From an uncultured Gammaproteobacteria bacterium (GTDB lineage Bacteria; Pseudomonadota; Gammaproteobacteria; Pseudomonadales; JAHEGP01): 64,000 nt of DNA. The stretch is taken from assembly GCA_963751595.1 (NCBI GenBank), contig CAVVVC010000001.1, forward strand, positions 875,741-939,740, read 5' to 3'. The translations under genes were made by a program, and so were the position numbers. Of the stretch, positions 1 to 64,000 are shown piece after piece (within the stretch, counting starts at the first letter, position 1; the number at the start of each line of letters is the position of its first letter). The notes under the pieces are model-generated. The model had not been told where the DNA came from, did not search any database, and saw only the letters and a list, made by a program, of their open reading frames with translations.

Positions 1-324
1 GAGGACTGGAAGCAACGGGCCCAGCCCAATTACATCGATGACCTGCTCGAAGACGGCGCCAACGAATTCGTGCCGGGGTACAGTAATCCGGGTAGCGGGG
101 GCGGCGGCGATGACGACCCCGAAAGCGAACCCTTGTACGATGAAGCTGTCGAATTCGTACTGCAAAGCCGCAAGGCATCGATATCCGCGGTCCAGCGCAA
201 GCTCAGAATTGGGTATAATCGCGCGGCTCGAATGATCGAGACCATGGAGCAGGCTGGCGTCGTCAGTTCCATGGGCAGTAACGGCCAGCGCGAGGTTTTG
301 GCGCCTTCACCCCCGGGAGACTGA
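1..324 (+). CDS. ftsK: DNA translocase FtsK, C-terminal fragment (5' end outside window)
   Basis: Frame is open from base 1. The tail EPLYDEAVEFVLQSRKASISAVQRKLRIGYNRAARMIETMEQAGVVS is the conserved FtsK gamma winged-helix domain. lolA follows, as usual in gammaproteobacteria. Confidence 0.85.
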   Translation, partial: EDWKQRAQPNYIDDLLEDGANEFVPGYSNPGSGGGGDDDPESEPLYDEAVEFVLQSRKASISAVQRKLRIGYNRAARMIETMEQAGVVSSMGSNGQREVLAPSPPGD

Positions 325-326
325 AC

Positions 327-947
327 ATGCCGCGATTTTCGGAGTTTGCGCCCTACGGACTCGCCCTGATGCTAGGGGTGCCCGGGGGTCAGGTTTTTGC
401 CGACGCACTGGAATCCCTCAGTCAGTCCCTTTCCCGTATCAGCAGCTATCGCGCCGAGTTCCAACAGCAAATCTACGATCAGGACCAGGAGCTGCTGCAG
501 CAGAGCGAGGGGACGCTGATGGCGGCCCGCCCCGGTAAACTGCGCTGGGAAAGCCTTGCCCCCTACGCCCAGTTGATCGTGGTGGACGGCAAACAGGTCT
601 GGCGCTACGAGGAAGACCTGCAACAGGTCGTGGTGAGCCCTTACAGCGATGATCTGGGCGGCACTCCGGCACTATTGCTCAGTGGTAATGTCGATTCCAT
701 CGCTGCCCGCTACACGGTCGCAAAAGTTGAAGACCAGTACGAACTGCTGCCCCGCGACGAGCAAAGCCTGTTCCGAAAAATGCGGGTAACCGTGGCGGAC
801 GGGAAAATCACCGGTCTACTGTTGGAAGATACTCTGGGACAGACCACCCGCCTTACCTTCACCGCGATCGAACTGAACCCCGACATTCCCCTGGAACGCT
901 TCGAATTTTTAGTGCCCGAGGGCGTGGACGTGCTGCGCGATGAGTGA
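327..947 (+). CDS. lolA: Outer-membrane lipoprotein carrier protein LolA
   Basis: 206 aa with a hydrophobic N-terminus and LolA-like sequence (GKLRWESLAPYAQLIVVDGKQVWRYEEDLQQVVV). Sits between ftsK and rarA. Confidence 0.85.
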   Translation: MPRFSEFAPYGLALMLGVPGGQVFADALESLSQSLSRISSYRAEFQQQIYDQDQELLQQSEGTLMAARPGKLRWESLAPYAQLIVVDGKQVWRYEEDLQQVVVSPYSDDLGGTPALLLSGNVDSIAARYTVAKVEDQYELLPRDEQSLFRKMRVTVADGKITGLLLEDTLGQTTRLTFTAIELNPDIPLERFEFLVPEGVDVLRDE

Positions 948-2280
948 AACCCTGTTCAGTGAAGGGGGCTACCAGCCCCTCGCTGCGGCGGTGCGGCCGC
1001 AGACCCTGGAAGACTACCGCGGGCAGCAGCATATTCTGGGCCCCGGCATGCCCCTGCGCGAGGCGCTGGAAGCAGGGCAGGTCCACTCCATGATTTTCTG
1101 GGGTCCCCCGGGGGTCGGCAAGACCACCCTGGCCAGGCTTATCGCCCGCTGTGTCGACGCGCATTTCGAAACGCTGTCGGCAGTGCTCAGCGGGGTCAAG
1201 GAAATTCGCCAGGCGATAGAGGTCGCGCGACAGCAAAAGAGTCTCGGCGACCGCAAAACTATCCTGTTTATCGACGAGGTGCATCGTTTCAACAAGGCTC
1301 AGCAGGATGCTTTCCTGCCCCATATCGAAGACGGTACCATCATCTTTATCGGAGCGACCACCGAGAATCCCTCCTTCGAACTGAATAACGCCTTGCTTTC
1401 GCGGTGTCGGGTTTACGTGCTCAAAGCCCTGCAAGTGGATACTATCGTCAGCATTCTGGAACACGCGCTGCAGGATAGCCGCGCCCCCCTGGGGCGCGCC
1501 CGGGTGGACGTCGAAGACGGTATGCTGAAGCAAATAGCCGCGGTTGCCGACGGCGATGCCAGGCGTGCCCTGAACCTGCTGGAGCTTGCTGCGGATCTGG
1601 GGCGAGCGGCGGACGGCTCGGTTACCATCAGCGAGCATTTGGCACAGCAATTGTTCAGCGGTGACGTGCGCCGCTTCGACAAGGGCGGCGATTTGTTCTA
1701 TGAGCAGATATCGGCGCTGCACAAGGCTGTGCGGGGATCGTCCCCCGATGCCGCGCTGTACTGGTTGATGCGCATGCTGGAAGGCGGCTGTGATCCATTG
1801 TATATTGCTCGCCGGGTGGTTCGCATGGCCAGCGAGGACATCGGCAATGCCGACCCGAGGGCGCTGGCGCTGGCGCTCAATGCCTGGGATACCCTCGAGC
1901 GTCTGGGTAGCCCCGAAGGCGAACTCACACTGTCCCAGGCAGTCCTGTATCTCGCCTGCGCAGCCAAGAGTAATGCCGTCTATAGCGCATACAAGAGCGC
2001 GCGGGCGGTAGTTCGTGCAGGGCCGGATTACGCGGTTCCCATGCACCTGCGAAATGCACCGACCAGGCTGATGAAATCAATGGATTACGGTACCGAATAT
2101 CGCTACGCCCATGACGAACCCGGCGCTTATGCAGCCGGCGAAAATTACCTGCCGCCGGAGCTTGCGGAGCAGCAGTTTTATCATCCGGTGGATCGCGGTC
2201 TGGAAAAGCGGATTGCGGAAAAGCTGCAGTACCTGCGCAACCTCGACCTGAGCAGCGGCCAGCGCCGCTATGTTCCCTAG
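940..2280 (+). CDS. rarA: Replication-associated recombination protein A (AAA+ ATPase RarA/MgsA)
   Basis: 446 aa with Walker [16 protein letters not shown] and the MgsA C-terminal region [20 protein letters not shown]. Overlaps lolA by 8 nt. Confidence 0.9.
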
Positions 2281-2283
2281 CTA

Positions 2284-2679
2284 ATGTCCTCTACCGCGCT
2301 GACACTCACTACCGTGGCGCTGGGCGGTGCCCTGGGTGCCGTGCTCCGCTTCCTGATGTCGAACTTTTTCAACCGGGTGTTCGAGGTTCACCATACCGTG
2401 CATATCGGCACTATGCTGGTGAACATCCTGGGCTCTTTCATCATGGGCGTTGCCTATGTGTATGTTCTGGAGAAAGAAATATGGCATCCGCACCTCAAGA
2501 GCCTGTTGATGGTGGGGATGCTGGGCGCCTTCACGACCTTTTCCTCATTTTCACTCGAAGCCATCACCTTCTTTGAGCGTGGGCACCCATGGCTCAGCCT
2601 GGCTTACGTGCTGGGCACCGTTGTCCTGTGCCTTGGCGCCGCTGCCTGCGCGATCGGCGTGGCAAGACATTTTTTCTAG
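2284..2679 (+). CDS. crcB: Fluoride channel CrcB/FluC
   Basis: 131 aa, four hydrophobic segments, CrcB-like motifs ([10 protein letters not shown]; [12 protein letters not shown]). Confidence 0.85.
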
Positions 2680-2690
2680 ACGAAAACCCT

Positions 2691-3968
2691 ATGCTTGATA
2701 TCAAACGCATTCGAAAAAACCCCGAGGAAGTCGCCGCGGGCCTCGCCCGGAAAGGCTTCAGCTTCGATGTAGCCCACTTCAATGCGCTGGATGCCAGGCG
2801 TAAACAGCTCGATATGGACAGCCAGCAACTGCAGGCAGAGCGCAAAACCGCGTCCAAAACCATCGGCGAACTGGTCAGGCAGGGGACTCCCGTGGAGGAA
2901 GCCAAGCAGAGCGTCAACGCGACCCTGGAGCGGATTTCCCAACAGCTCGACGCCAGCCTGGAGCAATCCCGCGATGTTCAGGCGAGTATCGACCAACTGT
3001 TGATGGCAACACCCAACCTGCCCCAGGCCGATGTTCCAGCTGGGGATACCGAGGCCGATAATGTCGAGGTCAAACGCTGGGGAGAACCCCGCCAGTTCGA
3101 TTTCCAGGCCCTCGACCATGTTGCCCTGGGGGGCAGGAGCGGCTTGCTCGACTTCGATGCCGCGGCAAAAATCACCGGCGCCCGGTTTGCTGTCCTCAAG
3201 GGGTCGTTGGCGCGCCTGCATCGCGCCTTGATCCAGTTGATGCTGGATACCCACACCCTTCAGCACGGATACACCGAAGTCAATATTCCCTATATCGTCA
3301 ACGCCAAATCCCTGGAGGGCACAGGCCAGTTGCCCAAGTTCGAGGAGGATTTGTTCAAGCTCGACGCTGAGCAAGGCTGGTACCTGATACCCACTGCGGA
3401 GGTTCCGGTTACCAATATCCTGCGCGATGAAATTGCCGATGAGTTGCCCCTGAAAATGGTCTGCCACAGCCCCTGTTTTCGTAGTGAGGCCGGCAGCCAC
3501 GGGAAAGATACCCGGGGGATGATTCGCCAGCATCAGTTCGAAAAGGTGGAGCTGGTACAGATGGTCGCGCCCGGGCAATCCGACCAGGCCCTGGAACAGT
3601 TGACGGCAGATGCCGAGGCGATCCTGCAAATCCTGGACTTGCCCTATCGAAAGGTTATCCTGTGTGGCGGTGACTTGGGTTTTTCAGCGCAGAAAACCTA
3701 TGACCTGGAGGTCTGGCTACCCGGTCAGGAGGCCTACCGCGAGATCAGCTCCTGCAGTAACTTCGGTGACTACCAGGCACGGCGACTCAAGGCCCGTTGG
3801 CGCAATCCCGAAACCGGTAAGCCCGAATACCTGCACACTCTCAACGGGTCCGGGCTGGCCGTGGGGCGCACTCTGGTCGCCCTGCTGGAAAACTATCAAC
3901 AGGCCGACGGAACGATAACGATTCCTGCGGCTTTGCAGCCCTATATGGGCGGCACCCGCTGTATCTGA
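2691..3968 (+). CDS. serS: Seryl-tRNA synthetase
   Basis: Start taken at ATG 2691 ([14 protein letters not shown]) rather than the upstream ATG 2589, which lies inside crcB. Class II motifs [25 protein letters not shown] and [18 protein letters not shown] are present. Confidence 0.95.
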
Positions 3969-4049
3969 GGGCGCGGCCCTGTTTCCTATCGTAGTCGCTT
4001 GACCCCGCCTGCAAGAGGGTCGCGCCAGCCCCAATAGGCCCAAATTCAG

Positions 4050-5477
4050 GTGCCTGACATGGCCGGGATACCAGCAGTGATGAAATACTTGCCATTATCC
4101 GTCAATCTCCACGGCCAGCCGGTACTGCTGGTGGGTGGTGGTGAAGTGGCGCTGCGCAAGGCACGCCAACTCAGCCGATGCAAAGCCATCGTCACCGTGG
4201 TGGCACCTGCCATCGATCCGACCCTGCGCAAAACAGTGCTCGAAGCCGGAGGCTTCGTTTTCTCCCGCTGCTTTGAGGACGCAGACATCGAGGCAAAACG
4301 CCTGGTTGTCGCGGCGACCGATTCGACGGCGGTCAATCGACGGATCTCGGCGCTCTGTCACAACCGCAACATTCTGGTGAACGTGGTGGACCAGCCAGCG
4401 CTGTGTAGCGTGGTGTTCCCGGCGGTCGTGAACCGGGAGCCTTTGACCATCGCTATCAGCAGTGGCGGCAGTTCGCCGGTGTTAACGCGCATGCTGCGGG
4501 CGAAGATAGAAAGCACGGTGTCCAGTAACTACGGTAAGCTGGCCGACTTTGCCGCTGCTTTCAGGGCCGCAGTCAAACAGAGCATCATCGAACCCGGGCG
4601 GCGGCGACATTTCTGGGAAGACGTTCTCCAGGGGCCAGTCGGGGAGATGGTACTCTCGGGCCGGAGGGAGGAAGCAGATGCCCTGCTGGTGGAAAGTCTG
4701 CGACAGGATGCCAAGCCCCCGCGGGGGGAAGTCTATCTGGTAGGTGCCGGCCCCGGTGATCCCGACCTGCTGACCTTCAAAGCGTATCGGCTGATGCAGA
4801 AGGCCGAGATCGTCCTCTACGATCGCCTGGTTGCCCCGGCCATTGTCGACCTGTGTCGAGCCGACGCCGAACGCATTTATGTCGGCAAGGCCAGGAGCGA
4901 TCATGCGCTGCCCCAGCAGGAGATCAACCAATTGCTCCTGCAGCATGCCCGGGCAGGTAAACGGGTGCTGCGGCTGAAGGGCGGGGACCCCTTCATTTTC
5001 GGGCGAGGCGGGGAGGAGATCGAACAACTGGCAGAGCACGGGGTTCCGTTTCAGGTGGTCCCCGGTATTACTGCCGCCTCGGGCTGTGCCAGCTATGCCG
5101 GCATTCCGCTGACACACCGGGACTATGCCCAGTCGGTGCGTTTCGTGACCGGGCATCTACAGGATGGTACGACGGACCTGAACTGGAACGAGCTGGTAAG
5201 CCCCCAGCAGACCCTGGTCTTTTATATGAGCCTGACCGGCCTGCCCACCATCTGCCGACAATTGATGGCCCATGGGCGGGCCGGCAGTACTCCCGTCGCG
5301 CTGATCGAGCAGGGTACCACGTCCAATCAACGCGTGTTTTGCGGGCAACTGGATAATTTCGTTGCTATCATTGCGGCGGCAAAACCCCGCGCCCCCACCT
5401 TACTGATCGTCGGTGAAGTCGTTAAACTTCGCAGTCGTCTCGCCTGGTTCGGCGCTGACACTCCACAGCAAGAGTAA
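4050..5477 (+). CDS. cysG: Siroheme synthase (precorrin-2 dehydrogenase/ferrochelatase + uroporphyrinogen-III methyltransferase)
   Basis: 475 aa. N-terminal Rossmann fold ([12 protein letters not shown]) plus a C-terminal SUMT domain ([27 protein letters not shown]). The true start could be ATG 4080. Confidence 0.9.
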
Positions 5478-6845
5478 ATGAATATGAGCGAGTACGAGTA
5501 CGATCTGGTGGTCATTGGCGGTGGCTCGGGCGGTGTACGAGCAGCAAGGATGTCGGCCGGCTATGGCGCAAAGGTGGCCATTGTCGAAGACCGCTACTGG
5601 GGTGGTACCTGTGTCAACGTGGGCTGTGTGCCAAAGAAACTGTACTACTACGCCTCCCATTTCTCGGAGGCGTTCAAGGATTCACAGGGGTTTGGCTGGA
5701 GTCCTGGGCAGCCCGGCTTCGACTGGGAAACACTCAAGCGCAACCGGGCTGGGGAAATTTCACGACTCAACGGCATCTATCAGAATATTCTGGGAGGCGC
5801 GGACGTCGAGATCATCGACGGCCATGGCCGCATACTGGGTCCCCACAGTGTCGACGTGGACGGCAAGCGCCAACTGTCTGCCAGGCACATCCTGATCGCC
5901 ACCGGAGGCTGGCCCTATATTCCGGAATTTCCGGGTAAGGAGCATGTCATCAGTTCCAACGAGGTGTTTGACTTGCCGCACTTGCCCGAGACCCTGGTGG
6001 TGGTCGGTGGCGGTTACATCGCGGTCGAGTTTGCCGGCATCTTCAACGGCCTTGGGGTGGAAGTCCACCAGATTTATCGCGGCGAGGTTTTATTGCGTCA
6101 CTTCGACCTCTCCGTGCGCGAGGTGATCACCGAAGAGGTCGCGCGCAAGGGGGTGCAGCTCGCCCTGAATACCAATGTCTCCGAGGTGCGCAAGACCGAT
6201 GACGGCAGGCTTTTGGTCAGGCTCACCGATGGTCGTGATGTTCACGCCGACGCCGTACTCTACGCCACCGGGCGCAAACCGAACTACCAGGACCTCGGTT
6301 TGGAAAATGTGGATCTGCGCCTGACCCCCAGGGGCACCGTCGAGGTCGACGAATTTTACCAAAGCAGCGTGCCGTCGATTCACGCCCTTGGCGATGTCAT
6401 CCATACCCAGGAGTTAACGCCGGTGGCATTGGCCGAGGGTATGGTGCTGGCACGCCACTTGTTTGGGGGAGGGTCCGAGGCGCTGGATTACGACTACATT
6501 CCCACCGCAGTTTTCAGCCAGCCCAATATCGCCTGCGTCGGACTCACGGAAGAGAAAGCCCGTGCGACCCTGGATGGGATCAGCGTATTCGAGAGCAATT
6601 TTACCCACATGAAAAACACCCTGGGAGGCAGCAAGAGTCGAACCTACATGAAGATCCTGGTCGAGCGCAGCAGCGACCGGGTTGTCGGCATGCATATGGT
6701 GGGGGAGGACGCCGGTGAGATCATTCAGGGCTTCGCTGCCGCGATGAAGGCTGGCATTACCAAGAGCGTACTCGACAGCACCCTGGGTATTCACCCCACC
6801 GCGGCCGAGGAATTTGTCACCATGCGCGAGGCGTCGCGCCAATGA
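5478..6845 (+). CDS. gor: Glutathione-disulfide reductase
   Basis: 455 aa with FAD site GGGSGG, redox-active CVNVGCVPKK and C-terminal HPTAAEE. The ATG abuts the cysG stop. Confidence 0.88.
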   Translation: MNMSEYEYDLVVIGGGSGGVRAARMSAGYGAKVAIVEDRYWGGTCVNVGCVPKKLYYYASHFSEAFKDSQGFGWSPGQPGFDWETLKRNRAGEISRLNGIYQNILGGADVEIIDGHGRILGPHSVDVDGKRQLSARHILIATGGWPYIPEFPGKEHVISSNEVFDLPHLPETLVVVGGGYIAVEFAGIFNGLGVEVHQIYRGEVLLRHFDLSVREVITEEVARKGVQLALNTNVSEVRKTDDGRLLVRLTDGRDVHADAVLYATGRKPNYQDLGLENVDLRLTPRGTVEVDEFYQSSVPSIHALGDVIHTQELTPVALAEGMVLARHLFGGGSEALDYDYIPTAVFSQPNIACVGLTEEKARATLDGISVFESNFTHMKNTLGGSKSRTYMKILVERSSDRVVGMHMVGEDAGEIIQGFAAAMKAGITKSVLDSTLGIHPTAAEEFVTMREASRQ

Positions 6846-6888
6846 CCCCGAAGCCGCGCAAGAAGCGCCAGTAGGAGCACCCTGTTCG

Positions 6889-8373
6889 ATGGGCCTGGCA
6901 ATCGACAAGGCGGAATTTAGCGCGGCCGAGTTCAGTCAATTCAAGCGCCGCCTGTGGCACTGTTTGGGGCTGCTCAAGGAGGTACTACGGGATCCGGGTT
7001 TTGGCGGCGAAAAAAAGTCTTGGGGGGCCGAGCTGGAGCTTTATATCGTCGACGCTGACGGTTGTGTGGTCCCGGCAAACCAGGCGATACAGCAAGAGCA
7101 CAACGATCCGCTCCTGACCCTTGAACTCAATCGCTTCAACCTGGAATACAACCTGGCACCGGTGTCCGGCAGTGCAACGCCGTTCAGCGACCTGCAAGGC
7201 AATCTCGACCTGGCGATGCGGCGGCTGGCGATCACCGCGGCCCGGCACCGGGCGCAAATCGTGCCCATCGGTATCTGTCCTACCCTGCGAAGCAATCATT
7301 TCGGTCTGGAATGGATGACGGATTTGCCCCGCTACCACGCCCTGAGTAGCGGACTCAAACGCCTCGGCAGCGGTGAATTCAGGATTCAGATCAATGGTAG
7401 CCCACCGCTGACGATCGAGCGGAGTGACGTTACCATGGAGGGCGCCAACACCTCGTTCCAGTTCCACTACCGTGTTGTCAACCGCGATTTCGTCGATGTA
7501 TACAATGCTCTGCTGCTGGCCAGCGGTGTGGTGATGGGCTTGGCGTGCAATTCGCCGACCCTGTTCGGGCATCGCTTGTGGCATGAGACCCGGGTGCCCC
7601 TGTTCAAGCACTCCATCGACAGTCGCCGGGGCGACAAGCACTGGCGGCAACCGGCCCGGGTCAGTTTCGGTCAGGGCTGGGCACGGCGCTGTGCGTACGA
7701 ACTGTTTGCAGAAACCGCGGCAATCCATCCGCCGCTGTTGCCGGTTTGCAGCAGCGTCGATTATGTCGAGCAAATGCGGCGCGGCAACCCGCCGGCACTG
7801 GATGAGCTGCGGATGCACCAGAATTCGGTCTGGCCCTGGTTGCGGCCGGTGTACGACGCAGCCGATGGTGGTCACCTGCGGCTGGAGTTACGGGCGCTGC
7901 CCGCTGGCCCCAGCCATGTCGATATGTTTGCCAACGCGGCCTTTTATATCGGCCTGGCCGAGGGTCTGCGACCGGAACTGGAAACCCTGCTACCGGCGAT
8001 GCCCTTCAGCTACGCCAAGTACAATTTCTACCGCGCTGCCCAGTTCGGGGATCGGGCGCAGTTGGTATGGCCCGACCTCAAGCACCAGCAATTGCGCGAG
8101 ATATCACTGACGGATCTGGTGCAACACCTGCTACCGGTGGCACGCCGCGGCCTGCAGCAAATCCAGGTGGATGAAGCCGAGATCGATGTTTATCTGGGCG
8201 TGATCGAGGAGCGCCTTGAAGCCCGCTGCACCGGTGCAAGCTGGCAGTTGGCTTGCCTGGACCGGCTGGCGGCCGACGGGATGGCGCCCATGGCCGCCAC
8301 TGAGGCAATGTTGCAGCTTTACATGCAGCAAGTCCGCAGCTCCAGGCCCGTTGCGCAGTGGGGTTCCGTGTAA
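6889..8373 (+). CDS. Glutamate-cysteine ligase family 2 (GCS2/YbdK-like carboxylate-amine ligase)
   Basis: Start chosen at ATG 6889 (AGGAG about 11 nt upstream); the ORF-track start 6814 overlaps gor. GCS2-like blocks: GAELELYIVD, NTSFQFHYRV, PLFKHSIDSR. Confidence 0.65.
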   Translation: MGLAIDKAEFSAAEFSQFKRRLWHCLGLLKEVLRDPGFGGEKKSWGAELELYIVDADGCVVPANQAIQQEHNDPLLTLELNRFNLEYNLAPVSGSATPFSDLQGNLDLAMRRLAITAARHRAQIVPIGICPTLRSNHFGLEWMTDLPRYHALSSGLKRLGSGEFRIQINGSPPLTIERSDVTMEGANTSFQFHYRVVNRDFVDVYNALLLASGVVMGLACNSPTLFGHRLWHETRVPLFKHSIDSRRGDKHWRQPARVSFGQGWARRCAYELFAETAAIHPPLLPVCSSVDYVEQMRRGNPPALDELRMHQNSVWPWLRPVYDAADGGHLRLELRALPAGPSHVDMFANAAFYIGLAEGLRPELETLLPAMPFSYAKYNFYRAAQFGDRAQLVWPDLKHQQLREISLTDLVQHLLPVARRGLQQIQVDEAEIDVYLGVIEERLEARCTGASWQLACLDRLAADGMAPMAATEAMLQLYMQQVRSSRPVAQWGSV

Positions 8374-9395
8374 TGACCGCCATTGCTGTCTGGTACGATC
8401 CACCGGCCGATGAACTGGGCAGCAACGAGCTGGAATTCCTCGACATACTCGGCGGCCCCGCCTGCCTTGTAGTGCCGGGGCGCGACCGTAGCCGCTGTCG
8501 ATTTCTGGTAACCCTGTTGCACGGCAACGAACCGTCGGGGACGATCGCACTGCACCGCTGGCTTACCCATCCCCGGGCTGTACCGGCGGTCGACATCTAC
8601 TGCGTGGTAATGAACACCGAGGCCGCGCTCACCCGTCCTCATTTCAGCCTTCGACAATTACCCGGCCGACGCGACCTCAATCGCTGCTTCCGTGAACCCT
8701 TCGCCGATGCCGAGGGCCAGCTTGCGGCGTCCTTGCTCAATTTGATTCATCACCATCAACCCGAGGCTCTGGTGGATATACACAACACCTCGGGTATGGG
8801 CCCTTCGTTCGGGGTCGCGGTGTTCTACGATCGTCAGCACGATGCCCTGGTATCGCTGTTCACCGAACGCCTGGTGGTGACAGACCTGCGCCTGGGGGCG
8901 CTGATGGAACTTAGTGATCACGAGGTTCCAACGGTGACCATCGAGTGCGGCGGCAGTCAGGACCTGGAATCCCATGAGATAGCCTTCGACGGCCTGTTAC
9001 GCTATGTCAGCCTGCCACAACTCTTTGTCGCCCCGGACAGTGACTGGCCCCTGGATGTACTTCACCACCCGGTGCGCCTGGAGCTGGACCCGACAGTCGC
9101 GATCGCCTACGCGGAACAGCCATCCCCGGAGGCTGATCTCTGCTTGCGAGTCGATATTGAACATTTCAACTTCGGCGAGGTGTGCGGCGCAACGCCTTTG
9201 GGCTGGGTCAGCCAACGGGGTTGGCAGGGAATCCGGGTCGTCGACAGTCGGGGGACCAACCATCGCGACGCCTACCTGCGGGAGGAGGGGGGCCAGCTCT
9301 ACCCCGCAACCCGACTAAAGCTGTTCATGATCACGTCTAACCCGACGATCGCGCTGTCCGACTGTCTCTGCTATGCCGTTCGCTGCACCGTTTGA
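8373..9395 (+). CDS. Succinylglutamate desuccinylase/aspartoacylase (AstE/AspA, M14-like) family protein
   Basis: The ATG overlaps the upstream stop (TAATG at 8371-8375). The LLHGNEPSG zinc-site motif and a later IHNTSG resemble the family. Confidence 0.6.
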   Translation: MTAIAVWYDPPADELGSNELEFLDILGGPACLVVPGRDRSRCRFLVTLLHGNEPSGTIALHRWLTHPRAVPAVDIYCVVMNTEAALTRPHFSLRQLPGRRDLNRCFREPFADAEGQLAASLLNLIHHHQPEALVDIHNTSGMGPSFGVAVFYDRQHDALVSLFTERLVVTDLRLGALMELSDHEVPTVTIECGGSQDLESHEIAFDGLLRYVSLPQLFVAPDSDWPLDVLHHPVRLELDPTVAIAYAEQPSPEADLCLRVDIEHFNFGEVCGATPLGWVSQRGWQGIRVVDSRGTNHRDAYLREEGGQLYPATRLKLFMITSNPTIALSDCLCYAVRCTV

Positions 9396-9492
9396 GGTTC
9401 AGGTCTGCCGACGGGTACCTGGCGACCAGTCCTGAAAGCACCGGTTGCAAACTGTCTGAGCATCCCGCTCTGGGGGGGCGAAGCCACCCGGG

Positions 9493-11559
9493 CTAACGCA
9501 GGGCCACCGAGGCATTCAGCTGCTTCATATCCACCAGGATATGAGCGGCCTCGGTAACATACAGGTCGTCCTCCGGATCGCTGTGAGCCTCCTCCTCTTC
9601 GCTATCGGCCTCATCCTCGAGTTCGTCAAGGGATTCCAGCACTTCGAGGTTCTTCGCCACCCGGCGGCGGTTCTCTATCGCCAGCAGGCGCTCACGGTTT
9701 TTGCGACTCTCCTCCAAACGCTTTTTCTCATGGAGGGTGATCGTATCGATCTCCCGGGCCTGCTGGCGCAGGGCGAGCTGGTCTTTGAGATAAACGAAAT
9801 CGGGATCGACACTGCTGCGTTCCAGGTGCCGATTGCGCATTTCCTCCATGATCACGTTGAGGTTACCGTAATAGCGATGCTTCATCGGGGCGATGGTATC
9901 CCACCCCAGTGCGCCGTCGAGGGTGCTCTCACCCACTTCCGTCGGGTCATAGATTTCGGGAAATTCGATGTCCGGGACCACGCCACGGTGCTGGGTAGAC
10001 TCCCCCGAAATTCGATAGTATTTGGACTGGGTTATCTTGAGCTGGCCATGGGGCAGGGGGGTCAGGGCCTGTACAGTCCCCTTGCCAAAGGACCGCCCTC
10101 CAACCACCAGGCCACGCTGGTAGTCCTGGATTGCCCCGGCAAAAATCTCGGAGGCCGATGCACTCAGGCGATTGGTCAGCACCACCAGGGGGCCTTTATA
10201 GTAGGTTGTCTTGCGAATCTTGCCCTGGCGCTCCACCCGCATATTGGCGTGGCGAATCTGAACGGTTGGACCGTTCTCGATGAACAGGCCGATAAGCTGG
10301 TTGACCTCGAGCAACGAGCCGCCGCCATTGTCACGCAGATCGATGACAATGCCCTCGACCTGCTCCTTTTCCAGTTCTTCCAGCAGGCGAGATACATCCC
10401 GCGTGGTGCTGCGGTAATCGGGGTCGCCATTACGAAAAGCCTGGAAATCGAGGTAGAAGGCCGGGATTTCAATCACCCCGATTCTGTGCACCTCGTCGTC
10501 CTGCATGATTTCCAGAATTTCCTTGCTGGCGGTCTCTTCTTCCAGTTCGACCTTGCCGCGTTGAATGCGGATGATCCGGGTATTCTTGGGGTCGTCCGAT
10601 TTATCCGGCATGATTTCCAGTCGGACCCAGCTATCCTTGGCGCCGCGGATCAACTCCACCACTTCATCCAGCCGCCAGCCGATGACATTGGTCAATTCCC
10701 CATTCTTGTCCTGGCCCACGGCAACGATCTTGTCATTGCGTTTCAGCTCCTTCTGCCGCTCAGCCGGCCCTCCTTTAACCAGACGTATCACTTTGGTGTA
10801 TTCATCGTCCTGGCTCAGAACAGCGCCGATGCCCTCGAGGGACAGGCTCATGCGGATGTTGAAGTTCTCCAGGCTGCGCGGTGAAAAATAGTTGGTATGA
10901 GGGTCATACAGGGCAGCATAGGTGTTGATGTAAATCTCGAAAACATCCTCGGCCTGAATCTGTTCAGTCTGGTGCAGACGGGTCTTGAAGCGCTTGATCA
11001 GCAGTTCCTGGATCTCGTCATCTGCCTTGTCAGTTACCTTGAGATTGAGGATGCTGTGCTTGATCCGCTTGCGCCAGAGTTCGTCGGCGGCTTTCTTGCT
11101 GACCAGCCAGTCACTCTTGTCCTCCCCCACATACAGCGACTCGTCGATGGTGAAATCGAAGGAGTCGTAATCGTTTTCGAGAACATCGATCACTTTTTCC
11201 AGGCGTTCAACCACGCGTTTACGGTAAACATCGTAGATTTCGTAACCGCCGGATACGTCACCAGCCTCGAGCTGATTGTCGAGCTGTTTGCGCAGGGGCA
11301 TGATCCGGTCAATATCCGCCTGTAACAAAAAGGCCCGGGCCGGATCGAGATTATCCAGATACGCGTCAAATAGACGCATACTCATCTTGTTATCCAGGGG
11401 AAGCTTGTTGTAATGGCGGCTACTGAGGTCTTCCACGATCACCGGAATCACATCCGTCTGTTCATCGGTGGGCTGGACTCTCTGGGCCTTGGCCATTGCC
11501 AAAAGGGGCAGCAGCAACAATGCCAGCAAAAACAGCCTTAAGGGAAACGCTCTTGTCAT
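9493..11559 (-). CDS. prc: Tail-specific (C-terminal processing) protease Prc, S41 family
   Basis: 688 aa with a signal peptide (LLLALLLLPLLAMA) and PDZ-plus-S41 core sequence (TNRLSASASEIFAGAIQDY, GKGTVQ). Confidence 0.9.
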   Translation of the reverse strand: MTRAFPLRLFLLALLLLPLLAMAKAQRVQPTDEQTDVIPVIVEDLSSRHYNKLPLDNKMSMRLFDAYLDNLDPARAFLLQADIDRIMPLRKQLDNQLEAGDVSGGYEIYDVYRKRVVERLEKVIDVLENDYDSFDFTIDESLYVGEDKSDWLVSKKAADELWRKRIKHSILNLKVTDKADDEIQELLIKRFKTRLHQTEQIQAEDVFEIYINTYAALYDPHTNYFSPRSLENFNIRMSLSLEGIGAVLSQDDEYTKVIRLVKGGPAERQKELKRNDKIVAVGQDKNGELTNVIGWRLDEVVELIRGAKDSWVRLEIMPDKSDDPKNTRIIRIQRGKVELEEETASKEILEIMQDDEVHRIGVIEIPAFYLDFQAFRNGDPDYRSTTRDVSRLLEELEKEQVEGIVIDLRDNGGGSLLEVNQLIGLFIENGPTVQIRHANMRVERQGKIRKTTYYKGPLVVLTNRLSASASEIFAGAIQDYQRGLVVGGRSFGKGTVQALTPLPHGQLKITQSKYYRISGESTQHRGVVPDIEFPEIYDPTEVGESTLDGALGWDTIAPMKHRYYGNLNVIMEEMRNRHLERSSVDPDFVYLKDQLALRQQAREIDTITLHEKKRLEESRKNRERLLAIENRRRVAKNLEVLESLDELEDEADSEEEEAHSDPEDDLYVTEAAHILVDMKQLNASVALR

Positions 11560-11937
11560 GGGTCTTAACCTATGGTGATTGAACGCCGATTATGGCGCAT
11601 AAAGCCTCTTTAGCCAATGCAGCAATCGTGCCGCATTTAACCGTATTTCCGTAAGTTACGCGAAACAGCTCACAGGGGATCTGAAATAGCAGTTCCTGCG
11701 AACACCGACGCCGAGGGCGGTGGGCAATGTCAGCAACCGCGCCCTGTCGCGTTGTTTGACTGTGCCAGTTGACGGCAGTTCCCGTCCGGGTCACCACTGA
11801 TCGCCAATCACATCCACACAAGCCCCATCTAATGGCTTGGTATTAAATAATAAAAATTAATAAATACAATGCCCTGTGCGCACAATCAAGATCATTTCGA
11901 GAATAGGGTGTGCCACATTACTTCGGGTAATAAGCCC

Positions 11938-12360
11938 CTAAAAATCAGTCAATGACGCCGCCCCCGGGCCCAGCGGCTGTCCATAACTGAACTCGACGAA
12001 GCTACCGTCGGGGTCGACCAGACCACAGTAGTAGCCGACCGGGAAAGGTTCCTGGCGCGGCTCCCAGGCCAGAATGCCTGCCTCCCGGGCACGCCGGGCG
12101 ATGGCATCGACCTCCGCCCGACTGTCCAACGCAAAGCCCAGATGGGAGAAATCATTGTCCGCCTGGTTGCGCCCGGGTCCCCCGGGTAATATCACCAGAA
12201 TAAAGTCTTTCTCTTTACCGGGTTCGGCCAGCCAGACGATGCGTTTGCCGCGGTTCTCCCGCTGATGGACGATCACCAGGCCGGCATAGGTCTGATAGAA
12301 CGCCAGACAGGCGTCGAGGTCTTTGACGTGAAGGGCGATGTGGGTCAGCGCAATGGGCAT
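11938..12360 (-). CDS. VOC/glyoxalase family protein
   Basis: Start chosen at ATG 12360 (MPIALTHIALHVKDLDACLAFY), a typical VOC N-terminus. The longer ORF to 12438 adds an implausible leader. Confidence 0.7.
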   Translation of the reverse strand: MPIALTHIALHVKDLDACLAFYQTYAGLVIVHQRENRGKRIVWLAEPGKEKDFILVILPGGPGRNQADNDFSHLGFALDSRAEVDAIARRAREAGILAWEPRQEPFPVGYYCGLVDPDGSFVEFSYGQPLGPGAASLTDF

Positions 12361-12382
12361 GAACTTCGGCTCTCCAACACCG

Positions 12383-13555
12383 TTATAACACCCGTACCTC
12401 ACCGTCCGGGTGATGCAGCACGATATCCGCGTAGTCACACTGGCCCGGGTTGCGTTGAAAAATACTGTTGGCGATCAGCCAGACTTTCACGATGCGGGCA
12501 GGGGGTACGCCCATGTAACGGTCGTAGTCGGCATACAGGTCACGGCGCTCGCTCTGCCACTGCTTGAGGCCGTTGGTGCCGCTCCTCACCACCACGTGGT
12601 ATTCCTTGTTGCGCCAGCTGGGCAGCGGGCAATTGTAACCGGTTCCCTCCGGCAGGCTATGACTCCAGTAGTAGGTGATGTCGCGGCCATTATCGAATTC
12701 CACGGCAATACTGAGGTAATCATGGGTGGGGACGGAATCTTCCCTCAGTTCCGAGGGCAGTTGATCGACGCACCAACGCCAACTTAGCGTGGTACCGGGT
12801 ACCAGGGGCAGTACCACGGGAAACTGCAGAATCCCGACATCGGCACGGGTGTTGCAGTGAATGCATGCACTCCCCTGAGCGCTGGTGCCCTGTCGGAAGA
12901 TCTGGGCCGGCCCCAGGTTCCACAGGTAATTCCAGCCCGGCGGGGTGTTGTCTCCCTGCTCAATCCGCGCAATTTTACTGGCCAGGTGATCCTCGAAGTC
13001 GCCGTCCGCTACCAGTTGCTTTAACCCCGCCAATGCGCTCCCGGCCCAGCGCACTACGATCACGGTGAAGTCGCCGCTGACTTTGCGATAGACTTCGTCA
13101 TCGAGCCGGCGGGCACCGGCGCGGTCGGCCCAATCGTTGGGAAAGTAGTTGCCGAAAAACAGTTCACCCGGCTGGGCGACATCAAAAGAGTGGCTATCGT
13201 GGATGCCGCGAAAAACCTCACCCTCGGGACCGACCCGACACCAGAGCTGAAGCGCCGGCGTCATCCATATATCCAGCGCCCGGTTGGCGTAGACCCGGCC
13301 CCGCGCAAAAATACTCACCGCCTCGCCAGCCTGTAGCGCGATGCCTGTCCCCAACCAGGGCGGTTGTCGCGCTGACAGTTGCAACGTTCGGGTTTCGCGC
13401 ACTACTGACCGGGGCGCATTCTCGAACAGGGGCTGGAGGGCGGCGACAAAGGCATCGTGGTCGGGCTCGGGGGCCACCTCGCGGCGCAATCGCCGGGCGG
13501 CGGCGCGGGCGCCCAGCCGAGTGGCAACGGACAGGTCGGTTATCAGTCCTGGCAT
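12383..13555 (-). CDS. Hypothetical protein with DUF3047-like C-terminal half
   Basis: 390 aa. The C-terminal LSWRWCVDQLP...DYLSIAVEFDNGRDITYYWS...VWLIANS pattern resembles DUF3047. The N-terminal half was not recognised. Confidence 0.45.
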   Translation of the reverse strand: MPGLITDLSVATRLGARAAARRLRREVAPEPDHDAFVAALQPLFENAPRSVVRETRTLQLSARQPPWLGTGIALQAGEAVSIFARGRVYANRALDIWMTPALQLWCRVGPEGEVFRGIHDSHSFDVAQPGELFFGNYFPNDWADRAGARRLDDEVYRKVSGDFTVIVVRWAGSALAGLKQLVADGDFEDHLASKIARIEQGDNTPPGWNYLWNLGPAQIFRQGTSAQGSACIHCNTRADVGILQFPVVLPLVPGTTLSWRWCVDQLPSELREDSVPTHDYLSIAVEFDNGRDITYYWSHSLPEGTGYNCPLPSWRNKEYHVVVRSGTNGLKQWQSERRDLYADYDRYMGVPPARIVKVWLIANSIFQRNPGQCDYADIVLHHPDGEVRVL

Positions 13556-13726
13556 GGGTGTGTTCCTCCGCCGATGAGTGCTTTTACGGCGCCTTGCATC
13601 CCCCGGGCAAACCGTGAACCCGATTTACCCCAGGCACCGATATATGGCGACCAACCGCGCTGTGGTAAGCTCTTAGCCGGTCACAAGGCGCAGACCTACA
13701 ATAACATGACCCGGGGACGATAAACC

Positions 13727-15172
13727 ATGAAGCGAATGAGCGGTACCGACGCGTTTTTGCTGGGCATTGAAACTCCCCGCTGTTACATGCATACCCTGAA
13801 GATTGCCATTCTCGACCCCAGCGATGATCCCGCCGGCTGGTCCTTCGACCGGTATCGCCAACAGGTGAGCAAACGTTTGCACCTGATTCCGGCCTTTCGC
13901 CGAAAATACGTACCTTCGCCCCTGGGCCTGAGCCATCCCCTGTGGATAGAGGACGCCGATTTCAATATCGATTACCACCTGCGTCGGGTCGCGTGCCCGG
14001 CACCGGGGGACCAGCGAGCCCTCTGCCATTTCATGTCGGACGTTTACGCCTATCAGCTGGATCGGAGCCGACCCCTGTGGATGACCTGGGTTGTCGAGGG
14101 CCTGGAAAACGGCAGGGTGGCGCTGGTGACCATGGTCCACCATGCCTATTTTGACGGCGTCGGTGCTTCCTATGCCATGCGCCAGTACTTTTCGCAGGAG
14201 CCAGGCTATGAACCCGAGCCGCCGGCAATCACCTGGCAGGGGGAAAAAACACCATCCTGGTTTAAAACGCTGTTACTGGGCGCCCGGGACTTGCCCGGCG
14301 TAATCGCCGGCAACCTGCCGAAGCTGATCAGCGGCATCAAGAACCTGCAAGCACTGGAAAAGCGCTACGAGGAGGAAGGCAAACCCAGGCATCCCGCACC
14401 CAGCATGATGCCAAAAACACCGATAAACCTTTCCCTGTCCCATGGCCGCAGTTTTTTTTGCGACACCATTGGGCTGGAGCGGATGCAAACAACCCGCCGG
14501 ACCCTGGGCGTCACCCTGAACGATTTGTACCTGTCCTGCTGTGCGGGAGCGGTACGCAGGCTATTGCGCGATCTCGATTACAACCCCGATTCCGGCCCCC
14601 TGATCGCGGGAATTCCGATGTCGGGTGCCCGCCCGGAGGGAATGCAGGGGGAGGGCAACTATGCCACCGTGGACTATACCTGGCTGCACGTCGAGATCGA
14701 AGATCCGATGAAGCGGCTGCGCGCCAGCAGGCGTTCCGCCCAGGAAATGAAGGAGCACATGGAGGCCGCCCGGGGCGCCGATATCTCTGCACTTGTGCAA
14801 CTGTCGCCGCCCTGGCTGACCCGACTGATTCGCTGGCGTATCAACGCCCAGCAAGGCAAGTTCGGCCTGTTTGGCAACATCCTGCTATCCAATGTGCCGG
14901 GCCCCCGGGAGCCCCTCTACCTGGAGCATGCGAAAGTTGCAAACTGGTTTTCCACCGGACAAATCTTCGATGGTACCGGGATCAATATGACGCTCTGGAG
15001 TTACTGCGAAAACGCCAACCTGTGTGTACTTGGCGATAGTGAGATCCTGCCCGACGCCATGGTTGTGTTCGATTATTTCTGCCAGGAACTGCAAGCCCTG
15101 GAAGCATTGGCCCGTGAGCATCCTCCGGCTCGGGAAAGCAGCGCCAGGCTGACCGCCGATTCATCGGGCTGA
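13727..15172 (+). CDS. Wax ester synthase/diacylglycerol acyltransferase (WS/DGAT) family
   Basis: 481 aa with the catalytic HHxxxDG motif (MVHHAYFDGVG). N-terminus MSGTDAFLLGIETP is typical of the family. Confidence 0.85.
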   Translation: MKRMSGTDAFLLGIETPRCYMHTLKIAILDPSDDPAGWSFDRYRQQVSKRLHLIPAFRRKYVPSPLGLSHPLWIEDADFNIDYHLRRVACPAPGDQRALCHFMSDVYAYQLDRSRPLWMTWVVEGLENGRVALVTMVHHAYFDGVGASYAMRQYFSQEPGYEPEPPAITWQGEKTPSWFKTLLLGARDLPGVIAGNLPKLISGIKNLQALEKRYEEEGKPRHPAPSMMPKTPINLSLSHGRSFFCDTIGLERMQTTRRTLGVTLNDLYLSCCAGAVRRLLRDLDYNPDSGPLIAGIPMSGARPEGMQGEGNYATVDYTWLHVEIEDPMKRLRASRRSAQEMKEHMEAARGADISALVQLSPPWLTRLIRWRINAQQGKFGLFGNILLSNVPGPREPLYLEHAKVANWFSTGQIFDGTGINMTLWSYCENANLCVLGDSEILPDAMVVFDYFCQELQALEALAREHPPARESSARLTADSSG

Positions 15173-15197
15173 CGGCTGAAACTGAATGCCCTGAGTG

Positions 15198-15707
15198 TCA
15201 GTCCAGCAGTGGCGCCGGATAAATCAGTTTACGGGTATCGAAACCCAGCTTGCGGGCTTTGTCGACCAGCCGCTCCAGGGTTGCCGGGTCGAGCTCCGGT
15301 TCCCTGGCCAGAATCCACAGGTAACTGTAATTGGGTCCGCTCACCAGGGCATACTGGCCCGGGTCGTGCTCGACGATAATGTAGCTGCCGTAAAACGGGC
15401 CGAAAAAAGACACCTTGAGGTGCCCGACATTGGCGTCTCCCACCAGGTACGCCTTGCCCCGTGCCTCCTCCCACTCTTCACTGGCTGTGGAAAATCCCCG
15501 GTTGACCACCGTCACGCCGCCATCCGGCCGCAGGCTGTAGTGAGCCGTCACCTGTTCCAGGTTACGTTCAAAGGAATGGTCCAGGCGGGCGATTTCGTGC
15601 CAGGTGCCCAGGTAACGCTCAATATTGAAATCGTCGATGGGCTGGACACCGTCGGGAATTCCCGTGCAACCGGTCAGGACCAGGAGAAGTGCAAACAGTC
15701 GTTTCAT
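15198..15707 (-). CDS. blc: Outer-membrane lipocalin Blc
   Basis: 169 aa with lipobox LVLTGC and the lipocalin signature DFNIERYLGTWHEIARLDHSFE. Confidence 0.85.
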   Translation of the reverse strand: MKRLFALLLVLTGCTGIPDGVQPIDDFNIERYLGTWHEIARLDHSFERNLEQVTAHYSLRPDGGVTVVNRGFSTASEEWEEARGKAYLVGDANVGHLKVSFFGPFYGSYIIVEHDPGQYALVSGPNYSYLWILAREPELDPATLERLVDKARKLGFDTRKLIYPAPLLD

Positions 15708-15762
15708 GGGTGTACCTGTTCCGGCCCAGTGTCACCCAACATGGCAACACTGGGCGGCGGAA

Positions 15763-17670
15763 TCAATCGAGGTTACGTTTGATAAATGCCAACAACGGCG
15801 CTATCACGTTGTTGGTGTCGTCATCGTCGGCGGTGAGGATATCCAGGTGAGCATAACCCTCGGATAGGTAGACTTCAAACCCCCCCGCAACACCGCCGAA
15901 AGTGGGGAAAGCCTCGCTGGGATTAAAGCGGTCGAGGATTCGCCCGCTGGCACCATCGCAACTGGCCGCGGCACACGGTGCGATGGCATCGGCGAATCCC
16001 AGCCAGGACGCCGGCACCGGGGTCAGGCCGTTGCTGCCGCCAAAGGCGATCACCGGAACATCGATACTGAGGGCCTGGGTGCGGTTGTCGATATCGCTGC
16101 GCCCCCTGCCCAGGGGCTCGGGCAGCGACAGCGCACTGGTATCGAGCCCCAGCCCGCTGGTAACCCCGAGGCCGGAAGACGGATAATACCAATCCGAAAA
16201 GTTGGTTTGCCCCTGGTAAAAAATGGGCAGCATCCGACCCTCGAGGTCGGAGGGTTCGACCTCCAACCCCCAGACACCGGCGTTTTCGAGGGACACGGGC
16301 GCCGGCCCATTGTCGGCGAAGGCTTCCGCGGGGATACCCTCACCCTTGCTCAGCCAGGTGAGCAAGCCATCCACCTCCGGACCGGCAAAGCCCACCGAGG
16401 TGGCGACAAAGCTGGCGAGGCTTGCCACCACACCATCGTCATCGAGAAACTGCCCCAGAAATTTGCTCGAGGTTGCTGGCGCGCTGCCGAGCAAAGCCCC
16501 CAGTCCGGCCAGTTCCGGTACTTTGGCAAGCGCGTTGTTCCCGGGCTCGCCGTTCTGGTCGACCTGGAGAATCGTCTGGGCGGACTCGCCGTTGCGTATC
16601 GCGTCCAGTGCTACCACCTCCGAAAACGCAAGCACCTGGGGTGACAGCAGACCACTGAACTCGGCGTATGCCGACTCCGGCGCGATACAGGCCCGGTTGT
16701 CCAGCGCCCCGCAGCCGATGGCTTCGGTGGCGACCGAGCAGGGGGTAATGCCGTCGCTGCAGCGGGGTGCCTGGTCCCTGACCGCAGCGTACAGACCGCC
16801 ATCGAAGCGGGCTTCTATCCGATCGAGCACGGCGGGGTCGGGCGCGGTTTCGGCGAGGCTGCCCCCGCCACCCTCGAGGAGCACCAGGCCCCGAAGCTTG
16901 CGATAGCCCGGCTCCACGCTGGCATCGTCGAAGGCAAAATCGGTAGCGGCGTAGCGCGCGGCAAAACCGGTGCCGGCGGAATGACCGGCGAGAAAAACAT
17001 TGCCACCGCGCACAGTGTTCAGGGCCTGCTCGACCACCGCGTCGATATCCAGCGAATGCACCAGCGGGGTCCACTGGGCGAGAAAGGCGGTATCGACATT
17101 GCTGTTGTAAAAAATGGCGCGACGATTGGGCCCGTTGACCAGTTCCTGACTCAGGGGCAGTCCCAGTTCCTCGCCGAACAGGAAGTCCAGGCCTATTTGC
17201 GGGTTGCGCCGGGCCTCGGCGATATCCAGGCCAACGGTATCCTCGAGCTGGTTGGAGCGCCTGTCGATGGCCCACACTTCGAGTACGATGGCGTCCTGTT
17301 CCCGCGCCCGCGATATCAGATTCTGGGCGAACATCGCATAATTCGAAGCGCCGCCCTCGAAGCCGGGTATGGCCACCACAATCGCATCGGGTTGCAGCGT
17401 AGCCTGATCGGTCAGAAAGTAGCGCGTATAACGCGCTTTGTTCAAGTCCGGTGCAGTGCCGTCGAACTGGCGCAGCAGGTTCGGATTGTCGACCACTACA
17501 CCGGGACTACCCGGGGTAAAGGCCGGTTGGGCGCGACTGGGCAGGTCGATCGTCTGCTGGGAGTAGCGCTCCCCATGGGGGGTATTGCCGGCTCCCGGTT
17601 CGCTGTCAATGCTGCAGCCCTGCAGCAGCATCAGGCAGAATAACAGTAGGGCAGGCAGTTTCAGGGGCAT
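15763..17670 (-). CDS. Alpha/beta-hydrolase lipoprotein (putative secreted lipase/esterase)
   Basis: Start chosen at ATG 17670 (MPLKLPALLLFCLMLLQGCS lipobox). Nucleophile-elbow motif VFLAGHSAGTG. The ORF-track start 17892 adds 74 unlikely residues. Confidence 0.6.
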   Translation of the reverse strand: MPLKLPALLLFCLMLLQGCSIDSEPGAGNTPHGERYSQQTIDLPSRAQPAFTPGSPGVVVDNPNLLRQFDGTAPDLNKARYTRYFLTDQATLQPDAIVVAIPGFEGGASNYAMFAQNLISRAREQDAIVLEVWAIDRRSNQLEDTVGLDIAEARRNPQIGLDFLFGEELGLPLSQELVNGPNRRAIFYNSNVDTAFLAQWTPLVHSLDIDAVVEQALNTVRGGNVFLAGHSAGTGFAARYAATDFAFDDASVEPGYRKLRGLVLLEGGGGSLAETAPDPAVLDRIEARFDGGLYAAVRDQAPRCSDGITPCSVATEAIGCGALDNRACIAPESAYAEFSGLLSPQVLAFSEVVALDAIRNGESAQTILQVDQNGEPGNNALAKVPELAGLGALLGSAPATSSKFLGQFLDDDGVVASLASFVATSVGFAGPEVDGLLTWLSKGEGIPAEAFADNGPAPVSLENAGVWGLEVEPSDLEGRMLPIFYQGQTNFSDWYYPSSGLGVTSGLGLDTSALSLPEPLGRGRSDIDNRTQALSIDVPVIAFGGSNGLTPVPASWLGFADAIAPCAAASCDGASGRILDRFNPSEAFPTFGGVAGGFEVYLSEGYAHLDILTADDDDTNNVIAPLLAFIKRNLD

Positions 17671-17960
17671 GTCTCGCTTCCAATCAATGATTGTTGCTGG
17701 GCGACTCTTTGTCGTGCGGGGCGAACTGTACACAATCGTCGCCAGCTTTTGCAATCGGGGTTGACCTTGCCAGCCTGGAGGCTGGTCAATCAATGCGAGC
17801 AGGTCAGGGGGCTGTCCAAAACCCGGCGGCATATTTGGACATTCAGTCCCCGAGCGTATATTCTGCCGGGCCGATCGCTTGAAGCCATCCACCTGTTAAA
17901 CAGCAAGCCCGGCAGACGCAGCAAGCCGACAAGAGCAATGGATCTACTGGACAGTGCCCT

Positions 17961-18545
17961 ATGAGAAAATGGCTCGCGCGTTGGTTCCTCAACCTCGGCG
18001 GTTGGCGTCTGGAAGGGGTGAAGCCTGAACACAACTCCTACGTCCTGATCGCAGCGCCCCATACCTCGAACTGGGATTTCGCGTACATGTTGGCCTTTGC
18101 CACCTTGTTCGACATCAAGATACGCTGGATGGCCAAACACAGCCTGTTCTACCCACCAATGGGGTGGATCACCAAAGCCATGGGGGGTATCCCCATCAAA
18201 CGGCATAAAAACGGCAACGTGGTGGCGGATATGGTCGAGCTGTTTCGAAACAACCCGAACCTTGTGTTGGCCGTACCGGCGGAGGGCACCCGGTCACGCA
18301 CCGAGTACTGGAAGTCGGGCTTCTACCACATTGCCCGGGAAGCGGGCGTGGCAATCCTGCCGTCGTACCTGGATTTCAAGGAAAGAAGAGGCGGATTCGG
18401 TCCGGCGCTGATGCCAACCGGGGACATCAGCGCCGATATGGACTACTTCCGCGAATTCTACGGCCCCATGGAGGGCAAACATCCCGAGTCTTTTGGTCCG
18501 ATTCGACTCCGGGAAGAAGCCCAGGGAATTGATTCAGCCCAGTAG
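17961..18545 (+). CDS. Lysophospholipid/1-acylglycerol-3-phosphate acyltransferase family protein
   Basis: 194 aa with acyltransferase motifs HTSNWD (HX4D) and PAEGTRS. Confidence 0.7.
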   Translation: MRKWLARWFLNLGGWRLEGVKPEHNSYVLIAAPHTSNWDFAYMLAFATLFDIKIRWMAKHSLFYPPMGWITKAMGGIPIKRHKNGNVVADMVELFRNNPNLVLAVPAEGTRSRTEYWKSGFYHIAREAGVAILPSYLDFKERRGGFGPALMPTGDISADMDYFREFYGPMEGKHPESFGPIRLREEAQGIDSAQ

Positions 18546-18818
18546 CGCGGCGTCTTCCGGGTGTTTTTCGAACATGTTCGCAATATAAGAGCAAACCGGC
18601 ACCACCCGGAGCTGGTTTTCCCTGGCGTAATCCACCATGCGACGGTAGAGGCGCTCGGCGATACCCTGACCGCGCAGTTCACGGTCCACTGTGGTGTGAT
18701 CCACCACCATGGTCTTCACCCCGTCCCATCGGTAACTGAGCTGCGCGGCGTTCTCGATGAAGAAGCGCCCGCCGGATTCATTGTTTTCGTGCTCGATGCT
18801 GGTTTGCTCCAGGGCCAT
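18534..18818 (-). CDS. Small GNAT-like N-acetyltransferase (YjdJ-like)
   Basis: 94 aa. RGQGIAERLYRRMVDYARENQLRVVPVCSY resembles the compact GNAT family. Confidence 0.55.
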   Translation of the reverse strand: MALEQTSIEHENNESGGRFFIENAAQLSYRWDGVKTMVVDHTTVDRELRGQGIAERLYRRMVDYARENQLRVVPVCSYIANMFEKHPEDAALLG

Positions 18819-18992
18819 TATGCGTACTTCCTTTGTCGGTATGGTCGAATGCTGCGGTTACTCTACTGCGGATTGCACCGGGCATCAATTTGCGCACGAC
18901 TTGGATGGGCAAAAAAGGAGACTGAGCACCGGCGCCTCCATCCCATCCAATCCCTGGCCGGCTGCTCGCCGGACTGCTGCGGCTGCGCGGAT

Positions 18993-19853
18993 TCACGCTG
19001 CCGGCTCCCAGCTTGCGATGATGTCCGCAAGGGCAGCGACACCGTCGGTCAGGGCCGCAGGCCCCGGCTGCAGTATTATTGAGGACTTCACCTCGAACAA
19101 CTGGCCGTTCGCCACCGCATTGATCCCCTGCCAACCGGGGCGGCTGGCAACTTGCTGGGCCCGGAACTTGCGGCCACACCAGGAGCCGATAATGATGTCC
19201 GGATTGCGCGCCACCACGTCCCCGGGCTCGGCGATAATCCGCCCGGTAGCACCTGCGCTGGTACTCAGCTCGGCAAAACAGTCATCGCCGCCGGCAATGT
19301 TGATCAGCTCCGAAACCCAGCGAATGCCGCTGATCATCGGCTCGTACCACTCTTCGAAATAGACTTTCGGCCGCCGCAAGCGGCCCCGGGATACCTGCTC
19401 GATATTCTGCAATCGAGCGCGTAGCTCAGCCACCAGTTCCCCGGCGCGCTCTGCTGCCCCGACCATCGCGCCCAGTAACTGCATCATCGCCAGGATCTCG
19501 GCGACGCTGCGCTGGTTGAAAATGTGCACGGCAACGCCGGCGCGCACCAGTTCGGCGGCGATGTCGGCCTGCATGTCGGAAAAACCCAGCACCAGATCCG
19601 GCTCCAGCGCCAGGATCTTGTCGATTTTGGCACTCGTGAATGCCGATACCCGCGGCTTTTCCCGGCGCGCCCGGGGCGGGCGCACAGTATAGCCCGATAT
19701 CCCGACAATGCGGTCTTGCTCACCAAGCAGGTAGAGCGTTTCGGTCGTCTCCTCGGTCATACATACGATGCGCTGGGGATAGCTTGATAGCGCGAGGGGC
19801 ATAATAGTCTCCGGGAAACCAAGGGCGGTCATTGTCATCCATCCGCCGGCCAT
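18993..19853 (-). CDS. Periplasmic-binding-protein-fold cobalamin/iron-siderophore-binding protein (BtuF-like)
   Basis: IVCMTEETTETLYLLGEQDRIVGIS and PDLVLGF are typical of type III PBPs. No clear signal peptide. The start is uncertain (alternative ATG 19802). Confidence 0.6.
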   Translation of the reverse strand: MAGGWMTMTALGFPETIMPLALSSYPQRIVCMTEETTETLYLLGEQDRIVGISGYTVRPPRARREKPRVSAFTSAKIDKILALEPDLVLGFSDMQADIAAELVRAGVAVHIFNQRSVAEILAMMQLLGAMVGAAERAGELVAELRARLQNIEQVSRGRLRRPKVYFEEWYEPMISGIRWVSELINIAGGDDCFAELSTSAGATGRIIAEPGDVVARNPDIIIGSWCGRKFRAQQVASRPGWQGINAVANGQLFEVKSSIILQPGPAALTDGVAALADIIASWEPAA

Positions 19854-19998
19854 TGGCCAGCTCGGGCCAGGTCCGGGGGCGGCCCCCGTGCGGCGATGGT
19901 TTGCACCAAATTAGCTCTGAAAGCTCCCCGTGGCCTTGCTACAATCGGCGTCAACAGTGGCCGGTCTGGCACCGTGAAAAACCCAAAAGAGATGCGGA

Positions 19999-22518
19999 AT
20001 GAATCGAAACTGGCATGCTTTGATATTGTGTCTGGTGATCGCCGGCTGTGGTGGCGGTGGCGGTGGTGACGACGGCAGCGCAGCGACACCACCCGCCCAG
20101 CCACCCACGCCCCCACAGAACACCAGTGCGCAAAGCCTGGCCGAAGTTCTCGAGGATTCCGCATCCCCGGGCGGCGCCCGCAATGCCAACGGGGTCAGGG
20201 TGACAGCGGCGCAACTGGAAGCCATCGACGGCGTCACGCAGGTAGCGACTGCCAATGAGGGCGCCTATCAAGAGGCGATTCTCAGCGAGGTAGGTTTCAG
20301 TAATCCGGTGGCTGCCGCGCAAATTCAGCGCATCATCAACTCGGTCAACGCCTTCGCCGATGTGGCCAACGGGGTGAATACGGGCGATACCGGCAGCATC
20401 AGCGCAGCGCAACTACAGGCCATTGACGGAATCGAGGCCGTACTGCCGTCGCTTGTGCCGCTCTACCAGCAGGGCCTTGCAAACTTTGTGCCCAACTCCC
20501 TCACCAACCCCGCCCAACTGCAGTTCGTCATCAACGTGGTCAATGGCGACGATGCTGACGATGACGGCCTCAGCAACCAGGCAGAAGCCCGGGGCCTGGC
20601 CGTGACCCTGGGGCAGGAAACCCGGGTGTTCCTGACGGACCCACGGAGCGCTGATACCGATGGCGACGGTCTCCAGGATGGCTACGAGCTTTACTGGAGC
20701 CTGGGCAATACCCCCTCGCAACTGAATGCAGCACCCCCAGACACCAATGGAGATACGGTGGCCGGTACCCAACGTGACGCGATTGTGGCCGCGGCGAACG
20801 GGGTTCCGGAGCGGGCACGGGTCGGTCTGATCGACCAGGATGGCGACGGCCTGCCCCGTGACGCCGGTATCCCCTGGTACGATGGTGTCTCCTGGCGGTT
20901 TGTCAGCACCGATCCCCTCAAGCAGGATAGCGACGACGACAAGCTTTTCGACGCCGCGGAAGCCGGCCTGCAGTTGACTTTCAGGCTCTACCGGGGATTT
21001 GATCAGGCCGCCGGTATCCGGGTGCTGCAACAACTCAACCCCGTGCAAGCCACCGCGCTCTGGCTCGGCACCGACTACCCGACAGAGGCCTCCCTGGAGA
21101 CCGACAGCGATGGCGGCGGGCGCGGTGACATCGAAGAGTGGTGGGCAGGCACCAATCCCGCGCTGGGGAGCGACGATCAACCCTTCCGCGGCTGTACGGA
21201 CGCCGGGCCGCCGGCCCCGACAGGCACCCGAGGCGGCTGCACGGAAAGCGCGGAGTGGGCGACCATGACCGCGGCCAATTTCCGTTTCGCACCCGGGGGG
21301 TTCGATGTCAACGACGATGGCATTGTCGAAACCGGGTTCTGGGTGTCGCAGTTTGAAGCCCGCAGCGCCGGTGCCGGCGCCGCCAGGGATCCCGCACCGG
21401 AGCAGGGCGGGGCAAGCCTCGCGGCGTACCTGAGCACACATTTTCGCGCTTACAGCTTTCTCAGCCGGCAGTTCGACCAGCGCCTTTGCATCGACGGGGG
21501 CTACCTGCCAGACCGCAACCGCGACGGCATCACCACCCCCGGAACCCTGCCGCCTGTCTGCCGCCAGAGCGAATACCCCAAGCTGGGATGGAATATCCTC
21601 AACAACCCGACGGCCAGTGGCGCAGGCATCAGCTCACCGCGGCTCACGTTTGCGCCGACGCTGCTGCCATTGACGGAGAAAACATCCATCGAGGCCAACA
21701 TCGGATTGGCGGATTCGCCGGTTGCGGGCCTTGCCATCGAGCTGCCGGACTCAGTCGACTGGATGCAGTTGGTCGCCCTGGTGATGCATGACGAGCGAAA
21801 CTGGACAGCGCCCAACGGCAATGGCGTGGCCGACACCGGGGATGGCCTAATCTTCCGCGGCCATACAGACGACCAGAACAGTAATGGCAATGGGGTGTCG
21901 GCCCTGGCAGTCAACGCGGCTGACCCGGACGACTACACCCAGGGTTACGATGGCACCGGTGACGGCAGCGAGTTCGACACCTTCCCCGACAGCCGCAACG
22001 ACATCGACCAGCGCCGCACCCTGGTGCTCGCCAACGGCACGGCGGGCAGGGATTTCAGCCTGCCATTGGGCCATGCGGTGGTCATCTGGGATCTTGCCGG
22101 AAACGTCGCGGAGTGGACCCACGACCTGATCGCGGCGCGCAGGGAGTCGTCGATCACCAGCACTCGGTTTGGGGGTGACCGCTTCCTTGGCGGCGCGGCG
22201 GGCTGGAACGAATTTGACAGCCAGGCGGTGACGACCAGCCCGATGCCGGCCTGGTGGAAACCCGTCTTACCCCATATCGAAGACCGGATCATCAACAGCA
22301 CCCAGGGCGCGGGCAGCTACCTTGACGGCTTGAGCGCCGATGGCGCGGCTTTTCTGCAGGGCTCGACATACGGCAGCGATTATGCATCGATAAGGCGCGG
22401 CGGGCAGTGGGGTAACAGGGGCGCCATAAGCCGGTCGGGTATCGCCACCACCAGCGTGGAAAACGGGCCCGACGACCGGCGCCTGGGCATTGGTTTTCGC
22501 GCGGTGAGGCGGCCGTGA
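19999..22518 (+). CDS. Lipoprotein with thrombospondin-type-3-like Ca-binding repeats and C-terminal FGE-sulfatase (SUMF1-like) domain
   Basis: 839 aa with lipobox LVIAGCGGGGGG and repeated DxDxDG motifs (DADDDGLSN, DTDGDGLQDGYE, DQDGDGLPRD). The C-terminus (NVAEWTHD, RGGQWGN, GFRAVRRP) resembles FGE domains. Confidence 0.65.
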   Translation: MNRNWHALILCLVIAGCGGGGGGDDGSAATPPAQPPTPPQNTSAQSLAEVLEDSASPGGARNANGVRVTAAQLEAIDGVTQVATANEGAYQEAILSEVGFSNPVAAAQIQRIINSVNAFADVANGVNTGDTGSISAAQLQAIDGIEAVLPSLVPLYQQGLANFVPNSLTNPAQLQFVINVVNGDDADDDGLSNQAEARGLAVTLGQETRVFLTDPRSADTDGDGLQDGYELYWSLGNTPSQLNAAPPDTNGDTVAGTQRDAIVAAANGVPERARVGLIDQDGDGLPRDAGIPWYDGVSWRFVSTDPLKQDSDDDKLFDAAEAGLQLTFRLYRGFDQAAGIRVLQQLNPVQATALWLGTDYPTEASLETDSDGGGRGDIEEWWAGTNPALGSDDQPFRGCTDAGPPAPTGTRGGCTESAEWATMTAANFRFAPGGFDVNDDGIVETGFWVSQFEARSAGAGAARDPAPEQGGASLAAYLSTHFRAYSFLSRQFDQRLCIDGGYLPDRNRDGITTPGTLPPVCRQSEYPKLGWNILNNPTASGAGISSPRLTFAPTLLPLTEKTSIEANIGLADSPVAGLAIELPDSVDWMQLVALVMHDERNWTAPNGNGVADTGDGLIFRGHTDDQNSNGNGVSALAVNAADPDDYTQGYDGTGDGSEFDTFPDSRNDIDQRRTLVLANGTAGRDFSLPLGHAVVIWDLAGNVAEWTHDLIAARRESSITSTRFGGDRFLGGAAGWNEFDSQAVTTSPMPAWWKPVLPHIEDRIINSTQGAGSYLDGLSADGAAFLQGSTYGSDYASIRRGGQWGNRGAISRSGIATTSVENGPDDRRLGIGFRAVRRP

Positions 22519-24521
22519 AAGTTCACTCCCAGCGACCCTGGGGGCGCTTGATAGGCGGCCTTTTTGTTCTTGCATTGCTCGTTGCCTGCAGTTCCGGCTC
22601 GCCCCCCGTCGAGCCGGTGGCCGACAGCAACTGGCCACAGTATCGCGGCGACCAGCAGGGCACGGGCTATTCCGCGCTGGAGCAAATCAACACCGACAAC
22701 ATCGAGGATTTGAGCCTGGCGTGGGAATACCGGACCGGCGACCTGGAGAAGTTCGGCGAGCTGTTGAAAAGCAAAAGTGCACTGCTGGTCACTCCCATCC
22801 TGCTGCCCGCAGATGCCGGCGGCGCGCTGTTGCTATGCACCCCCTTCAGCGAAGTCATTGCGCTGGACCCTGCCAGCGGCCAGGAGCGCTGGCGGTATGA
22901 CCCCGGGGTCGATGTCGCGGGCAATCATCGGCCCGGCAAATGCCGCGGCGTCAGTTGGTGGCGGGATCCCAGCAGTGCACAGAGCAGCCCCTGCCGGGAC
23001 CGGATTATCGCGGCAACCCACGACCGGCGCTTGCTAGCCCTGGACGCCCGCAGTGGCGAACTGTGCCCCGGGTTCGGGACTACCGGCGTGGTTGAACTCT
23101 ACAACCCCCAACAGGGATACGAGCCGGGGGATATCGCTACCAGCTCAGCCCCGGTGGTGGCTAACGGGCGGATCGTGGTGGGGTCTGCGGTCATCGATTT
23201 TCAAAAGACCCACGCGCCCCGGGGTACCGTGGAAGCCTTCGATGCCAAGACCGGCGAAAAAGCCTGGACCTTCGAGCTGATTCCCGGCCCCGATTCGGAT
23301 GACGCCGAGGCCCTGGCCAGTTGGCCCGCCAATGCCCGGGAGTTGACCGGCGGCACCAATGCCTGGGCACCCATGTCGGCAGATCCCGAACGCGACATGG
23401 TCTTCGTGCCCACCGGCGCACCCTCACCGGATTACTACGGCGCCATGCGCCCGGGTAACAACCTGAATGCCAACTCGGTACTGGCGCTGCGCCTGTCCAC
23501 CGGGCAACTGGTGTGGCGTTACCAGTTTACCCACCACGATTTATGGGATTACGACATTCCGGCGCAGCCACTGCTCACCGACCTGGCGGTGGACGGCGAA
23601 ACTGTTCCGGTACTTATTCAGGTCACCAAGCAGGGCTTTGTGTTTGTGCTCAATCGGGAAACCGGAGAGCCAGTGTTTCCGGTCGAAGAAGTGCCGGTAT
23701 CGCAAAGTGCCGTCACCGGGGAGTGGGTGTCGCCTACCCAACCCATGCCGCTGTCCCCCAAACCCATCATGAAGACGTCGCTGAAGCCCGAGGACGCCTG
23801 GGGCATCACTTTCTGGGACAAGGGAGTCTGTCGGGAAAAGCTGGAGGATCTGTTTTCCGAAGGCCTGTTCACACCCCTGCAGGAGGACCGCTGGACCGCG
23901 CTGATGCCAGGCAGCCTGGGTGGCGCCAACTGGGGTGGGGCGGTTTTCTGGCCCGAGCGCAAGCTGCTGTTCGTCAATGCCAATACCGCGCCGTTCCGGG
24001 CCCGGCTGGTGAAAACCACCGACCAGGCCGCTACTGGCCACACCCCCCAGCAGGGCGAAACCATGCGGGTTGCCATGGGCGGCACACCCTATACCATTGA
24101 AAACGAAACCCTCACATCGCCCCTGGGGCCGCCGTGCACAGCGCCCCCCTGGGGCAAGCTGGTGGCTATCGACCTCAACAGGGGCGAGCATGTCTGGGAG
24201 TCGCCGTTGGGATCGATTCACCAGATGGGCCCGTTCCCGTTACCGTTCCAGATCAACTGGGGTACCCCCAACCTCGGCGGCGCGCTGGTCACCGCCGGGG
24301 GCCTGGTATTTATCGGCGCCACCATGGACCAGTTGTTCCGCGCCTACGACGCCAACACCGGCGAAGTGCTGTGGGACCACAAGCTGCCCGCCGACGCCGT
24401 TGCATCGCCAATGACCTATGCCGTGAACGGTAAGCAGTATGTCGTTATCGCCGCCGGCGGACACCATATGTTCGGGCGGGATATGGCCGATTCCATCCTC
24501 GCCTTCGCGCTGCAGCCATAA
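22515..24521 (+). CDS. PQQ-dependent dehydrogenase (quinoprotein, glucose/sorbosone dehydrogenase-like) lipoprotein
   Basis: 668 aa. GTG start overlaps the upstream stop (GTGA). Lipobox LLVAC. NWPQYRGDQQGTGYSAL and the repeated W-motif beta-propeller are typical of PQQ enzymes. Confidence 0.8.
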   Translation: MKVHSQRPWGRLIGGLFVLALLVACSSGSPPVEPVADSNWPQYRGDQQGTGYSALEQINTDNIEDLSLAWEYRTGDLEKFGELLKSKSALLVTPILLPADAGGALLLCTPFSEVIALDPASGQERWRYDPGVDVAGNHRPGKCRGVSWWRDPSSAQSSPCRDRIIAATHDRRLLALDARSGELCPGFGTTGVVELYNPQQGYEPGDIATSSAPVVANGRIVVGSAVIDFQKTHAPRGTVEAFDAKTGEKAWTFELIPGPDSDDAEALASWPANARELTGGTNAWAPMSADPERDMVFVPTGAPSPDYYGAMRPGNNLNANSVLALRLSTGQLVWRYQFTHHDLWDYDIPAQPLLTDLAVDGETVPVLIQVTKQGFVFVLNRETGEPVFPVEEVPVSQSAVTGEWVSPTQPMPLSPKPIMKTSLKPEDAWGITFWDKGVCREKLEDLFSEGLFTPLQEDRWTALMPGSLGGANWGGAVFWPERKLLFVNANTAPFRARLVKTTDQAATGHTPQQGETMRVAMGGTPYTIENETLTSPLGPPCTAPPWGKLVAIDLNRGEHVWESPLGSIHQMGPFPLPFQINWGTPNLGGALVTAGGLVFIGATMDQLFRAYDANTGEVLWDHKLPADAVASPMTYAVNGKQYVVIAAGGHHMFGRDMADSILAFALQP

Positions 24522-24614
24522 GCCCCTGCGCCGGTCGCGGTGGAGCGGCGTTTTACAGAGCCACCAGCGCGACCCGGACGGCAAATCGGAACAGGCCGTA
24601 ACGCTCCCCGACGG

Positions 24615-25607
24615 CTAATCCAACGGGCTTTTAACGCCGCGCCCGCCCTTGTTCAGCACATGGGTATAGATTTCCGTTGTTGCGATATCGCTGTGGCCCA
24701 ACAATTCCTGAATGGTTCTCAGGTCGTAACCGTTTTCCAGCAGTCGCGTGGCGAAACTGTGGCGAAAGGTATGACAACTGGCGTGCTTGGCAATTCCAGA
24801 AGCCCTGATGGCATGGCGTACCCGCTTTTGCACGGCAGACGGATGAATGTGATGGCGCCGAAGCACCCCGGTGCCCGACTCGGCACCGGGCCGTGAAGCC
24901 GGAAAAAGAAAAGCCCATGCCAGAGACCGGGCAGCATGGGGAGATTTGCGCGCCAGCGCATGGGGCATCCAAACCTCGCCCCAGCCCATTTGCAGGTCGT
25001 ATTCGTGCAGTATGCGCACTGCCGTCACCTGCCGTTGCAGTGGCTCCAGCAGTGACACGGGCAACAACGTTACCCGGTCGCGATTGCCCTTACCCTGGCG
25101 CACGGTCAATTCCTGCATACCGAAATCGACATCTTTTACCCGTAGGCGGCAACACTCCATCAGGCGCAAACCCGACCCGTACAACAAACGGACCATGAGC
25201 CCGGCCATCTCCCCCTCGATAAGTTCAATGACCCGCAGCGCCTCGGCATGGGTAAAAACCACCGGGGGCCGCTTTCGATACCGGGGGCGAACATAGCTGA
25301 GGGCGCCGAACTCGACGCCAAGAAACTGGCGGTAAAGAAACACCAGCGCATTCAGCGCAATGCCCTGGGTAGCAGGAGAAACACGCCGGTGGGTAGCCAG
25401 CCAACTCAGGTAGCGATCGACGTCGTCTGCACCCAGATTCCCGGGATGTGTCTTTCGGTGAAAGCGAATGTAGTCGTAAATCCAGTGCAGGTAGGTTTTT
25501 TCCGTCGCATAGGCCAACTGCTTCGAGCGCATGAATTGGCGTAGCTGTTCAGACAGCCGCACCGGTGTGGATGCAACGGGCACAGGAATATCGCCCATAA
25601 TTATCAT
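24615..25607 (-). CDS. intI: Integron integrase IntI (tyrosine recombinase)
   Basis: Start chosen at ATG 25607 (GGAAGGA upstream). R-H-R-Y patches (GLRLMEC; HTFRHSFATRLL; LGHSDIATTEIYTHV). The integron-specific insertion HALARKSPHAARSLAWAFLFPA is present. A divergent cassette array follows. Confidence 0.9.
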   Translation of the reverse strand: MIIMGDIPVPVASTPVRLSEQLRQFMRSKQLAYATEKTYLHWIYDYIRFHRKTHPGNLGADDVDRYLSWLATHRRVSPATQGIALNALVFLYRQFLGVEFGALSYVRPRYRKRPPVVFTHAEALRVIELIEGEMAGLMVRLLYGSGLRLMECCRLRVKDVDFGMQELTVRQGKGNRDRVTLLPVSLLEPLQRQVTAVRILHEYDLQMGWGEVWMPHALARKSPHAARSLAWAFLFPASRPGAESGTGVLRRHHIHPSAVQKRVRHAIRASGIAKHASCHTFRHSFATRLLENGYDLRTIQELLGHSDIATTEIYTHVLNKGGRGVKSPLD

Positions 25608-25629
25608 CTCGTTTGTCCTTCCCTGGAGC

Positions 25630-25664
25630 ATGTACATATATACAGTATTGGCGAGTTTAGTCAA
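25630..25664 (-). promoter_or_regulatory. Putative PintI promoter with overlapping LexA (SOS) box
   Basis: Minus strand reads TTGACT-N16/17-TATATA about 25 nt upstream of the intI ATG. CTGTATATATGTACAT (25630-25645) matches CTGT-N8-ACAG at all but one core position. Confidence 0.5.
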
Positions 25665-25859
25665 CCCGTTCACGAGCCATCGCGGTGTATGTCGGCGGTG
25701 GTGGTGATAAACGATTGAAATGGAGAAGGTTTTCACCATGGTTAAAACAGGCGGAGGGAACAACAACAATGGCCACCGCTCTCTTCGACAGAAAACAGAA
25801 TATTCCCCTAATACGTAGGGCTTTGATAGTATTGGAGATTTACGAGGATGGCGTGAAAA

Positions 25860-25920
25860 CGATGACAACATACACGGCAAAAAGCTTATATCGCTTTGGC
25901 CACATATTCAGCTGTTACAG
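25860..25920 (+). other. attI region with crossover core GTTACAG (25914-25920)
   Basis: First GTTRRRY core after intI. The heptamer is the exact reverse complement of the R'' box (CTGTAAC) of cassette 1. The 5' extent of attI is not defined. Confidence 0.5.
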
Positions 25921-26212
25921 TTCATGTCATCGGAGATTTGGAATATCGTAAACTCAGAGTAAGGTGTTACCGGTTAAGAATTAGGCCGGCATCAAGGAGA
26001 GCGCTAACTATGAACCCCCACCGTTCGTTCCTGGTGCCACCGCAGAGTAGGGCGCCAATCCAGGTTTTACCGCACTCGTCAACGGGTGCCAGTATTCGGC
26101 TCAAGCCTTCGCTTGCGCTCCGGCAACCTGGCACTGTTTTATATCAGCCAGCCGTACCTGTAACCAGGCAGGGCATAGGACGCGCAAACACCGCGCGCCC
26201 ATGCCTGCAGCG
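25915..26212 (+). repeat. ORF-less cassette family, copy 1 (298 bp, includes attC1)
   Basis: Homologous over its full length to 26213-26510. No credible ORF. Confidence 0.8.
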
Positions 26213-26218
26213 TTACAG
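26158..26218 (+). other. attC1
   Basis: R'' CTGTAAC ... R' GTTACAG, 61 bp, internal GC palindrome CGCGCAAACACCGCGCG. Confidence 0.75.
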
Positions 26219-26510
26219 TTCGGGTCATCGGAAATTTGGAATATCGTAAACTCAGGGTAATGTATTACCGGTAAAGTATCAGGCCGGCATCAAGGAGAGC
26301 GCTAACTATGAACCCCCACCGTTCGTTCCTGGTGCCACCGCAGAGTAGGGCGCCACTCCAGGCTTTACCGCACTCGTCAACGGGTGCCAGTATTCGGCTC
26401 AAGCCTTCGCTTGCGCTCGGGCAACCTGGCACTGTTTTATATCAGCCAGCCGTACCTGTAACCAGGCAGGGCATAGGACGCGCAAACACCGCGCGCCCAT
26501 GCCTGCGGCG
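26213..26510 (+). repeat. ORF-less cassette family, copy 2 (298 bp, includes attC2)
   Basis: Tandem to copy 1. The core from GGCCGGCATCAAGGAG onward differs at only about 3-4 positions. Confidence 0.8.
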
Positions 26511-26516
26511 TTATGC
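26456..26516 (+). other. attC2
   Basis: R'' CTGTAAC ... R' GTTATGC, 61 bp, near-identical to attC1. Confidence 0.75.
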
Positions 26517-26531
26517 AACTAAGGAAGAAGA

Positions 26532-26948
26532 GTGGAGTATTTGTACATAGTAGGTACTTTCATTGCCTTCATCGTTGTGGGCGCTATTTTTCGTCATAGG
26601 AAAATGAGTCGAATCGCTTTGGAAAGAGGTGATTCGAATATTTGTGAATTTGCGCGCTCGTTCAATTATCGAAAAATTGATACAAAGATCATCCGAGAAG
26701 TGTGGAATGAGGTACAGGAAGCCTTGGGAAGCTATCACGGTAAAAAGTTTCCAGTTAAAGCCGATGACCTTTTCGTAAAAACATATAACCTTGATCCTGA
26801 TGACTTAGATGAGGCGTATTGGGCTATCGCGGATAAGCTTGGTATTAGCACTGATGAGCCTGAAAATAACCCATATTGGAATAAAGTTAATTCCGTAGAA
26901 GATTTGGTCAAATTCTTACATCATCAGCCTAGGGTAGAAAATGCATAA
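26532..26948 (+). CDS. Cassette 3: hypothetical N-terminally membrane-anchored protein
   Basis: 138 aa. GTG start with AAGGAAGAAGA just upstream, one TM helix (YLYIVGTFIAFIVVGAIF). AT-rich, no recognised domain. Confidence 0.55.
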   Translation: MEYLYIVGTFIAFIVVGAIFRHRKMSRIALERGDSNICEFARSFNYRKIDTKIIREVWNEVQEALGSYHGKKFPVKADDLFVKTYNLDPDDLDEAYWAIADKLGISTDEPENNPYWNKVNSVEDLVKFLHHQPRVENA

Positions 26949-27068
26949 CAAGCTCAGCCAGCATCGCCCCTACGGGGCTGGACCTCCGTTCCGGTGTTTA
27001 TTTGTGTTGTACGCTTACGCTAACACAAAACACACCTCCACTCCGGCCGCTGCTGCAGGGCGTTAGGT
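26943..27068 (+). other. attC3
   Basis: R'' GCATAAC (overlaps the stop of the 26532 ORF) ... R' GTTAGGT, 126 bp. Confidence 0.7.
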
Positions 27069-27097
27069 GCTGGGCATTCCTCGTTTGGAGTTCAAAT

Positions 27098-27829
27098 ATG
27101 CAAATTTTCTTGTCGTATGCCTCTGAGGATCGCTCGCTCGCCGAAGAGATACAGCTTGCATTGATCGGAGCCGGACACGCCGTATTCTTTGATAAAGCAA
27201 GTTTGCCCGCTGGGGGAGATTATCATTCAAGGATTGAGGCAGCCGTAAAGCGATGCGACTTGTTTGTTTTTCTAATCAGTCCCAACTCAGTCGCTTCAGG
27301 AAGCTACGCCCTCACAGAGCTGAAGTTCGCTCGTTCAAATTGGCATCACCCTAAAGAAAGGGTATTGCCGGTCCGGCTGCATAGTACAGCGTGGGAGGTA
27401 ATACCACCCTACCTAAAATCAGTCACAGTTCTTGAGCCTGAGGGCAACATTCCAGCAGAGATTCTCGGTGCTGTTTCAACAATAGCTATTAGCGATGCCA
27501 TTGGTGAAGCATCGGAATCGAAAGAAACAACGATCCCTGCTAGTAGTACACACGAAAGCGGTTCACGTGAAAACGGGAATCATGCAGTTCAGATCTGGAT
27601 TGCGATTATCGGGCTTGTTAGTGCATTGGGAGTGGCGTTGATTGCGAATTGGAGTTCTATATTTCTTCCCGGACCTTCCAGCTCAAGCTCTGTTGCTCAA
27701 GGCATGAAGGGCCCAGATACCGGTAGCTCACAATCTCAGACCCTAAACGAGTGCCCTGAGACGACCGAGTATGACTACTCAAAGGTTCCACCAGAGTCAC
27801 GAATTGTTAAGCGATGCCCCCCTCAATAA
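27098..27829 (+). CDS. Cassette 4 gene 1: TIR-domain protein with C-terminal transmembrane helix
   Basis: ATG 27098 with TGGAG upstream. TIR-like N-terminus MQIFLSYASEDRSLAEEIQLALIGAGHAVFFDK...DLFVFLISPNSVASGSYALTELKFA. TM helix VQIWIAIIGLVSALGVALIANWSSIFL, then a Ser-rich tail. Confidence 0.7.
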   Translation: MQIFLSYASEDRSLAEEIQLALIGAGHAVFFDKASLPAGGDYHSRIEAAVKRCDLFVFLISPNSVASGSYALTELKFARSNWHHPKERVLPVRLHSTAWEVIPPYLKSVTVLEPEGNIPAEILGAVSTIAISDAIGEASESKETTIPASSTHESGSRENGNHAVQIWIAIIGLVSALGVALIANWSSIFLPGPSSSSSVAQGMKGPDTGSSQSQTLNECPETTEYDYSKVPPESRIVKRCPPQ

Positions 27830-27842
27830 ACCGGAGAATATT

Positions 27843-28280
27843 ATGATTAGAAATAAACTGTTACATCTCTTCGTCGCCACAATGCTGGTGCTGCATTGGG
27901 GCTCTACGGTTGCCGCGGACCAAGACGATGCCAAGAAAGCGGCATCAGAAATCTTAGCGTCACTGCATACAGCGCAATACACAAAACTATGGGACACCCA
28001 GACAAGTGAGTTCTTCAAATCCAAGTTAACTAGAGATTCATTTCTTGCGAACATGACGATGGGCAGACAGCAATTAGGGACTCCTACCGGAAATCCGAAA
28101 TTCATCGATATGGCATACTCTCAAAGCGATCCTTCAAGCGGCTTTAAAGGGGAGATTTACGCATTCAACTACTTAAGCTCCTATACGGTAGGGAACTTTT
28201 ACGAAAGGGTAGTGGTGGTGAAAGAGCAGGATGGCAAATTTAGAATGTCAGGGCTATGGGGTTCACCTGCTCCCAAGTAG
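27843..28280 (+). CDS. Cassette 4 gene 2: secreted DUF4019-like protein
   Basis: ATG 27843 with GGAGA upstream, 13 nt after gene 1. Signal peptide LLHLFVATMLVLHWGSTVAA. The pattern QYTKLWDTQTSEFFKSKLTRDSF...RQQLG...ERVVVVKEQDGKFRMSG recalls DUF4019. Confidence 0.6.
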   Translation: MIRNKLLHLFVATMLVLHWGSTVAADQDDAKKAASEILASLHTAQYTKLWDTQTSEFFKSKLTRDSFLANMTMGRQQLGTPTGNPKFIDMAYSQSDPSSGFKGEIYAFNYLSSYTVGNFYERVVVVKEQDGKFRMSGLWGSPAPK

Positions 28281-28284
28281 GCGC

Positions 28285-28362
28285 ACCTAACAAGGCCAAG
28301 CAGCATCGCGCACTGCGTGCGCTGGACCTCGCTACGCTCGGCCGCTGTTGTAGGCGTTAGCA
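28285..28362 (+). other. attC4
   Basis: R'' ACCTAAC ... R' GTTAGCA, 78 bp. R'' is the exact complement of the cassette-4 start GTTAGGT. Confidence 0.8.
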
Positions 28363-28376
28363 CTCAAAACCAAACA

Positions 28377-28406
28377 TTGACCGACTATAATCCATTGGAT
28401 TACAAT
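28377..28406 (+). promoter_or_regulatory. Cassette-5 TA promoter with operator palindrome
   Basis: TTGACC (28377-28382), N18, TACAAT (28401-28406). Perfect 15-bp palindrome TAATCCATTGGATTA at 28388-28402. The ATG lies only 7 nt after the -10. Confidence 0.5.
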
Positions 28407-28413
28407 TGGTCTC

Positions 28414-28755
28414 ATGCAAACTATCGTTGAACTCCCCGAATTCCAGAAGCGAGCATCTGGCTTACTCAAGGAGGGCGAGAAAGATAGCATTATTAGTTAC
28501 TTGGCATTGCACCCTAAATCAGGTGACCTTATGCAAGGTACTGGCGGTATTCGCAAGCTGCGGTGGTCTGCACAAGGCAAGGGCAAGAGTGGTGGTGTCC
28601 GAGTAATTTACTATTTCCACAACGACACAATGCCTTTGTTTCTACTAACCGTATTTGGTAAAGGTGAGAAAGCCAACCTCAGCCAAGCTGAACGCAATGA
28701 ACTGGCTGGATTCACAAACCTCTTACTCAAACACTATGGTGGTTCAAATGGCTAG
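28414..28755 (+). CDS. Cassette 5: RelE/ParE-superfamily toxin (HigB2-like)
   Basis: 113 aa. GGIRKLRWSAQGKGKSGGVRVIYYFHNDTMPLFLLTVFGKGEKANLS is typical of this toxin group. Followed by an overlapping HTH antitoxin. Confidence 0.75.
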   Translation: MQTIVELPEFQKRASGLLKEGEKDSIISYLALHPKSGDLMQGTGGIRKLRWSAQGKGKSGGVRVIYYFHNDTMPLFLLTVFGKGEKANLSQAERNELAGFTNLLLKHYGGSNG

Positions 28756-29035
28756 CGCATTCTCAAGTATTAAGCAGGGCCTCACTGAGGCCATCGACTA
28801 TTCAGAAGGTAAGCTCAAAAAAGCAGTAGTCCATGAATTCGGCCCTCTTGATGTCAAAGCAATTCGCGCAAAGGTGGGTATGTCGCAAAGCGAATTTGCG
28901 TCAGCGTTCGGCATCAGTGTCAGCACTCTTCGGCACTGGGAGCGCGGTGATCGTACTCCTCAAGGGCCTGCATTGGTTTTGTTAAATGTTGTGGCTAAAG
29001 AGCCTGATGTTGTGCTTCGTGCTCTGGCCTCGTAA
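28748..29035 (+). CDS. Cassette 5: HTH (XRE-type) antitoxin (HigA2-like)
   Basis: ATG 28748 overlaps the toxin end by 8 nt. IRAKVGMSQSEFASAFGISVSTLRHWERGDRTPQGPA is an XRE HTH. Confidence 0.75.
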   Translation: MASAFSSIKQGLTEAIDYSEGKLKKAVVHEFGPLDVKAIRAKVGMSQSEFASAFGISVSTLRHWERGDRTPQGPALVLLNVVAKEPDVVLRALAS

Positions 29036-29036
29036 G

Positions 29037-29141
29037 TGCTAACAAGTTGCTCCACTCGGACTCCGTAAGTCGTCGCGGTTTTTGCGGAAAGTCAGCAAAA
29101 ACACTCGCCAACTTACTCCGCCGGTGAGCAAGGCGTTATAT
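29037..29141 (+). other. attC5
   Basis: R'' TGCTAAC ... R' GTTATAT, 105 bp. R'' complements the cassette-5 start GTTAGCA. Confidence 0.8.
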
Positions 29142-29181
29142 GGCCTAATTGAAATGACATCGCAAGATATTAAATATTTGT

Positions 29182-30866
29182 GTAACTACTCACCCCCTCC
29201 ATCAAAAAAAGCTTGACAGGTTTTTCGCCGCATCCTTTTCGTAAATCCAGATGGCTGCCAAATACGCAGCGTGTAGCGGCACAGTGCCGGCATAAGCATT
29301 GATCTTCATGGTTACGAAAAAGCACTAGTCGAGACCATTATTCTTGCTCCTGCGCCTTCCTGAGTTGCCGAAAAAACCCATGATATATTGCGTTATCGAC
29401 GCAATCGTATCGCAACGACATGGCCAGCATTAATACCTCCTCGGTTCGTGAAGAACTTGACCGGCTGAAAAACGAATTCAAGCGACTGTCTTCTGAGCAG
29501 AAGATTTCTGGTGAAATCACATTGCTGATGAGCAGTATGCTCACGCTGCTGGAACTGATTTGCGCGATCTTTCTGGAGAAGTCGACCACCAAAAATAGCC
29601 AGAACTCCAGCAAGCCCTCGTCTCAAACGGACAAGGATGAAACAGCACTGGGTCAGCCTGGCAGCAAGGCAAAAGGCAAGACGGAACGCCGGCAGTCCGC
29701 TTACAACACGCGCACCATCGAAACGACAAGCGTTGCAGTGGTAAGCACCTGCGATATCTGTGGTGAAGATCTCACCGGCACCGCCTGCCTTAAACATGAG
29801 CGGCGCACCAAAATCGATATCATTTTTGAGAAGACGGTCGAGCATGTGGATGCCGAGATCAAGCACTGCTCAGTCTGTTCTGCCGAGGTCAAAGGCCAGT
29901 TTCCTTCGGACATGCCCGGGCCGTTGCAATATGGCAATGGGTTGAAGGCCTACGTGATTAACATGCTGGTCTGCCAGATGGTCGCATTGAACCGGGTACA
30001 AAAAGCAGTGAGCGCGATGATCGGCCAGGTGATCTCCGAAGCGACCCTGCTCAAGTACGTCCTGCGACTCCACGAGGCGCTGGCCGACTGGGAGAAGGAT
30101 GCGATCAGGCAGCTATTGCAGAGCCCTGCGATGCACGTGGATGAGACGTCGTTGCGAGTTGATCAGAAAAATCACTGGATACATGTCTATGCAGCCGATG
30201 ACATCACCTTGAAACGACTGCATCGAAAACGGGGCAAGGAAGCGATAGAGGCGATTGATATCATTCCTCGATACGGCGGCGTGATCATCCATGATTGCTG
30301 GGCATCCTATTTATCCTATGCACATTGCGGACACGGTTTGTGCGGATCGCACCTGTTGCGTGAGCTGACGTTTATCGTCGAGTCCAATGGTTATATCTGG
30401 GCAAAAAATATGAAGCGCGCCCTGCAGGAAACCTGCAAGGCTGTTTCGGCAAGCCCTGACAAGTGTCTCCGCGATGACGCCTACGCGAACTTGCAAAAAC
30501 GCTATCGGGCTATTTTGACGCGCGGCGAGAAGGAACTTCCGGTGATACCGGACAGGCCGCAGGGAAAGCGCGGGAAAATGGCTAAGTCGGACGCACACAA
30601 CTTGTGGGAGCGACTCAAAGAGCACGAGCAAGCGGTATTATTGTTTGCCAAAGAGGGCCATGTGGCTTTCACCAACAACCGTGCCGAGCGGGATCTTCGA
30701 ATGTCGAAGGTCAAGCAGAAAGTATCCGGTTGTTTCAGAAACAGCCAATACGCTGACGCCTATTGTCGAATATCCAGTTACCTGCAGACCATGGCGAACA
30801 AGGGGCACAACCCGCTGATTGCCATTCAGATGGCACTGGCAGGGGAGATGGGGGGCGAGTAGTTAC
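29182..30866 (+). mobile_element. IS66-family insertion sequence, copy 1 (single-ORF, ISBst12-like group)
   Basis: 1685 bp. Terminal inverted repeats GTAACTACTCACCCCC / GGGGGCGAGTAGTTAC. Flanked by the 8-bp direct repeat ATATTTGT (29174-29181 and 30867-30874). Confidence 0.85.
29420..30862 (+). CDS. IS66-family transposase
   Basis: 480 aa with N-terminal coiled coil, zinc-finger-like CDICG...CSVC, and DDE region DETSLRVDQKNHWIHVY...IIHDCWASY. No tnpA or tnpB accessory ORFs. Confidence 0.85.
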   Translation: MASINTSSVREELDRLKNEFKRLSSEQKISGEITLLMSSMLTLLELICAIFLEKSTTKNSQNSSKPSSQTDKDETALGQPGSKAKGKTERRQSAYNTRTIETTSVAVVSTCDICGEDLTGTACLKHERRTKIDIIFEKTVEHVDAEIKHCSVCSAEVKGQFPSDMPGPLQYGNGLKAYVINMLVCQMVALNRVQKAVSAMIGQVISEATLLKYVLRLHEALADWEKDAIRQLLQSPAMHVDETSLRVDQKNHWIHVYAADDITLKRLHRKRGKEAIEAIDIIPRYGGVIIHDCWASYLSYAHCGHGLCGSHLLRELTFIVESNGYIWAKNMKRALQETCKAVSASPDKCLRDDAYANLQKRYRAILTRGEKELPVIPDRPQGKRGKMAKSDAHNLWERLKEHEQAVLLFAKEGHVAFTNNRAERDLRMSKVKQKVSGCFRNSQYADAYCRISSYLQTMANKGHNPLIAIQMALAGEMGGE

Positions 30867-31308
30867 ATATTTGTTATTTTTCATGGTAAGCATTTTGGTC
30901 TTTGCGCTAGCTTTAATGTATGACCAGAAGGTTATGCTTGTCATTTCAGGGCTATTCGTCGCATTATTTTTATGGCACTCATCAAGCAACCTAATTTATG
31001 CGTCTAAACATAATGTAGGCTATGTATCCAAATTGCTTAACTCGGCAATTGCAGAAAATGATCCTGACAACGTCTTAAATGACCCGAGTGATCCAGATTA
31101 CAGTGAGTTTGAAGCATTTTCCGGTGTGCCTATTATCAACAATAAACAACTAAATAAAATCCGCTTAAGGTGCCACTATCTCATAAACGATGATGAGTAT
31201 TTCAATCACCGAGACGACGATAATTACACTCTATTTGTTACCGATAAAGGCAAGCAAGAGCTCACAAAACTTATTAATGAAATTAAGGATAACTATGAAA
31301 AATCGGCC

Positions 31309-31395
31309 ATATAACAAGGTGCGGCACGCACCGGCAGCAAGCTGCCTCGGACAGCCAAACCTGCGGTTTGTCTGCCCGTGCGCACGGCGCTATGA
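31309..31395 (+). other. attC6 (non-canonical R')
   Basis: R'' ATATAAC complements the cassette-6 start GTTATAT. R' reads GCTATGA (GTT changed to GCT), 87 bp. Confidence 0.65.
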
Positions 31396-31419
31396 GTAGC
31401 TTATCTGGATATTGATACT

Positions 31420-31734
31420 ATGGATTCAGTGGAATACGAACATCGCTGTGAGTCTATGCCAAGCGACGGTGTTTTTGTGCATCGTTCGAAGTACTGGGAC
31501 GAGGATAGTAGTTGGGAGTGGAACCTTATCATTCAGCGATGTGCAGATGAATCTGACCTTGACGAAAACCACTACCTTGAAGAGGTGGGCGATATAATCT
31601 GGTATACCGTTGTTGGCATCTCTCATTGCCCTTTCTGCGGTAAAAACTTGGAATCCAGTGGTTTGCAATCCGGCGATCGTGAAGCTGAGTTTAAGCACGT
31701 AGATTCATCCGGTTGGTCGAGTAGGGAAATGTGA
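31420..31734 (+). CDS. Cassette 7: hypothetical acidic protein
   Basis: 104 aa, contains HCPFCG. No recognised domain. Fills the cassette between attC6 and attC7. Confidence 0.5.
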   Translation: MDSVEYEHRCESMPSDGVFVHRSKYWDEDSSWEWNLIIQRCADESDLDENHYLEEVGDIIWYTVVGISHCPFCGKNLESSGLQSGDREAEFKHVDSSGWSSREM

Positions 31735-31747
31735 GCAAGTCCGCCTC

Positions 31748-31816
31748 TCATAACCAGGCAAGGCTACGGACACAAATACGCTGCGCGCATTTTTGCCGCA
31801 GCTCGCAGCGTTACGC
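31748..31816 (+). other. attC7
   Basis: R'' TCATAAC ... R' GTTACGC, 69 bp. Confidence 0.75.
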
Positions 31817-31819
31817 GTC

Positions 31820-31848
31820 TTGACGTGCGTTGCGCAACACGCTACCCT
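31820..31848 (+). promoter_or_regulatory. Cassette-8 TA promoter with operator palindrome
   Basis: TTGACG (31820-31825), perfect palindrome GTTGCGCAAC (31829-31838), weak -10 TACCCT (31843-31848). Confidence 0.4.
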
Positions 31849-31854
31849 TTCTAC

Positions 31855-32133
31855 ATGATCAAGTCCTTCAAGCACAAAGGGCTCAAAAAGTTCTACGAGA
31901 CTGGCAGCAAACAGGGCATACAGGCTCAGCAAGCACCAAAGATTCGTATGCAGCTTGCCGCCCTGGATTCAGCCCATGACATCGAAGACCTTGCTATCCC
32001 CGGATATCGGTTGCATCAACTAAAAGGCGAGCGGAAGGGTATTTGGTCAATTTCGGTAAGCGGGAACTGGCGAATTACGTTTGAATTTTTTGACGGCAAT
32101 GCCTATATCGTCAACTACGAGGATTATCACTAA
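31855..32133 (+). CDS. higB: Cassette 8: HigB-family toxin (plasmid maintenance killer protein)
   Basis: Start at ATG 31855 (MIKSFKHKGLKKFYETGSKQGIQ...). The ending WRITFEFFDGNAYIVNYEDYH is classic HigB. Confidence 0.8.
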   Translation: MIKSFKHKGLKKFYETGSKQGIQAQQAPKIRMQLAALDSAHDIEDLAIPGYRLHQLKGERKGIWSISVSGNWRITFEFFDGNAYIVNYEDYH

Positions 32134-32426
32134 TGGCTATGCACAACCCTCCTCATCCAGGTGAGTTTATCCAGGCGACCTACATGGAGCCGTTTGGCCT
32201 TAGCTGCCGTTATTTGGCGGAGCAGCTCGATGTAGCCGCATCTACGCTTAATCGGGTCCTGAAAAAGCAAAGCGGCATTAGCCCCGAGATGGCACTGCGT
32301 CTCTCCAAGGCATTGGGCCGCAGCCCTGAAAGTTGGCTGACCATGCAGGATGCATATGATCTCTTCCAAGCTAGAAAAGGAGTCAAACTTAATCGCGTCC
32401 AAAAGGTCAGTCTTGATGCCGCGTAA
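32133..32426 (+). CDS. higA: Cassette 8: HigA-family antitoxin (HTH)
   Basis: 97 aa. HPGEFIQATYMEPFGLSCRYLAEQLDVAASTLNRVLKKQSGISPEMALRLSKALG. The ATG overlaps the higB stop. Confidence 0.8.
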   Translation: MAMHNPPHPGEFIQATYMEPFGLSCRYLAEQLDVAASTLNRVLKKQSGISPEMALRLSKALGRSPESWLTMQDAYDLFQARKGVKLNRVQKVSLDAA

Positions 32427-32480
32427 CAAGTACAAGCAGGCGGACTGGCCTACCGCCAGCCGCTGTTGTAGGCGTTAGGG
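32421..32480 (+). other. attC8
   Basis: R'' GCGTAAC (overlaps the higA stop) ... R' GTTAGGG, 60 bp. R'' complements the cassette-8 start GTTACGC. Confidence 0.8.
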
Positions 32481-32505
32481 TCTCCTACCGCGCTATTTCC
32501 AACTC

Positions 32506-32542
32506 TTGCCAAAGCTCCCATAGTGGTATATTTTCTATACCA
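32506..32542 (+). promoter_or_regulatory. Cassette-9 TA promoter with inverted repeat
   Basis: TTGCCA (32506-32511), TATATT/TATTTT -10 (32527-32534). Inverted repeat TGGTATA...TATACCA spans 32524-32542. The ATG at 32545 implies a near-leaderless mRNA. Confidence 0.4.
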
Positions 32543-32544
32543 TC

Positions 32545-32805
32545 ATGAAGTTCCAATATGACCAGATAAAGAGCGCCTCCAATCTCAAGAAACATGGGAT
32601 TGATTTTGAGCGGGCTCAATTGCTTTGGGATGACCCGAACTTGGTGGAATTGGCAGCAAGATCTGTCGACGAGCCAAGATCATTCGTTATTGCTCGCTTA
32701 AATGGTCAGTACTGGTCCGCCATATTTACAAATCGAGATGACGAGATTCGATTAATTTCGGTGAGGCGATCTCGAAAAGTTGAGGTAGAGCTCTATGAAG
32801 GCTAA
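32545..32805 (+). CDS. brnT: Cassette 9: BrnT-family toxin (DUF497)
   Basis: 86 aa. FQYDQIKSASNLKKHGIDFERAQLLWDDPN...IRLISVRRSRKVE matches the BrnT pattern. Confidence 0.75.
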   Translation: MKFQYDQIKSASNLKKHGIDFERAQLLWDDPNLVELAARSVDEPRSFVIARLNGQYWSAIFTNRDDEIRLISVRRSRKVEVELYEG

Positions 32806-33028
32806 AGATTTCGACAAAAAGTTCGATCAGGGCAAGGAAGACATAATTGAAGACCTGGAGCTTTCCAGCCTTAAGCGGCCGAACCAGACACCGCGAAGAG
32901 TTAACGTGGATTTTCCTGAATGGATGATCGTATCTCTAGACAAAGAGGCGGCAAGATTAGGTGTTACTCGACAGTCCATCATCAAAGTCTGGCTGGCAGA
33001 ACGCCTTGAACACGCCCCTAACAAGTAA
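32795..33028 (+). CDS. brnA: Cassette 9: BrnA-like antitoxin (RHH/CopG type)
   Basis: 77 aa, overlaps brnT by 11 nt. RVNVDFPEWMIVSLDKEAARLGVTRQSIIKVWLAERL is an RHH fold. Confidence 0.7.
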   Translation: MKAKDFDKKFDQGKEDIIEDLELSSLKRPNQTPRRVNVDFPEWMIVSLDKEAARLGVTRQSIIKVWLAERLEHAPNK

Positions 33029-33070
33029 AGGCTGCCGACGGTTTCACCGGCGCAGCTTTAAGCGTTAATT
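33016..33070 (+). other. attC9
   Basis: R'' CCCTAAC ... R' GTTAATT, 55 bp. R'' complements the cassette-9 start GTTAGGG. Confidence 0.8.
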
Positions 33071-33076
33071 GCCCTC

Positions 33077-33106
33077 TTGAGCATCGCAACGCTATAACGT
33101 TATAAT
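33077..33106 (+). promoter_or_regulatory. Cassette-10 TA promoter with operator palindromes
   Basis: TTGAGC (33077-33082), N18, TATAAT (33101-33106). Palindrome ATAACGTTAT (33094-33103) is nested in AACGCTA...TAGCGTT. Confidence 0.5.
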
Positions 33107-33132
33107 GCCCTAGCGTTGTTGCGGAGGTCGCT

Positions 33133-33366
33133 ATGAGCAATTTGTCAAAGCGCTCAACTATCTATTTTGAGCCCAATATCCACCAAGCCCTGAAAGTTCG
33201 GGCTGCATCGTCACATTTGTCCGTGTCTGAGCTTGTTGACGAGGCGGTCCGTCTCCTTATGAGTGAGGACCAAGAAGACCTGGCAGCATTCTCTGAGCGA
33301 GAGAGCGAAAAGGAGATTAGCTATGAAGCCTTGCTTAACGATTTAAAGAAGCATGGCAAAATTTAG
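33133..33366 (+). CDS. Cassette 10: RHH antitoxin (RelB/ParD-like)
   Basis: 77 aa with GGAGG RBS. STIYFEPNIHQALKVRAASSHLSVSELVDEAVRLLM is an RHH motif. Confidence 0.7.
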   Translation: MSNLSKRSTIYFEPNIHQALKVRAASSHLSVSELVDEAVRLLMSEDQEDLAAFSERESEKEISYEALLNDLKKHGKI

Positions 33367-33616
33367 GATTACCTTTAAGAAATCTGTTGCCAAAGACTTA
33401 CGGAGCATCCCTCCAGCAGACGTTAAACGTATTTTGCAAAGAATCGAAATACTTGCAGAGAACCCAAGAGGGGAAGGGTGCGTCAAATTATCAGCCGAGG
33501 AACGGTATAGGGTGCGCCAAGGAGTTTACCGTGTTGTCTATGAAATCCGTGATGAATCTCTCGTTGTACTGGTGGTAAAAGTTGCTCACCGATCAGTCGT
33601 TTACAAGGGCAATTAA
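33353..33616 (+). CDS. relE: Cassette 10: RelE/ParE-family toxin
   Basis: 87 aa, overlaps the antitoxin by 14 nt. FKKSVAKDLRSIP...YRVRQGVYRVVYEIRDESLVVLVVKVAHR is the RelE/StbE pattern. Confidence 0.75.
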   Translation: MAKFRITFKKSVAKDLRSIPPADVKRILQRIEILAENPRGEGCVKLSAEERYRVRQGVYRVVYEIRDESLVVLVVKVAHRSVVYKGN

Positions 33617-33667
33617 CAGGGCCATGTTGCGGACAACTTTCAGTCGCCGCAAATGGCGGCGTTAGGC
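33611..33667 (+). other. attC10
   Basis: R'' AATTAAC (overlaps the relE stop) ... R' GTTAGGC, 57 bp. R'' complements the cassette-10 start GTTAATT. Confidence 0.8.
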
Positions 33668-33766
33668 GAAAAAGGACGCGTCCTTTTAATGTCTTAACGA
33701 GAATCGTGGACTTTAGATGAACTCAGTAAGGAGATTGGGCGAAAAATGAGTGCCGTTAAAGTATTT

Positions 33767-35480
33767 AGAGCCTGCTCATAAACTTGCCAGCAGTGCATTT
33801 TCCAGCGCCAGGCGCCGCCACTGCTCCACCCACGCCCGCCATTGCTCAACGCAAGTTTTGACGCGGTTCGGGAGCCCGTGCTCTCCTCCAGCCCTGGTCT
33901 TTCTCCAGAGCCAATAAAACACCTCCAACAGGATCAACAGGTTCATCACCAGAAAGATGCTGTTGATCCACGCCCTGGACGTATCGGATCGCTTCGCCCG
34001 GATGTAGTTGAGTCGGTAGCCGTTCTTGCCCTGACCGAACTTGCCCTCAATCGGAATCCGCTGCAGATACGCTTCGCGTCGCATGGCTGCCAGCCGTTTC
34101 AGCGCCCCCTGGTTTTCCTCGGTCACTTTCTTCGGCCTGCCCAGGGGCTTTCCTGCAAAACGGATGCCGCGGTCTTTGAGGTATCGACGGTTGTCAGTCC
34201 CGGCTACCGTAAAGCGTGTCGCCCAGAACCACTGCAGGATAAACACCATGATGCTCCCGATAGGCCTCGACTTGTGAGGGCAAGTCATGGCCTTCATGGA
34301 AAGCATCCCACCGCAGGTGATCGACTCGCGCCACACCGTCACCGGTGAGGCTGACACTGAGCTTGGCACCGAACTCCGTCGGCTTGTCCACTTTGCCGCG
34401 GACAATCGGCCGCACGTACGGCTGGCTGATGCTCACGATGCGATCATCGCAACGTCTGGTCTTGCTGTGGTACATCGCCCACTGTTGAGCAAACACATGC
34501 TGGATCACCCAGTACCGGTGCAACAACCAGCGTGGCAAGGGTAATGGCCTATAAGCCGGAAAGTGCGTTAACAGCTGCTCAATGTGGCCCAGGTTGCGGC
34601 GCAGGTACTGCAGCTGTTGCTTGATGCCACGGCGTATCAACTTTGCGCCCGGGCGCTTCTTCTTCACGATGGCGAGGTAGGCCTTGCGCGCTTTGTGCCG
34701 GTAGGTCCGGGGCTTATGCGTCAGCCCTGCCTTGGCATAGAGCCGGTCGATGATCTGTTCGCTGAACTCCCTGGCCTCATTCAGCAGGCTAAGGTCTGTC
34801 GGGAAGCGGATCGCCTGTGGTGCAACGGTGGCATCGAGGATCAGCTTTCCCTGATGCGTCGCTTCTTCTGCGGTAGGCGCCGGCTCGCCAGCCGAGCCCC
34901 CCGGTGGCGGGTTATCGTCGTTCTCCGCCGGTGTTTGCCGCTTTGCCACCCCCTTCTTCGCTTTGTCTTGCTCCACAGCCTCAATGACCGCCTCATAAAA
35001 AACATCAAACACGGATTGCCCCATACGCTTGCGGATCTCGACAAACAGCGACGGGACGAAAGGGGCTTCCATCTGATAACCGGGCAAGCCGACGAAGTAT
35101 TGGAGATAGGGGTTTTCCTGAATCTGTGCCACGGTCTCCCGGTCGGAGAGGCTCAGCTTGTGCTTGATAATCACAGCACCAATGACCAGGCGGGCATCTT
35201 TGGTCGGCCGCCCCTGTGTGCTGGAAAGGCCTTCGTAATAGGCCTCGGCCAGCGCGTCCCAGGGAATGCACTGACTCATCTTAATCCAGCGGTTGTTTTC
35301 ATCCAGCGCGGTCTGGAAGGGCCAATCAAACTCTGCCAGGGAGAGCTGACGATGACTCTGTGTTCGGATCATGGGTGCACGCTTTTTAAAGGCGGGGGCT
35401 TGTTTTTCGTGCACCATTGTACCCCTGAAACGAGCAAATACCTATATGAATCAATGTTTTAAGGTTTATGAGCAGGCTCT
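33767..35480 (-). mobile_element. IS1182-like (IS5-related) insertion sequence
   Basis: 1714 bp with perfect 17-bp terminal inverted repeats AGAGCCTGCTCATAAAC. Flanked by the 4-bp direct repeat ATTT (33763-33766 and 35481-35484). Confidence 0.8.
33776..35372 (-). pseudogene. IS1182/IS5-type DDE transposase, frameshifted
   Basis: The N-terminal ORF (MIRTQSHRQLSLAEFDWPF...GDTLYGSRD*) stops at 34194. The sequence continues in another frame as DNRRYLKDRGIRFAGKPLGRPKK.... The junction reads GGTAGCCGGGACTGACAACCG. Confidence 0.7.
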
Positions 35481-36502
35481 ATTTATTGGCTCTTCTTCCG
35501 AAGGGCTAGAAGTTGCCCGGCAAGTACAGGTTACCCTCGATGATCAGGACATACAGGTTGTTGTTTGGGATCAGGGTGTGTTTGAGCCCGGAAAGTCGTA
35601 CTTATCCGCTCTGTTAGAGGCGACTGAGAGTTTCGATTTTGCGGTGCTGGTACTCTCTTCAGACGACGCCATAGTCTCTCGCGGTACAGAATACGATGCC
35701 CCACGCGATAATGCGTTGATCGAGCTAGGCCTGTTCCTAGGCTCTATAGGTAGAGATCGAACGTTTTTCTTGTATGATAAAAATAGTCCACCGAAAATGG
35801 CTTCGGATTTGGCCGGTATTTGCGGCGTTACGTACTTTGGTAATGCAGAAAATATACGTGCAGCAGTTGGAAGCGCGTGTACGATTATCCGCGAAAGAAT
35901 TCACAAGTTAGGAGCCATCCCTCATGAGTCATCATTTAAAATAATTAATGACCCAAAGATATTATGCGTAGGTGGGGAGCGACTTTCCGATCTGGGCTTT
36001 GCAAAAGACTATGAAATTCTACGGAAATTGTTCAATCATGTGGAAGGGGAGAGCCAAGCAACAAGTCATTGGTTGCGAAAAAAGCTTTTTCAGGAGCAGT
36101 TCGATTTGATTCACGTTTGTGCCACGGTAGATCCGAATACAGGAGATTTAGTTCTATCCCAGGATGATCGTATGGCTCCTAGTGCTTTTGGTGCAGCTGT
36201 AAAGAGATCTGAAACAAATTTGGTCGTCCTTGCAGGTTGTAACTCGGTTCAACTTGCAGAGCACGTCGCTCGAGTTACCAACATGGTCGCAGCGACACGT
36301 ACCGCTGCTATCAATGTGTTCGTGGAATGGGAAGTGATATTTTACCTGTTGCTCAGCAAGGGTGAGCTACTATCGAAAGTGCACGATGAAGCTAAGGCAG
36401 CAACAGGCGCCCCGGTTATTTTATTGCCAAAGAATGACGTTGCGTTCCAAAGTATTGGTTCTACCACATGATTAAATTCTTGTGTTTTGTCTGTGCGTAC
36501 TC

Positions 36503-36583
36503 GCATAACAAAGCCGTAAACTCGGACGCATTTTTCGTTCGCTTCGCTCTCTACAAATGCGCCGGTTACGGCCGGCGTTAGGC
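36503..36583 (+). other. attC11
   Basis: R'' GCATAAC ... R' GTTAGGC, 81 bp. One mismatch to the complement of the cassette-11 start. Confidence 0.7.
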
Positions 36584-36596
36584 ATCCAAGTTAGCC

Positions 36597-37385
36597 ATGA
36601 AGATCAGACACTTTCTTTACAATTCATTCCTCATAGAGAGTGTCAGTAACAGAATCGCAATTGACCCGGGACAGTACTTCTCCATTTTTAGCTTTACTAG
36701 TCTGATTCCAAAATCAGATTGGAAAAGTATCACGCATATTTTGATTACCCATGGTGATCCTGACCATCACTGGCAATCTGATCGTGTAGCAGAAGTAAGC
36801 AATGCACCAGTTGTATGTGGAAAAGATTTAGCAAAAGTCGAAGGTGGCAAGACACTACTAGTCGATCCCCGAGGCAAAGAGCTGACATCCTGGGTACCGT
36901 TTAATAATGCGCATCCTTTAGACTTTGGAGAGTCAATCATTTTAGGTGATGTAGAAATTGAAGCAGTCAAGTCGGTCCATGGTCCTATCAGAGTTCCAGT
37001 TCTGTGGTTCAAGATGGAAAAGCACCCAGGGCCGGGCGAACGAGTTGGCATTGGTTCTGTTGGGTTCAAAATAAAGCTAGATGGTAAAACTATTGTGAAC
37101 CTGGGAGATTCGATTTTACAAAAAGAATGGACGGGATTAGAACCGGATGTACTGATGCTTCCTATTGGTGGATTGGGTGATAATACGTGGACTATGGATG
37201 TATCTGATGCACTTGAAGCTGTTAAACTGATAGCGCCAAAAATGGTAATTCCGTGCCACTATAACGTTCCATTTTTGTGGATCAAAAATATCGCCCCTGC
37301 AGATGATCAATTGTTTAAGCGTGAGGTAGAGGGGCTAGGTATTGAATGCCACATCATGCGGCGCGGTAGTGAGATTGAAATATAA
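36597..37385 (+). CDS. Cassette 12: MBL-fold metallo-hydrolase
   Basis: 262 aa with metal motif HILITHGDPDHH and later SVHG, NLGDS, PCHYN. Resembles the UPF0173/YtkL-type MBL fold. Confidence 0.7.
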   Translation: MKIRHFLYNSFLIESVSNRIAIDPGQYFSIFSFTSLIPKSDWKSITHILITHGDPDHHWQSDRVAEVSNAPVVCGKDLAKVEGGKTLLVDPRGKELTSWVPFNNAHPLDFGESIILGDVEIEAVKSVHGPIRVPVLWFKMEKHPGPGERVGIGSVGFKIKLDGKTIVNLGDSILQKEWTGLEPDVLMLPIGGLGDNTWTMDVSDALEAVKLIAPKMVIPCHYNVPFLWIKNIAPADDQLFKREVEGLGIECHIMRRGSEIEI

Positions 37386-37386
37386 T

Positions 37387-37439
37387 GCCTAACGAATAAG
37401 GATAAGTCGCGCTTGCCGCGCCTTATCCTATTGTTGAAC
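37387..37439 (+). other. attC12
   Basis: R'' GCCTAAC ... R' GTTGAAC, 53 bp. Stem GAATAAGGATAAG/CTTATCCTATT. Confidence 0.75.
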
Positions 37440-37639
37440 GAGCCCGGTCGAGTCGCTTCTCTCTATAGTAAATAAATCAATTGGCGTTGTAGGACTGAGC
37501 GCCGATTGGAGTCGGCGCTATTCTCATTGGGCGAGCAAAGCCCTCACCTGGCAGGGTGATAATCGGTAGACGTCGCTATCGCATAGTGTGCGGTGGCTCC
37601 CTTTGAGTGCGTGACCGGCAGAGTGCTGAGTGCTGCGAG

Positions 37640-38686
37640 CTATCCGGACATAAGTTTCTGCCTGTTGAACCCAACCACCACCATCGGTGACTGGCATCGT
37701 TGGCACAAAAATGACGGTCTTTGAGTTGCTTTGACTAACGGTAGCGGGACCTGCAGTAGCCACTGCACGCGTTGCAATAGTCGCTTGGCGTTGCCATGCA
37801 AGAACCCATAGTCACGTGAGCGCCGGAAGCCTTTGGGTAAGGTGTGTTGTAACACCAGCGCTAGAAAATCCTCGCCGCGCATGCGGCGTGTTTTCCTCGT
37901 TTGGGTTTCGCTGTCCTGGTACGCGAAGGTCACGTAGTTGCCATCGTCATTAAGAATCTGCGAGTTGCTTATCACACCGCGATAGAGATACCGGGACAGG
38001 TATTGCAGGGCCGGTAGTCCATGCCCTACACGCTCACAGTGCACCACCCACTTCTTTGGAGTTTTGGGGACAGTCAGCCCAGCCTGTTGCAGGGCAGAGA
38101 GCAGCATGCCCCGGAATACCGTCGCCAGCTGAAAGCCGTTAAAGAGGTACTTGTCTTTCAGTTTGCGCCATTCGTTACGCCGCGTGTTCACTCCGCCACC
38201 GGGTACGATGATATGCACATGCGGGTGGTAGTCCAGCCGCCGGGTGTGGGTGTGTAATATCGCTGTCATGGCCAGCTCGGCGGCGAGACCTTTATCGTTC
38301 AGGCCAAACGTTTTTAGCGTTGCTACCGCACACTGAAACAGCAGCGAGTACACAGCTTTCTGGTTGGCTTTAGCCAGGGAGCGCAATTCGAAAGGGAGGG
38401 TGAACGTGACCATGAAATACTCGACCGGCAACAGCTTGCAGGCTTGCCGTTCCAGCCACTGCGTCGTGCAGTGGTTCTGGCAGCGGTTGCAGCTGCGGTG
38501 GCCGCACGATCGGTGGTGGGTGCTGCGCCAGGGGCAGGCCTTACAGGCTAATTGCAGCTCACCATACTGCTCGGTTCGACAGCCCATAATCGCATTGAGA
38601 GCCGACCATTGGTCTGGCATCGTGCTGGCACTGTGACTCGCTTTAAATCGGTCAAGATATCGGCATGCAATGCTGGCAACGTCCAT
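37640..38686 (-). CDS. IS91-family transposase (zinc-binding N-terminus + Y2 HUH domain)
   Basis: Start at ATG 38686. Cys-rich CKACPWRSTHHRSCGHRSCNRCQ, HUH-like HTHTRRLDYHPHVHIIVPGGG, and YLSRYLYRGVISN carrying the paired tyrosines. Confidence 0.8.
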   Translation of the reverse strand: MDVASIACRYLDRFKASHSASTMPDQWSALNAIMGCRTEQYGELQLACKACPWRSTHHRSCGHRSCNRCQNHCTTQWLERQACKLLPVEYFMVTFTLPFELRSLAKANQKAVYSLLFQCAVATLKTFGLNDKGLAAELAMTAILHTHTRRLDYHPHVHIIVPGGGVNTRRNEWRKLKDKYLFNGFQLATVFRGMLLSALQQAGLTVPKTPKKWVVHCERVGHGLPALQYLSRYLYRGVISNSQILNDDGNYVTFAYQDSETQTRKTRRMRGEDFLALVLQHTLPKGFRRSRDYGFLHGNAKRLLQRVQWLLQVPLPLVKATQRPSFLCQRCQSPMVVVGFNRQKLMSG

Positions 38687-38687
38687 G

Positions 38688-39593
38688 CTACGCCTCCCCA
38701 TCAAGTGAGAGGTTCAGTCGATTAACCAGCTTATTGATGAGCGTGTGCGTATTCTGCTGCGTGACCCCGGTTAACTGCGTGTAGAGGGCGGTGGTCTTCG
38801 GGCACTCGTGACCCATTTCGTGCTGAATGGCTCGCAAATTGACGCCGGCCTCCACCAGGTGAGCGCCATAGCTGTGACGTAGGCTGTGGATAGTGATGGG
38901 TTTGTGGATACCGCAGTCGCTGACAATGACCTTGACCGATTTCTGTAAACCGCCCCGGTCCATCGGGGACTTGGCTACGCGTCGCTCGACCGATGTTTTA
39001 CCCCCAGGAAACAGCAGCATCGGGTGGCGGTGCGTCACCCAGTACGCTCGCAAAGCGTGCAATGTGGCGTTGGGCAGAGTGACGAACCTGTCTTTCCGGC
39101 CTTTCCCCTGGCGTATGTGCACCTTCGCGCTTTCGCGATCGATATCGCCTACTCGCAGGTTCAAGGCTTCGCCAAGTCGCAGTCCCATGCTGTAGGCGGT
39201 AAGGATAAACGTTTGGTAGCGCAACTCCCGGGCGCCGTTAATCAGTCGCTCGACTTCCCTGAGTGTCAAAATATCCGGCAGCACTTTTTTTGTGGGCGGC
39301 TTGACGATATCGACCCAGGTCCATGTTTTGTTGAGCACGTGTTTGTAGAAGAACTGCAGGCCGTTGCGGTCGACTTTAACGGTGCTCCAGGAGTGGCTTT
39401 TAACCAGTGCGGTGAAGTAGTCTTTGAGTTGATCTTCCGTTAATCGATCGGGGCATTGATCAAAGAATTCTGTGATCCGGCGTACAGCTCTGGAATAGAC
39501 GTCGATCGTTGTAGCCGCCTTGCCTTGACGTTGCAATGCGCTAACATGGCGTTGGTACAGTGCGTTAAATTTGGTTTGCTGTGCTTTATTCAT
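38688..39593 (-). CDS. Tyrosine recombinase (phage-integrase family) coupled to the IS91 transposase
   Basis: Start at ATG 39593 (GAGGAG RBS). R/H-x-x-R/Y patches (MGLRLGEA; HSLRHSYGAHL; GHECPKTTALYTQ). The stop is 1 nt from the tnpA ATG. Confidence 0.8.
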   Translation of the reverse strand: MNKAQQTKFNALYQRHVSALQRQGKAATTIDVYSRAVRRITEFFDQCPDRLTEDQLKDYFTALVKSHSWSTVKVDRNGLQFFYKHVLNKTWTWVDIVKPPTKKVLPDILTLREVERLINGARELRYQTFILTAYSMGLRLGEALNLRVGDIDRESAKVHIRQGKGRKDRFVTLPNATLHALRAYWVTHRHPMLLFPGGKTSVERRVAKSPMDRGGLQKSVKVIVSDCGIHKPITIHSLRHSYGAHLVEAGVNLRAIQHEMGHECPKTTALYTQLTGVTQQNTHTLINKLVNRLNLSLDGEA

Positions 39594-39699
39594 GGGTAAC
39601 TCCTCGATGATCACACCCGCTATTGGGTTGTGTAGAGGAATTATCCTTCAGCGCTCAGGGAGAGCAGTGGTTGGTGCTATTCTGCCGCGTAGCGGCTTC

Positions 39700-39803
39700 G
39701 TTCAACAAGCGCATGCAGAGTTCCCCTGACAAAGCGAGGCATCGGACCGCTGGGACGCTGCTTTGCAGCTAAAACCCTGGCGGCCAATGCTGCGGCGTAA
39801 GGT
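39700..39803 (+). other. attC13 (R' with 1-nt deletion)
   Basis: R'' GTTCAAC is the exact complement of the cassette-13 start GTTGAAC. R' reads GTAAGGT (GTTAAGG minus one T), 104 bp. Confidence 0.65.
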
Positions 39804-39837
39804 CCTTGACCCAGGAATATATACATTCATTGTATGT

Positions 39838-40110
39838 ATGATAGAGTTCAGCTGGGAACAAACTAAAGTCCAAACCAACCTCAAGAAGCATGGTGTTTGT
39901 TTCGAGGGGGTCCGATCTGTCCTCTACGATGAATTTGCAGTTCAATGTTATGGTGCCGAGTCTTCTGAGGAGGACAGGTTTATTCTTCTTGGTCTAAGCA
40001 ATTTGCCTCGAGTACTGGTCGTTGTGCACTGCGAGCGAGGATGTCATCGAATATTTTTAGCGGATGGCAGAAAAATCCGGTGTTCACTATTAAAGTTTGA
40101 TCAATCGTAA
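39838..40110 (+). pseudogene. Cassette 14: degenerate BrnT-like toxin remnant, 3' end truncated by IS66-family copy 2
   Basis: MIEFSWEQTKVQTNLKKHGVCFEGVRSVLYDEF...RFILLGLSNLPRVLVVVHCER matches BrnT, but the C-terminus diverges (possible frameshift near 40040). The reading frame runs into the IS. No antitoxin partner remains. Confidence 0.5.
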
Positions 40111-41791
40111 CTACTCACCCCTCCATCAAAAAAAGCTTGACAGGTTTTTTCGCCGCATCCTTTTCGTAAATCCAGATGGCAGCCAAATGCGCAGCGTGTA
40201 GCGGCACAGTGCCGGCATAAGCATTGATCTTCATGGTTACGAAAAAGCACTAGTCGAGACCATTTTTCTTGCTCCTGCGCCTTCCTGAGTTGCCGAAAAA
40301 ACCCATGATATATTGCGTTATCGACGCAATCGTACCGCAACGAAATGGCCAGCATTAATACCTCCTCGGTTCGTGAAGAACTTGACCGGCTGAAAAACGA
40401 ATTCAAGCGACTGTCTTCTGAACAGAAGATTTCTGGTGAAATCACATTGCTGATGAGCAGTATGCTCACGCTGCTGGAACTGATTTGCGCGATCTTTCTG
40501 GAGAAGTCGACCACTAAAAATAGCCAGAACTCCAGCAAGCCCTCGTCTCAAACGGACAAGGATGAAACAGCACTGGGTCAGCCTGGTAGCAAGGCAAAAG
40601 GCAAGACGGAACGCCGGCAGTCCGCTTACAACACGCGCACCATCGAAGCGACAAGCGTTGCAGTGGTGAGCACCTGCGATATCTGTGGTGAAGATCTCAC
40701 CGGCACCGCCTGCCTTAAACATGAGCGGCGCACCAAAATCGATATCATTTTTGAGAAGACGGTCGAGCATGTGGATGCCGAGATCAAGCACTGCTCAGTC
40801 TGTTCTGCCGAGGTCAAAGGCCAGTTTCCTTCGGACATGCCCGGGCCGTTGCAATATGGCAATGGGTTGAAGGCCTACGTGATTAACCTGCTGGTCTGCC
40901 AGATGGTCGCATTGAACCGGGTACAAAAAGCAGTGAGCGCGATGATCGGCCAGGTGATCTCCGAAGCGACCCTGCTCAAGTACGTCCTGCGACTCCACGA
41001 GGCGCTGGCCGACTGGGAGAAGGATGCGATCAGGCAGCTATTGCAGAGCCCTGCGATGCACGTGGATGAGACGTCGTTGCGAGTTGATCAGAAAAATCAC
41101 TGGATACATGTCTATGCAGCCGATGACATCACCTTGAAACGACTGCATCGAAAACGGGGCAAGGAAGCGATAGAGGCGATTGATATCATTCCTCGATACG
41201 GCGGCGTGATCATCCATGATTGCTGGGCATCCTATTTATCCTATGCACATTGCGGACACGGTTTGTGCGGATCGCACCTGTTGCGTGAGCTGACGTTTAT
41301 CGTCGAGTCCAATGGTTATATCTGGGCAAAAAATATGAAGCGCGCCCTGCAGGAAACCTGCAAGGCTGTTTCGGCAAGCCCTGACAAGTGTCTCCGCGAT
41401 GACGCCTACGCGAACTTGCAGAAACGCTATCGGGCTATTTTGACGCGCGGCGAGAAGGAACTTCCGGCGATACCGGACAGGCCGCAGGGAAAGCGCGGGA
41501 AAATGGCTAAGTCGGACGCACACAACTTGTGGGAGCGACTCAAAGAGCACGAGCAAGCGGTATTATTGTTTGCCAAAGAGGGCCATGTGGCTTTCACCAA
41601 CAACCGTGCCGAGCGGGATCTTCGAATGTCGAAGGTCAAGCAGAAAGTATCCGGTTGTTTCAGAAACAGCCAATACGCTGACGCCTATTGTCGAATATCC
41701 AGTTACCTGCAGACCATGGCGAACAAGGGGCACAACCCGCTGATTGCCATTCAGATGGCACTGGCAGGGGAGATAGGGGGCGAGTAGTTAC
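40107..41791 (+). mobile_element. IS66-family insertion sequence, copy 2
   Basis: 1685 bp, near-identical to copy 1 with the same terminal repeats. Flanked by the 8-bp direct repeat GATCAATC (40099-40106 and 41792-41799). Confidence 0.85.
40345..41787 (+). CDS. IS66-family transposase (copy 2)
   Basis: 480 aa, four amino-acid differences from copy 1 (T/A, M/L, V/A, M/I). Confidence 0.85.
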   Translation: MASINTSSVREELDRLKNEFKRLSSEQKISGEITLLMSSMLTLLELICAIFLEKSTTKNSQNSSKPSSQTDKDETALGQPGSKAKGKTERRQSAYNTRTIEATSVAVVSTCDICGEDLTGTACLKHERRTKIDIIFEKTVEHVDAEIKHCSVCSAEVKGQFPSDMPGPLQYGNGLKAYVINLLVCQMVALNRVQKAVSAMIGQVISEATLLKYVLRLHEALADWEKDAIRQLLQSPAMHVDETSLRVDQKNHWIHVYAADDITLKRLHRKRGKEAIEAIDIIPRYGGVIIHDCWASYLSYAHCGHGLCGSHLLRELTFIVESNGYIWAKNMKRALQETCKAVSASPDKCLRDDAYANLQKRYRAILTRGEKELPAIPDRPQGKRGKMAKSDAHNLWERLKEHEQAVLLFAKEGHVAFTNNRAERDLRMSKVKQKVSGCFRNSQYADAYCRISSYLQTMANKGHNPLIAIQMALAGEIGGE

Positions 41792-41852
41792 GATCAATCT
41801 ATATTTGCGGGATTGTGCCAGTCATCATCGAAAAGTTGATCTTACATGTCAG

Positions 41853-41907
41853 CCTTAACAAGCAAAGGCAACGGACGGTCTCAACACGGTTGCTTTGAGC
41901 GTTAGCT
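41853..41907 (+). other. attC14
   Basis: R'' CCTTAAC ... R' GTTAGCT, 55 bp. Confidence 0.75.
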
Positions 41908-41942
41908 CGATCCGTCAATATTCAAACAGCAGCAGGATTAAA

Positions 41943-43409
41943 ATGAACAGGATATTCAATAGAGCCATAATTGCCGCATTCTCCCTATTTGCAATAACGT
42001 CAGCCTCAGCAGGAGAATCGCCCTATAATTTTAAACGAGGGTTCCCTGCGGACGCAGCAACCATTGAAAAGGCACACGCTGCCACTTCGCTCCGCCGCGC
42101 GATCGAAGCCTACAAGTTTTTCTTTCCGACGGTCGCCACCGAGGCGGTGATCCAGCAGTTTATACCTCACGGCGCGGTTCCAAACAAATTCGGAATCATA
42201 ATGCCGCAGGATCCGGAGCAGCAGTTCTCTGTAGCCAACCAGGACACGCCTTACATCATCAGTGTGTTCGATCTCAGGGACGGTCCCATTGTGATTGAAG
42301 TTCCCGAGGGTCCATTCATGGGGCTAATGAACGATCACCACATGGAGTGGTTCGGCGACATGGGCGTCATCGGCCCTGGCAAGGGCAAGGGCGAGAAAGA
42401 CCTGCTCGTTCCTCCCGGCTACGACAAGGAGATCCCGGATGGCTACCACCCGTTCTACAGCAAGACCTGGGAGTCCGTCATGGCAATGCGCGTCGTCGTC
42501 AACTCCGGCTCCTATGAGGAGGCGGTTGAGCTTGCTCAGAAGATCAAAGTCTACCCCCTCAGCGAGGCGGGCAAACCATCGAACTACAAGATCATCAATG
42601 TAAAAGGTCAGGCAGCGCCGCTTCCGATGCTGAAATGGGAGAAGAGCATGGACTACTGGACACAGCTCCACGCGGTAGTCGACAGGGAAACCGCCCGGCC
42701 CAAGCACCGCGCCATGCTCGGGATGCTGGCAGAAGTCGGTATCAAGAAAGGCCAGCCCTTCAAGCCGGACGCACGTATGAAACGCATTCTCACCGAAGCG
42801 GCCGCGACAGGATTTGGCGAAATGAACGTCGCCTTCTTTGCCAACCCTCGTCCCGAGCGGCTGATCTGGGAGGACCGGCTGTGGGAATCGGTTCCTCTTT
42901 CCGGTCCGCTCGATCCGGAAACCAGGGAATTCGGCGATGCCAACCACCGCGACCTCCTCGCCAACGACCACTACTTTTTCATGGCATGGGGCACCTCGGC
43001 CGGGATCGGCCGCCGCCAGGTCGGCCAGGGCTCGCTCTATTTCACTGGCCTCAAAGACAGCGCCGGCACTTACCTGGACGGCGGTAAGAATTACAAGCTG
43101 AACATCCCGGGGCCGGTTCCCGCCAAACTCTTCTGGTCGGTAACAGTCTACGACTCGGAGACGCGGACCATCATCAACTCCGGCCAGGGCCGCGGCGCAG
43201 TCCGCACCATGTTCGAGAACCCGCGACCAAATGCCGACGGTTCGTTCGACATCTTCTTCGGCCCCGACAAGCCGTCCGATGACAGAGAGGACCACTGGAT
43301 CAAGACCATTCCCGGCAAGGGCTGGTTCACCTTTTTACGAATGTATGGCCCCGAAGCGCCCGTTTTTGATGGTACCTATAAGCTTCCAGACATTGAAATG
43401 TTAGAGTGA
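41943..43409 (+). CDS. Cassette 15: secreted DUF1254/DUF1214-domain protein
   Basis: Start at ATG 41943 (MNRIFNRAIIAAFSLFAITSASA signal peptide). LRRAIEAYKFFFPTV...QDTPYIISVFDLRDGPIVIEVP...LFWSVTVYD fits the DUF1254+DUF1214 architecture. Confidence 0.7.
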   Translation: MNRIFNRAIIAAFSLFAITSASAGESPYNFKRGFPADAATIEKAHAATSLRRAIEAYKFFFPTVATEAVIQQFIPHGAVPNKFGIIMPQDPEQQFSVANQDTPYIISVFDLRDGPIVIEVPEGPFMGLMNDHHMEWFGDMGVIGPGKGKGEKDLLVPPGYDKEIPDGYHPFYSKTWESVMAMRVVVNSGSYEEAVELAQKIKVYPLSEAGKPSNYKIINVKGQAAPLPMLKWEKSMDYWTQLHAVVDRETARPKHRAMLGMLAEVGIKKGQPFKPDARMKRILTEAAATGFGEMNVAFFANPRPERLIWEDRLWESVPLSGPLDPETREFGDANHRDLLANDHYFFMAWGTSAGIGRRQVGQGSLYFTGLKDSAGTYLDGGKNYKLNIPGPVPAKLFWSVTVYDSETRTIINSGQGRGAVRTMFENPRPNADGSFDIFFGPDKPSDDREDHWIKTIPGKGWFTFLRMYGPEAPVFDGTYKLPDIEMLE

Positions 43410-43444
43410 TTTCTTTGCCTTGAGAGCAAACTCACGGGGATACG

Positions 43445-43496
43445 AGTTAACAAGGGCATGCAGACGACTTCGGCAATCGCTATGCGCTTGTGAGGT
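43445..43496 (+). other. attC15 (non-canonical R')
   Basis: R'' AGTTAAC ... R' GTGAGGT, 52 bp. The arms GAGTTAACAAGGGCATGC and GCTATGCGCTTGTGAGGTC are complementary. Confidence 0.6.
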
Positions 43497-43728
43497 CGGC
43501 ATCAAGGAGAGAACTAGCTATACCCCCCCATCGTTCGTTCCTGGTGCCACCGCAGAGTAGGGCGCCACTCCAGGCTTTACCGCACTCGTCAACGGGTGCC
43601 AGTATTCGGCTCAAGCCTTCGCTGGCGCTACGGCAACCTGGCAGGGTTTTTTATCAGCCTGCCGTCCCTGTAACCAGGCAGGGCATAGAGCGCGCAAAAA
43701 CAGCGCGCCCATGCCTGCGGCGCCAAGT
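43491..43728 (+). repeat. ORF-less cassette family, copy 3 (5'-truncated, includes degenerate attC16)
   Basis: Starts at GGTCGGCATCAAGGAG. A roughly 105-nt block is identical to copy 2. The ATG of the spurious ORF reads ATA here. Confidence 0.75.
43668..43728 (+). other. attC16 (degenerate R', probable end of array)
   Basis: R'' CTGTAAC ... R' GCCAAGT. Otherwise homologous to attC1 and attC2. Confidence 0.6.
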
Positions 43729-43791
43729 ACTGCAACAAACTACAATCGAGACCCGTTACGTAATCGATTTATGCGCTGCAAGGAAAATCAC

Positions 43792-44099
43792 ATGAATAGT
43801 CAGTTAGAAGCACGCGCAGCATCCAGTTCATCGCTCCTGGAGCAGCACCGCTCAGCTTATCAACTGGCGCCCTATACTTCTGCTGAAGAAAGAACCGCCA
43901 AGTTAAAAACGTTAAAAAAATGTTGCTTGATCACCAAAATGATTTCATAGGTGCTCTTCAAGAAGATTTTGGCACCCGTGCCAAAGAAGAGACTCTGATG
44001 CTGGAGATATTGCCCTGCGTCAATATGATCAACTGTACAACCTGCTTATTCGAAAAGCTTCGCCAAACTGGTCCTAAAAAAATTCACGGGTCAGCGTGA
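43792..44099 (+). pseudogene. N-terminal fragment of a coniferyl-aldehyde-dehydrogenase-like ALDH, frameshifted and truncated
   Basis: MNSQLEARAASSSSLLEQHRSAYQLAPYTSAEERTAKLKTLKK then, after a frameshift in the A-run at about 43914-43920, LLDHQNDFIGALQEDFGTRAKEETLMLEILP. Homology ends after about 100 codons. Confidence 0.5.
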
Positions 44100-44872
44100 T
44101 ATTGTGCAAGCCCAAATCAGAGGTTGAATGCACTAAACATGTGCGATGCAAATCCCGCTTTCAGCGCCGGCCTGCAACAAGTTGCTCGCCCTTTATGGCA
44201 ACGCCTAAAGTTTGCCTCAAGGTCCAAGGGTTTGTGCAGGATACGGGTAATCGTTGCTTGAGTATCGCCGGGGCTTCGGACAGCATCCATCGTGGATTTT
44301 TCCTCCTGACCCATTCCGGACGCTCCCATGAGATATCAAGATGGCGAACGGCTAAAGATTCAGGAAAGCCAACTCGATTAGATCCAGGACGCAGGCTAAT
44401 TCGGCGCTGACGTCTTTGGCGTTACAGCCGACACCCCAATTATTCCCAGGTCTAGCTGGATTGGTCCGGCATCGTTATTGCGGCGGTGTCGTCCTGGTTA
44501 GCTTCACAGTCTGTTGAACCGAATTCAGTGAGGATTGTTCCTTGTGTCGGGATTACGGCCGCAGGTGGGTGGCACGTCGGACGCTTGCATGGCTAGTCCC
44601 ACCCGCCGATATCACCATCCTGGGCGGATATTATCTGGTCTTGTTAAACCGCGAGCCATGGTTGTCAGCTCCACGCCGAGGATGCACTCGGTCCTGGCAA
44701 GGCTTACAATGCAGGGCGCTCTGCAGCATGTGCAATTGACGTGGGCATGGCATCGCACCCGAAAGCGGATGTGCTGAGGTCGTTGCCATAGAACCGATGG
44801 CAAGCAAGCTAGCCATGGGCTGATTATAGATTTGGCTCTGGGCTATGTGTTTCGTGAAATTCTCTGTGGTCA

Positions 44873-46540
44873 GTGGACACCGATCTTGTGACTGAAAAGC
44901 GGTTTGAAAATTTTGAGCTGAAGGGTGATGTCTTTGGTGGTGTCACCACGGCCATTATCTCTTTACCACTGGCGCTTGCTTTTGGGGTGGCCTCGGGTGC
45001 CGGGGCTGAAGCAGGTCTTTGGGGCGCAATTTTGGTGGGCTTTTTTGCCGCGCTTTTTGGCGGCTCAAACACCCTGATTTCAGAACCAACCGGCCCCATG
45101 ACTGTCATCATGACCGCGGTCCTGACCAGCATGATGGCCAAGTATCCCGAAACCGGCCTGGCGATGTCGTTTACGGTGGTAATGATGGCCGGCGCGTTTC
45201 AAGTGTTACTGGGCACGCTCAAACTCGGGAAATACGTGACGTTAATGCCGTACTACGTGGTTTCAGGCTTTATGTCTGGTATTGGCGTTATTCTTATCAT
45301 TCTGCAATTGGCCCCTCTGCTGGGGCATACCGCTCCAGCCGGCGGTGTTCTGGGAGCCCTGTCGGCATTGCCCGACATGCTCGAGAACATAAAATTGAGC
45401 GAGTTGCTCCTGGGCCTGCTCACCCTGGCCGTATTGTTCTTCTTTCCCAAGCAATATCGAAAGTATGTCCCCGCACAATTGGCCGCTCTAGTCGCGGTCA
45501 CGCTGTTATCGCTCTTCCTGTTTGATCCCGGCAGCATACGCCGGATAGGAGAAATCCCTACCGGCTTACCGTCACTGGTCTTACCGCAATTCAACGCCGA
45601 AATGTTTACCACGATGGTGATCGACGCGCTGGTGTTGGGAACCCTGGGTTGTATTGATACGCTGCTCACCGCTGTTATCGGCGACTCGTTGACGCGCAAA
45701 GAACATGATTCAGATAAAGAGCTGCGCGGTCAGGGCCTGGCCAATATGATCGCGGGCTTGTTTGGTGCCCTGCCAGGCGCAGGGGCCACCATGGGCACGG
45801 TAACCAACATCCAGGTAGGCGCTCGCTCACCGGTTTCGGGCCTGGTGCGTGCACTTGTGCTGGCGCTTGTGGTATTGGTTGCAGGCGGCCTGACCGAGCC
45901 TATCCCCATGGCGGTATTGGCGGGTATCGCTGTCTACGTGGGCCTGAATATTCTGGACTGGAGCTTTATTCAGCGCGCACACAAACTCAGTCTTCAGAGC
46001 ATGGCCGTGATGTATGGCGTCATGTTGCTCACCGTTTTCGTTGATCTAATTGTCGCCGTTGGCCTGGGAGTATTCATATCCAATATTCTGGTCATCGAGA
46101 AGCTGAGCCGAGAGCAGGCTCGCCAGGTTAAGGCCATTAGTGATGCCGATGAGGATGATGTGCCGCTAACGGCCAGTGAGCGGGCAATGCTGGATAAGGC
46201 TAACGGCAAGGTGCTGTTTTTCTACCTGTCTGGCCCCATGATTTTCAGTGTGTCGAAGGCGATATCACGCCAGCACTCAAGCATTGCTGATTATCAGGTG
46301 ATGATTCTGGATTTGACCGATGTGCCAATGCTTGATGTGACGGTGGGCCTGGCTTTGGAAAACGCGATCAAAGACGCGCAAGATGTGAATTGTGAGGTTC
46401 TCCTGTTATGCCCGAATGCGCAAACTCGCCAGCAACTGGAGAAGTTCCATATTCTGGACTTAATCTCAAGTGACAATAATTTCGCAACGCGAGATCAGGC
46501 CCTGCAAGTAGCGCTTGCCCATGTCTCAACGGTAGAGTGA
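44873..46540 (+). CDS. SulP-family anion transporter with C-terminal STAS domain
   Basis: 555 aa, GTG start. GGVTTAIISLPLALAFGVASG and multiple TM segments. C-terminal STAS domain (VLFFYLSGPMIFSVSK...ILDLTDVPMLDVT). Confidence 0.85.
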   Translation: MDTDLVTEKRFENFELKGDVFGGVTTAIISLPLALAFGVASGAGAEAGLWGAILVGFFAALFGGSNTLISEPTGPMTVIMTAVLTSMMAKYPETGLAMSFTVVMMAGAFQVLLGTLKLGKYVTLMPYYVVSGFMSGIGVILIILQLAPLLGHTAPAGGVLGALSALPDMLENIKLSELLLGLLTLAVLFFFPKQYRKYVPAQLAALVAVTLLSLFLFDPGSIRRIGEIPTGLPSLVLPQFNAEMFTTMVIDALVLGTLGCIDTLLTAVIGDSLTRKEHDSDKELRGQGLANMIAGLFGALPGAGATMGTVTNIQVGARSPVSGLVRALVLALVVLVAGGLTEPIPMAVLAGIAVYVGLNILDWSFIQRAHKLSLQSMAVMYGVMLLTVFVDLIVAVGLGVFISNILVIEKLSREQARQVKAISDADEDDVPLTASERAMLDKANGKVLFFYLSGPMIFSVSKAISRQHSSIADYQVMILDLTDVPMLDVTVGLALENAIKDAQDVNCEVLLLCPNAQTRQQLEKFHILDLISSDNNFATRDQALQVALAHVSTVE

Positions 46541-46543
46541 TCA

Positions 46544-46879
46544 TTGCTGTTGGTCGGCGGCCGGCATGAGTACCTCGCTACGCACTGGCCCAAGCGATAT
46601 CGCTTACCTTCACATACGATTGATCGAGTGCTTCTGGAGGCTTCACAACACGGGCCTGAAGAAGCGCTCAGGCCAGGCCTTATTGATGAAATGGTCTCCG
46701 ATGCCTGCGACTCCGGGAGGGACCTCATCCGACACCTGGCTTCGCATTCGCTACAGGCTTACCGGGAAGCGAAAAGACAGCTTCGCAGTGGTAGGTTAGA
46801 CGTAACTGCAGCGGAGGTCGCGCATCATGGGGAACTTGTCGCTGCACCGTATACTGCTAGCTTCACTATGCGAAGATGA
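46544..46879 (+). pseudogene. Possible C-terminal remnant of an enoyl-CoA hydratase/isomerase-family gene
   Basis: EEALRPGLIDEMVSD...LASHSLQAYREAKRQLR resembles the crotonase C-terminal helices. No N-terminal catalytic part, and it starts with TTG. Confidence 0.3.
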
Positions 46880-47103
46880 GGAAGGATCAACCACGCTGGT
46901 ATGGGGCCTGACAGGCAAGGGTAGCAGTACGCGCAAACACGGCGTTAATTACGTGTGTTAGTGCTTTTGGGATGCTGCAATTTTGTTCATCGGGCGGCAA
47001 AGTACCTGGCTGGCCAATAGACATCACCCTGAAGCATTAATCGGGAATGATGATAACTTGCAGTCGCCGTACAAGACAGCGGTATCCCTGGGGAGGTAAT
47101 GAG

Positions 47104-47544
47104 ATGAAGGTAACTGCGCGCTGCGACTGCGGTGAGCTTGAACTATTGGTTTCCAGTCCTCCAGTCGTACAACTGGTTTGCCACTGTAGCGATTGCCAGA
47201 CTTTTTCCGGTCAAAAGTTTGTCGAGGCCGCCTTTTTCAGGAAGGAAAGTTGCCAGGTTAAAGGACAAACCAGGTCCGAAACGCTGGATGGCGGAACAGG
47301 AGCTGCCAAAGTCCATCATTCCTGCCAAACCTGTAGCACGCCGTTGTTTGTTAGGGTAGGAGCGCTCAATGGCGCTGTTGCGGTACTGGCAACGAGACTA
47401 GCGCCATTTGAATTCGAAGCAGCGGCACATATCTGGACGAGCCAGAAAGCTGAGGGCGTTACCATAGCTGATGCAATGCTCCAGTCGCCAGGCCGCCCTC
47501 CAGAGGAAATAGTTGAGCGCATGATAAATGGTTTTTGGAAGTAG
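47104..47544 (+). CDS. GFA (glutathione-dependent formaldehyde-activating enzyme/CENP-V) family protein
   Basis: Start at ATG 47104 (GGAGG RBS). Cys pattern CDCGELE...CHCSDCQ...CQTCSTPLF. Confidence 0.7.
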   Translation: MKVTARCDCGELELLVSSPPVVQLVCHCSDCQTFSGQKFVEAAFFRKESCQVKGQTRSETLDGGTGAAKVHHSCQTCSTPLFVRVGALNGAVAVLATRLAPFEFEAAAHIWTSQKAEGVTIADAMLQSPGRPPEEIVERMINGFWK

Positions 47545-47740
47545 TACGGTGCCAGGAGCGCGATTGAAGAAGACTGGATCAACCCAATCAGGAGCGTTAT
47601 TCTGGTCCACCGATTCATGTCAATGCCATTAGCGAACATGTCTATCTTGTTCCCTTCGTCAACTCGGAAAAGGGCGTTTACTGAAAACGGTCATTACCAG
47701 CCCGGCCAGATACTGTGGCCCTGGAAGGAATCGATATATT

Positions 47741-47977
47741 ATGAAGAAACTAAAAAACGAGAAGGAACTGGTAAAGAAGGCGATTACCGCAGGGATGAAA
47801 TATGGCGAAGAAAGAGGCGTGGTTGAATTTGAACCAACGGACTCAGCGACAGAAAAAATTGAATATATCTATCGCCTACTTGTCCACGACAAAATAATTC
47901 AACCCGTACCCCAGGATCAGATATCCCAACTCACCATGAAACATAAGCTCGCCATCTGGGCTTCAAAACTCAAGTAG
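47741..47977 (+). CDS. Hypothetical small protein (AT-rich)
   Basis: 78 aa with GGAAGGA RBS. No recognised domain. Composition is unlike the flanking DNA. Confidence 0.35.
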   Translation: MKKLKNEKELVKKAITAGMKYGEERGVVEFEPTDSATEKIEYIYRLLVHDKIIQPVPQDQISQLTMKHKLAIWASKLK

Positions 47978-48011
47978 TGTGCGGCACTAATCTGGTAGTG
48001 GAGATTGCACA

Positions 48012-48664
48012 ATGGAATATATAGACGGGTTTGTTGCGGCAATTCCCGACGAGAACAAAGATCAATATCCAGGGCACCTCTGATCAATTCGGTACTACCT
48101 CAGCGGAGTCTTTGGTGATGGCTGGCAAGGCGCGGCGCGAAGGTCAATGGTGGTTCTCATTGACGAGTGTCGCAAGCGGATGGCCGCCCCCTTGTCCAGC
48201 GGTCACCAAAGGCCCGCCCTTCGGGGCTTAGCGCCGCGACCCCCTGCGGCATTGTGTTCACTTGAAAGGCACCAACAGTAGGCGCTTTAGGCGACCAGCC
48301 TTCCCGCGTGACCACGCTTTGCAGGAGATCGCGGCGCTAAGCCTGAGGTGACACCGAATTAATCAGAGTTGCCCACGCGAAAAAATCCGCTGTTGTGTTC
48401 AAAAGCCATGGCGCTATAAGGCTGGTTGAATGTTGGGGTGATGATGTGCCAGACGGAGAAGTCACCTCGTTTCCTCTCGCCGTAAAATGCAGGGAGGGTG
48501 AGACGGTGGTCTTTTCCTGGATTGTCTGGCCTTCGAAAGCGGTTCGCGATGCCGGCATGAAGAAGGTGATGAGTGATCCGAGGATGGCCGCGGACAATAA
48601 CCCTATGCCATTTGACGGGAAAAGGTTAATCTTTGGCGGTTTTCAAAAGGTGCTGGAAGAATAG
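48012..48664 (+). pseudogene. DUF1428 (YbaA-like) gene split by a MITE
   Basis: N-terminal part MEYIDGFVAAIPDENKDQYP (48012-48071). C-terminal part ...HAKKSAVVFKSHGAIRLVECWGDDVPDGEVTSF...MPFDGKRLIFGGF (48374-48664). The two parts lie in different frames. Confidence 0.7.
48072..48374. mobile_element. MITE-like non-autonomous element (303 bp)
   Basis: Terminal inverted repeats GGGCACCTCTGATCAATTCGGT / ACCGAATTAATCAGAGTTGCCC match at 20 of 22 positions and extend imperfectly to about 32 bp. Internal 14-bp inverted repeat GCTTAGCGCCGCGA (48226-48239) / TCGCGGCGCTAAGC (48329-48342). No ORF. Confidence 0.7.
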
Positions 48665-49008
48665 TGCATAGCGAGCTGAGGCAATCAGTGGCGAAGATGC
48701 CTGGGCGCTTTTACGTCGGAAAATACGATGCGTCCCGAGGTGATCAAATACAAAGAGAGTCAGCAAACAGGCCCCGGTTTGTGGGAGCTCCTGATAATTG
48801 CAGTAGCTTTGCCAGCGGTTGTATTGCCCTACAGCTGAATCCTGAATCGAGCGGGGTATTCACGCTGGTGGCTGCTGCGTACAATGTTCGTGACCATCGT
48901 TCATGTCGTGTGCATTTGGGTGTTTGCACTCAGTGACTGGCCAACTCATAAATCGAACGCATAAGCCAGTGACGCGACCTTTATAAGGATGTGTTGCGCA
49001 ACACGCCT

Positions 49009-49980
49009 TCAACGTTTACCGGTAATGATATCCAGGCCGTGCAGGGTGGTGTGCAACAGGCGATTCTTTGTTCCCGCGACAAGCCGAACCAGCGCACGGG
49101 GCAGCAGGCTTTTTGCCGGTTCCCAGTGCACCTCGTCCCCAACATTGACCGTGCCGGGTGCTGCCACAGTGGCGTTGATGCCCAGGTGCAGGTTGGTGTG
49201 CCGCTTCAGGGCGCGAATCACCTTGCCGTCTTTTGGTATACCGCCATACTGGGGCTGGCCAGGGGCTGAGCAGCGCACGGTACGGGTGGCACACTTGATC
49301 ACGCAGTTGCCCGCATGCAGGTAGCCATCCACCCAGCCGAAATCGTCAAACTCCGGCGCCGGGTGGGCACTGGCAATCACTATGTTGGGCCGAAACCGCT
49401 GCACGATGAAATCTCCCGCCGGTTCAACGGCGGCCATTGCCGCCAACGCGTTCGTGCTGAGCAGGTGCAGTTGAAACACATCCTGGTAGCGACCCGGCGG
49501 CGTGGCGAAAAAAGACAACTGGGTGGCCAGCGCCATCGGCACCGAAGACAGGTCGGGGAGGGTGCGGGTGCCGAACTGCCGCATCATATCCCGCGCTCCG
49601 CCCAACTCTGCCAACCGGTAGTGGCGCCAGTTCGATGCCGGTTGCAGCGGCCACAGGCTGACCGGTTTGCCCAGGTGCTCTGACAGCAGAGTGGCGCACT
49701 CCGGGTCACTGCTGCTGACCTCACGCCCATCCGGCAGGGTGATGATTACCCGGGGTATCCCGTCACCCCCGGGTGCCGCGGCATACCGGGCGGCGCATTG
49801 CAGCAAGCGTGGATTTTTTCGCACGACCGTGATTTCGCCCCGGGTTTCATCCCGCACTGCCCACTGACGATCACCTGTCACCCCCTGAGCCGTCAAGCCG
49901 GTGCGGGCGATGCTTTCACCCACCATGGATTTAACGGGATAGCGCCACAATTCCTTAACAGCACCTACGGGATCAGTCAT
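49009..49980 (-). CDS. MOSC-domain protein (N-terminal beta-barrel + MOSC)
   Basis: Start chosen at ATG 49980 (MTDPVGAVKELWRYPVKSMVGES). C-terminal CSAPGQPQYGGIPKDGKVIRAL carries the conserved Cys. Confidence 0.75.
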   Translation of the reverse strand: MTDPVGAVKELWRYPVKSMVGESIARTGLTAQGVTGDRQWAVRDETRGEITVVRKNPRLLQCAARYAAAPGGDGIPRVIITLPDGREVSSSDPECATLLSEHLGKPVSLWPLQPASNWRHYRLAELGGARDMMRQFGTRTLPDLSSVPMALATQLSFFATPPGRYQDVFQLHLLSTNALAAMAAVEPAGDFIVQRFRPNIVIASAHPAPEFDDFGWVDGYLHAGNCVIKCATRTVRCSAPGQPQYGGIPKDGKVIRALKRHTNLHLGINATVAAPGTVNVGDEVHWEPAKSLLPRALVRLVAGTKNRLLHTTLHGLDIITGKR

Positions 49981-50348
49981 GGTTTTTTCATTATGCGTTG
50001 GTCTTGTGGCGGGCAGTGTAGCAAAGAGCGCCTGATGGCTGTTACTTCTGATGCAGAACTGCACGGGTGAAAGCAAGCGAAAACCCTGAAAACACCGGGG
50101 TGGCGAGGATGCGAATTTTGAGCTTGGCTGAAAATATGCGTATTATCCGGGAAACAGGGGGCAGACCGCGGCCAGGGGTTTTGTTGGGACGCTCCCGCTC
50201 TTTTAGATTCGCAGAGTGCCGGCACAAAGGACCTGCTGTATACATCAGTGCAAAAGTGTGGCTATTTTGCACCGGCTCGGCGGGCTGTTACGTACTTGCC
50301 CTGCGGAATAATGAAACCGGCATATTGTGAGTGCGTGGCGCAGCAAGC

Positions 50349-50966
50349 ATGGACAGTTCATCTGTAGTCGTCGAATTCACACGGGCTTACCTGGCCATTT
50401 TCTATTCTTGTGTCGCCGCGTTTTATGCCATAAGAATCACGCGAAAGAAGCGCTCGGGCCCGGGCGAGGTAGTTTTTGCGGGGACCAAATTCAGCGCGAC
50501 CTGGTGGAATCACCGGCTTTTCGGAGCCTTCAGAATTACCATCTGGATGGTGTGTCTTGCTCGCTGGTTTTCCCCTGACGTCGATAACTACCTGGGGCTT
50601 TTTACTACCCTCAACACCTGGCCGATCGTTCTTTCAGGTATTGTGCTGCTGACCCTTGGCTTCGGCATGACGCTTGGGGTGCACTTTAGCCTGGGGCAGC
50701 AATGGCGGTCCGGCATCGACCCCCGCGGACCGCAGGCACTGAAAACCGACGGCTGCTACCGACTGTCGCGTAATCCGATGTTTCTTGGAATCGCCATAGC
50801 GCAGGCGGGTTTTTTCCTGGCCTTGCCCTCGGTTTTTTCCGCCGTTTGTCTGCTCGTCGGCTGGTATACCCTGCACAATCAAACGCTGGCGGAAGAAGCC
50901 CATCTGAGGGCGCGATTTACACAGGACTATCAACGCTACACCGAAGCGACCCCCCGCTGGCTGTAA
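50349..50966 (+). CDS. Isoprenylcysteine carboxyl methyltransferase (ICMT)/phospholipid methyltransferase family membrane protein
   Basis: Multiple TM segments. Signature TDGCYRLSRNPMFLGIAIAQAGFFLAL...EEAHLRARF. Alternative GTG start at 50331. Confidence 0.7.
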   Translation: MDSSSVVVEFTRAYLAIFYSCVAAFYAIRITRKKRSGPGEVVFAGTKFSATWWNHRLFGAFRITIWMVCLARWFSPDVDNYLGLFTTLNTWPIVLSGIVLLTLGFGMTLGVHFSLGQQWRSGIDPRGPQALKTDGCYRLSRNPMFLGIAIAQAGFFLALPSVFSAVCLLVGWYTLHNQTLAEEAHLRARFTQDYQRYTEATPRWL

Positions 50967-51039
50967 CTGCAAAAACCTGGACCTGGGGCGGCGCCTTGCC
51001 ACGGGTCGCCCTCGGTTTGGCGATGGGGTACTGATCGGA

Positions 51040-51234
51040 TTTGCGGTCACCTGACCACGTCACATCGTAGACTTTTTCGGCCATGGTGCCGTCGGCCTCG
51101 ATCCAGCCCTTGACGATCTGGATGCGATCGAGGTTGGCGCCCATCGGGTCGCGCAGTGCGTACACAAAGAATGAAGGTGCCTCTTTGCCAGTGGGGACGG
51201 CACTCCCATGGCCACGAATGACAGTTACCTGGCC
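51040..51234 (-). pseudogene. Internal fragment of a DUF3604-family gene
   Basis: FFVYALRDPMGANLDRIQIVKGWIEADGTMAEKVYDVTWSGDRK matches a conserved DUF3604 block. No N-terminal or distal C-terminal parts are present. It abuts the 3' end of the next gene. Confidence 0.4.
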
Positions 51235-51878
51235 AGTTTCAGCCCAGGCATTATTACCGGCACCTCGATGACGCCGTCCTTAACGAAGCCCGAAAGGGTG
51301 CCTAGCTCATCATAGCGGGTGCATTGCGAACCCTCGAAGTGGAAATCGCCGATATAGCTATGGCTGGTTTTGTGGCGAAGATTGGGCGCGTACTCCAGAC
51401 CGAGAAAGTAGCTCACAAGCCCCCTGATGACGCCGGCATGGACGACCAGCAGTAAAGTCTGGTCGGCGTGGGAAAGGGTGAGGCCCTCGACAAATCGAAC
51501 GCTGCGGCGCTGCATCTGGGAAAAACTTTCGCCGTTGGGATAAACGAAATCCGGCTCACGCTTGTGTTCGGGGATGTGCTTTTCGACCCAGGCCTTGGAT
51601 TTTGTCGCGACATCGCCGTAGTTGATTTCCCGCAGCTCCGGGTCAGCGGAAACGGCCGGAATGTCCAGGGTCTTGGCGTAGAACAAACCGGTATTCACCG
51701 CGCGGGTCAGATCGCTGGAATAAACGCGGTCGAATTTGACGCCGTCGGCCTGCAACCGTGACACCACCAGTTCGATATCGGATTCCCAGCCGGTAACGGG
51801 AGGCGATTCAGTCCAGCCAATAATATTGCGGGCCCGGTTGCTCTCGGTCTTGTAATGCCTCACGACGATAGCCCGCAT
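51225..51878 (-). CDS. Histidine phosphatase (phosphoglycerate-mutase-like) family protein
   Basis: 217 aa with the N-terminal catalytic motif VVRHYKTESN (RHG-type) and a later HAGVIRG. Confidence 0.75.
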   Translation of the reverse strand: MRAIVVRHYKTESNRARNIIGWTESPPVTGWESDIELVVSRLQADGVKFDRVYSSDLTRAVNTGLFYAKTLDIPAVSADPELREINYGDVATKSKAWVEKHIPEHKREPDFVYPNGESFSQMQRRSVRFVEGLTLSHADQTLLLVVHAGVIRGLVSYFLGLEYAPNLRHKTSHSYIGDFHFEGSQCTRYDELGTLSGFVKDGVIEVPVIMPGLKLAR

Positions 51879-52333
51879 AATTCCTTCACCGAATCATTGC
51901 CGCGCGCCGGTCTGGCCAGGCAACCTGTTGTCGACCAACAATGTAAACCGGATGCCTTGTCGCTGTCCACCACCCAATATCGCTGCACAGCGTTGCTGCC
52001 GCAACCTATGCGCGCGGCAAGCCACAAACAACTGGTTGCATTTTTTCGCGCTACGCTCAAAAATGGTGCAACAAGAGCAACAGAGGGCAGGACCTGGACG
52101 CCGCCATCACGGGCGGGGAGAGGGTGCCCCCGAGGGCGATCGCTGGATTGCGTTTGCGGTGCTCGTCAATGGGAACAACCATTGATCCCTTCGCACTTTG
52201 ACCCGCCAGCATTACCCGAGGCTTTGCCGAAGCAGTACCGAAGTCACAGCGATACAGGCTGCACCCTGTACCGCGATTTTATCCCCGTGCTGTTTAAGCC
52301 TGGGGCCACCCACTACAGTCGAGTGTTGTTGTC

Positions 52334-53524
52334 GTGTCGAAAACACTGGTGGAGAACACAGCCGAAGAAACCCTGGTACCCTTCCTGCGGGGCATCATGG
52401 TGCATTCCCTGCAGGAGGCCGGCGTAAGCTTCAAGCAGGCCCACAGCATAGCCAGTGATATCCGTTCACAGCTGGGCAGCAAGTCACAAGTCACCACCAG
52501 CGAACTGGAACAACGGGTCATCAAGAAGCTGGCGCGGCTGGACAGGGCAGATCACCTGGAGCGCTATAAAGAACGTTGGCTGCCCCGTCTGATCGAGGTT
52601 GAACACGGCGACGGGCAGATTACCGAGTTCTCGCCGGAGCTGTACCGCAACGAACTCGAGGCCATCGGCCTGAAACCGGGGGAGGCGGTGGAAATAGTCG
52701 CCGCTGTCAGCGAACACCTGGGTAAGCGCCGGGTCAGTCGGGTCAAGTCTAACTACATTGCCCGCTTTACCTACCGCCTGCTGCGCAAATCGAAAACCCT
52801 GGGGCCGGCGGTGGCCCAGCGCTGGTTGGTATGGCGTGACTTCATTAACAGTGGCAGGTCTCTGGTGATACTGCTGGGGGGCTCCCCCGGATCGGGCAAG
52901 AGCACCATCGCGGCGGATATGGCCAGCCGGCTGAATATTGTTCGCACCCAGTCCACGGACATGCTCCGTGAGGTCATGCGCAGCATTATCTCGATCAATG
53001 TGCAGCCGCTGCTGCACCGCTCGTCTTTCTCCGCCTGGACCTTGCTGTCCAATGCCAACAGCAAGGACGAAGCCTACACCGATGCGTTGCTGGTTGAGGG
53101 CTTTACCAAGCAGGCAGCCATCCTTTCCACTGCGATCGAAGCGGTTATCCAGCGGGCCGTGCGCGAGAGCGTTTCACTGATTGTCGAGGGGGTGCATCTT
53201 CACCCGGCAAGCACCTCGGCGTTTACCGCCCTCGACGATGCACTGGTAGTGCCGGTGATGTTGGCGGTGCCCAGCAGCAAGGGGCTGCGTAAGCGCATCA
53301 CCGGGCGCAGTTCGGCGGCGCCCCAACGGAGGGCACAGCACTACCTCGAACATTTCGACTCTATCTGGAAGCTGCAGTCGTATCTGCTCGATGAGGCGGA
53401 TCAGGCCGGCGTGCCCATTATCATCAACGATAGCCGGGAGCACGTATTCCGTGAGGTCATGCTCGCCACCATACAGTTGCTGTCGCAGCAGTTCGAAAAA
53501 ACACCGGACACCGTATTTGCTTGA
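52334..53524 (+). CDS. 2-phosphoglycerate-kinase-like P-loop kinase with N-terminal ATP-cone-like domain
   Basis: 396 aa, GTG start. N-terminus PFLRGIMVHSLQEAGVSFKQAHSIASDIRSQL. Walker A LLGGSPGSGKSTIAADMA. GVHLHP block. Confidence 0.55.
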   Translation: MSKTLVENTAEETLVPFLRGIMVHSLQEAGVSFKQAHSIASDIRSQLGSKSQVTTSELEQRVIKKLARLDRADHLERYKERWLPRLIEVEHGDGQITEFSPELYRNELEAIGLKPGEAVEIVAAVSEHLGKRRVSRVKSNYIARFTYRLLRKSKTLGPAVAQRWLVWRDFINSGRSLVILLGGSPGSGKSTIAADMASRLNIVRTQSTDMLREVMRSIISINVQPLLHRSSFSAWTLLSNANSKDEAYTDALLVEGFTKQAAILSTAIEAVIQRAVRESVSLIVEGVHLHPASTSAFTALDDALVVPVMLAVPSSKGLRKRITGRSSAAPQRRAQHYLEHFDSIWKLQSYLLDEADQAGVPIIINDSREHVFREVMLATIQLLSQQFEKTPDTVFA

Positions 53525-53544
53525 TACCTTCGCCCACCGCGTGA

Positions 53545-55218
53545 TCAGTGGTTCGCTGACGACCCGCTGGTGGCCCCGGTTATGCCCACAGCCCGGTTGA
53601 CCGGGTCGATGAGCACGCCGGGATTGAGAATTCCCGCCGGGTCGAGCTGCTGCTTGACCGCAGCCAGCGCCTGGCGAAACAGGGCAGGGGACTGCTTTTC
53701 ATAGCCACCGCGATGGTCTCGCCCCACCGCATGATGGTGGGTGACAGTGCCGCCCAGTGACACCACAGCCTCGCTGGCTACCTGCTTGATATCCCGCCAC
53801 ACAGCCAACGCAGAATCCATGTCGCCGCGATTGCTACCCACGGCATAGAAGGTAAAGTAGGGCGCCGGACCGTCCGGATAAATGTGGGTAAAGCGACATG
53901 AAACCAGCGGGGCGCGGCCGGTAAGCCTTTCGATGGCCTCACCCACCTGTTGCCGCACACCCTGGTAGAGCGCCTCGAATCCGTCCCAGGTAATGGCCGT
54001 TTCGAAGGTATCGGCGATAATACCCATGGGGGTCAGTAAATTGCGGTAATAGGGCATGCGGATAAAGGCATTGCGCCACTCCTGTGCCGGAGCAGCGCCT
54101 CCCTGTCCATCGGCAGCTACCACTTGCTCGCCGCCGAAGTCCGCCGTCAACTGCAGTGCCCGCTGCATCCAGGCGTCCAAACCATGGTCCGCCGATTCGA
54201 AGCCCAGCACCAACACGGCGCAGTTGCCATCACCCACATTATTGAGAAAGGCCTCGAGGGGATCCAGCAAACGACAGTTGCTGGGGAACAGCCCGGATTG
54301 TGACAATGCCCGGGTGGCTGCCACCGCGTTATCAAAGCGCGAGAAGCGAACCGACGTCGACTCCTTATGCACGGGCAGATGCTGTAAACGCAACCAGGCA
54401 TCAGTGATCAGTCCCAGGGTTCCTTCCGAACCAATCACCATGCGATCGGGCGAAGGTCCCGCCCCCGAACCCGGCAGACGTCGGCTGGCCATGACACCCG
54501 CGGGGGTGACCATCCGGGTGGACTCGACGAAATCATCGATATGGGTATACAAGCTGGCAAAATGCCCACCGGCCCGGGTAGCGATCCAACCCCCGAGGCT
54601 GGAAAACTGGAAGCTCTGGGGGAAGTGGCGCAGGGTCAGCCCGTGGGGGCGCAACTGCGCTTCCAGGGCGGGCCCGAGAACACCGGCCTGGATGCGCGCA
54701 GCGCGACTGCTGGTATCGACTTCCAGAACCTTGTTCAGCTTTTCCATGTCCAGAGACAGGGTGCCTGCATAGGCATCGCCGACCGCCGGCTCCACCCCAC
54801 CGCAGACACTGGTACCCCCGCCGAACGGAATGACCGCAATGTTCTGGTTCGACGCCCAGTCGAGCAGATCGACCAGTTCCTGCTCACTGCGGGGGAAAGC
54901 CACTGCATCCGGCGCCGGCGGCCGCTGGCGAGCACACCAGCGCAGCATGTCAGCACAGGATTTGCCGTAGCTGTGAATCAGGCGGTCGTAGTGATGGATC
55001 GACACGATCGGCTGCAGGGATCCCGGAACCGTAAGCCGCGAAGCAGACAGTTCGAACTCGTTCAGACCAGGCTCGTTGACCGTGATCAAGCCCTCGGGGC
55101 ACAGTTGCGCCGCCATTTGCTCGATCAGGCCCGTTTCGCTTGCGCTGAGCATCTCGTCGGCATAGCCCCAACCCCAAAAACGCAATGGTTTACGGCCCGA
55201 TAAAGTCGCTACTGTCAT
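53545..55218 (-). CDS. FAD-binding oxidoreductase (alkyl-DHAP-synthase/FAD-linked oxidase-like)
   Basis: Start chosen at ATG 55218 (MTVATLSGRKPLRFWGWGYADE). FAD-binding PCMH-type region (VIPFGGGTSVCGG). The C-terminus HHHAVGRDH is typical of the family. Confidence 0.7.
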   Translation of the reverse strand: MTVATLSGRKPLRFWGWGYADEMLSASETGLIEQMAAQLCPEGLITVNEPGLNEFELSASRLTVPGSLQPIVSIHHYDRLIHSYGKSCADMLRWCARQRPPAPDAVAFPRSEQELVDLLDWASNQNIAVIPFGGGTSVCGGVEPAVGDAYAGTLSLDMEKLNKVLEVDTSSRAARIQAGVLGPALEAQLRPHGLTLRHFPQSFQFSSLGGWIATRAGGHFASLYTHIDDFVESTRMVTPAGVMASRRLPGSGAGPSPDRMVIGSEGTLGLITDAWLRLQHLPVHKESTSVRFSRFDNAVAATRALSQSGLFPSNCRLLDPLEAFLNNVGDGNCAVLVLGFESADHGLDAWMQRALQLTADFGGEQVVAADGQGGAAPAQEWRNAFIRMPYYRNLLTPMGIIADTFETAITWDGFEALYQGVRQQVGEAIERLTGRAPLVSCRFTHIYPDGPAPYFTFYAVGSNRGDMDSALAVWRDIKQVASEAVVSLGGTVTHHHAVGRDHRGGYEKQSPALFRQALAAVKQQLDPAGILNPGVLIDPVNRAVGITGATSGSSANH

Positions 55219-55526
55219 TGCCTGTGCACCCTGTAACACCCATGGAAGAAGGGGCAGAGTATCACAGGCACCCCCAGGGCTGTGCAGGCCCGCATTGGTT
55301 GCTGACAACGCGAATTCCCGGCAAGACAATGCTTATTGCTCTGTTCACGGTTATTCCTTTGCTAAGGCTGTTCTGGATCAATAGTTAAACCCCCACCGGT
55401 CTGGTAGCATTGCATGGTGGTAGTCGCAAGCCGCGCACTTGACTGTGGGTCCAATATCCGGGCCGGTTGCTGTGGACAGCGGGAGTCGCCCGTCACGATC
55501 GATTCGAACTCATTTTTAAGGCAGCC

Positions 55527-57062
55527 ATGACCAAAACCCAGGCCACACATTTTATTTGCTCCGGACCGGAAATCCTCCAACAACTACAGCTTCCCGAACC
55601 CTATCAGTTAGACGGGAGTCCGGATAATCTGGTACCGGTTGCGGCACTGGACAACTTTGACAACCAGCTGCTGCGGCGCAATCAGGTGCTTCTGCAATCC
55701 TCCGAGGAGTTGTTCCTGCTGGACGATGCGGGCCTGCTGACAGCGCCACTGGCAAGCAAGCAGATGGGCTTCATGCCGGATAGCATCCCGGACGCTTTAA
55801 AGCCGGCCCTGGGCGGTGTGGAGGCGCTGCGCAGACTGGTGCCTGTTGCACACTTCGCCCTGCAACACTGCAGCTCCCGTCTGCTCGACGATGACCGCAA
55901 GACCTGCGCCAGGCTCACCCTGTTGCAGATCGACTCCACAGCCGGCGTGCATGTGAACTGGATTGAGCTGCACCCTCTGCGGGGCTACGACAGCGCCTTC
56001 AAACTGCTGCGCCAGCAATTTCTCGACCTCGGTGCGAAGGAGCACGCCGAGCCCGTGCAATTACTGCAGCAGCTGGGATATAGCGACAGCGGATACCAGA
56101 ACAACCCGCCGGTTGCATTGTCGCCTGATTTGACAGCCCAGGTTGCAGCCAGGCGCATGGTATCGACCTTTCTCGGCGTGGCGCGGCAAAATGAACAGGG
56201 CATCATCGATGATCTCGACACCGAGTTTCTGCATGACTACAGGGTGAGTTTGCGCCGTGTTCGCTCGCTGATATCCCTGTTCAAAGGGGTTTGGGACGAT
56301 GCCACCGAACAGCAACTGAAGCAGCGCTTTTCTGCCATCATGAGGATTACCAACCGGCTGCGCGACCTCGACGTCTACCTGCTCGACCAGGCAAGCTACT
56401 ACACCCTGCTGCCAGTGTCGATGCACCCCGGCATAGACGATATTTTTGCCTCATTCGCACGGGAGCGGGCGCAGCAAAGCCGTGAGTTGGCGGCACACCT
56501 TCGGTCCGAAGCTTACAAGCGCGAAATTACCGCACTGGAGCAGCTTTTTGAGGGTGACAATGACAGCATGGCCGTGGGTGAACGCGCTGAAGATAATGTG
56601 CTGGAGTACGGTTGTCGCCTGATAACCAAACGCTACCGGAAAGTGTGCCGCATCGCGTCCAAGATTGACGAGGACACCCCCGATGAGGAGGTGCATGAGC
56701 TGCGATTGCAGTGTAAAAAGCTGCGTTACCTGCTCGACTTTTTCAGCCCATTGCTGGACCGAAAACAGGTACGTGTGCTGATCAAATCCCTGAAGTCCCT
56801 GCAGGACAACCTGGGTCGTTTCAACGATTACTCCTCGCAACAACTGTCTTTGCAGGCTTTCCTCGATGAGCAACTGGCCAGTCGCAAGCAGGTCGGACCC
56901 AAGATGATAGAAGCGATCGGGGCCTTGATCATTTTGAAGCATCAGCTTCAACTCAAGGAACGGGCCCTCGTCATGGGCAGTTTCGAAGCCTTTAATAGCG
57001 CCAAAACACGCCAGATCATAGAAAACCTGTGCCGTGAGAGCACCAAACCAAGTGGGGTCTAA
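55527..57062 (+). CDS. CHAD-domain protein with degenerate CYTH-like N-terminal region
   Basis: Start chosen at ATG 55527. CHAD helices (FLHDYRVSLRRVRSLISLFKG; VHELRLQCKKLRYLLDFF). The N-terminal ~200 aa lack an ExExK motif. Confidence 0.7.
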   Translation: MTKTQATHFICSGPEILQQLQLPEPYQLDGSPDNLVPVAALDNFDNQLLRRNQVLLQSSEELFLLDDAGLLTAPLASKQMGFMPDSIPDALKPALGGVEALRRLVPVAHFALQHCSSRLLDDDRKTCARLTLLQIDSTAGVHVNWIELHPLRGYDSAFKLLRQQFLDLGAKEHAEPVQLLQQLGYSDSGYQNNPPVALSPDLTAQVAARRMVSTFLGVARQNEQGIIDDLDTEFLHDYRVSLRRVRSLISLFKGVWDDATEQQLKQRFSAIMRITNRLRDLDVYLLDQASYYTLLPVSMHPGIDDIFASFARERAQQSRELAAHLRSEAYKREITALEQLFEGDNDSMAVGERAEDNVLEYGCRLITKRYRKVCRIASKIDEDTPDEEVHELRLQCKKLRYLLDFFSPLLDRKQVRVLIKSLKSLQDNLGRFNDYSSQQLSLQAFLDEQLASRKQVGPKMIEAIGALIILKHQLQLKERALVMGSFEAFNSAKTRQIIENLCRESTKPSGV

Positions 57063-57814
57063 TGAAAATAATAGCGAGTTACAGTAATAAAGGTGGGGTG
57101 GGGAAAACCGCAAGTTCGGTCAACCTCGCCTATGCTTTCGCCAAAGCAGGGCGCCGCACGCTGCTTTGCGATCTTGATCCACAGGGTGCCTCAAGCTTTT
57201 ATTTCCGGGTAAAGCCCTCAAAAAAACTCAAGGATCAGGCGTTCTTCTCCGACGTGAAACGCTTCACCTCCGCAATCCGCGCCAGTGACTACGATGGCCT
57301 CGATCTGCTGCCCGCCAATATGAGCTTCCGCGATTTCGATATCTTCCTGTCGCGAATGCGCAACAGCCGGTCCCGTCTGAAGAAGGCACTCAAGTCGGTG
57401 GGATCGGATTACGACATCATCCTGCTCGACTGCCCTCCCAACATTTCACTGCTGTCTGAGAGCGTGTTCAAATGTTCCGACTTCATTCTGGTGCCGGTGA
57501 TACCGACAACACTGTCGGAGCGTACCCTTAGTCAGCTCTATCAGTTTTTTGATGAGCACAATTACAAGAAGAAAAAACTGCTGCCGTATTTCTCCATGGT
57601 GCAAAAGCAAAAAAAGCTGCATCGTGAAACCATCAAGCGCCTGACGCGACAGTACAAGAATACCTTACCCAACGAGATACCATTCTCCAGCGACATCGAG
57701 AAAATGGGAATACACCGGGCCCCAGTAGCGACCTTTGCGAACAGCCGCAGTAGCGCGAAAGCCTACAACGCGCTGTTCAAGGCAGTGGACAAACGGCTCT
57801 CCAAGCAACGATAA
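57062..57814 (+). CDS. ParA/Soj-family ATPase
   Basis: 250 aa with the deviant Walker A SNKGGVGKTASSVNLA and DLDPQGASS. The ATG overlaps the CHAD stop (TAATG). Confidence 0.8.
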   Translation: MKIIASYSNKGGVGKTASSVNLAYAFAKAGRRTLLCDLDPQGASSFYFRVKPSKKLKDQAFFSDVKRFTSAIRASDYDGLDLLPANMSFRDFDIFLSRMRNSRSRLKKALKSVGSDYDIILLDCPPNISLLSESVFKCSDFILVPVIPTTLSERTLSQLYQFFDEHNYKKKKLLPYFSMVQKQKKLHRETIKRLTRQYKNTLPNEIPFSSDIEKMGIHRAPVATFANSRSSAKAYNALFKAVDKRLSKQR

Positions 57815-57955
57815 ACTCTATTTTATTTGAGTGAAATAATTTTAATTGAGGTGTTTTTATTTAATTTTCCTGGAGCGTGGACTTTCTATTTTTAACGTTT
57901 TATTCTTCGCGTGCACGTTCTTTCAAAATGGATAATAGCGATCAGAGGCGGAGCT

Positions 57956-59530
57956 ATGATAAAACAAAAATTGTCCCTGGGCCGTTCAAGGCTCACGGCA
58001 ACCCTGGCCTTTCTGGGCATGGTTTGCTCGACAGCGGTATTCGCTGCTGAAAAACCCAATATTCTCGTGATCTGGGGTGATGATGTGGGTCGGTCCAACA
58101 TCAGCGCCTACACCAGGGGAATGATGGGTTACAAGACACCCAACATCGACCGCATCGCTGAAGAGGGGATGCTGTTCACCGATTACTACGGTGAGCAGAG
58201 TTGCACCGCTGGGCGATCATCCTTCATTATGGGACAGTCGGTCTTTCGCACGGGCCTGAGCAAGGTGGGCCTGCCCGGGGCGACGCTGGGTATGCAGCCC
58301 GAGGACCCGACGATAGCCGGTTTGTTGAAAAACCACGGCTATGTGACCGGCCAGTTCGGCAAGAATCACCTCGGTGACCGCGACGAAATGCTGCCCACCA
58401 ACCATGGCTTCGATGAATTTTACGGTAACCTCTATCACCTCAACGCCGAGGAAGAGCCGGAACACTACGACTACCCCAAGGATCCTGAGTTCAGGAAGCG
58501 CTACGGGCCCCGGGGAGTGATCCACTCCTTTGCCGATGGCAAAATCGAAGACACCGGTCCCTTGACCCGCAAGCGCATGGAGACCGTGGACGACGATACG
58601 GCTGCCCGGGCGATGAAATTCATCGACAAGGCGGTGAAAGACAAGAAGCCCTTCTTCGTCTGGTGGAGCGGCACCCGGATGCATTTTCGCACCCATGTCA
58701 GTGATGCAACCATGGCTAAGGTCAAGGAACAGTATCCACGGGCTGACGAGTACACGGCAGGTATGCTCGAGCATGACATGCACATCGGGCTGTTCCTCAA
58801 GCAACTGGACGATCTGGGCATAGCCGACAATACCATCGTGTTTTACTCCACCGACAACGGCCCCCATATGAACACCTGGCCGGACGCGGCGATGACCCCC
58901 TTCCGGGGCGAGAAAAACACCAACTGGGAAGGCGGTTGGCGGGTGCCCGCCATGGTGCGCTGGCCCGGGAAAATTGAGGCCGGCTCTGTTTCCAACGAGA
59001 TCATGCACCACATGGACTGGCTGCCGACCTTCCTGGCCGCTGCCGGCGAACCCGATGTCAAGGAGAAGTTGCTGAAAGGGCACAAAGCCATCGGCCGAAA
59101 TTACAAGGTGCACCTCGACGGTTACAACTTCCTGCCTTTCCTCACCGGCAAGACCAAGGAAACCGATCGCAGGGAGATCTTCTACTTTTCGGATGATGGC
59201 GACCTGACGGCACTGCGTTATAACGATTGGAAGCTGATCTTCATGGAGCAGAAGACCCCCGGCGGCTTCAGGGTCTGGATGGAACCCTTCGTGCCGCTGC
59301 GAGTCCCCCTGATGTTTAATTTGCGCCGCGATCCCTACGAGCGCGCTGAAATAACATCCAACACTTATTACGATTGGTTGATCGACCATGCCTACCTGTT
59401 GGTACCGGCACAGGACTACGTCGGGCAATTCCTGATGACCTTTAGGGACTACCCGCCACGGCAGAAAGCGGCCAGCTTCTCCCTGGATCAGGTCATGGAA
59501 AAACTGACTGCGCCCCCGGGCAATCCGTAA
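57956..59530 (+). CDS. Arylsulfatase (type I sulfatase)
   Basis: Start at ATG 57956 (signal peptide LAFLGMVCSTAVFA). NILVIWGDDVG. FGly site reads SCTAGRSSFIMG (C-x-A-x-R). GKNHLGD. Confidence 0.8.
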   Translation: MIKQKLSLGRSRLTATLAFLGMVCSTAVFAAEKPNILVIWGDDVGRSNISAYTRGMMGYKTPNIDRIAEEGMLFTDYYGEQSCTAGRSSFIMGQSVFRTGLSKVGLPGATLGMQPEDPTIAGLLKNHGYVTGQFGKNHLGDRDEMLPTNHGFDEFYGNLYHLNAEEEPEHYDYPKDPEFRKRYGPRGVIHSFADGKIEDTGPLTRKRMETVDDDTAARAMKFIDKAVKDKKPFFVWWSGTRMHFRTHVSDATMAKVKEQYPRADEYTAGMLEHDMHIGLFLKQLDDLGIADNTIVFYSTDNGPHMNTWPDAAMTPFRGEKNTNWEGGWRVPAMVRWPGKIEAGSVSNEIMHHMDWLPTFLAAAGEPDVKEKLLKGHKAIGRNYKVHLDGYNFLPFLTGKTKETDRREIFYFSDDGDLTALRYNDWKLIFMEQKTPGGFRVWMEPFVPLRVPLMFNLRRDPYERAEITSNTYYDWLIDHAYLLVPAQDYVGQFLMTFRDYPPRQKAASFSLDQVMEKLTAPPGNP

Positions 59531-59548
59531 TAAGCCACATGCTTGCAA

Positions 59549-59573
59549 GGGGTCTCTTCGGAGGCCCTTTTTT
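59549..59573 (+). terminator. Rho-independent terminator after the sulfatase gene
   Basis: Stem GGGTCTC (59550-59556) / GAGGCCC (59561-59567) with one G-U pair, loop TTCG, followed by TTTTTT. Confidence 0.65.
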
Positions 59574-59724
59574 GTGGCCATGGGTTTTTAATGATAATGA
59601 CCGCGATTGACTGCGTTTCGGCAGCCGCGAGCTAGCGCGCTTGCAGTATCAGGGCGCTACCCGCAACCTTCCGGGAACCCTGGTTCATGTTGGTGACCCT
59701 GAGCGGTTTATAGCGCATGGTATA

Positions 59725-60498
59725 ATGGACGCCATGAAGAAAGATTTACACCCCTATCTCGAACATCCGGGAGTTCTTGCCTTCGCCCACCGGGGCGGGG
59801 CGGAGGAACACCCGGAAAATACCATGCGCGCGTTTACCGCCGCCGTCGATATGGGCTATCGCTATATTGAAACCGATGTCCATATCACTGCTGACGGACG
59901 CCTGCTGGCCTTTCACGATGACCGTCTTGATCGAGTCTGCGATGGTGAAGGCCTGGTCCAGGAATTGCCCTGGTCCGTGGTGAGGGATGCGAGAGTGGCG
60001 GGCAGCGAGCCCATTGTTGAGCTCGCCGAATTGCTGGAGACATTCGCCGACACCCGGTTTAACCTCGATATCAAACACTGGGATGCACTGGAGCCGACCC
60101 TCGATCTGCTGGATCGCATGGACTGCTGGGATAGGGTCTGCATCGGCTCATTTTCTGATCGCCGCCTGGGCAGGGTGCGCAGCGCCATCATCCAGAGCAA
60201 GCTCAGGGCATGTACCTCGATGGGGCCGCTGGGGGTGTTTGCCATGAAGGCCCGGGAGTTGCGCCTGCCGCTGCGCTCCAGGGCGCACTGTGCCCAGGTT
60301 CCGGTCAGTCATGCGGGCATTCCTGTGGTCACCCGGGGGTTTGTAAAAGCCTGCCACAACCTGGGAATGCAGGTTCACGTGTGGACGATTGACGATCCTC
60401 AGGAGATGCGGCGGTTGCTCGACCTCGGCGTAGACGGCCTGATGACCGACAAGCCATCACTGTTGAAGCAAGTGCTGGTGGAAATGGGGCGCTGGTAG
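59725..60498 (+). CDS. Glycerophosphodiester phosphodiesterase family protein
   Basis: AFAHRGG...ENTMRAF...YIETDVHITADGRLLAFHDD are GDPD motifs. The start is uncertain (ATG 59725 or 59734; the ORF track gives 59641). Confidence 0.75.
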   Translation: MDAMKKDLHPYLEHPGVLAFAHRGGAEEHPENTMRAFTAAVDMGYRYIETDVHITADGRLLAFHDDRLDRVCDGEGLVQELPWSVVRDARVAGSEPIVELAELLETFADTRFNLDIKHWDALEPTLDLLDRMDCWDRVCIGSFSDRRLGRVRSAIIQSKLRACTSMGPLGVFAMKARELRLPLRSRAHCAQVPVSHAGIPVVTRGFVKACHNLGMQVHVWTIDDPQEMRRLLDLGVDGLMTDKPSLLKQVLVEMGRW

Positions 60499-60568
60499 GG
60501 CTTAGCCAGACCAGGGGCAGGTCATCGGATACCGTCAGCCGGTGTGTAACTGTAGCCGTTGTGCCGGT

Positions 60569-61258
60569 TCACCCTATCAATAACACCGAGAGATTGCGTG
60601 GCCCGTGGGCTCCAAACACCTGGGTCATACCAACATCTGCGGTGCTGGAGGGGCCGGATATTCCATGGGTGGCACGGGAAGTCTGTCCCTTCCATGCCTC
60701 GCGGCACAGCTGCCATGCCTCCTCCCAGGAGCCGACAATAGCCTTTGCGTCCAACAGGATGACATGGTGGTCAGGCAGAAAATTGAGCGAGCTCGGGTTA
60801 TTCGGGCCCGAGGTCACCAGGGCGGTGCCGCTTTCCGCGATGCCGCAAAGTGCCTCGCTGATGGCGAGGGCATCAGTGGCAAGGGCGGCGCGCTGCTCGA
60901 ATTGAATCCCGGCAGCCTGCCAGGGTAGTCGCGCCAGGGCAGCCCCACCCACCAGCACTGCAGGCAGTTGCTCCTTCTTCACGTAGCCATTGACCCAACC
61001 CGGGACTTCATCTATTGAAGCCAACTCGGCAACGCCAATGTGGGTTTTTTCCATTTGCTCGATCAAGCCGGAACGCGGGTCGGGGTTGAAGACCGGATGC
61101 GGGCGGTTAGCGGCAGGCGCCGCCAGGTCTCGGTGGGCATGCTGCAGCCGCCCCAGAATACGTTCGCGATCAGTCGTCACTCGCTCGAACCCCGCTGCCG
61201 GTCCGTTGCCACTGGTTGAGAAAGGTTTGTCCCTGGGGAGCCGGAAAATCCCGAACAT
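60569..61258 (-). CDS. lutC: Lactate utilization protein C (LUD domain)
   Basis: Third gene of the lutABC operon. DRERILGRLQ is an N-terminal motif. The true start may be GTG 61180, which overlaps the lutB end by 11 nt. Confidence 0.7.
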   Translation of the reverse strand: MFGIFRLPRDKPFSTSGNGPAAGFERVTTDRERILGRLQHAHRDLAAPAANRPHPVFNPDPRSGLIEQMEKTHIGVAELASIDEVPGWVNGYVKKEQLPAVLVGGAALARLPWQAAGIQFEQRAALATDALAISEALCGIAESGTALVTSGPNNPSSLNFLPDHHVILLDAKAIVGSWEEAWQLCREAWKGQTSRATHGISGPSSTADVGMTQVFGAHGPRNLSVLLIG

Positions 61259-62600
61259 CCGTCCACCCGTTTGCCAGCAGCAAAGAGCGAAAGCGGCGCT
61301 TCCTGCCCGCCAGTTTTGCCATCAATGGCATCACCAAACGCGATCCCCAGCGGTAGAGCGTCGGGTGGGCAAGGAGGTGCATGTAGGCCCGAATCCCCCA
61401 GCGCCAGCGACGCGGGTTCAGCTTTTGCTGCACGGTTTCTGCACGCAGTTGGCGCAGCATATCCGGCAGCGGAATATCCATGGGACAGGCCTCCTGGCAA
61501 CGCCCGCAGGTGGTGCAGGCAACGGGCAGGTCGGTGGCGCCCTCGAGGCCCTGCATCAGCGGTGTCAGTACCGAGCCCATGGGGCCCGGGTACACCCACC
61601 CGTAGGCATGCCCACCGACGTGGGTATAAACAGGGCAATGATTGAGACAGGAGCCACAGCGGATGCAGCGCAGCATTTCACGGTATTCGCCGGCCAACAT
61701 TTCCGAGCGACCATTGTCCAGCAGCACCACATGGAACTGCTCCGGGCCGTCGATATCCCGTTCGCGTTTCGGGCCACTGTAAAAGCTGGTGTAACAGGTA
61801 ATTGCCTGTCCGGTTGCGCTGCGGGTAAGGAGCCGCAGCAGGGAGCTGGCATCGTCCAGGGTGGGCAGAACCTTTTCGATACTGCTGGCAACGATCTGCA
61901 CCCGGGGCAGGGTGCTGCAGAGGTCGCCGTTGCCTTCGTTGGTCACCAGCAGGGTACTGCCGGTTTCAGCGATCAGGGCATTGGCGCCGACAATACCGAC
62001 ATCAGCGGCGCCAAACCGATTGCGTAACATCTGTCGCGCCTCGGTCACGATTGCGGTCGGGTCTGGCAACTCGCGCTCACCAAGGTCATGATGGTGAAGA
62101 AACAATTGGCGTACCTGGTCGACCGTCTTGTGAATCGCCGGCACCACGATATGGCTGGGATGCTCCCTGGCGAGCTGGATGATGTATTCACCCAGGTCGG
62201 TTTCCAGCAGGTCCAGCCCCGCATCCTGCAGGGCCTGGTTGAGTCCGGTCTCTTCGGTGACCATGGATTTGCCCTTGACCACGCGCTCGGCACCGGCAGT
62301 CTGGCAGATATTGGTAATGATGCGGTTGAACGCTTCCGGAGTTTCCGCCCAATGCACCTGCCCACCGTTGGCCTTTACCGCCGCCTCGAACTGCTCGAGG
62401 TAAGCGGCCATATTCGCCAGGGTGTGATCCTTCATTTGTACGACGTACTGCCGCTGCTCCTCGAAGTTGCCAATGGCATCCATCGCCAGTTGCCGCTTGC
62501 GGGGCATCCCGTCCCCGAGCACACCCAGCGACGATTGCAGGTCAGGGTTGCCGATACCCTCGCGGGAGCGTGCAATAAAATCCTGGCTGTGGAGGTTCAC
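61170..62600 (-). CDS. lutB: Lactate utilization protein B (4Fe-4S ferredoxin-type)
   Basis: 476 aa with two Cys clusters (CIRCGSCLNHCP; CTTCGRCQEACP) plus a LUD domain. Confidence 0.85.
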   Translation of the reverse strand: MNLHSQDFIARSREGIGNPDLQSSLGVLGDGMPRKRQLAMDAIGNFEEQRQYVVQMKDHTLANMAAYLEQFEAAVKANGGQVHWAETPEAFNRIITNICQTAGAERVVKGKSMVTEETGLNQALQDAGLDLLETDLGEYIIQLAREHPSHIVVPAIHKTVDQVRQLFLHHHDLGERELPDPTAIVTEARQMLRNRFGAADVGIVGANALIAETGSTLLVTNEGNGDLCSTLPRVQIVASSIEKVLPTLDDASSLLRLLTRSATGQAITCYTSFYSGPKRERDIDGPEQFHVVLLDNGRSEMLAGEYREMLRCIRCGSCLNHCPVYTHVGGHAYGWVYPGPMGSVLTPLMQGLEGATDLPVACTTCGRCQEACPMDIPLPDMLRQLRAETVQQKLNPRRWRWGIRAYMHLLAHPTLYRWGSRLVMPLMAKLAGRKRRFRSLLLANGWTDVRDFPAPQGQTFLNQWQRTGSGVRASDD

Positions 62601-63397
62601 GCGTCGTCACCCTGGCCAATGGCGGGGTCGCCGGGGCGCCCTGCAAGCACTTCTGCAATATGCCTGACATCGATGGCATGACCCTCCCGGCTCGCGCGTC
62701 CGGCGATGTTCAGAAGACAGCCCATATCACCCCCGAGCAGCAGACCGGCCCCGGTGGCACGGGCATTGGCCAGTTTAGCGTCCACCATTTCCCGGGATAT
62801 GTCGGGCAGCTTGGCACAGAAGGTGCCACCGAACCCGCAGCAGACATCAGTATCTTCCATTTCCCTGAGCTCGAGGGCCGAAACGCCCCCCAACAGCGCC
62901 CGGGGCTGCTGCTTGACGCCCAACTCCCGCAGGCCGGCGCAACTGTCGTGGTAACACACGGTAACGGACTCGTCGGTGCCCGCCAGGCGCTGTGGATCAA
63001 ACGCCAGGATATCGACCAGAAAAGTGGTCAGCTCGAAACAGCGCTCAGCGAGGTGTTGAGCGCGGGACTCCCACTGGGGATCACCGGCCAACAAGCGCGG
63101 GTAGTGGTGCTTCACCATGCCGATACAGGAGCCGGAGGGTGCCACCACATACTGGTAGCCTTCAAAGTTTGCGACGAACTGCCGGGCAATCGTTTTGCTG
63201 GCCGGAAAATCACCGGCATTATAGCCGGGCTGGCCACAGCAACTCTGGTTCTGCGGCACCAAAACCTCGCAACCGGCGCGTTCCAGCAAGTCGACCGTGG
63301 CAAACCCGACGGAGGGCCTGAACAGATCAACCAGGCAGGTAACGAACAATGCCACCTGGGGTCGATTGGCTGATGGCAAATTACCGGGCTGCGACAC
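62597..63397 (-). CDS. lutA: Lactate utilization protein A (CCG-domain Fe-S oxidoreductase)
   Basis: 266 aa. VALFVTCLVDLFRP and CCGQPGYNAG / CCGFGG are CCG motifs. Overlaps lutB by 4 nt. Confidence 0.85.
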   Translation of the reverse strand: MSQPGNLPSANRPQVALFVTCLVDLFRPSVGFATVDLLERAGCEVLVPQNQSCCGQPGYNAGDFPASKTIARQFVANFEGYQYVVAPSGSCIGMVKHHYPRLLAGDPQWESRAQHLAERCFELTTFLVDILAFDPQRLAGTDESVTVCYHDSCAGLRELGVKQQPRALLGGVSALELREMEDTDVCCGFGGTFCAKLPDISREMVDAKLANARATGAGLLLGGDMGCLLNIAGRASREGHAIDVRHIAEVLAGRPGDPAIGQGDDA

Positions 63398-63521
63398 TGG
63401 CTTTCCTCAGTTCAACGTAGCGTGGAGTCCGCAGTCATTTGCAGCTTTGCCGCGGACCCTGCACAATTCGACTCAGCCATAACAACACAACTACGACTAC
63501 TTGGCAACGAGAGCTTGGCGT

Positions 63522-64000
63522 ATGATCCAGTGGAGTGAAACACACCTGATGTTGCGGGATGCCGTGCGCGGATTCTGCGAGAAGGAAATCGAGCCGGTCA
63601 TTGATCAACTCGAACACGGCGATATGCCGCCCTACGATGTGCTGCGCAAATTCGTCAAGGCCTTTGGGGTGGACGAGTTGGCGCGCAGTCAGTTCGCCAG
63701 TGCCCTGGTGAAGGAAGACAAAAGCGGGGCGAGCCCGGCAGCAGAGAAAAAGGCTGACATCTCCCCCGAGCAATTCGCCAGGCGACTCGATGCCGCGGCC
63801 ATGCGGACGATACCCATTGTCGAACTGTCGCGCTACTGCCCCGGCCTGGTGACCGCGATGGGGGTGAGCATGGGCATCACCAGCGCCGCGATCATGTCCC
63901 GAGGCACCCGGGCGCAGAAAGAGCGCTGGGCGCTGCCGGTGATGACATTGGAAAAAATCGGCGCCTGGGCGATTACCGAACCCAACTCCGGGTCCGATGC
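63522..64000 (+). CDS. Acyl-CoA dehydrogenase, N-terminal part (3' end outside window)
   Basis: ATG 63522. MIQWSETHLMLRDAVRGFCEKEIEPV...GAWAITEPNSGSD. The frame is open to the window end, so it is absent from the ORF track. Confidence 0.75.
   Translation, partial: MIQWSETHLMLRDAVRGFCEKEIEPVIDQLEHGDMPPYDVLRKFVKAFGVDELARSQFASALVKEDKSGASPAAEKKADISPEQFARRLDAAAMRTIPIVELSRYCPGLVTAMGVSMGITSAAIMSRGTRAQKERWALPVMTLEKIGAWAITEPNSGSD

Follow-up and report, generated by a model that had tools for sequence, protein, structure and literature searches.

The window, by which we mean the whole 64-kb stretch of DNA analysed here, harbors a sedentary chromosomal integron. The integrase gene, intI, lies next to an attI region and an array of cassettes, of which the first two are closely similar and form the subject of this report. 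Relatives of the integrase include one Logan match that is 99% identical (P0002) and many sequences labelled as integron integrase in Gammaproteobacteria MAGs. Cassettes further downstream encode TIR-domain proteins, DUF4019 and a metallo-beta-lactamase-fold protein, together with toxin-antitoxin cassettes of the RelE/HTH, HigB/HTH, BrnT and RHH/ParE types. The integron array is broken up by insertion sequences. In the general integron model, the first position of the array is transcribed from Pc. The features at the start of the array are listed below, with a slash at the crossover point.

24615-25598, minus strand: intI, integron integrase, 327 aa from the ATG at 25598 (PF13495 and PF00589)
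25599-25914, plus strand: attI region, ending ...CAGCTG/TTACAG, recognised from its sequence and conserved in the contigs L001 (94%) and L007 (96%)
25630-25645, within the attI region: LexA-box-like ATGT-N8-ACAG, with the same box in L008
25915-26212, plus strand: cassette 1, 298 bp (repeat finding, self-BLAST, alignment)
26213-26510, plus strand: cassette 2, 298 bp (repeat finding, self-BLAST, alignment)
26213-26280 (cassette 1: 25915-25982), plus strand: AT-rich head, 38-39% GC, missing from copy 3
26282-26339 (cassette 1: 25984-26041), plus strand: predicted 5' hairpin, in which GGCAUCAAGGAG pairs with UUCCUGGUGCC, enclosing the Shine-Dalgarno sequence and ATG
26292-26297, plus strand: Shine-Dalgarno sequence AAGGAG, with the ATG at 26308-26310
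26308-26550 (cassette 1 equivalent ends at 26249), plus strand: mechanical ORF of 80 aa, crossing the attC into cassette 3, with no coding signal
26436-26444 (cassette 1: 26138-26146), minus strand: antisense extended -10-like motif TGATATAAA, a consensus match only
26158-26218, plus strand: attC of cassette 1, 61 nt, with perfectly complementary R'' (CTGTAAC) and R' (GTTACAG)
26456-26516, plus strand: attC of cassette 2, with R' GTTATGC, its final six bases coming from cassette 3

Cassettes 1 and 2 are head-to-tail copies that are 95-96% identical (E 4e-138 in self-BLAST); the repeat search and self-BLAST set their limits at 25914-26211 and 26212-26509, and those of the third copy at 43493-43722. 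An earlier note on this DNA, made from the sequence alone, had described both as 298 bp long and homologous throughout, which repeat finding and self-BLAST bear out. It had also placed most of their differences in the 5' part, and the alignment indeed puts 9 of them within the first ~70 nt, against 4 over the other ~228 nt. The 298-bp unit is built from the 68-nt AT-rich head, a ~175-nt GC-rich body (60% GC), which opens with the Shine-Dalgarno sequence and ATG, and the 61-nt attC.

The limits of the cassettes follow the G/TTRRRY crossover rule, with the junctions reading CAGCTG/TTACAG (25914/25915), GCAGCG/TTACAG (26212/26213) and GCGGCG/TTATGC (26510/26511). The cassette coordinates given earlier match this convention exactly, and the G/TT flanks, the canonical attC and the neighbouring intI and attI uphold the claim that the pair adjoins attI and belongs to the integron. 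All the features of integron cassettes are present: crossover sites, a folding attC, an array adjoining intI and attI, and varied array contexts. The attC sites were located by a scan and inspection by eye. When folded as bottom-strand ssDNA, the attC of cassette 1 has bulged stem bases and reaches -20.7 kcal/mol (z -5.5), a stability attained by 0 of 200 shuffles.

The first bases of the head, TTACAG, are the partner of the R'' box of the same cassette, with G plus TTACAG being the exact complement of CTGTAAC. The integrase would cut at G/TT and move the cassette as a circle, and in this excised circle the TTACAG of the head would complete an R' box perfectly complementary to the cassette's own R''. 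For this reason the entire 298 bp, including the head, is taken as the mobile unit. A decayed attC was also considered as the identity of the head and is ruled out, since the head has no ssDNA structure (z about 0). The 298-bp repeats are mobile integron cassettes, and by evolutionary criteria fit a gene-less (ORF-less) family of a kind already described in other integrons.

Copies of the cassette within and beyond the window

The ENA contig L001, reached via the sole protein-level relative of the long ORF, shares the attI and has the element as its first cassette and again as its fifth, the second of these being cut by the contig end. The fifth-position copy comes after an RHH/ParE cassette with 99% identity to positions 33060-33664 of the window. 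L008 has an IntI that is just 79% identical, and its third cassette opens with the same 28 nt as the head, at 96% identity, before the contig ends. Two further contigs were found by look-up with neighbouring cassette proteins: L019, which begins inside another, partial copy upstream of a BrnT cassette, and L025, which reproduces the junction of copy 3. The same kind of look-up found no record for the 138-aa protein of cassette 3. Because the element is found at other array positions in these four metagenome contigs, it moves as a cassette, and does so between arrays.

The family is present in at least three integron lineages, with two to three copies per array.

Further copies are scarce. None was detected by nhmmer in any other fetched locus, and back-translated pattern scans of GTDB genomes and JGI metagenome contigs gave no true match. 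Exact 19-mer scans of genome and metagenome contigs returned five chance matches only (L002-L006, judged by eye and BLAST), and no match to the element was found in the plasmid and phage collections. Contigs with IntI relatives that are 65-80% identical (L007-L015) mostly break at attI, with only L008 reaching the start of the element. The cassette family is real, mobile and rare. A fragment of an IS, MITE, REP or plasmid is ruled out as the source of the repeats, as all three copies in the window lie inside the array at or next to attC boundaries; their absence from the plasmid and phage collections counters it too.

Over the columns common to four copies, cassette 2 is nearer to the L001 copies than to cassette 1, with 6 differences in 151 from L1_b and 11 in 151 from cassette 1. 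Because of this, the tandem pair at attI reflects insertions of two already diverged members of the family and not a fresh duplication. Divergence is greatest in cassette 1, which has 7 substitutions of its own within alignment columns 1-172. At two sites the copies sort by type (cassette 1 with L1_a, cassette 2 with L1_b) and at three they sort by organism, a pattern that fits old paralogues with some homogenization inside each genome.

The third copy in the window lies at 43.5 kb, next to the last gene cassette of the array.

41902-43492: DUF1254/DUF1214 cassette, starting at GTTAGCT (41901), with the gene ATG at 41943
43447-43496, plus strand: vestigial attC of the DUF1254/DUF1214 cassette, TTAACAAG ... 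CTTGTGAGG, which folds weakly
43493-43721, plus strand: copy 3, comprising the 3' ~230 nt only, 90-91% identical, without the head and with the ATG reading ATA

A TAACAAG-type R'' box, as found in most attC sites of the array, is present 38 nt past the DUF1254/DUF1214 stop codon, and its partner is only vestigial (CTTGTGAGG). The homology of copy 3 to the element begins exactly at this vestigial partner, which is position 69 of the cassette. Copy 3 holds the last recognisable attC of the array; its R'' (CTGTAAC, 43668-43674) fits the missing head and not the present 5' end, and the R' position that follows (43722-43728) reads GCCAAGT. No attC was recognised downstream of copy 3. The arrangement suggests a decaying copy, in which a deletion would have taken the upstream attC end along with the head of the element, thereby fusing copy 3 to the last gene cassette. 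The alternative of an independent 229-bp cassette, starting from a degenerate GTTAGGC-like site, is ruled out by the pairing of R'' with the TTACAG of the missing head.

Over the central 91 nt, cassette 2 and copy 3 agree at every position, and the flanks of copy 3 differ by 17-20%. Such identity calls for either gene conversion or selection, and gene conversion within the genome would explain the pattern. In the independent L001 copy, the centre has 4 changes in 91 positions against 2 in 40 for the 5' flank, so the centre is no better conserved there.

Coding capacity, RNA structure and promoter signals

Gene-less cassettes have been defined by the absence of an annotated gene and of any ORF exceeding 210 bp (PMC11014356). 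From the ATG to the cassette end there are 67 codons (203 bp), and mechanical ORFs get to 80 and 117 aa only if they extend into the following cassette or take a start in attI, upstream. Several details of the long ORF had been described earlier and are confirmed here: AAGGAG precedes the ATG (here measured as 10 nt upstream, at both 26010 and 26308), the frame continues across the attC in both tandem copies, and the alignment shows the ATG of the third copy as ATA. The three differences in the ORF body between the tandem copies are, as had been stated, all non-synonymous (I/L, V/A and R/G), and a fourth ORF difference, within the attC, is Q/R.

The view that protein coding is unlikely is upheld, and strengthened to very unlikely, by several lines of evidence, to which the lost ATG of copy 3 belongs. 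In the ORF frame, pN/pS is 0.92 when all pairs among the four alignable copies are taken together, and none of the frames on either strand falls below 0.56. The L001 copy has a 1-nt indel, and the resulting frameshift ends the ORF after 50 codons at the R'' box, without crossing the attC. A protein family is also lacking. Among 5.8 billion clusters and 1.84 billion representatives, the only relative of the plus-strand ORF is the L001 element, and a HMMER scan of the 1.84 billion representatives returned the L001 copy and one spurious repeat protein only. The protein search with the 55-aa ORF of the minus strand was empty. A pseudogene of a known family is ruled out, as there is no Pfam match in any frame. 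By these evolutionary criteria, the sequence comparison fits a non-coding cassette of the gene-less class.

It is nonetheless conceivable that the ORF is translated, as a small protein or as a leader. The Shine-Dalgarno sequence is kept in 5 of the 5 copies that cover it and the ATG in 4 of 5, and the predicted hairpin that would sequester the Shine-Dalgarno sequence is fully preserved. The ORF could encode a fast-evolving basic peptide, or it could serve as a leader, in the manner of ORF-11 of attI1, on which translating ribosomes would open up the attC hairpin for the cassette that follows. For such a leader a neutral peptide sequence would be expected if the act of translation alone matters, and in cassette 2 the frame, once across the attC, ends 18 nt inside the cassette-3 ORF. 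Against this, however, the ORF of L001 stops at the R'' box and does not reach across the attC, the downstream partner differs in every copy, and the near-neutral pN/pS and the lack of homologues beyond the element itself argue against a functional peptide. A third variant would be a type I toxin, with an antisense transcript as antitoxin. Type I toxins are mostly hydrophobic, whereas this peptide is rich in Pro, Arg, Ser and Ala and has no hydrophobic segment; given also its neutral evolution, and with the antisense promoter being a motif only, a type I toxin-antitoxin pair is not supported. Taken together, translation of the ORF as peptide, leader or toxin is highly doubtful.

The earlier note had put forward the pair as a candidate structured RNA, and this idea is not borne out: Rfam gives no match, folding is at the level of shuffled sequence, and the plus strand has no compensatory pairs. 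At gathering thresholds, Rfam had no match in the whole 64-kb window, including to sRNA-Xcc1 and group II intron domains; at E <= 10, the region 25850-26560 gave one chance match in attI, scoring 17 bits against a gathering score of 45. ARAGORN found nothing. With both Rfam and ARAGORN empty, a group IIC-attC intron fragment and a tRNA-like element are ruled out. Once its attC is removed, the cassette body is no more stable in folding than shuffles (z +0.36 and +0.44 on the two strands), and the whole cassette gives z -0.6 on the plus strand and -0.8 on the minus strand. From these scores it follows that the attC, which acts at the DNA level, is the only strong structure. In the 3' half of the cassette, the MFE fold differs between copies, with z +0.15 in L001.

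The covariation check that had been proposed was run with RNAalifold and pair counting, and found 0 compensatory pairs on the plus strand and 1 on the minus strand, in an alignment of four sequences whose mean column identity of 96% leaves such tests near powerless; the searched collections hold only 4-6 copies, at 86-96% identity. On the plus strand, changes that break pairs are about as frequent as those that keep them, with 6 one-sided changes preserving G-U or A-U pairs, and on the minus strand breaking changes predominate. A helix had been suggested between AGGCTT (26360-26365) and AAGCCT (26401-26406). The positions are correct and the AGGTTT of copy 1 does retain G-U pairing, but the helix is not conserved, as it is broken by a T.T mismatch in L001. 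An intrinsic terminator before the attC was considered as well, and is ruled out by the inconsistent prediction of a long hairpin plus U-tract across the copies.

One local structure is predicted in all copies, namely the 5' hairpin (dG -19 kcal/mol, z -1.65). Its helix of 16 pairs is 100% paired, with 2 one-sided changes, and all 9-10 substitutions in and around it are loop changes or pair-keeping, a weak and post hoc result in that the hairpin was derived from the same sequences as were used to assess it. The kept Shine-Dalgarno sequence, ATG and modelled hairpin hint at some constraint on translation initiation.

A structured or trans-acting sRNA, made in the sense direction from Pc or from an antisense promoter, has a few points in its favor. 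The first position of the array is where transcription from Pc would be expected. Conservation within the element is highest in the central 91 nt, and the one-sided changes on the plus strand keep pairing. There is also an integron-encoded precedent in Xanthomonas, as sRNA-Xcc1 is a trans-acting sRNA from the Xanthomonas campestris integron (Chen et al. 2011, cited in PMC8876359). The empty Rfam search, the shuffle-level folding of the body and varying folds of its 3' half, the pair counts, the disrupted helix and the lack of an intrinsic terminator common to all copies weigh against it, and we regard an sRNA as very unlikely.

Promoters offer a different reason for which the cassette might be kept. 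The only promoter-like signal common to the copies is the antisense motif TGATATAAA, which points towards attI and intI; it is kept in cassettes 1 and 2, L001 and L019, and is weakened to TGATAAAAA in copy 3. As a possible antisense extended -10 promoter, it would read at the first position through attI into intI, which is on the same strand, and at inner positions it would silence upstream cassettes. The AT-rich head, so unlike the body in its GC content, is in keeping with a promoter, and there are published precedents. Most of the Vibrio gene-less cassettes that have been tested show promoter activity, antisense in one case (PMC11014356), and Treponema ORF-less cassettes carry antisense promoters, proposed to raise intI expression from the first position (PMC6557892; PMC8876359). 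By analogy with these published gene-less cassettes, a cis-regulatory role is plausible (PMC11014356, PMC6557892). The standard sigma-70 consensus scan of 25500-26700, however, gave no site on either strand, against 1.6 in shuffles, and a separate motif scan turned up no sense-strand candidate common to the copies. The -35 beside TGATATAAA, TGGTTA, agrees with the consensus at 3 of 6 positions, and such a T-rich stretch could be anything; promoter calls made in silico in cassettes, moreover, do not predict activity (PMC11014356). Retention of the cassette for a promoter is accordingly possible, if on the unlikely side.

A more elaborate proposal combines these elements into a regulatory module that tunes the integron, either with the Shine-Dalgarno hairpin and antisense -10 as a leader controlling read-through, or with antisense feed of intI. 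We consider this distinctly improbable. If it were true, the Shine-Dalgarno-sequestering hairpin and antisense promoter would form a riboregulated or translated leader controlling read-through into the next cassette, and an antisense promoter at the first position would in part circumvent the LexA-controlled promoter and increase the shuffling of cassettes.

A probable relic cassette and its known counterparts

The reading we prefer, to which we assign a probability of about 0.5, is that of a gene-less cassette, the relic of a small gene cassette, which circulates through a very proficient attC and whose effects on its neighbours would be transcriptional. We infer from the sequences that the body derives from a small gene cassette and has persisted through its attC, and any promoter activity is put forward on the same footing. 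A phenotype, if there is one, would arise via the transcription or translation of neighbouring cassettes; the pair may, for instance, act as a spacer, separating Pc from the first coding cassette by two attC hairpins. A hint against the relic comes from the recurrence of the family in at least three lineages, at two to three copies per array, which exceeds expectation for pure junk unless the attC makes the family unusually mobile. The kept Shine-Dalgarno sequence and ATG with their hairpin, and the identical centre of cassette 2 and copy 3, also count against it.

The current picture of integrons is unchanged by these results, which are chiefly useful as a worked negative for the structured-RNA proposal. 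Gene-less cassettes are common, making up 6-49% of Vibrio arrays (PMC11014356, PMC6557892, PMC8876359), but beyond Vibrio and Treponema few have been examined. The 298-bp cassette is unusually small and GC-rich, heads the array of two related integrons and turns up in several arrays. It is a convenient test case for distinguishing selected regulators, such as promoters and leaders, from efficient attC hitch-hikers.

In comparison with known systems, the closest likeness is to the gene-less cassettes of Vibrio and Treponema (Blanco et al. 2024, PMC11014356; Tansirichaiya et al. 2019, PMC6557892). Like these, it forms an entire cassette, with canonical attC and no credible gene, occurs more than once and at various places within sedentary chromosomal arrays, and may have originated from a degenerated gene cassette, as some of the Vibrio cassettes have (PMC11014356). 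It differs in size, with 298 bp and a 61-nt attC against 491-666 bp and attC sites of 101-127 nt in the gene-less cassettes that have been studied. Its body is GC-rich, its sense strand carries no promoter consensus, its sequence shows no similarity to theirs, and its host is an uncultured gammaproteobacterium-like organism.

A second likeness is to fused cassettes such as blaGES-1/aacA4, in which fusion arises by attC loss (PMC8876359). Copy 3 is similarly joined to the DUF1254/DUF1214 cassette via a truncated attC, whereas here the downstream partner is gene-less and lacks 68 nt of its own 5' end, with its terminal R' box destroyed too. Finally, sRNA-Xcc1 resembles the present element in being a non-coding sequence inside an integron cassette array. 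The 298-bp element differs from it in having no match to any Rfam family and in showing no sign of a conserved fold.

Cargo cassettes

The toxin-antitoxin cassette coding for RHH and ParE proteins was examined in the window and in L001 (an ENA metagenome contig), L016-L024, L027 and L028. Its window copy (33060-33664) is 99% identical to that of L001 (1319-1923), and in the public collection 31 blocks contain exactly this antitoxin sequence, beside many different cassettes. The cassette is a widely circulating one. The BrnT cassette (32545-32805) displays the same pattern of sharing. Two further cassettes encode TIR-domain proteins, one TIR_2 and one a CAP12/Pycsar-effector-type TIR, and possibly represent anti-phage defence cargo of the array.

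27098-27829 and 35371-36471: the two TIR-domain protein cassettes

Insertion elements within the array

Two copies of a 1,685-bp IS66-family element, 99% identical to each other, are found inserted within array cassettes. The element codes for a single transposase ORF of 480 aa (PF03050), and each copy is bordered by an 8-bp target duplication. The array also harbors two other mobile elements, one of which is accompanied by a second tyrosine recombinase.

29182-30866: first IS66-family copy; duplication ATATTTGT at 29174-29181 and 30867-30874
33776-35417 (-): DDE transposase divided between two overlapping ORFs (PF13586, PF05598)
37640-39614 (-): IS91-family Y2 transposase (PF04986 and PF14319) beside a tyrosine recombinase (PF00589 and PF13495)
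40107-41791: second IS66-family copy; duplication GATCAATC at 40099-40106 and 41792-41799

Recombination sites and the array end

The attC stem of the gene-less cassette is well preserved across its copies, unlike the adjoining stretch of around 12 nt directly 5' of the R'' box (window 26141-26164, with equivalents in the second and third copies, L001 and the partial copy of contig L019), which is hypervariable and reads GCCGTACCTG, GCCGTCCCTG, GCCGCCTCTG or GTCGCATCTA. Two consecutive attC sites of L001 (476-487 and 876-887) finish in GCTTTAAAG and GCTTTATGT, with TTT in place of the canonical R' GTT, and these are either unusual core sites or the product of an assembly error. At the start of the first cassette, CAGCTG is followed by TTCGTG in L001 (186-200) and by TTACAGTTCATG in the window (25909-25925), such that the L001 cassette begins 6 nt later; from the sequence, it looks as if recombination had occurred at the second GTT of GTTACAGTTC, or as if 6 bp had been deleted.

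43668-43728: last recognisable attC, R' box replaced by GCCAAGT
44873-46540: SulP/STAS permease gene, the next clear gene

In the last attC the sequence departs immediately 3' of the crossover G, and no further attC-like site was recognised between 43728 and about 44870. This altered site may mark the end of the array, or it may reflect a deletion, mediated by the integrase, that extends to a secondary site.

A LexA-like box upstream of the integrase gene

25630-25645: LexA-box-like ATGT-N8-ACAG (ATGTACATATATACAG), located 32 nt ahead of the start of intI

Because this motif is present here and is kept in L008, a contig whose IntI is only 79% identical, the sequence suggests that the integrase is under SOS control, as in other integrons.

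Follow-up and report, generated by a model that had tools for sequence, protein, structure and literature searches.

A probable IS91-family invader of integron attC sites with an attC-like hairpin end and its own tyrosine recombinase gene

The locus analyzed here raises the question of whether a transposon that seems to fill one slot of an integron cassette array travels as a gene cassette or has invaded the array. It lies in a 64,000-nucleotide stretch of DNA from an uncultured gammaproteobacterium (the window). The first-pass annotation treated positions 37433-39803 as one mobile unit, in which an IS91-type element either was carried as a cassette or had replaced almost all of one. Much of the underlying description stood. 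The array is genuine, with an integron integrase gene of its own (Table 1) and canonical attC sites on the plus strand, which we located by a relaxed AAC...GTT hairpin scan; scans requiring complementary R″ and R′ boxes and an inverted-repeat search yielded almost nothing useful. Domain matches and a 1-nt gap bear out the two minus-strand genes as those of an IS91-type HUH/Y2 transposase and a translationally coupled phage-integrase-type recombinase, and GTTGAAC at 37433-37439 has its exact complement, GTTCAAC, at 39700-39706. The limits and the nature of the unit had to be redrawn. Very probably, 37393..39705 is an intact two-gene IS91-family element that sits antisense in the R″ core (GCCTAA/C, a slash marking the junction here and below) of the attC of an MBL-fold cassette, with an attC-like hairpin end of its own and another end that pairs with the internal heptamer of this hairpin when the two are joined.

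Extent of the element and the attC site that it interrupts

The limits of the element were set by conservation among relatives, which begins at ...YTTG/TTGRACGAAGCCGC and ends at ...CCTTATTYG/TTA. The sequence TTGRACGAAGCCGC at the left end is invariant in 64 distinct copies, and TTGAAC is the terminus in Bacteroidota relatives too. Because GTT is common to both junctions, the exact placement is ambiguous, and ends at 37391..39703 are equally possible. A Logan contig that is 100% identical stops at 37390, and breaks at the inferred ends are frequent among contigs: 11 of 71 begin no more than 30 nt before the left end of the element, and 6 of 82, the identical one among them, stop no more than 14 nt after its right end. 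Head-to-tail junctions, seen in three loci (L008, L080 and L118), join exactly the inferred ends, the first of these loci being a circular permutation with a 141-nt terminal overlap. They connect the hairpin directly to TTGRAC, and the corresponding junction of the present element would read ...CCTTATTCG-TTGAACGAAGCC.... The element does not end well inside 37440-39699: one end lies outside this interval at 37393, and the other is at 39705. A 355-aa ORF at 49009..50076, considered as a second copy in the window, proved unrelated.

The hairpin at 37387-37439 had been assigned, as attC12, to the preceding cassette. It lies downstream of the transposase gene in 18 of 18 genome relatives and in about 80 copies overall, with the left end likewise conserved, and its presence 3′ of that gene in every relative examined makes it the element's own end. 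The long attC beside the element differs from locus to locus, whereas the short hairpin stays constant with the element.

Remnants of the invaded site flank the element. Together, 37387-37392 and 39706-39803 rebuild a 104-nt attC that follows the array pattern xxTAAC-AAG...GGC-GTTAxx and folds into one long hairpin (-36.8 kcal/mol for the top strand and -41.3 kcal/mol for the bottom strand). Without the element, its joint would read ...ATATAATGCCTAACAAGCGCATGCAGAG..., and paralogous attC sites without interruption read ...GCGGCTTG/TTGTGC. The R′ box of the rebuilt site is the non-canonical GTAAGGT, which lacks the conserved GTT. Read from these sequences, the element interrupts the MBL-fold cassette's attC within the ORF-proximal core (GCCTAA/C) and did not replace almost a whole cassette. 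No empty site was found for the locus, as neither the MBL protein nor the longer transposase ORF had an exact match on record.

Two further features of the locus change meaning with these limits. The site named attC13 is a hybrid, host attC only from 39706 to 39803, with the element terminus as its first six bases (39700-39705). The GAAC and GTTC tetranucleotides, taken for flanking IS91 targets, are internal to the element, where they belong to the R-box-like repeat and the terminus. When an element that ends in an attC-like hairpin enters the R″ core of a host attC, the array is left with two attC-like hybrids in direct order, so that the region looks like a cassette. The "cassette rule" that had been invoked is thus obeyed formally, as a by-product of insertion and not as a mark of cassette identity.

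Table 1 Features of the locus (positions in the window)
Feature	Position	Strand	Remarks
Integron integrase gene of the host array	24615..25880	-	TIGR02249, 398 bits (cut-off 265)
attC preceding the MBL-fold cassette	36503-36583		
MBL-fold cassette gene whose attC is invaded	36597..37385	+	Pfam Lactamase_B_3 / Lactamase_B_2
Hairpin formerly called attC12	37387..37439	-	37393-37439, terminal hairpin of the element; 37387-37392 (GCCTAA), left fragment of the host attC
Whole mobile element	37393..39705	-	2313 bp; limits of conservation in relatives
Internal R-box-like heptamer and outer-stem half CGGGCTC	37433..37446	-	GTTCAAC in element orientation; pairs with the other element end once joined
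Block GATTTATTTACTATAGAGAG	37459..37478	-	Kept in relatives; resembles the IS91 oriIS terminus
Subterminal palindrome 2	37498..37519	-	AGCGCCGA...TCGGCGCT; sequence varies among relatives, palindrome kept
Subterminal palindrome 1	37544..37559	-	TCACCCTGCCAGGTGA; compensatory stem changes between relatives
IS91-family HUH/Y2 transposase gene	37640..38701	-	Start at 38686 or 38701; domain and NCBIfam matches
Xer/IntI-like tyrosine recombinase gene	38688..39593	-	301 aa; Phage_int_SAM_4 and Phage_integrase
Left (terIS-like) end	39684..39705	-	TTGAAC (39705-39700), GAA, palindrome GCCGC-TAC-GCGGC
Right-hand remainder of the MBL-fold cassette attC	39706..39803	+	C AAGCGCATGCAG ... GCTGCGGC GTAAGGT

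Two enzymes and a pair of matching ends

The transposase has 348 or 353 aa depending on its start; the upstream ATG at 38701 is a possible alternative that would give a 14-nt overlap with the recombinase gene. It matches Y2_Tnp (PF04986, 1.4e-43), Zn_Tnp_IS91 (PF14319, 9e-22) and the NCBIfam model transpos_IS91 (NF033538, 354 bits against a cut-off of 125), and alignment to IS91 TnpA shows that HPHVH and YLSRY are retained. The zinc-binding domain, the HUH motif and the two catalytic tyrosines of the IS91 family are thus all present, at an identity to IS91 and IS1294-like transposases of only 23-27%.

The recombinase gene ends with TAG (38690-38688), followed by a single C and the transposase ATG (38686); an independent gene call on the identical contig gave the same arrangement (59-964 and 966-2012). 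The best solved relative of the product is VchIntIA (2a3v, 3.9e-29). On the IntI model TIGR02249 it reaches 153.6 bits, split in two stretches and below the cut-off of 265, and its BLASTP alignment with the IntI of the window has 42 gap positions in total, mostly at extra IntI residues; the IntI-specific insertion or additional domain is lacking. Scores on the Xer models also stay below their cut-offs (XerA, 154 bits against 220; XerD, 142 against 330; XerC, 121 against 335). By these scores the enzyme is in the Xer/IntI neighborhood and is a member of none of IntI, XerA, XerC and XerD. Catalytic motifs are kept in both enzymes, and the gene pair is kept in nearly all relatives, down to 30% identity. 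A search of plasmid DNA returned weak matches to the recombinase gene only.

The ends are dissimilar, as is typical of the IS91 family, without long terminal inverted repeats; a terIS-like palindrome precedes the genes, an oriIS-like block follows them, and there are subterminal palindromes, the first of which is followed by a conserved GGTGAGG...GCTCGCC. The oriIS-like block GATTTATTTACTATAGAGAG matches IS91 ...GATTTAAATTCCTATCGAT/CAAG at 13 of 19 positions. It lies about 65 nt inside the hairpin end of the element, and the nick site of the transposase therefore may not coincide with that end. Target-site duplication is absent; only GTT is shared by the two junctions, and the joined flanks rebuild intact attC sites. 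The element looks like a new variant of the IS91 family.

What lies beyond the oriIS-like block is attC-like. The element hairpin is 53 nt long, with RYYYAAC and GTTRRRY boxes and bulges, its spacer is paired, and it is conserved with the element rather than freely varying. Across 38 distinct copies, 94.2% of its 28 pairs are formed and 9 pairs show double, compensatory changes (0 of 500 shuffles), compared with 33-44% paired in slid controls. The end-to-end junction is itself spanned by covarying pairs, 10-70 (UA in 28 copies, CG in 8) and 5-76 (CG in 37, AU in 1), and has folding energies of -43 kcal/mol on one strand and -46 kcal/mol on the other. The covariation indicates that the element ends are matched such that joining them forms a 28-bp attC-like hairpin. 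As these two pairs connect ends 2.3 kb apart, we rejected an RNA structure or terminator as an explanation of the hairpin. The heptamers GTTGAAC and GTTCAAC are conserved and covary in more than 35 independent copies, far above chance, a covariation that could instead reflect one protein binding inverted repeats. Wobble pairs number 27 on one strand and 24 on the other, a count that does not tell the folding strand apart.

Target sites among relatives and the route of insertion

Target sites were compared over about 60-75 distinct insertions. The logo built from 61 left and 74 right distinct flanks reads TTGAnnGnYTTG/element/TTAKRY, at least 18 nt, part of which may stem from the attC family of the hosts rather than from a preference of the element. 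The joined flanks close an AAC:GTT hairpin in 26 of 40 loci, and the remaining 14 have flanks without an obvious rebuilt attC. An energy-only criterion (E ≤ -16) was too permissive, as 98 of 400 control GTT sites (24.5%) passed it, and a global arm-alignment score was rejected for poor calibration. Under a strict two-box criterion, 12 of 40 loci contain a rebuilt attC, compared with 19 of 962 controls, a 15-fold enrichment over control GTT sites. Orientation is also constrained: the element is always antisense to the cassettes across the distinct insertions. An antisense ORF of at least 40 aa terminates at the junction in 33 of 56 loci, 15 loci have their bulged bases in the 3′ arm and 2 in the 5′ arm, in agreement with a bottom-strand reading of the attC sites of the window, and the side and strand of intI agree among the window, L012 and L057. 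The specific relation to attC cores proposed by the first-pass annotation, and with it the link between a rolling-circle element and integron sites, was borne out.

The attC-like hairpin is also carried by about 90 relatives, from Gammaproteobacteria to Bacteroidota, where copies that are 31% identical share its design. These Bacteroidota copies retain the target G at the left junction and the element A at the right junction, so that the crossover must lie 3′ of that base, in G^T^T, the IntI-type position. One relative adjoins a group II intron, and another adjoins a transposase gene that looked IS110-like on visual inspection of its C-terminal sequence. The distribution points to a little-known family of transposons that specifically parasitize integrons.

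How such elements move is a separate question, for which we give even chances to a route combining a transposase-made single-stranded circle with recombinase-driven exchange at the host attC top strand. By analogy with IS91, which inserts solely as a bottom-strand single-stranded circle (PMC13181058), the HUH transposase would yield a single-stranded circle of the strand antisense to the genes; the assembled head-to-tail and circular junctions are indirect signs of such a rolling-circle route. The joined ends of the circle would fold into the attC-mimicking hairpin, and the element's recombinase would exchange one strand between 5′-GTTCAA/C of this hairpin and 5′-RYMTAA/C of the folded top strand of a host attC. 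[quoted passage not shown] Replication would then resolve the product, as for integron cassettes and CTX phage, and the outcome would be an orientation-specific, duplication-free insertion into attC sites. The relationship of the recombinase to VchIntIA, the catalytic motifs kept in both enzymes and the crossover at the IntI-type position speak for this route; the recombinase scores under every curated IntI or Xer cut-off, its missing IntI-specific insertion and the extra bases in the cleaved arm of the hairpin speak against it. Taking anatomy and mechanism together, we hold this to be the best explanation overall, with somewhat better than even confidence.

The junction sequences fit HUH cleavage after YYAA/ at both ends equally well, and the transposase might act alone. 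It would excise and insert the element as in IS91, with its specificity shifted to ...YYAA/ at hairpin bases and attC top strands as natural single-stranded targets; the recombinase would be accessory, and might resolve rolling-circle head-to-tail multimers in an Xer-like manner or regulate like Orf121 of IS91. We regard this as less likely, even though the transposase is intact and conserved, the terIS-like palindrome and the oriIS-like block are still present, and tandem copies exist as a possible resolvase substrate. Both cleavage positions on the antisense strand come after YYAA (CTAA, ATAA or CCAA in the target; TCAA or CCAA at the element end), the target tetranucleotide of IS801 and IS1294 likewise equals the terIS cleavage site, and the coupled upstream ORF of IS91 is a regulator (PMC13181058). 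Against it, attC targeting, the attC-like hairpin and the recombinase gene occur together in every subgroup member examined, from Gammaproteobacteria to Bacteroidota, whereas IS91, IS801 and IS1294, as described, have no recombinase gene and target simple tetranucleotides (PMC13181058). The target motif is much longer than a tetranucleotide, and the crossover, at the IntI position, falls within an R-box-like stem that is paired rather than in single-stranded DNA beside a hairpin.

It is very improbable that an insertion of the ordinary IS91 type met a GAAC/GTTC (or CTTG) tetranucleotide in an attC core by chance, attC structure playing no part in its specificity. The left flank does mostly end in YTTG, resembling the 5′-CTTG target of IS91 (PMC13181058), and the IS91 family makes no target duplication either. 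However, YTTG here is beside the terIS-like end on the sense strand, whereas the IS91 tetranucleotide adjoins oriIS on the antisense strand (PMC13181058). Here, the antisense-strand base at the hairpin (ori-side) end follows YYAA, and neither CTTG nor GTTC abuts the oriIS side. The internal position of the earlier GAAC and GTTC, a logo of at least 18 nt with an orientation fixed relative to the cassettes, and the 15-fold enrichment of strict attC architecture also argue against chance. The least credible reading takes 37387-37439 as the attC of the MBL cassette and 37433-39803 as a gene cassette moved by the host integron integrase: the unit formally begins after G/TTGAAC and finishes in an attC-like site, and after insertion IntI could in principle excise it where the downstream R′ is intact, but R′ here is GTAAGGT, the insertion is in R″ (TAA/C on the array top strand) instead of R′ G/TT, the genes are antisense to the array, the comparative data contradict it in that the hairpin stays with the element opposite a varying attC and joins TTGRAC in head-to-tail junctions, and a canonical IntI bottom-strand event would leave the hairpin on the side of the recombinase gene, farther downstream along the array, the opposite of what is observed.

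Relation to known elements and implications

An IS91 subgroup with a phage-integrase ORF exists, and the two-ORF elements ISShvi3 and ISWz1/ISMno24 ("tandem transposase genes"), which have names in ISfinder or in annotations and were compared by description, have the same gene pair. A Shewanella integron has ISShvi3 beside an attC-like site (PMC9229058). In ICEs of Weeksellaceae, resistance genes are flanked by copies of ISWz1, which produce circular forms (PMC11322121, PMC10973501). In these papers the element ends, the hairpin as part of the element and the attC target are left undefined, and we found no description of an attC-targeting IS91 subgroup in the searchable literature. With IS91, IS801 and IS1294, to which ISCR elements are related, the present element shares the zinc-finger, HUH and two-tyrosine transposase, ends that differ from each other and contain subterminal palindromes, a terIS-like palindrome before the gene and an oriIS-like block after it, the absence of target duplication, and circle or tandem junctions with abutted ends. 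The coupled upstream ORF recalls IS91, although it encodes a tyrosine recombinase here and Orf121 there. The element further differs by an extra 65-90 nt past the oriIS-like block that carries the attC-like hairpin, and by a target that is an attC core with an extended motif, not CTTG or GTTC beside oriIS.

Cassette attC sites are also invaded, in fixed orientation, by IS1111-attC elements (IS110 family) and group IIC-attC introns. Both resemble the element in being attC-specific invaders of cassettes, an invasion also mentioned elsewhere (PMC9229058). However, the former use a DEDD transposase, a domain that neither protein of the element has, the latter a ribozyme and a reverse transcriptase, and both are without an attC mimic or a tyrosine recombinase. 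Integron cassettes and IntI share with the element the RYYYAAC and GTTRRRY hairpin boxes, the G^T^T crossover, the lack of duplication and alternating attC-like sites kept in the array after insertion. In contrast to IntI, the recombinase has its gene in the mobile unit, the crossover falls in R″ (top-strand reading) and not R′, and the element is antisense to the array; compared with IntI substrates, the spacer of the element hairpin is paired and the cleaved arm carries the extra bases. CTX phage of Vibrio cholerae, which combines the HUH Rep RstA with XerCD acting on folded single-stranded attP, replication completing the process, offers a working analogy: rolling-circle single-stranded DNA made by an HUH protein, a hairpin mimic, Xer-type one-strand exchange and a significance of tandem copies would be common to both. 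CTX differs in using host recombinases and dif, while the element has its own recombinase and an attC target.

Readers, and apparently integron software as well (PMC9229058), can mistake the element hairpin for an attC, leading to false "IS cassettes" and misplaced cassette boundaries where the true picture is an interrupted attC. If our reading is true, a hybrid HUH and tyrosine-recombinase element joins the very short list of attC-specific invaders. The geometry of insertion would imply use of the attC strand that IntI ignores and would make exposure of single-stranded attC hairpins in chromosomal integrons testable. Each insertion replaces the attC of a cassette by the element hairpin and adds two strong recombination partners, and insertions could thus reshuffle or immobilize cassettes. 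Relatives of the ISWz1/ISMno24 type are found in multidrug resistance regions around tet(X) and floR, where circles formed (PMC11322121); the module of recombinase and hairpin may explain how such regions were assembled. Tentatively, and with somewhat less than even confidence, we propose an old, widespread lineage (Gamma-, Beta- and Deltaproteobacteria, Bacteroidota) of IS91-derived "selfish cassettes," in which the transposase would make single-stranded circles and an element-encoded IntI/Xer-like recombinase would join the attC mimic to the attC top strand, in a mirror image of the IntI reaction. Such a lineage would form a third class of attC parasites, new in its mechanism, and might link rolling-circle elements, attC sites and integron integrases in evolution.

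Genes and limits of the IS91-family element

The two genes under study lie on the minus strand and encode an IS91-family transposase and a tyrosine recombinase. Aligned with TnpA of IS91, the transposase is 23% identical, with both the HUH motif (HPHVH) and the paired tyrosines (YLSRY) retained. Among solved structures, the Vibrio integron integrase (2a3v, 3.9e-29) is closest to the recombinase and Xer proteins come next; the recombinase falls under every curated cut-off and lacks the IntI-specific insertion. The first-pass annotation had proposed translational coupling, and a single base does separate the recombinase stop from the next ATG, in agreement with a separate gene call on an identical contig. 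The window copy appears intact. An identical copy is present in an independent data set (L042), and the right flank of a 99% identical one (L043) is unlike that in the window within the 7 nt available.

Using the transposase as query, we scanned a one-genome-per-species collection and metagenome contigs for relatives, yielding 122 loci that span 99% down to 29% identity and in nearly all of which the recombinase gene is upstream of the transposase gene. The ends were mapped by aligning the DNA 3' of the transposase stop and 5' of the recombinase start. Conservation ended at ...CCTTATTYG^TT on the right, hairpin side (^, boundary or cut) and began at YTTG^TTGRACGAAGCCGC-TAC-GCGGC on the left, recombinase side. 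Judging from these limits, the element occupies 37393..39705 (2313 bp). These ends displace the cassette slot at 37433-39803 assigned in the first-pass annotation, as the hairpin taken there for a cassette attC ('attC12') accompanies the element, at equal distance from the transposase gene, in 18 of 18 genome relatives. The exact crossover is ambiguous inside the GTT common to the element end and the target. Bacteroidota relatives keep the G of the target at the left junction and the A of the element at the right one, which puts the crossover on the 3' side of that base.

Independent evidence backs these boundaries. One Logan contig, spanning 37390-39651 with 100% identity to the window, ends three bases beyond the inferred element end. 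The termini of many metagenome contigs fall only a few bases from the inferred ends, which is what a repeat would produce, and in three contigs the right end is fused directly to the left end. One of the three (L008, 2453 nt) overlaps itself exactly over 141 nt at its termini and is thus a single element of 2312 nt, circularly permuted, with its right end joined to its left; its source in that metagenome is a free circle or else a tandem dimer.

The integron array and the interrupted attC site

The integron in the window is genuine: the product of 24615..25880 (minus strand) scored 398 bits on the integron-integrase model TIGR02249 (cut-off, 265), and attC sites of canonical pattern, xxTAAC-AAG...GGC-GTTAxx, follow intI on the plus strand.

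Element genes, transposase genes of the array, and seven attC sites given as examples from the array
Feature	Position	Strand	Evidence or setting
attC	26943-27068	+	canonical pattern
attC	28285-28362	+	canonical pattern
attC	29037-29141	+	canonical pattern
IS66-family transposase	29420..30862		
attC	32421-32480	+	canonical pattern
attC	33016-33070	+	canonical pattern
attC	33611-33667	+	canonical pattern
DDE_Tnp_1_2 transposase gene	33776..34405	-	within array
DUF772 transposase gene	34194..35417	-	within array
attC	36503-36583	+	canonical pattern
IS91-family transposase	37640..38686/38701	-	Y2_Tnp 1.4e-43; Zn_Tnp_IS91 9e-22; NCBIfam transpos_IS91 354 bits (cut-off 125)
Tyrosine recombinase	38688..39593	-	Phage_int_SAM_4 + Phage_integrase
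IS66-family transposase	40345..41787		

The array is heavily settled by insertion sequences. It contains two IS66-family copies, 98% identical (29181-~31700 and 40106-~42600), the second of which abuts the 3' end of a BrnT-toxin ORF (39838..40110), where the antitoxin gene is expected. A 298-nt unit is tandemly repeated beside intI (25914-26509), with a third copy of 76% identity 17 kb off (43424-43721); every copy bears an attC-like CTGTAACCAGGCAGGGC...GCGTTACAG, and the repeats look like duplicated cassettes without an ORF. Cassettes for TIR-domain and CAP12/Pycsar-type TIR proteins (27002..27829 and 35371..36471) are defence-like integron cargo.

Excision of 37393..39705 in silico fused GCCTAA with CAAGCGCATGCAG...GCTGCGGCGTAAGGT. 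The rebuilt 104-nt site starts xxTAAC-AAG, ends GGC-GT(A)Axx, folds into one long hairpin and resembles the other attCs of the array; the element therefore split the attC of the metallo-beta-lactamase-fold (MBL) gene cassette (ORF 36597..37385) within its ORF-proximal core. The distal core of the invaded attC (39797-39803) reads GTAAGGT rather than GTTRRRY and is missing the conserved GTT, so that IntI can probably no longer excise the MBL cassette at this site, whether or not the element is present.

Among the relatives, the flanks followed the motif TTGAnnGnYTTG, element, TTA(G/T)(G/A)Y (61 distinct left and 74 distinct right flanks). Joined flanks closed an AAC:GTT hairpin with a textbook attC look in 26 of the 40 loci with enough flank. 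A loose energy criterion was non-discriminating, as 24.5% of control sites passed it; the strict two-box architecture was found in 12/40 rebuilt sites versus 19/962 control GTT sites. A Marinilabiliaceae genome carries at least eight element copies, and the paralogous attC repeats left uninterrupted there run ...GCGGCTTG-TTGTGC... exactly through the insertion point.

Hairpin at the joined ends and resemblance to IS91

A 28-pair structure was scored on an alignment of 38 distinct joined-end sequences, each made of the right and left ends of one copy. Pairing held in 94.2% of cells, with two-sided changes at 9 pairs (55 cells); none of 500 shuffles matched these values, and slid controls gave 33-44% pairing. 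In distant relatives the stems are of wholly different sequence (GGATAAGATCGTG..., GGTTAGATTTTG...). The count of wobble pairs did not distinguish the folding strand. Two covarying pairs, 10-70 (T/A to C/G) and 5-76 (C/G to A/T), tie the internal heptamer and the outer stem to the other element end, 2.3 kb off. The two ends are therefore coupled in function, whether they pair at a circle or tandem junction or serve as inverted sites for binding. Such coupling also explains the exactly complementary heptamers of the first-pass annotation, GTTGAAC and GTTCAAC, which do stand at 37433-37439 and 39700-39706.

Variant arrangements were also encountered. A 578-nt non-autonomous derivative (L118 1-618) has only a 29-nt left end and a 67-nt hairpin end in common with the full copy that follows head to tail; its interior is unrelated DNA, and it abuts an inverted hairpin copy. 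Solo or partly duplicated hairpin copies beside full elements (L007 4580-4645, L063 ~2745, L074 ~2321), one of them inverted and ~140 nt away, suggest recombination between hairpins. A Syntrophobacteraceae locus (L012) holds a second, distant recombinase-transposase pair (1194-3380; 33-47% identity) with its own hairpin, alike in design and completely different in stem sequence. A 48%-identical copy on the conjugative Photobacterium damselae plasmid pPHDD1 (L123, 80804-91727) adjoins a group II intron reverse transcriptase and a RelE/ParE pair, in what looks like a cassette-like setting off the chromosome.

In IS91, terIS lies 5' and oriIS 3' of the transposase gene, the target 5'-CTTG/GTTC adjoins oriIS on the antisense strand, and insertion proceeds only from the antisense ('bottom') single-stranded circle (PMC13181058; PMC13393415). 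A retrieved IS91 copy has T^CGAGTAGGC and then a palindrome at its start, and ...GGGGATTTAAATTCCTATCGAT^CAAG at its end. A comparable palindrome marks the left end of the present element. On the 3' side of its transposase gene lie two more, which vary in a compensatory way, and the block GATTTATTTACTATAGAGAG (37459-37478), in agreement with the IS91 oriIS end at 13/19 positions. Unlike IS91, the element continues past this oriIS-like block with a variable spacer and the attC-like hairpin. It thus looks like an IS91 core with an added recombination module, the recombinase gene replacing orf121.

Orientation and mode of insertion

Four concordant indicators agree that the sense strand of the element is the bottom strand of the array. 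The right flank mostly starts with TTA, the complement of a TAA stop, and 33 of 56 loci have an antisense ORF, 40 aa or longer, that terminates at the junction. Read in element orientation, the rebuilt attCs of 15 loci have bulged bases on the 3' arm and those of 2 loci have them on the 5' arm, in keeping with the window's own attCs read as bottom strands. In array orientation, TAAC-AAR marks the cut end of all rebuilt sites and GGC-GTTA the opposite end. Relative to the element, the side and strand of intI are shared by the window, L012 and L057. Insertion was thus in R'' (TAA^C, top strand), with the element antisense to the cassettes.

All members examined, whose identity runs from 99% to about 30% and whose hosts range from Gammaproteobacteria to Bacteroidota, combine an IntI/Xer-like recombinase, a hairpin with RYYYAAC/GTTRRRY boxes formed on joining the ends, and a crossover inside G^T^T of the attC core. 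Because these traits co-occur, the recombinase most likely carries out insertion. By the usual polarity of such enzymes, whose binding arm is 5' of the cut, the exchange would take place at GTTCAA^C on the antisense strand of the element and at RYMTAA^C on the top strand of attC; it is the antisense strand that IS91 circularises. Taken as a whole, this model has about an even chance of being right. Its closest working analogy is CTX phage, which combines an HUH Rep with Xer recombination of a folded single strand.

Insertion by the transposase only, with the recombinase serving as a resolvase or regulator, would yield the same junctions through cleavage after YYAA at both ends, and we consider it possible but rather unlikely. 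The two readings first proposed, that the element had replaced almost a whole cassette at attC cores acting as natural IS91 targets or that it is carried as a cassette, are each very improbable. The host integrase in its normal mode (canonical IntI, bottom-strand, R') would place the hairpin at the opposite end of the element and is therefore excluded by sequence logic.

Two-gene IS91 elements already have names in databases and occur in annotations; ISWz1/ISMno24 are found around tet(X) under the label 'tandem transposase genes' (PMC11322121, PMC10973501). In the searchable literature we found no publication defining their ends, the hairpin as part of the element or the attC target. The element is of real interest to integron and transposon researchers.
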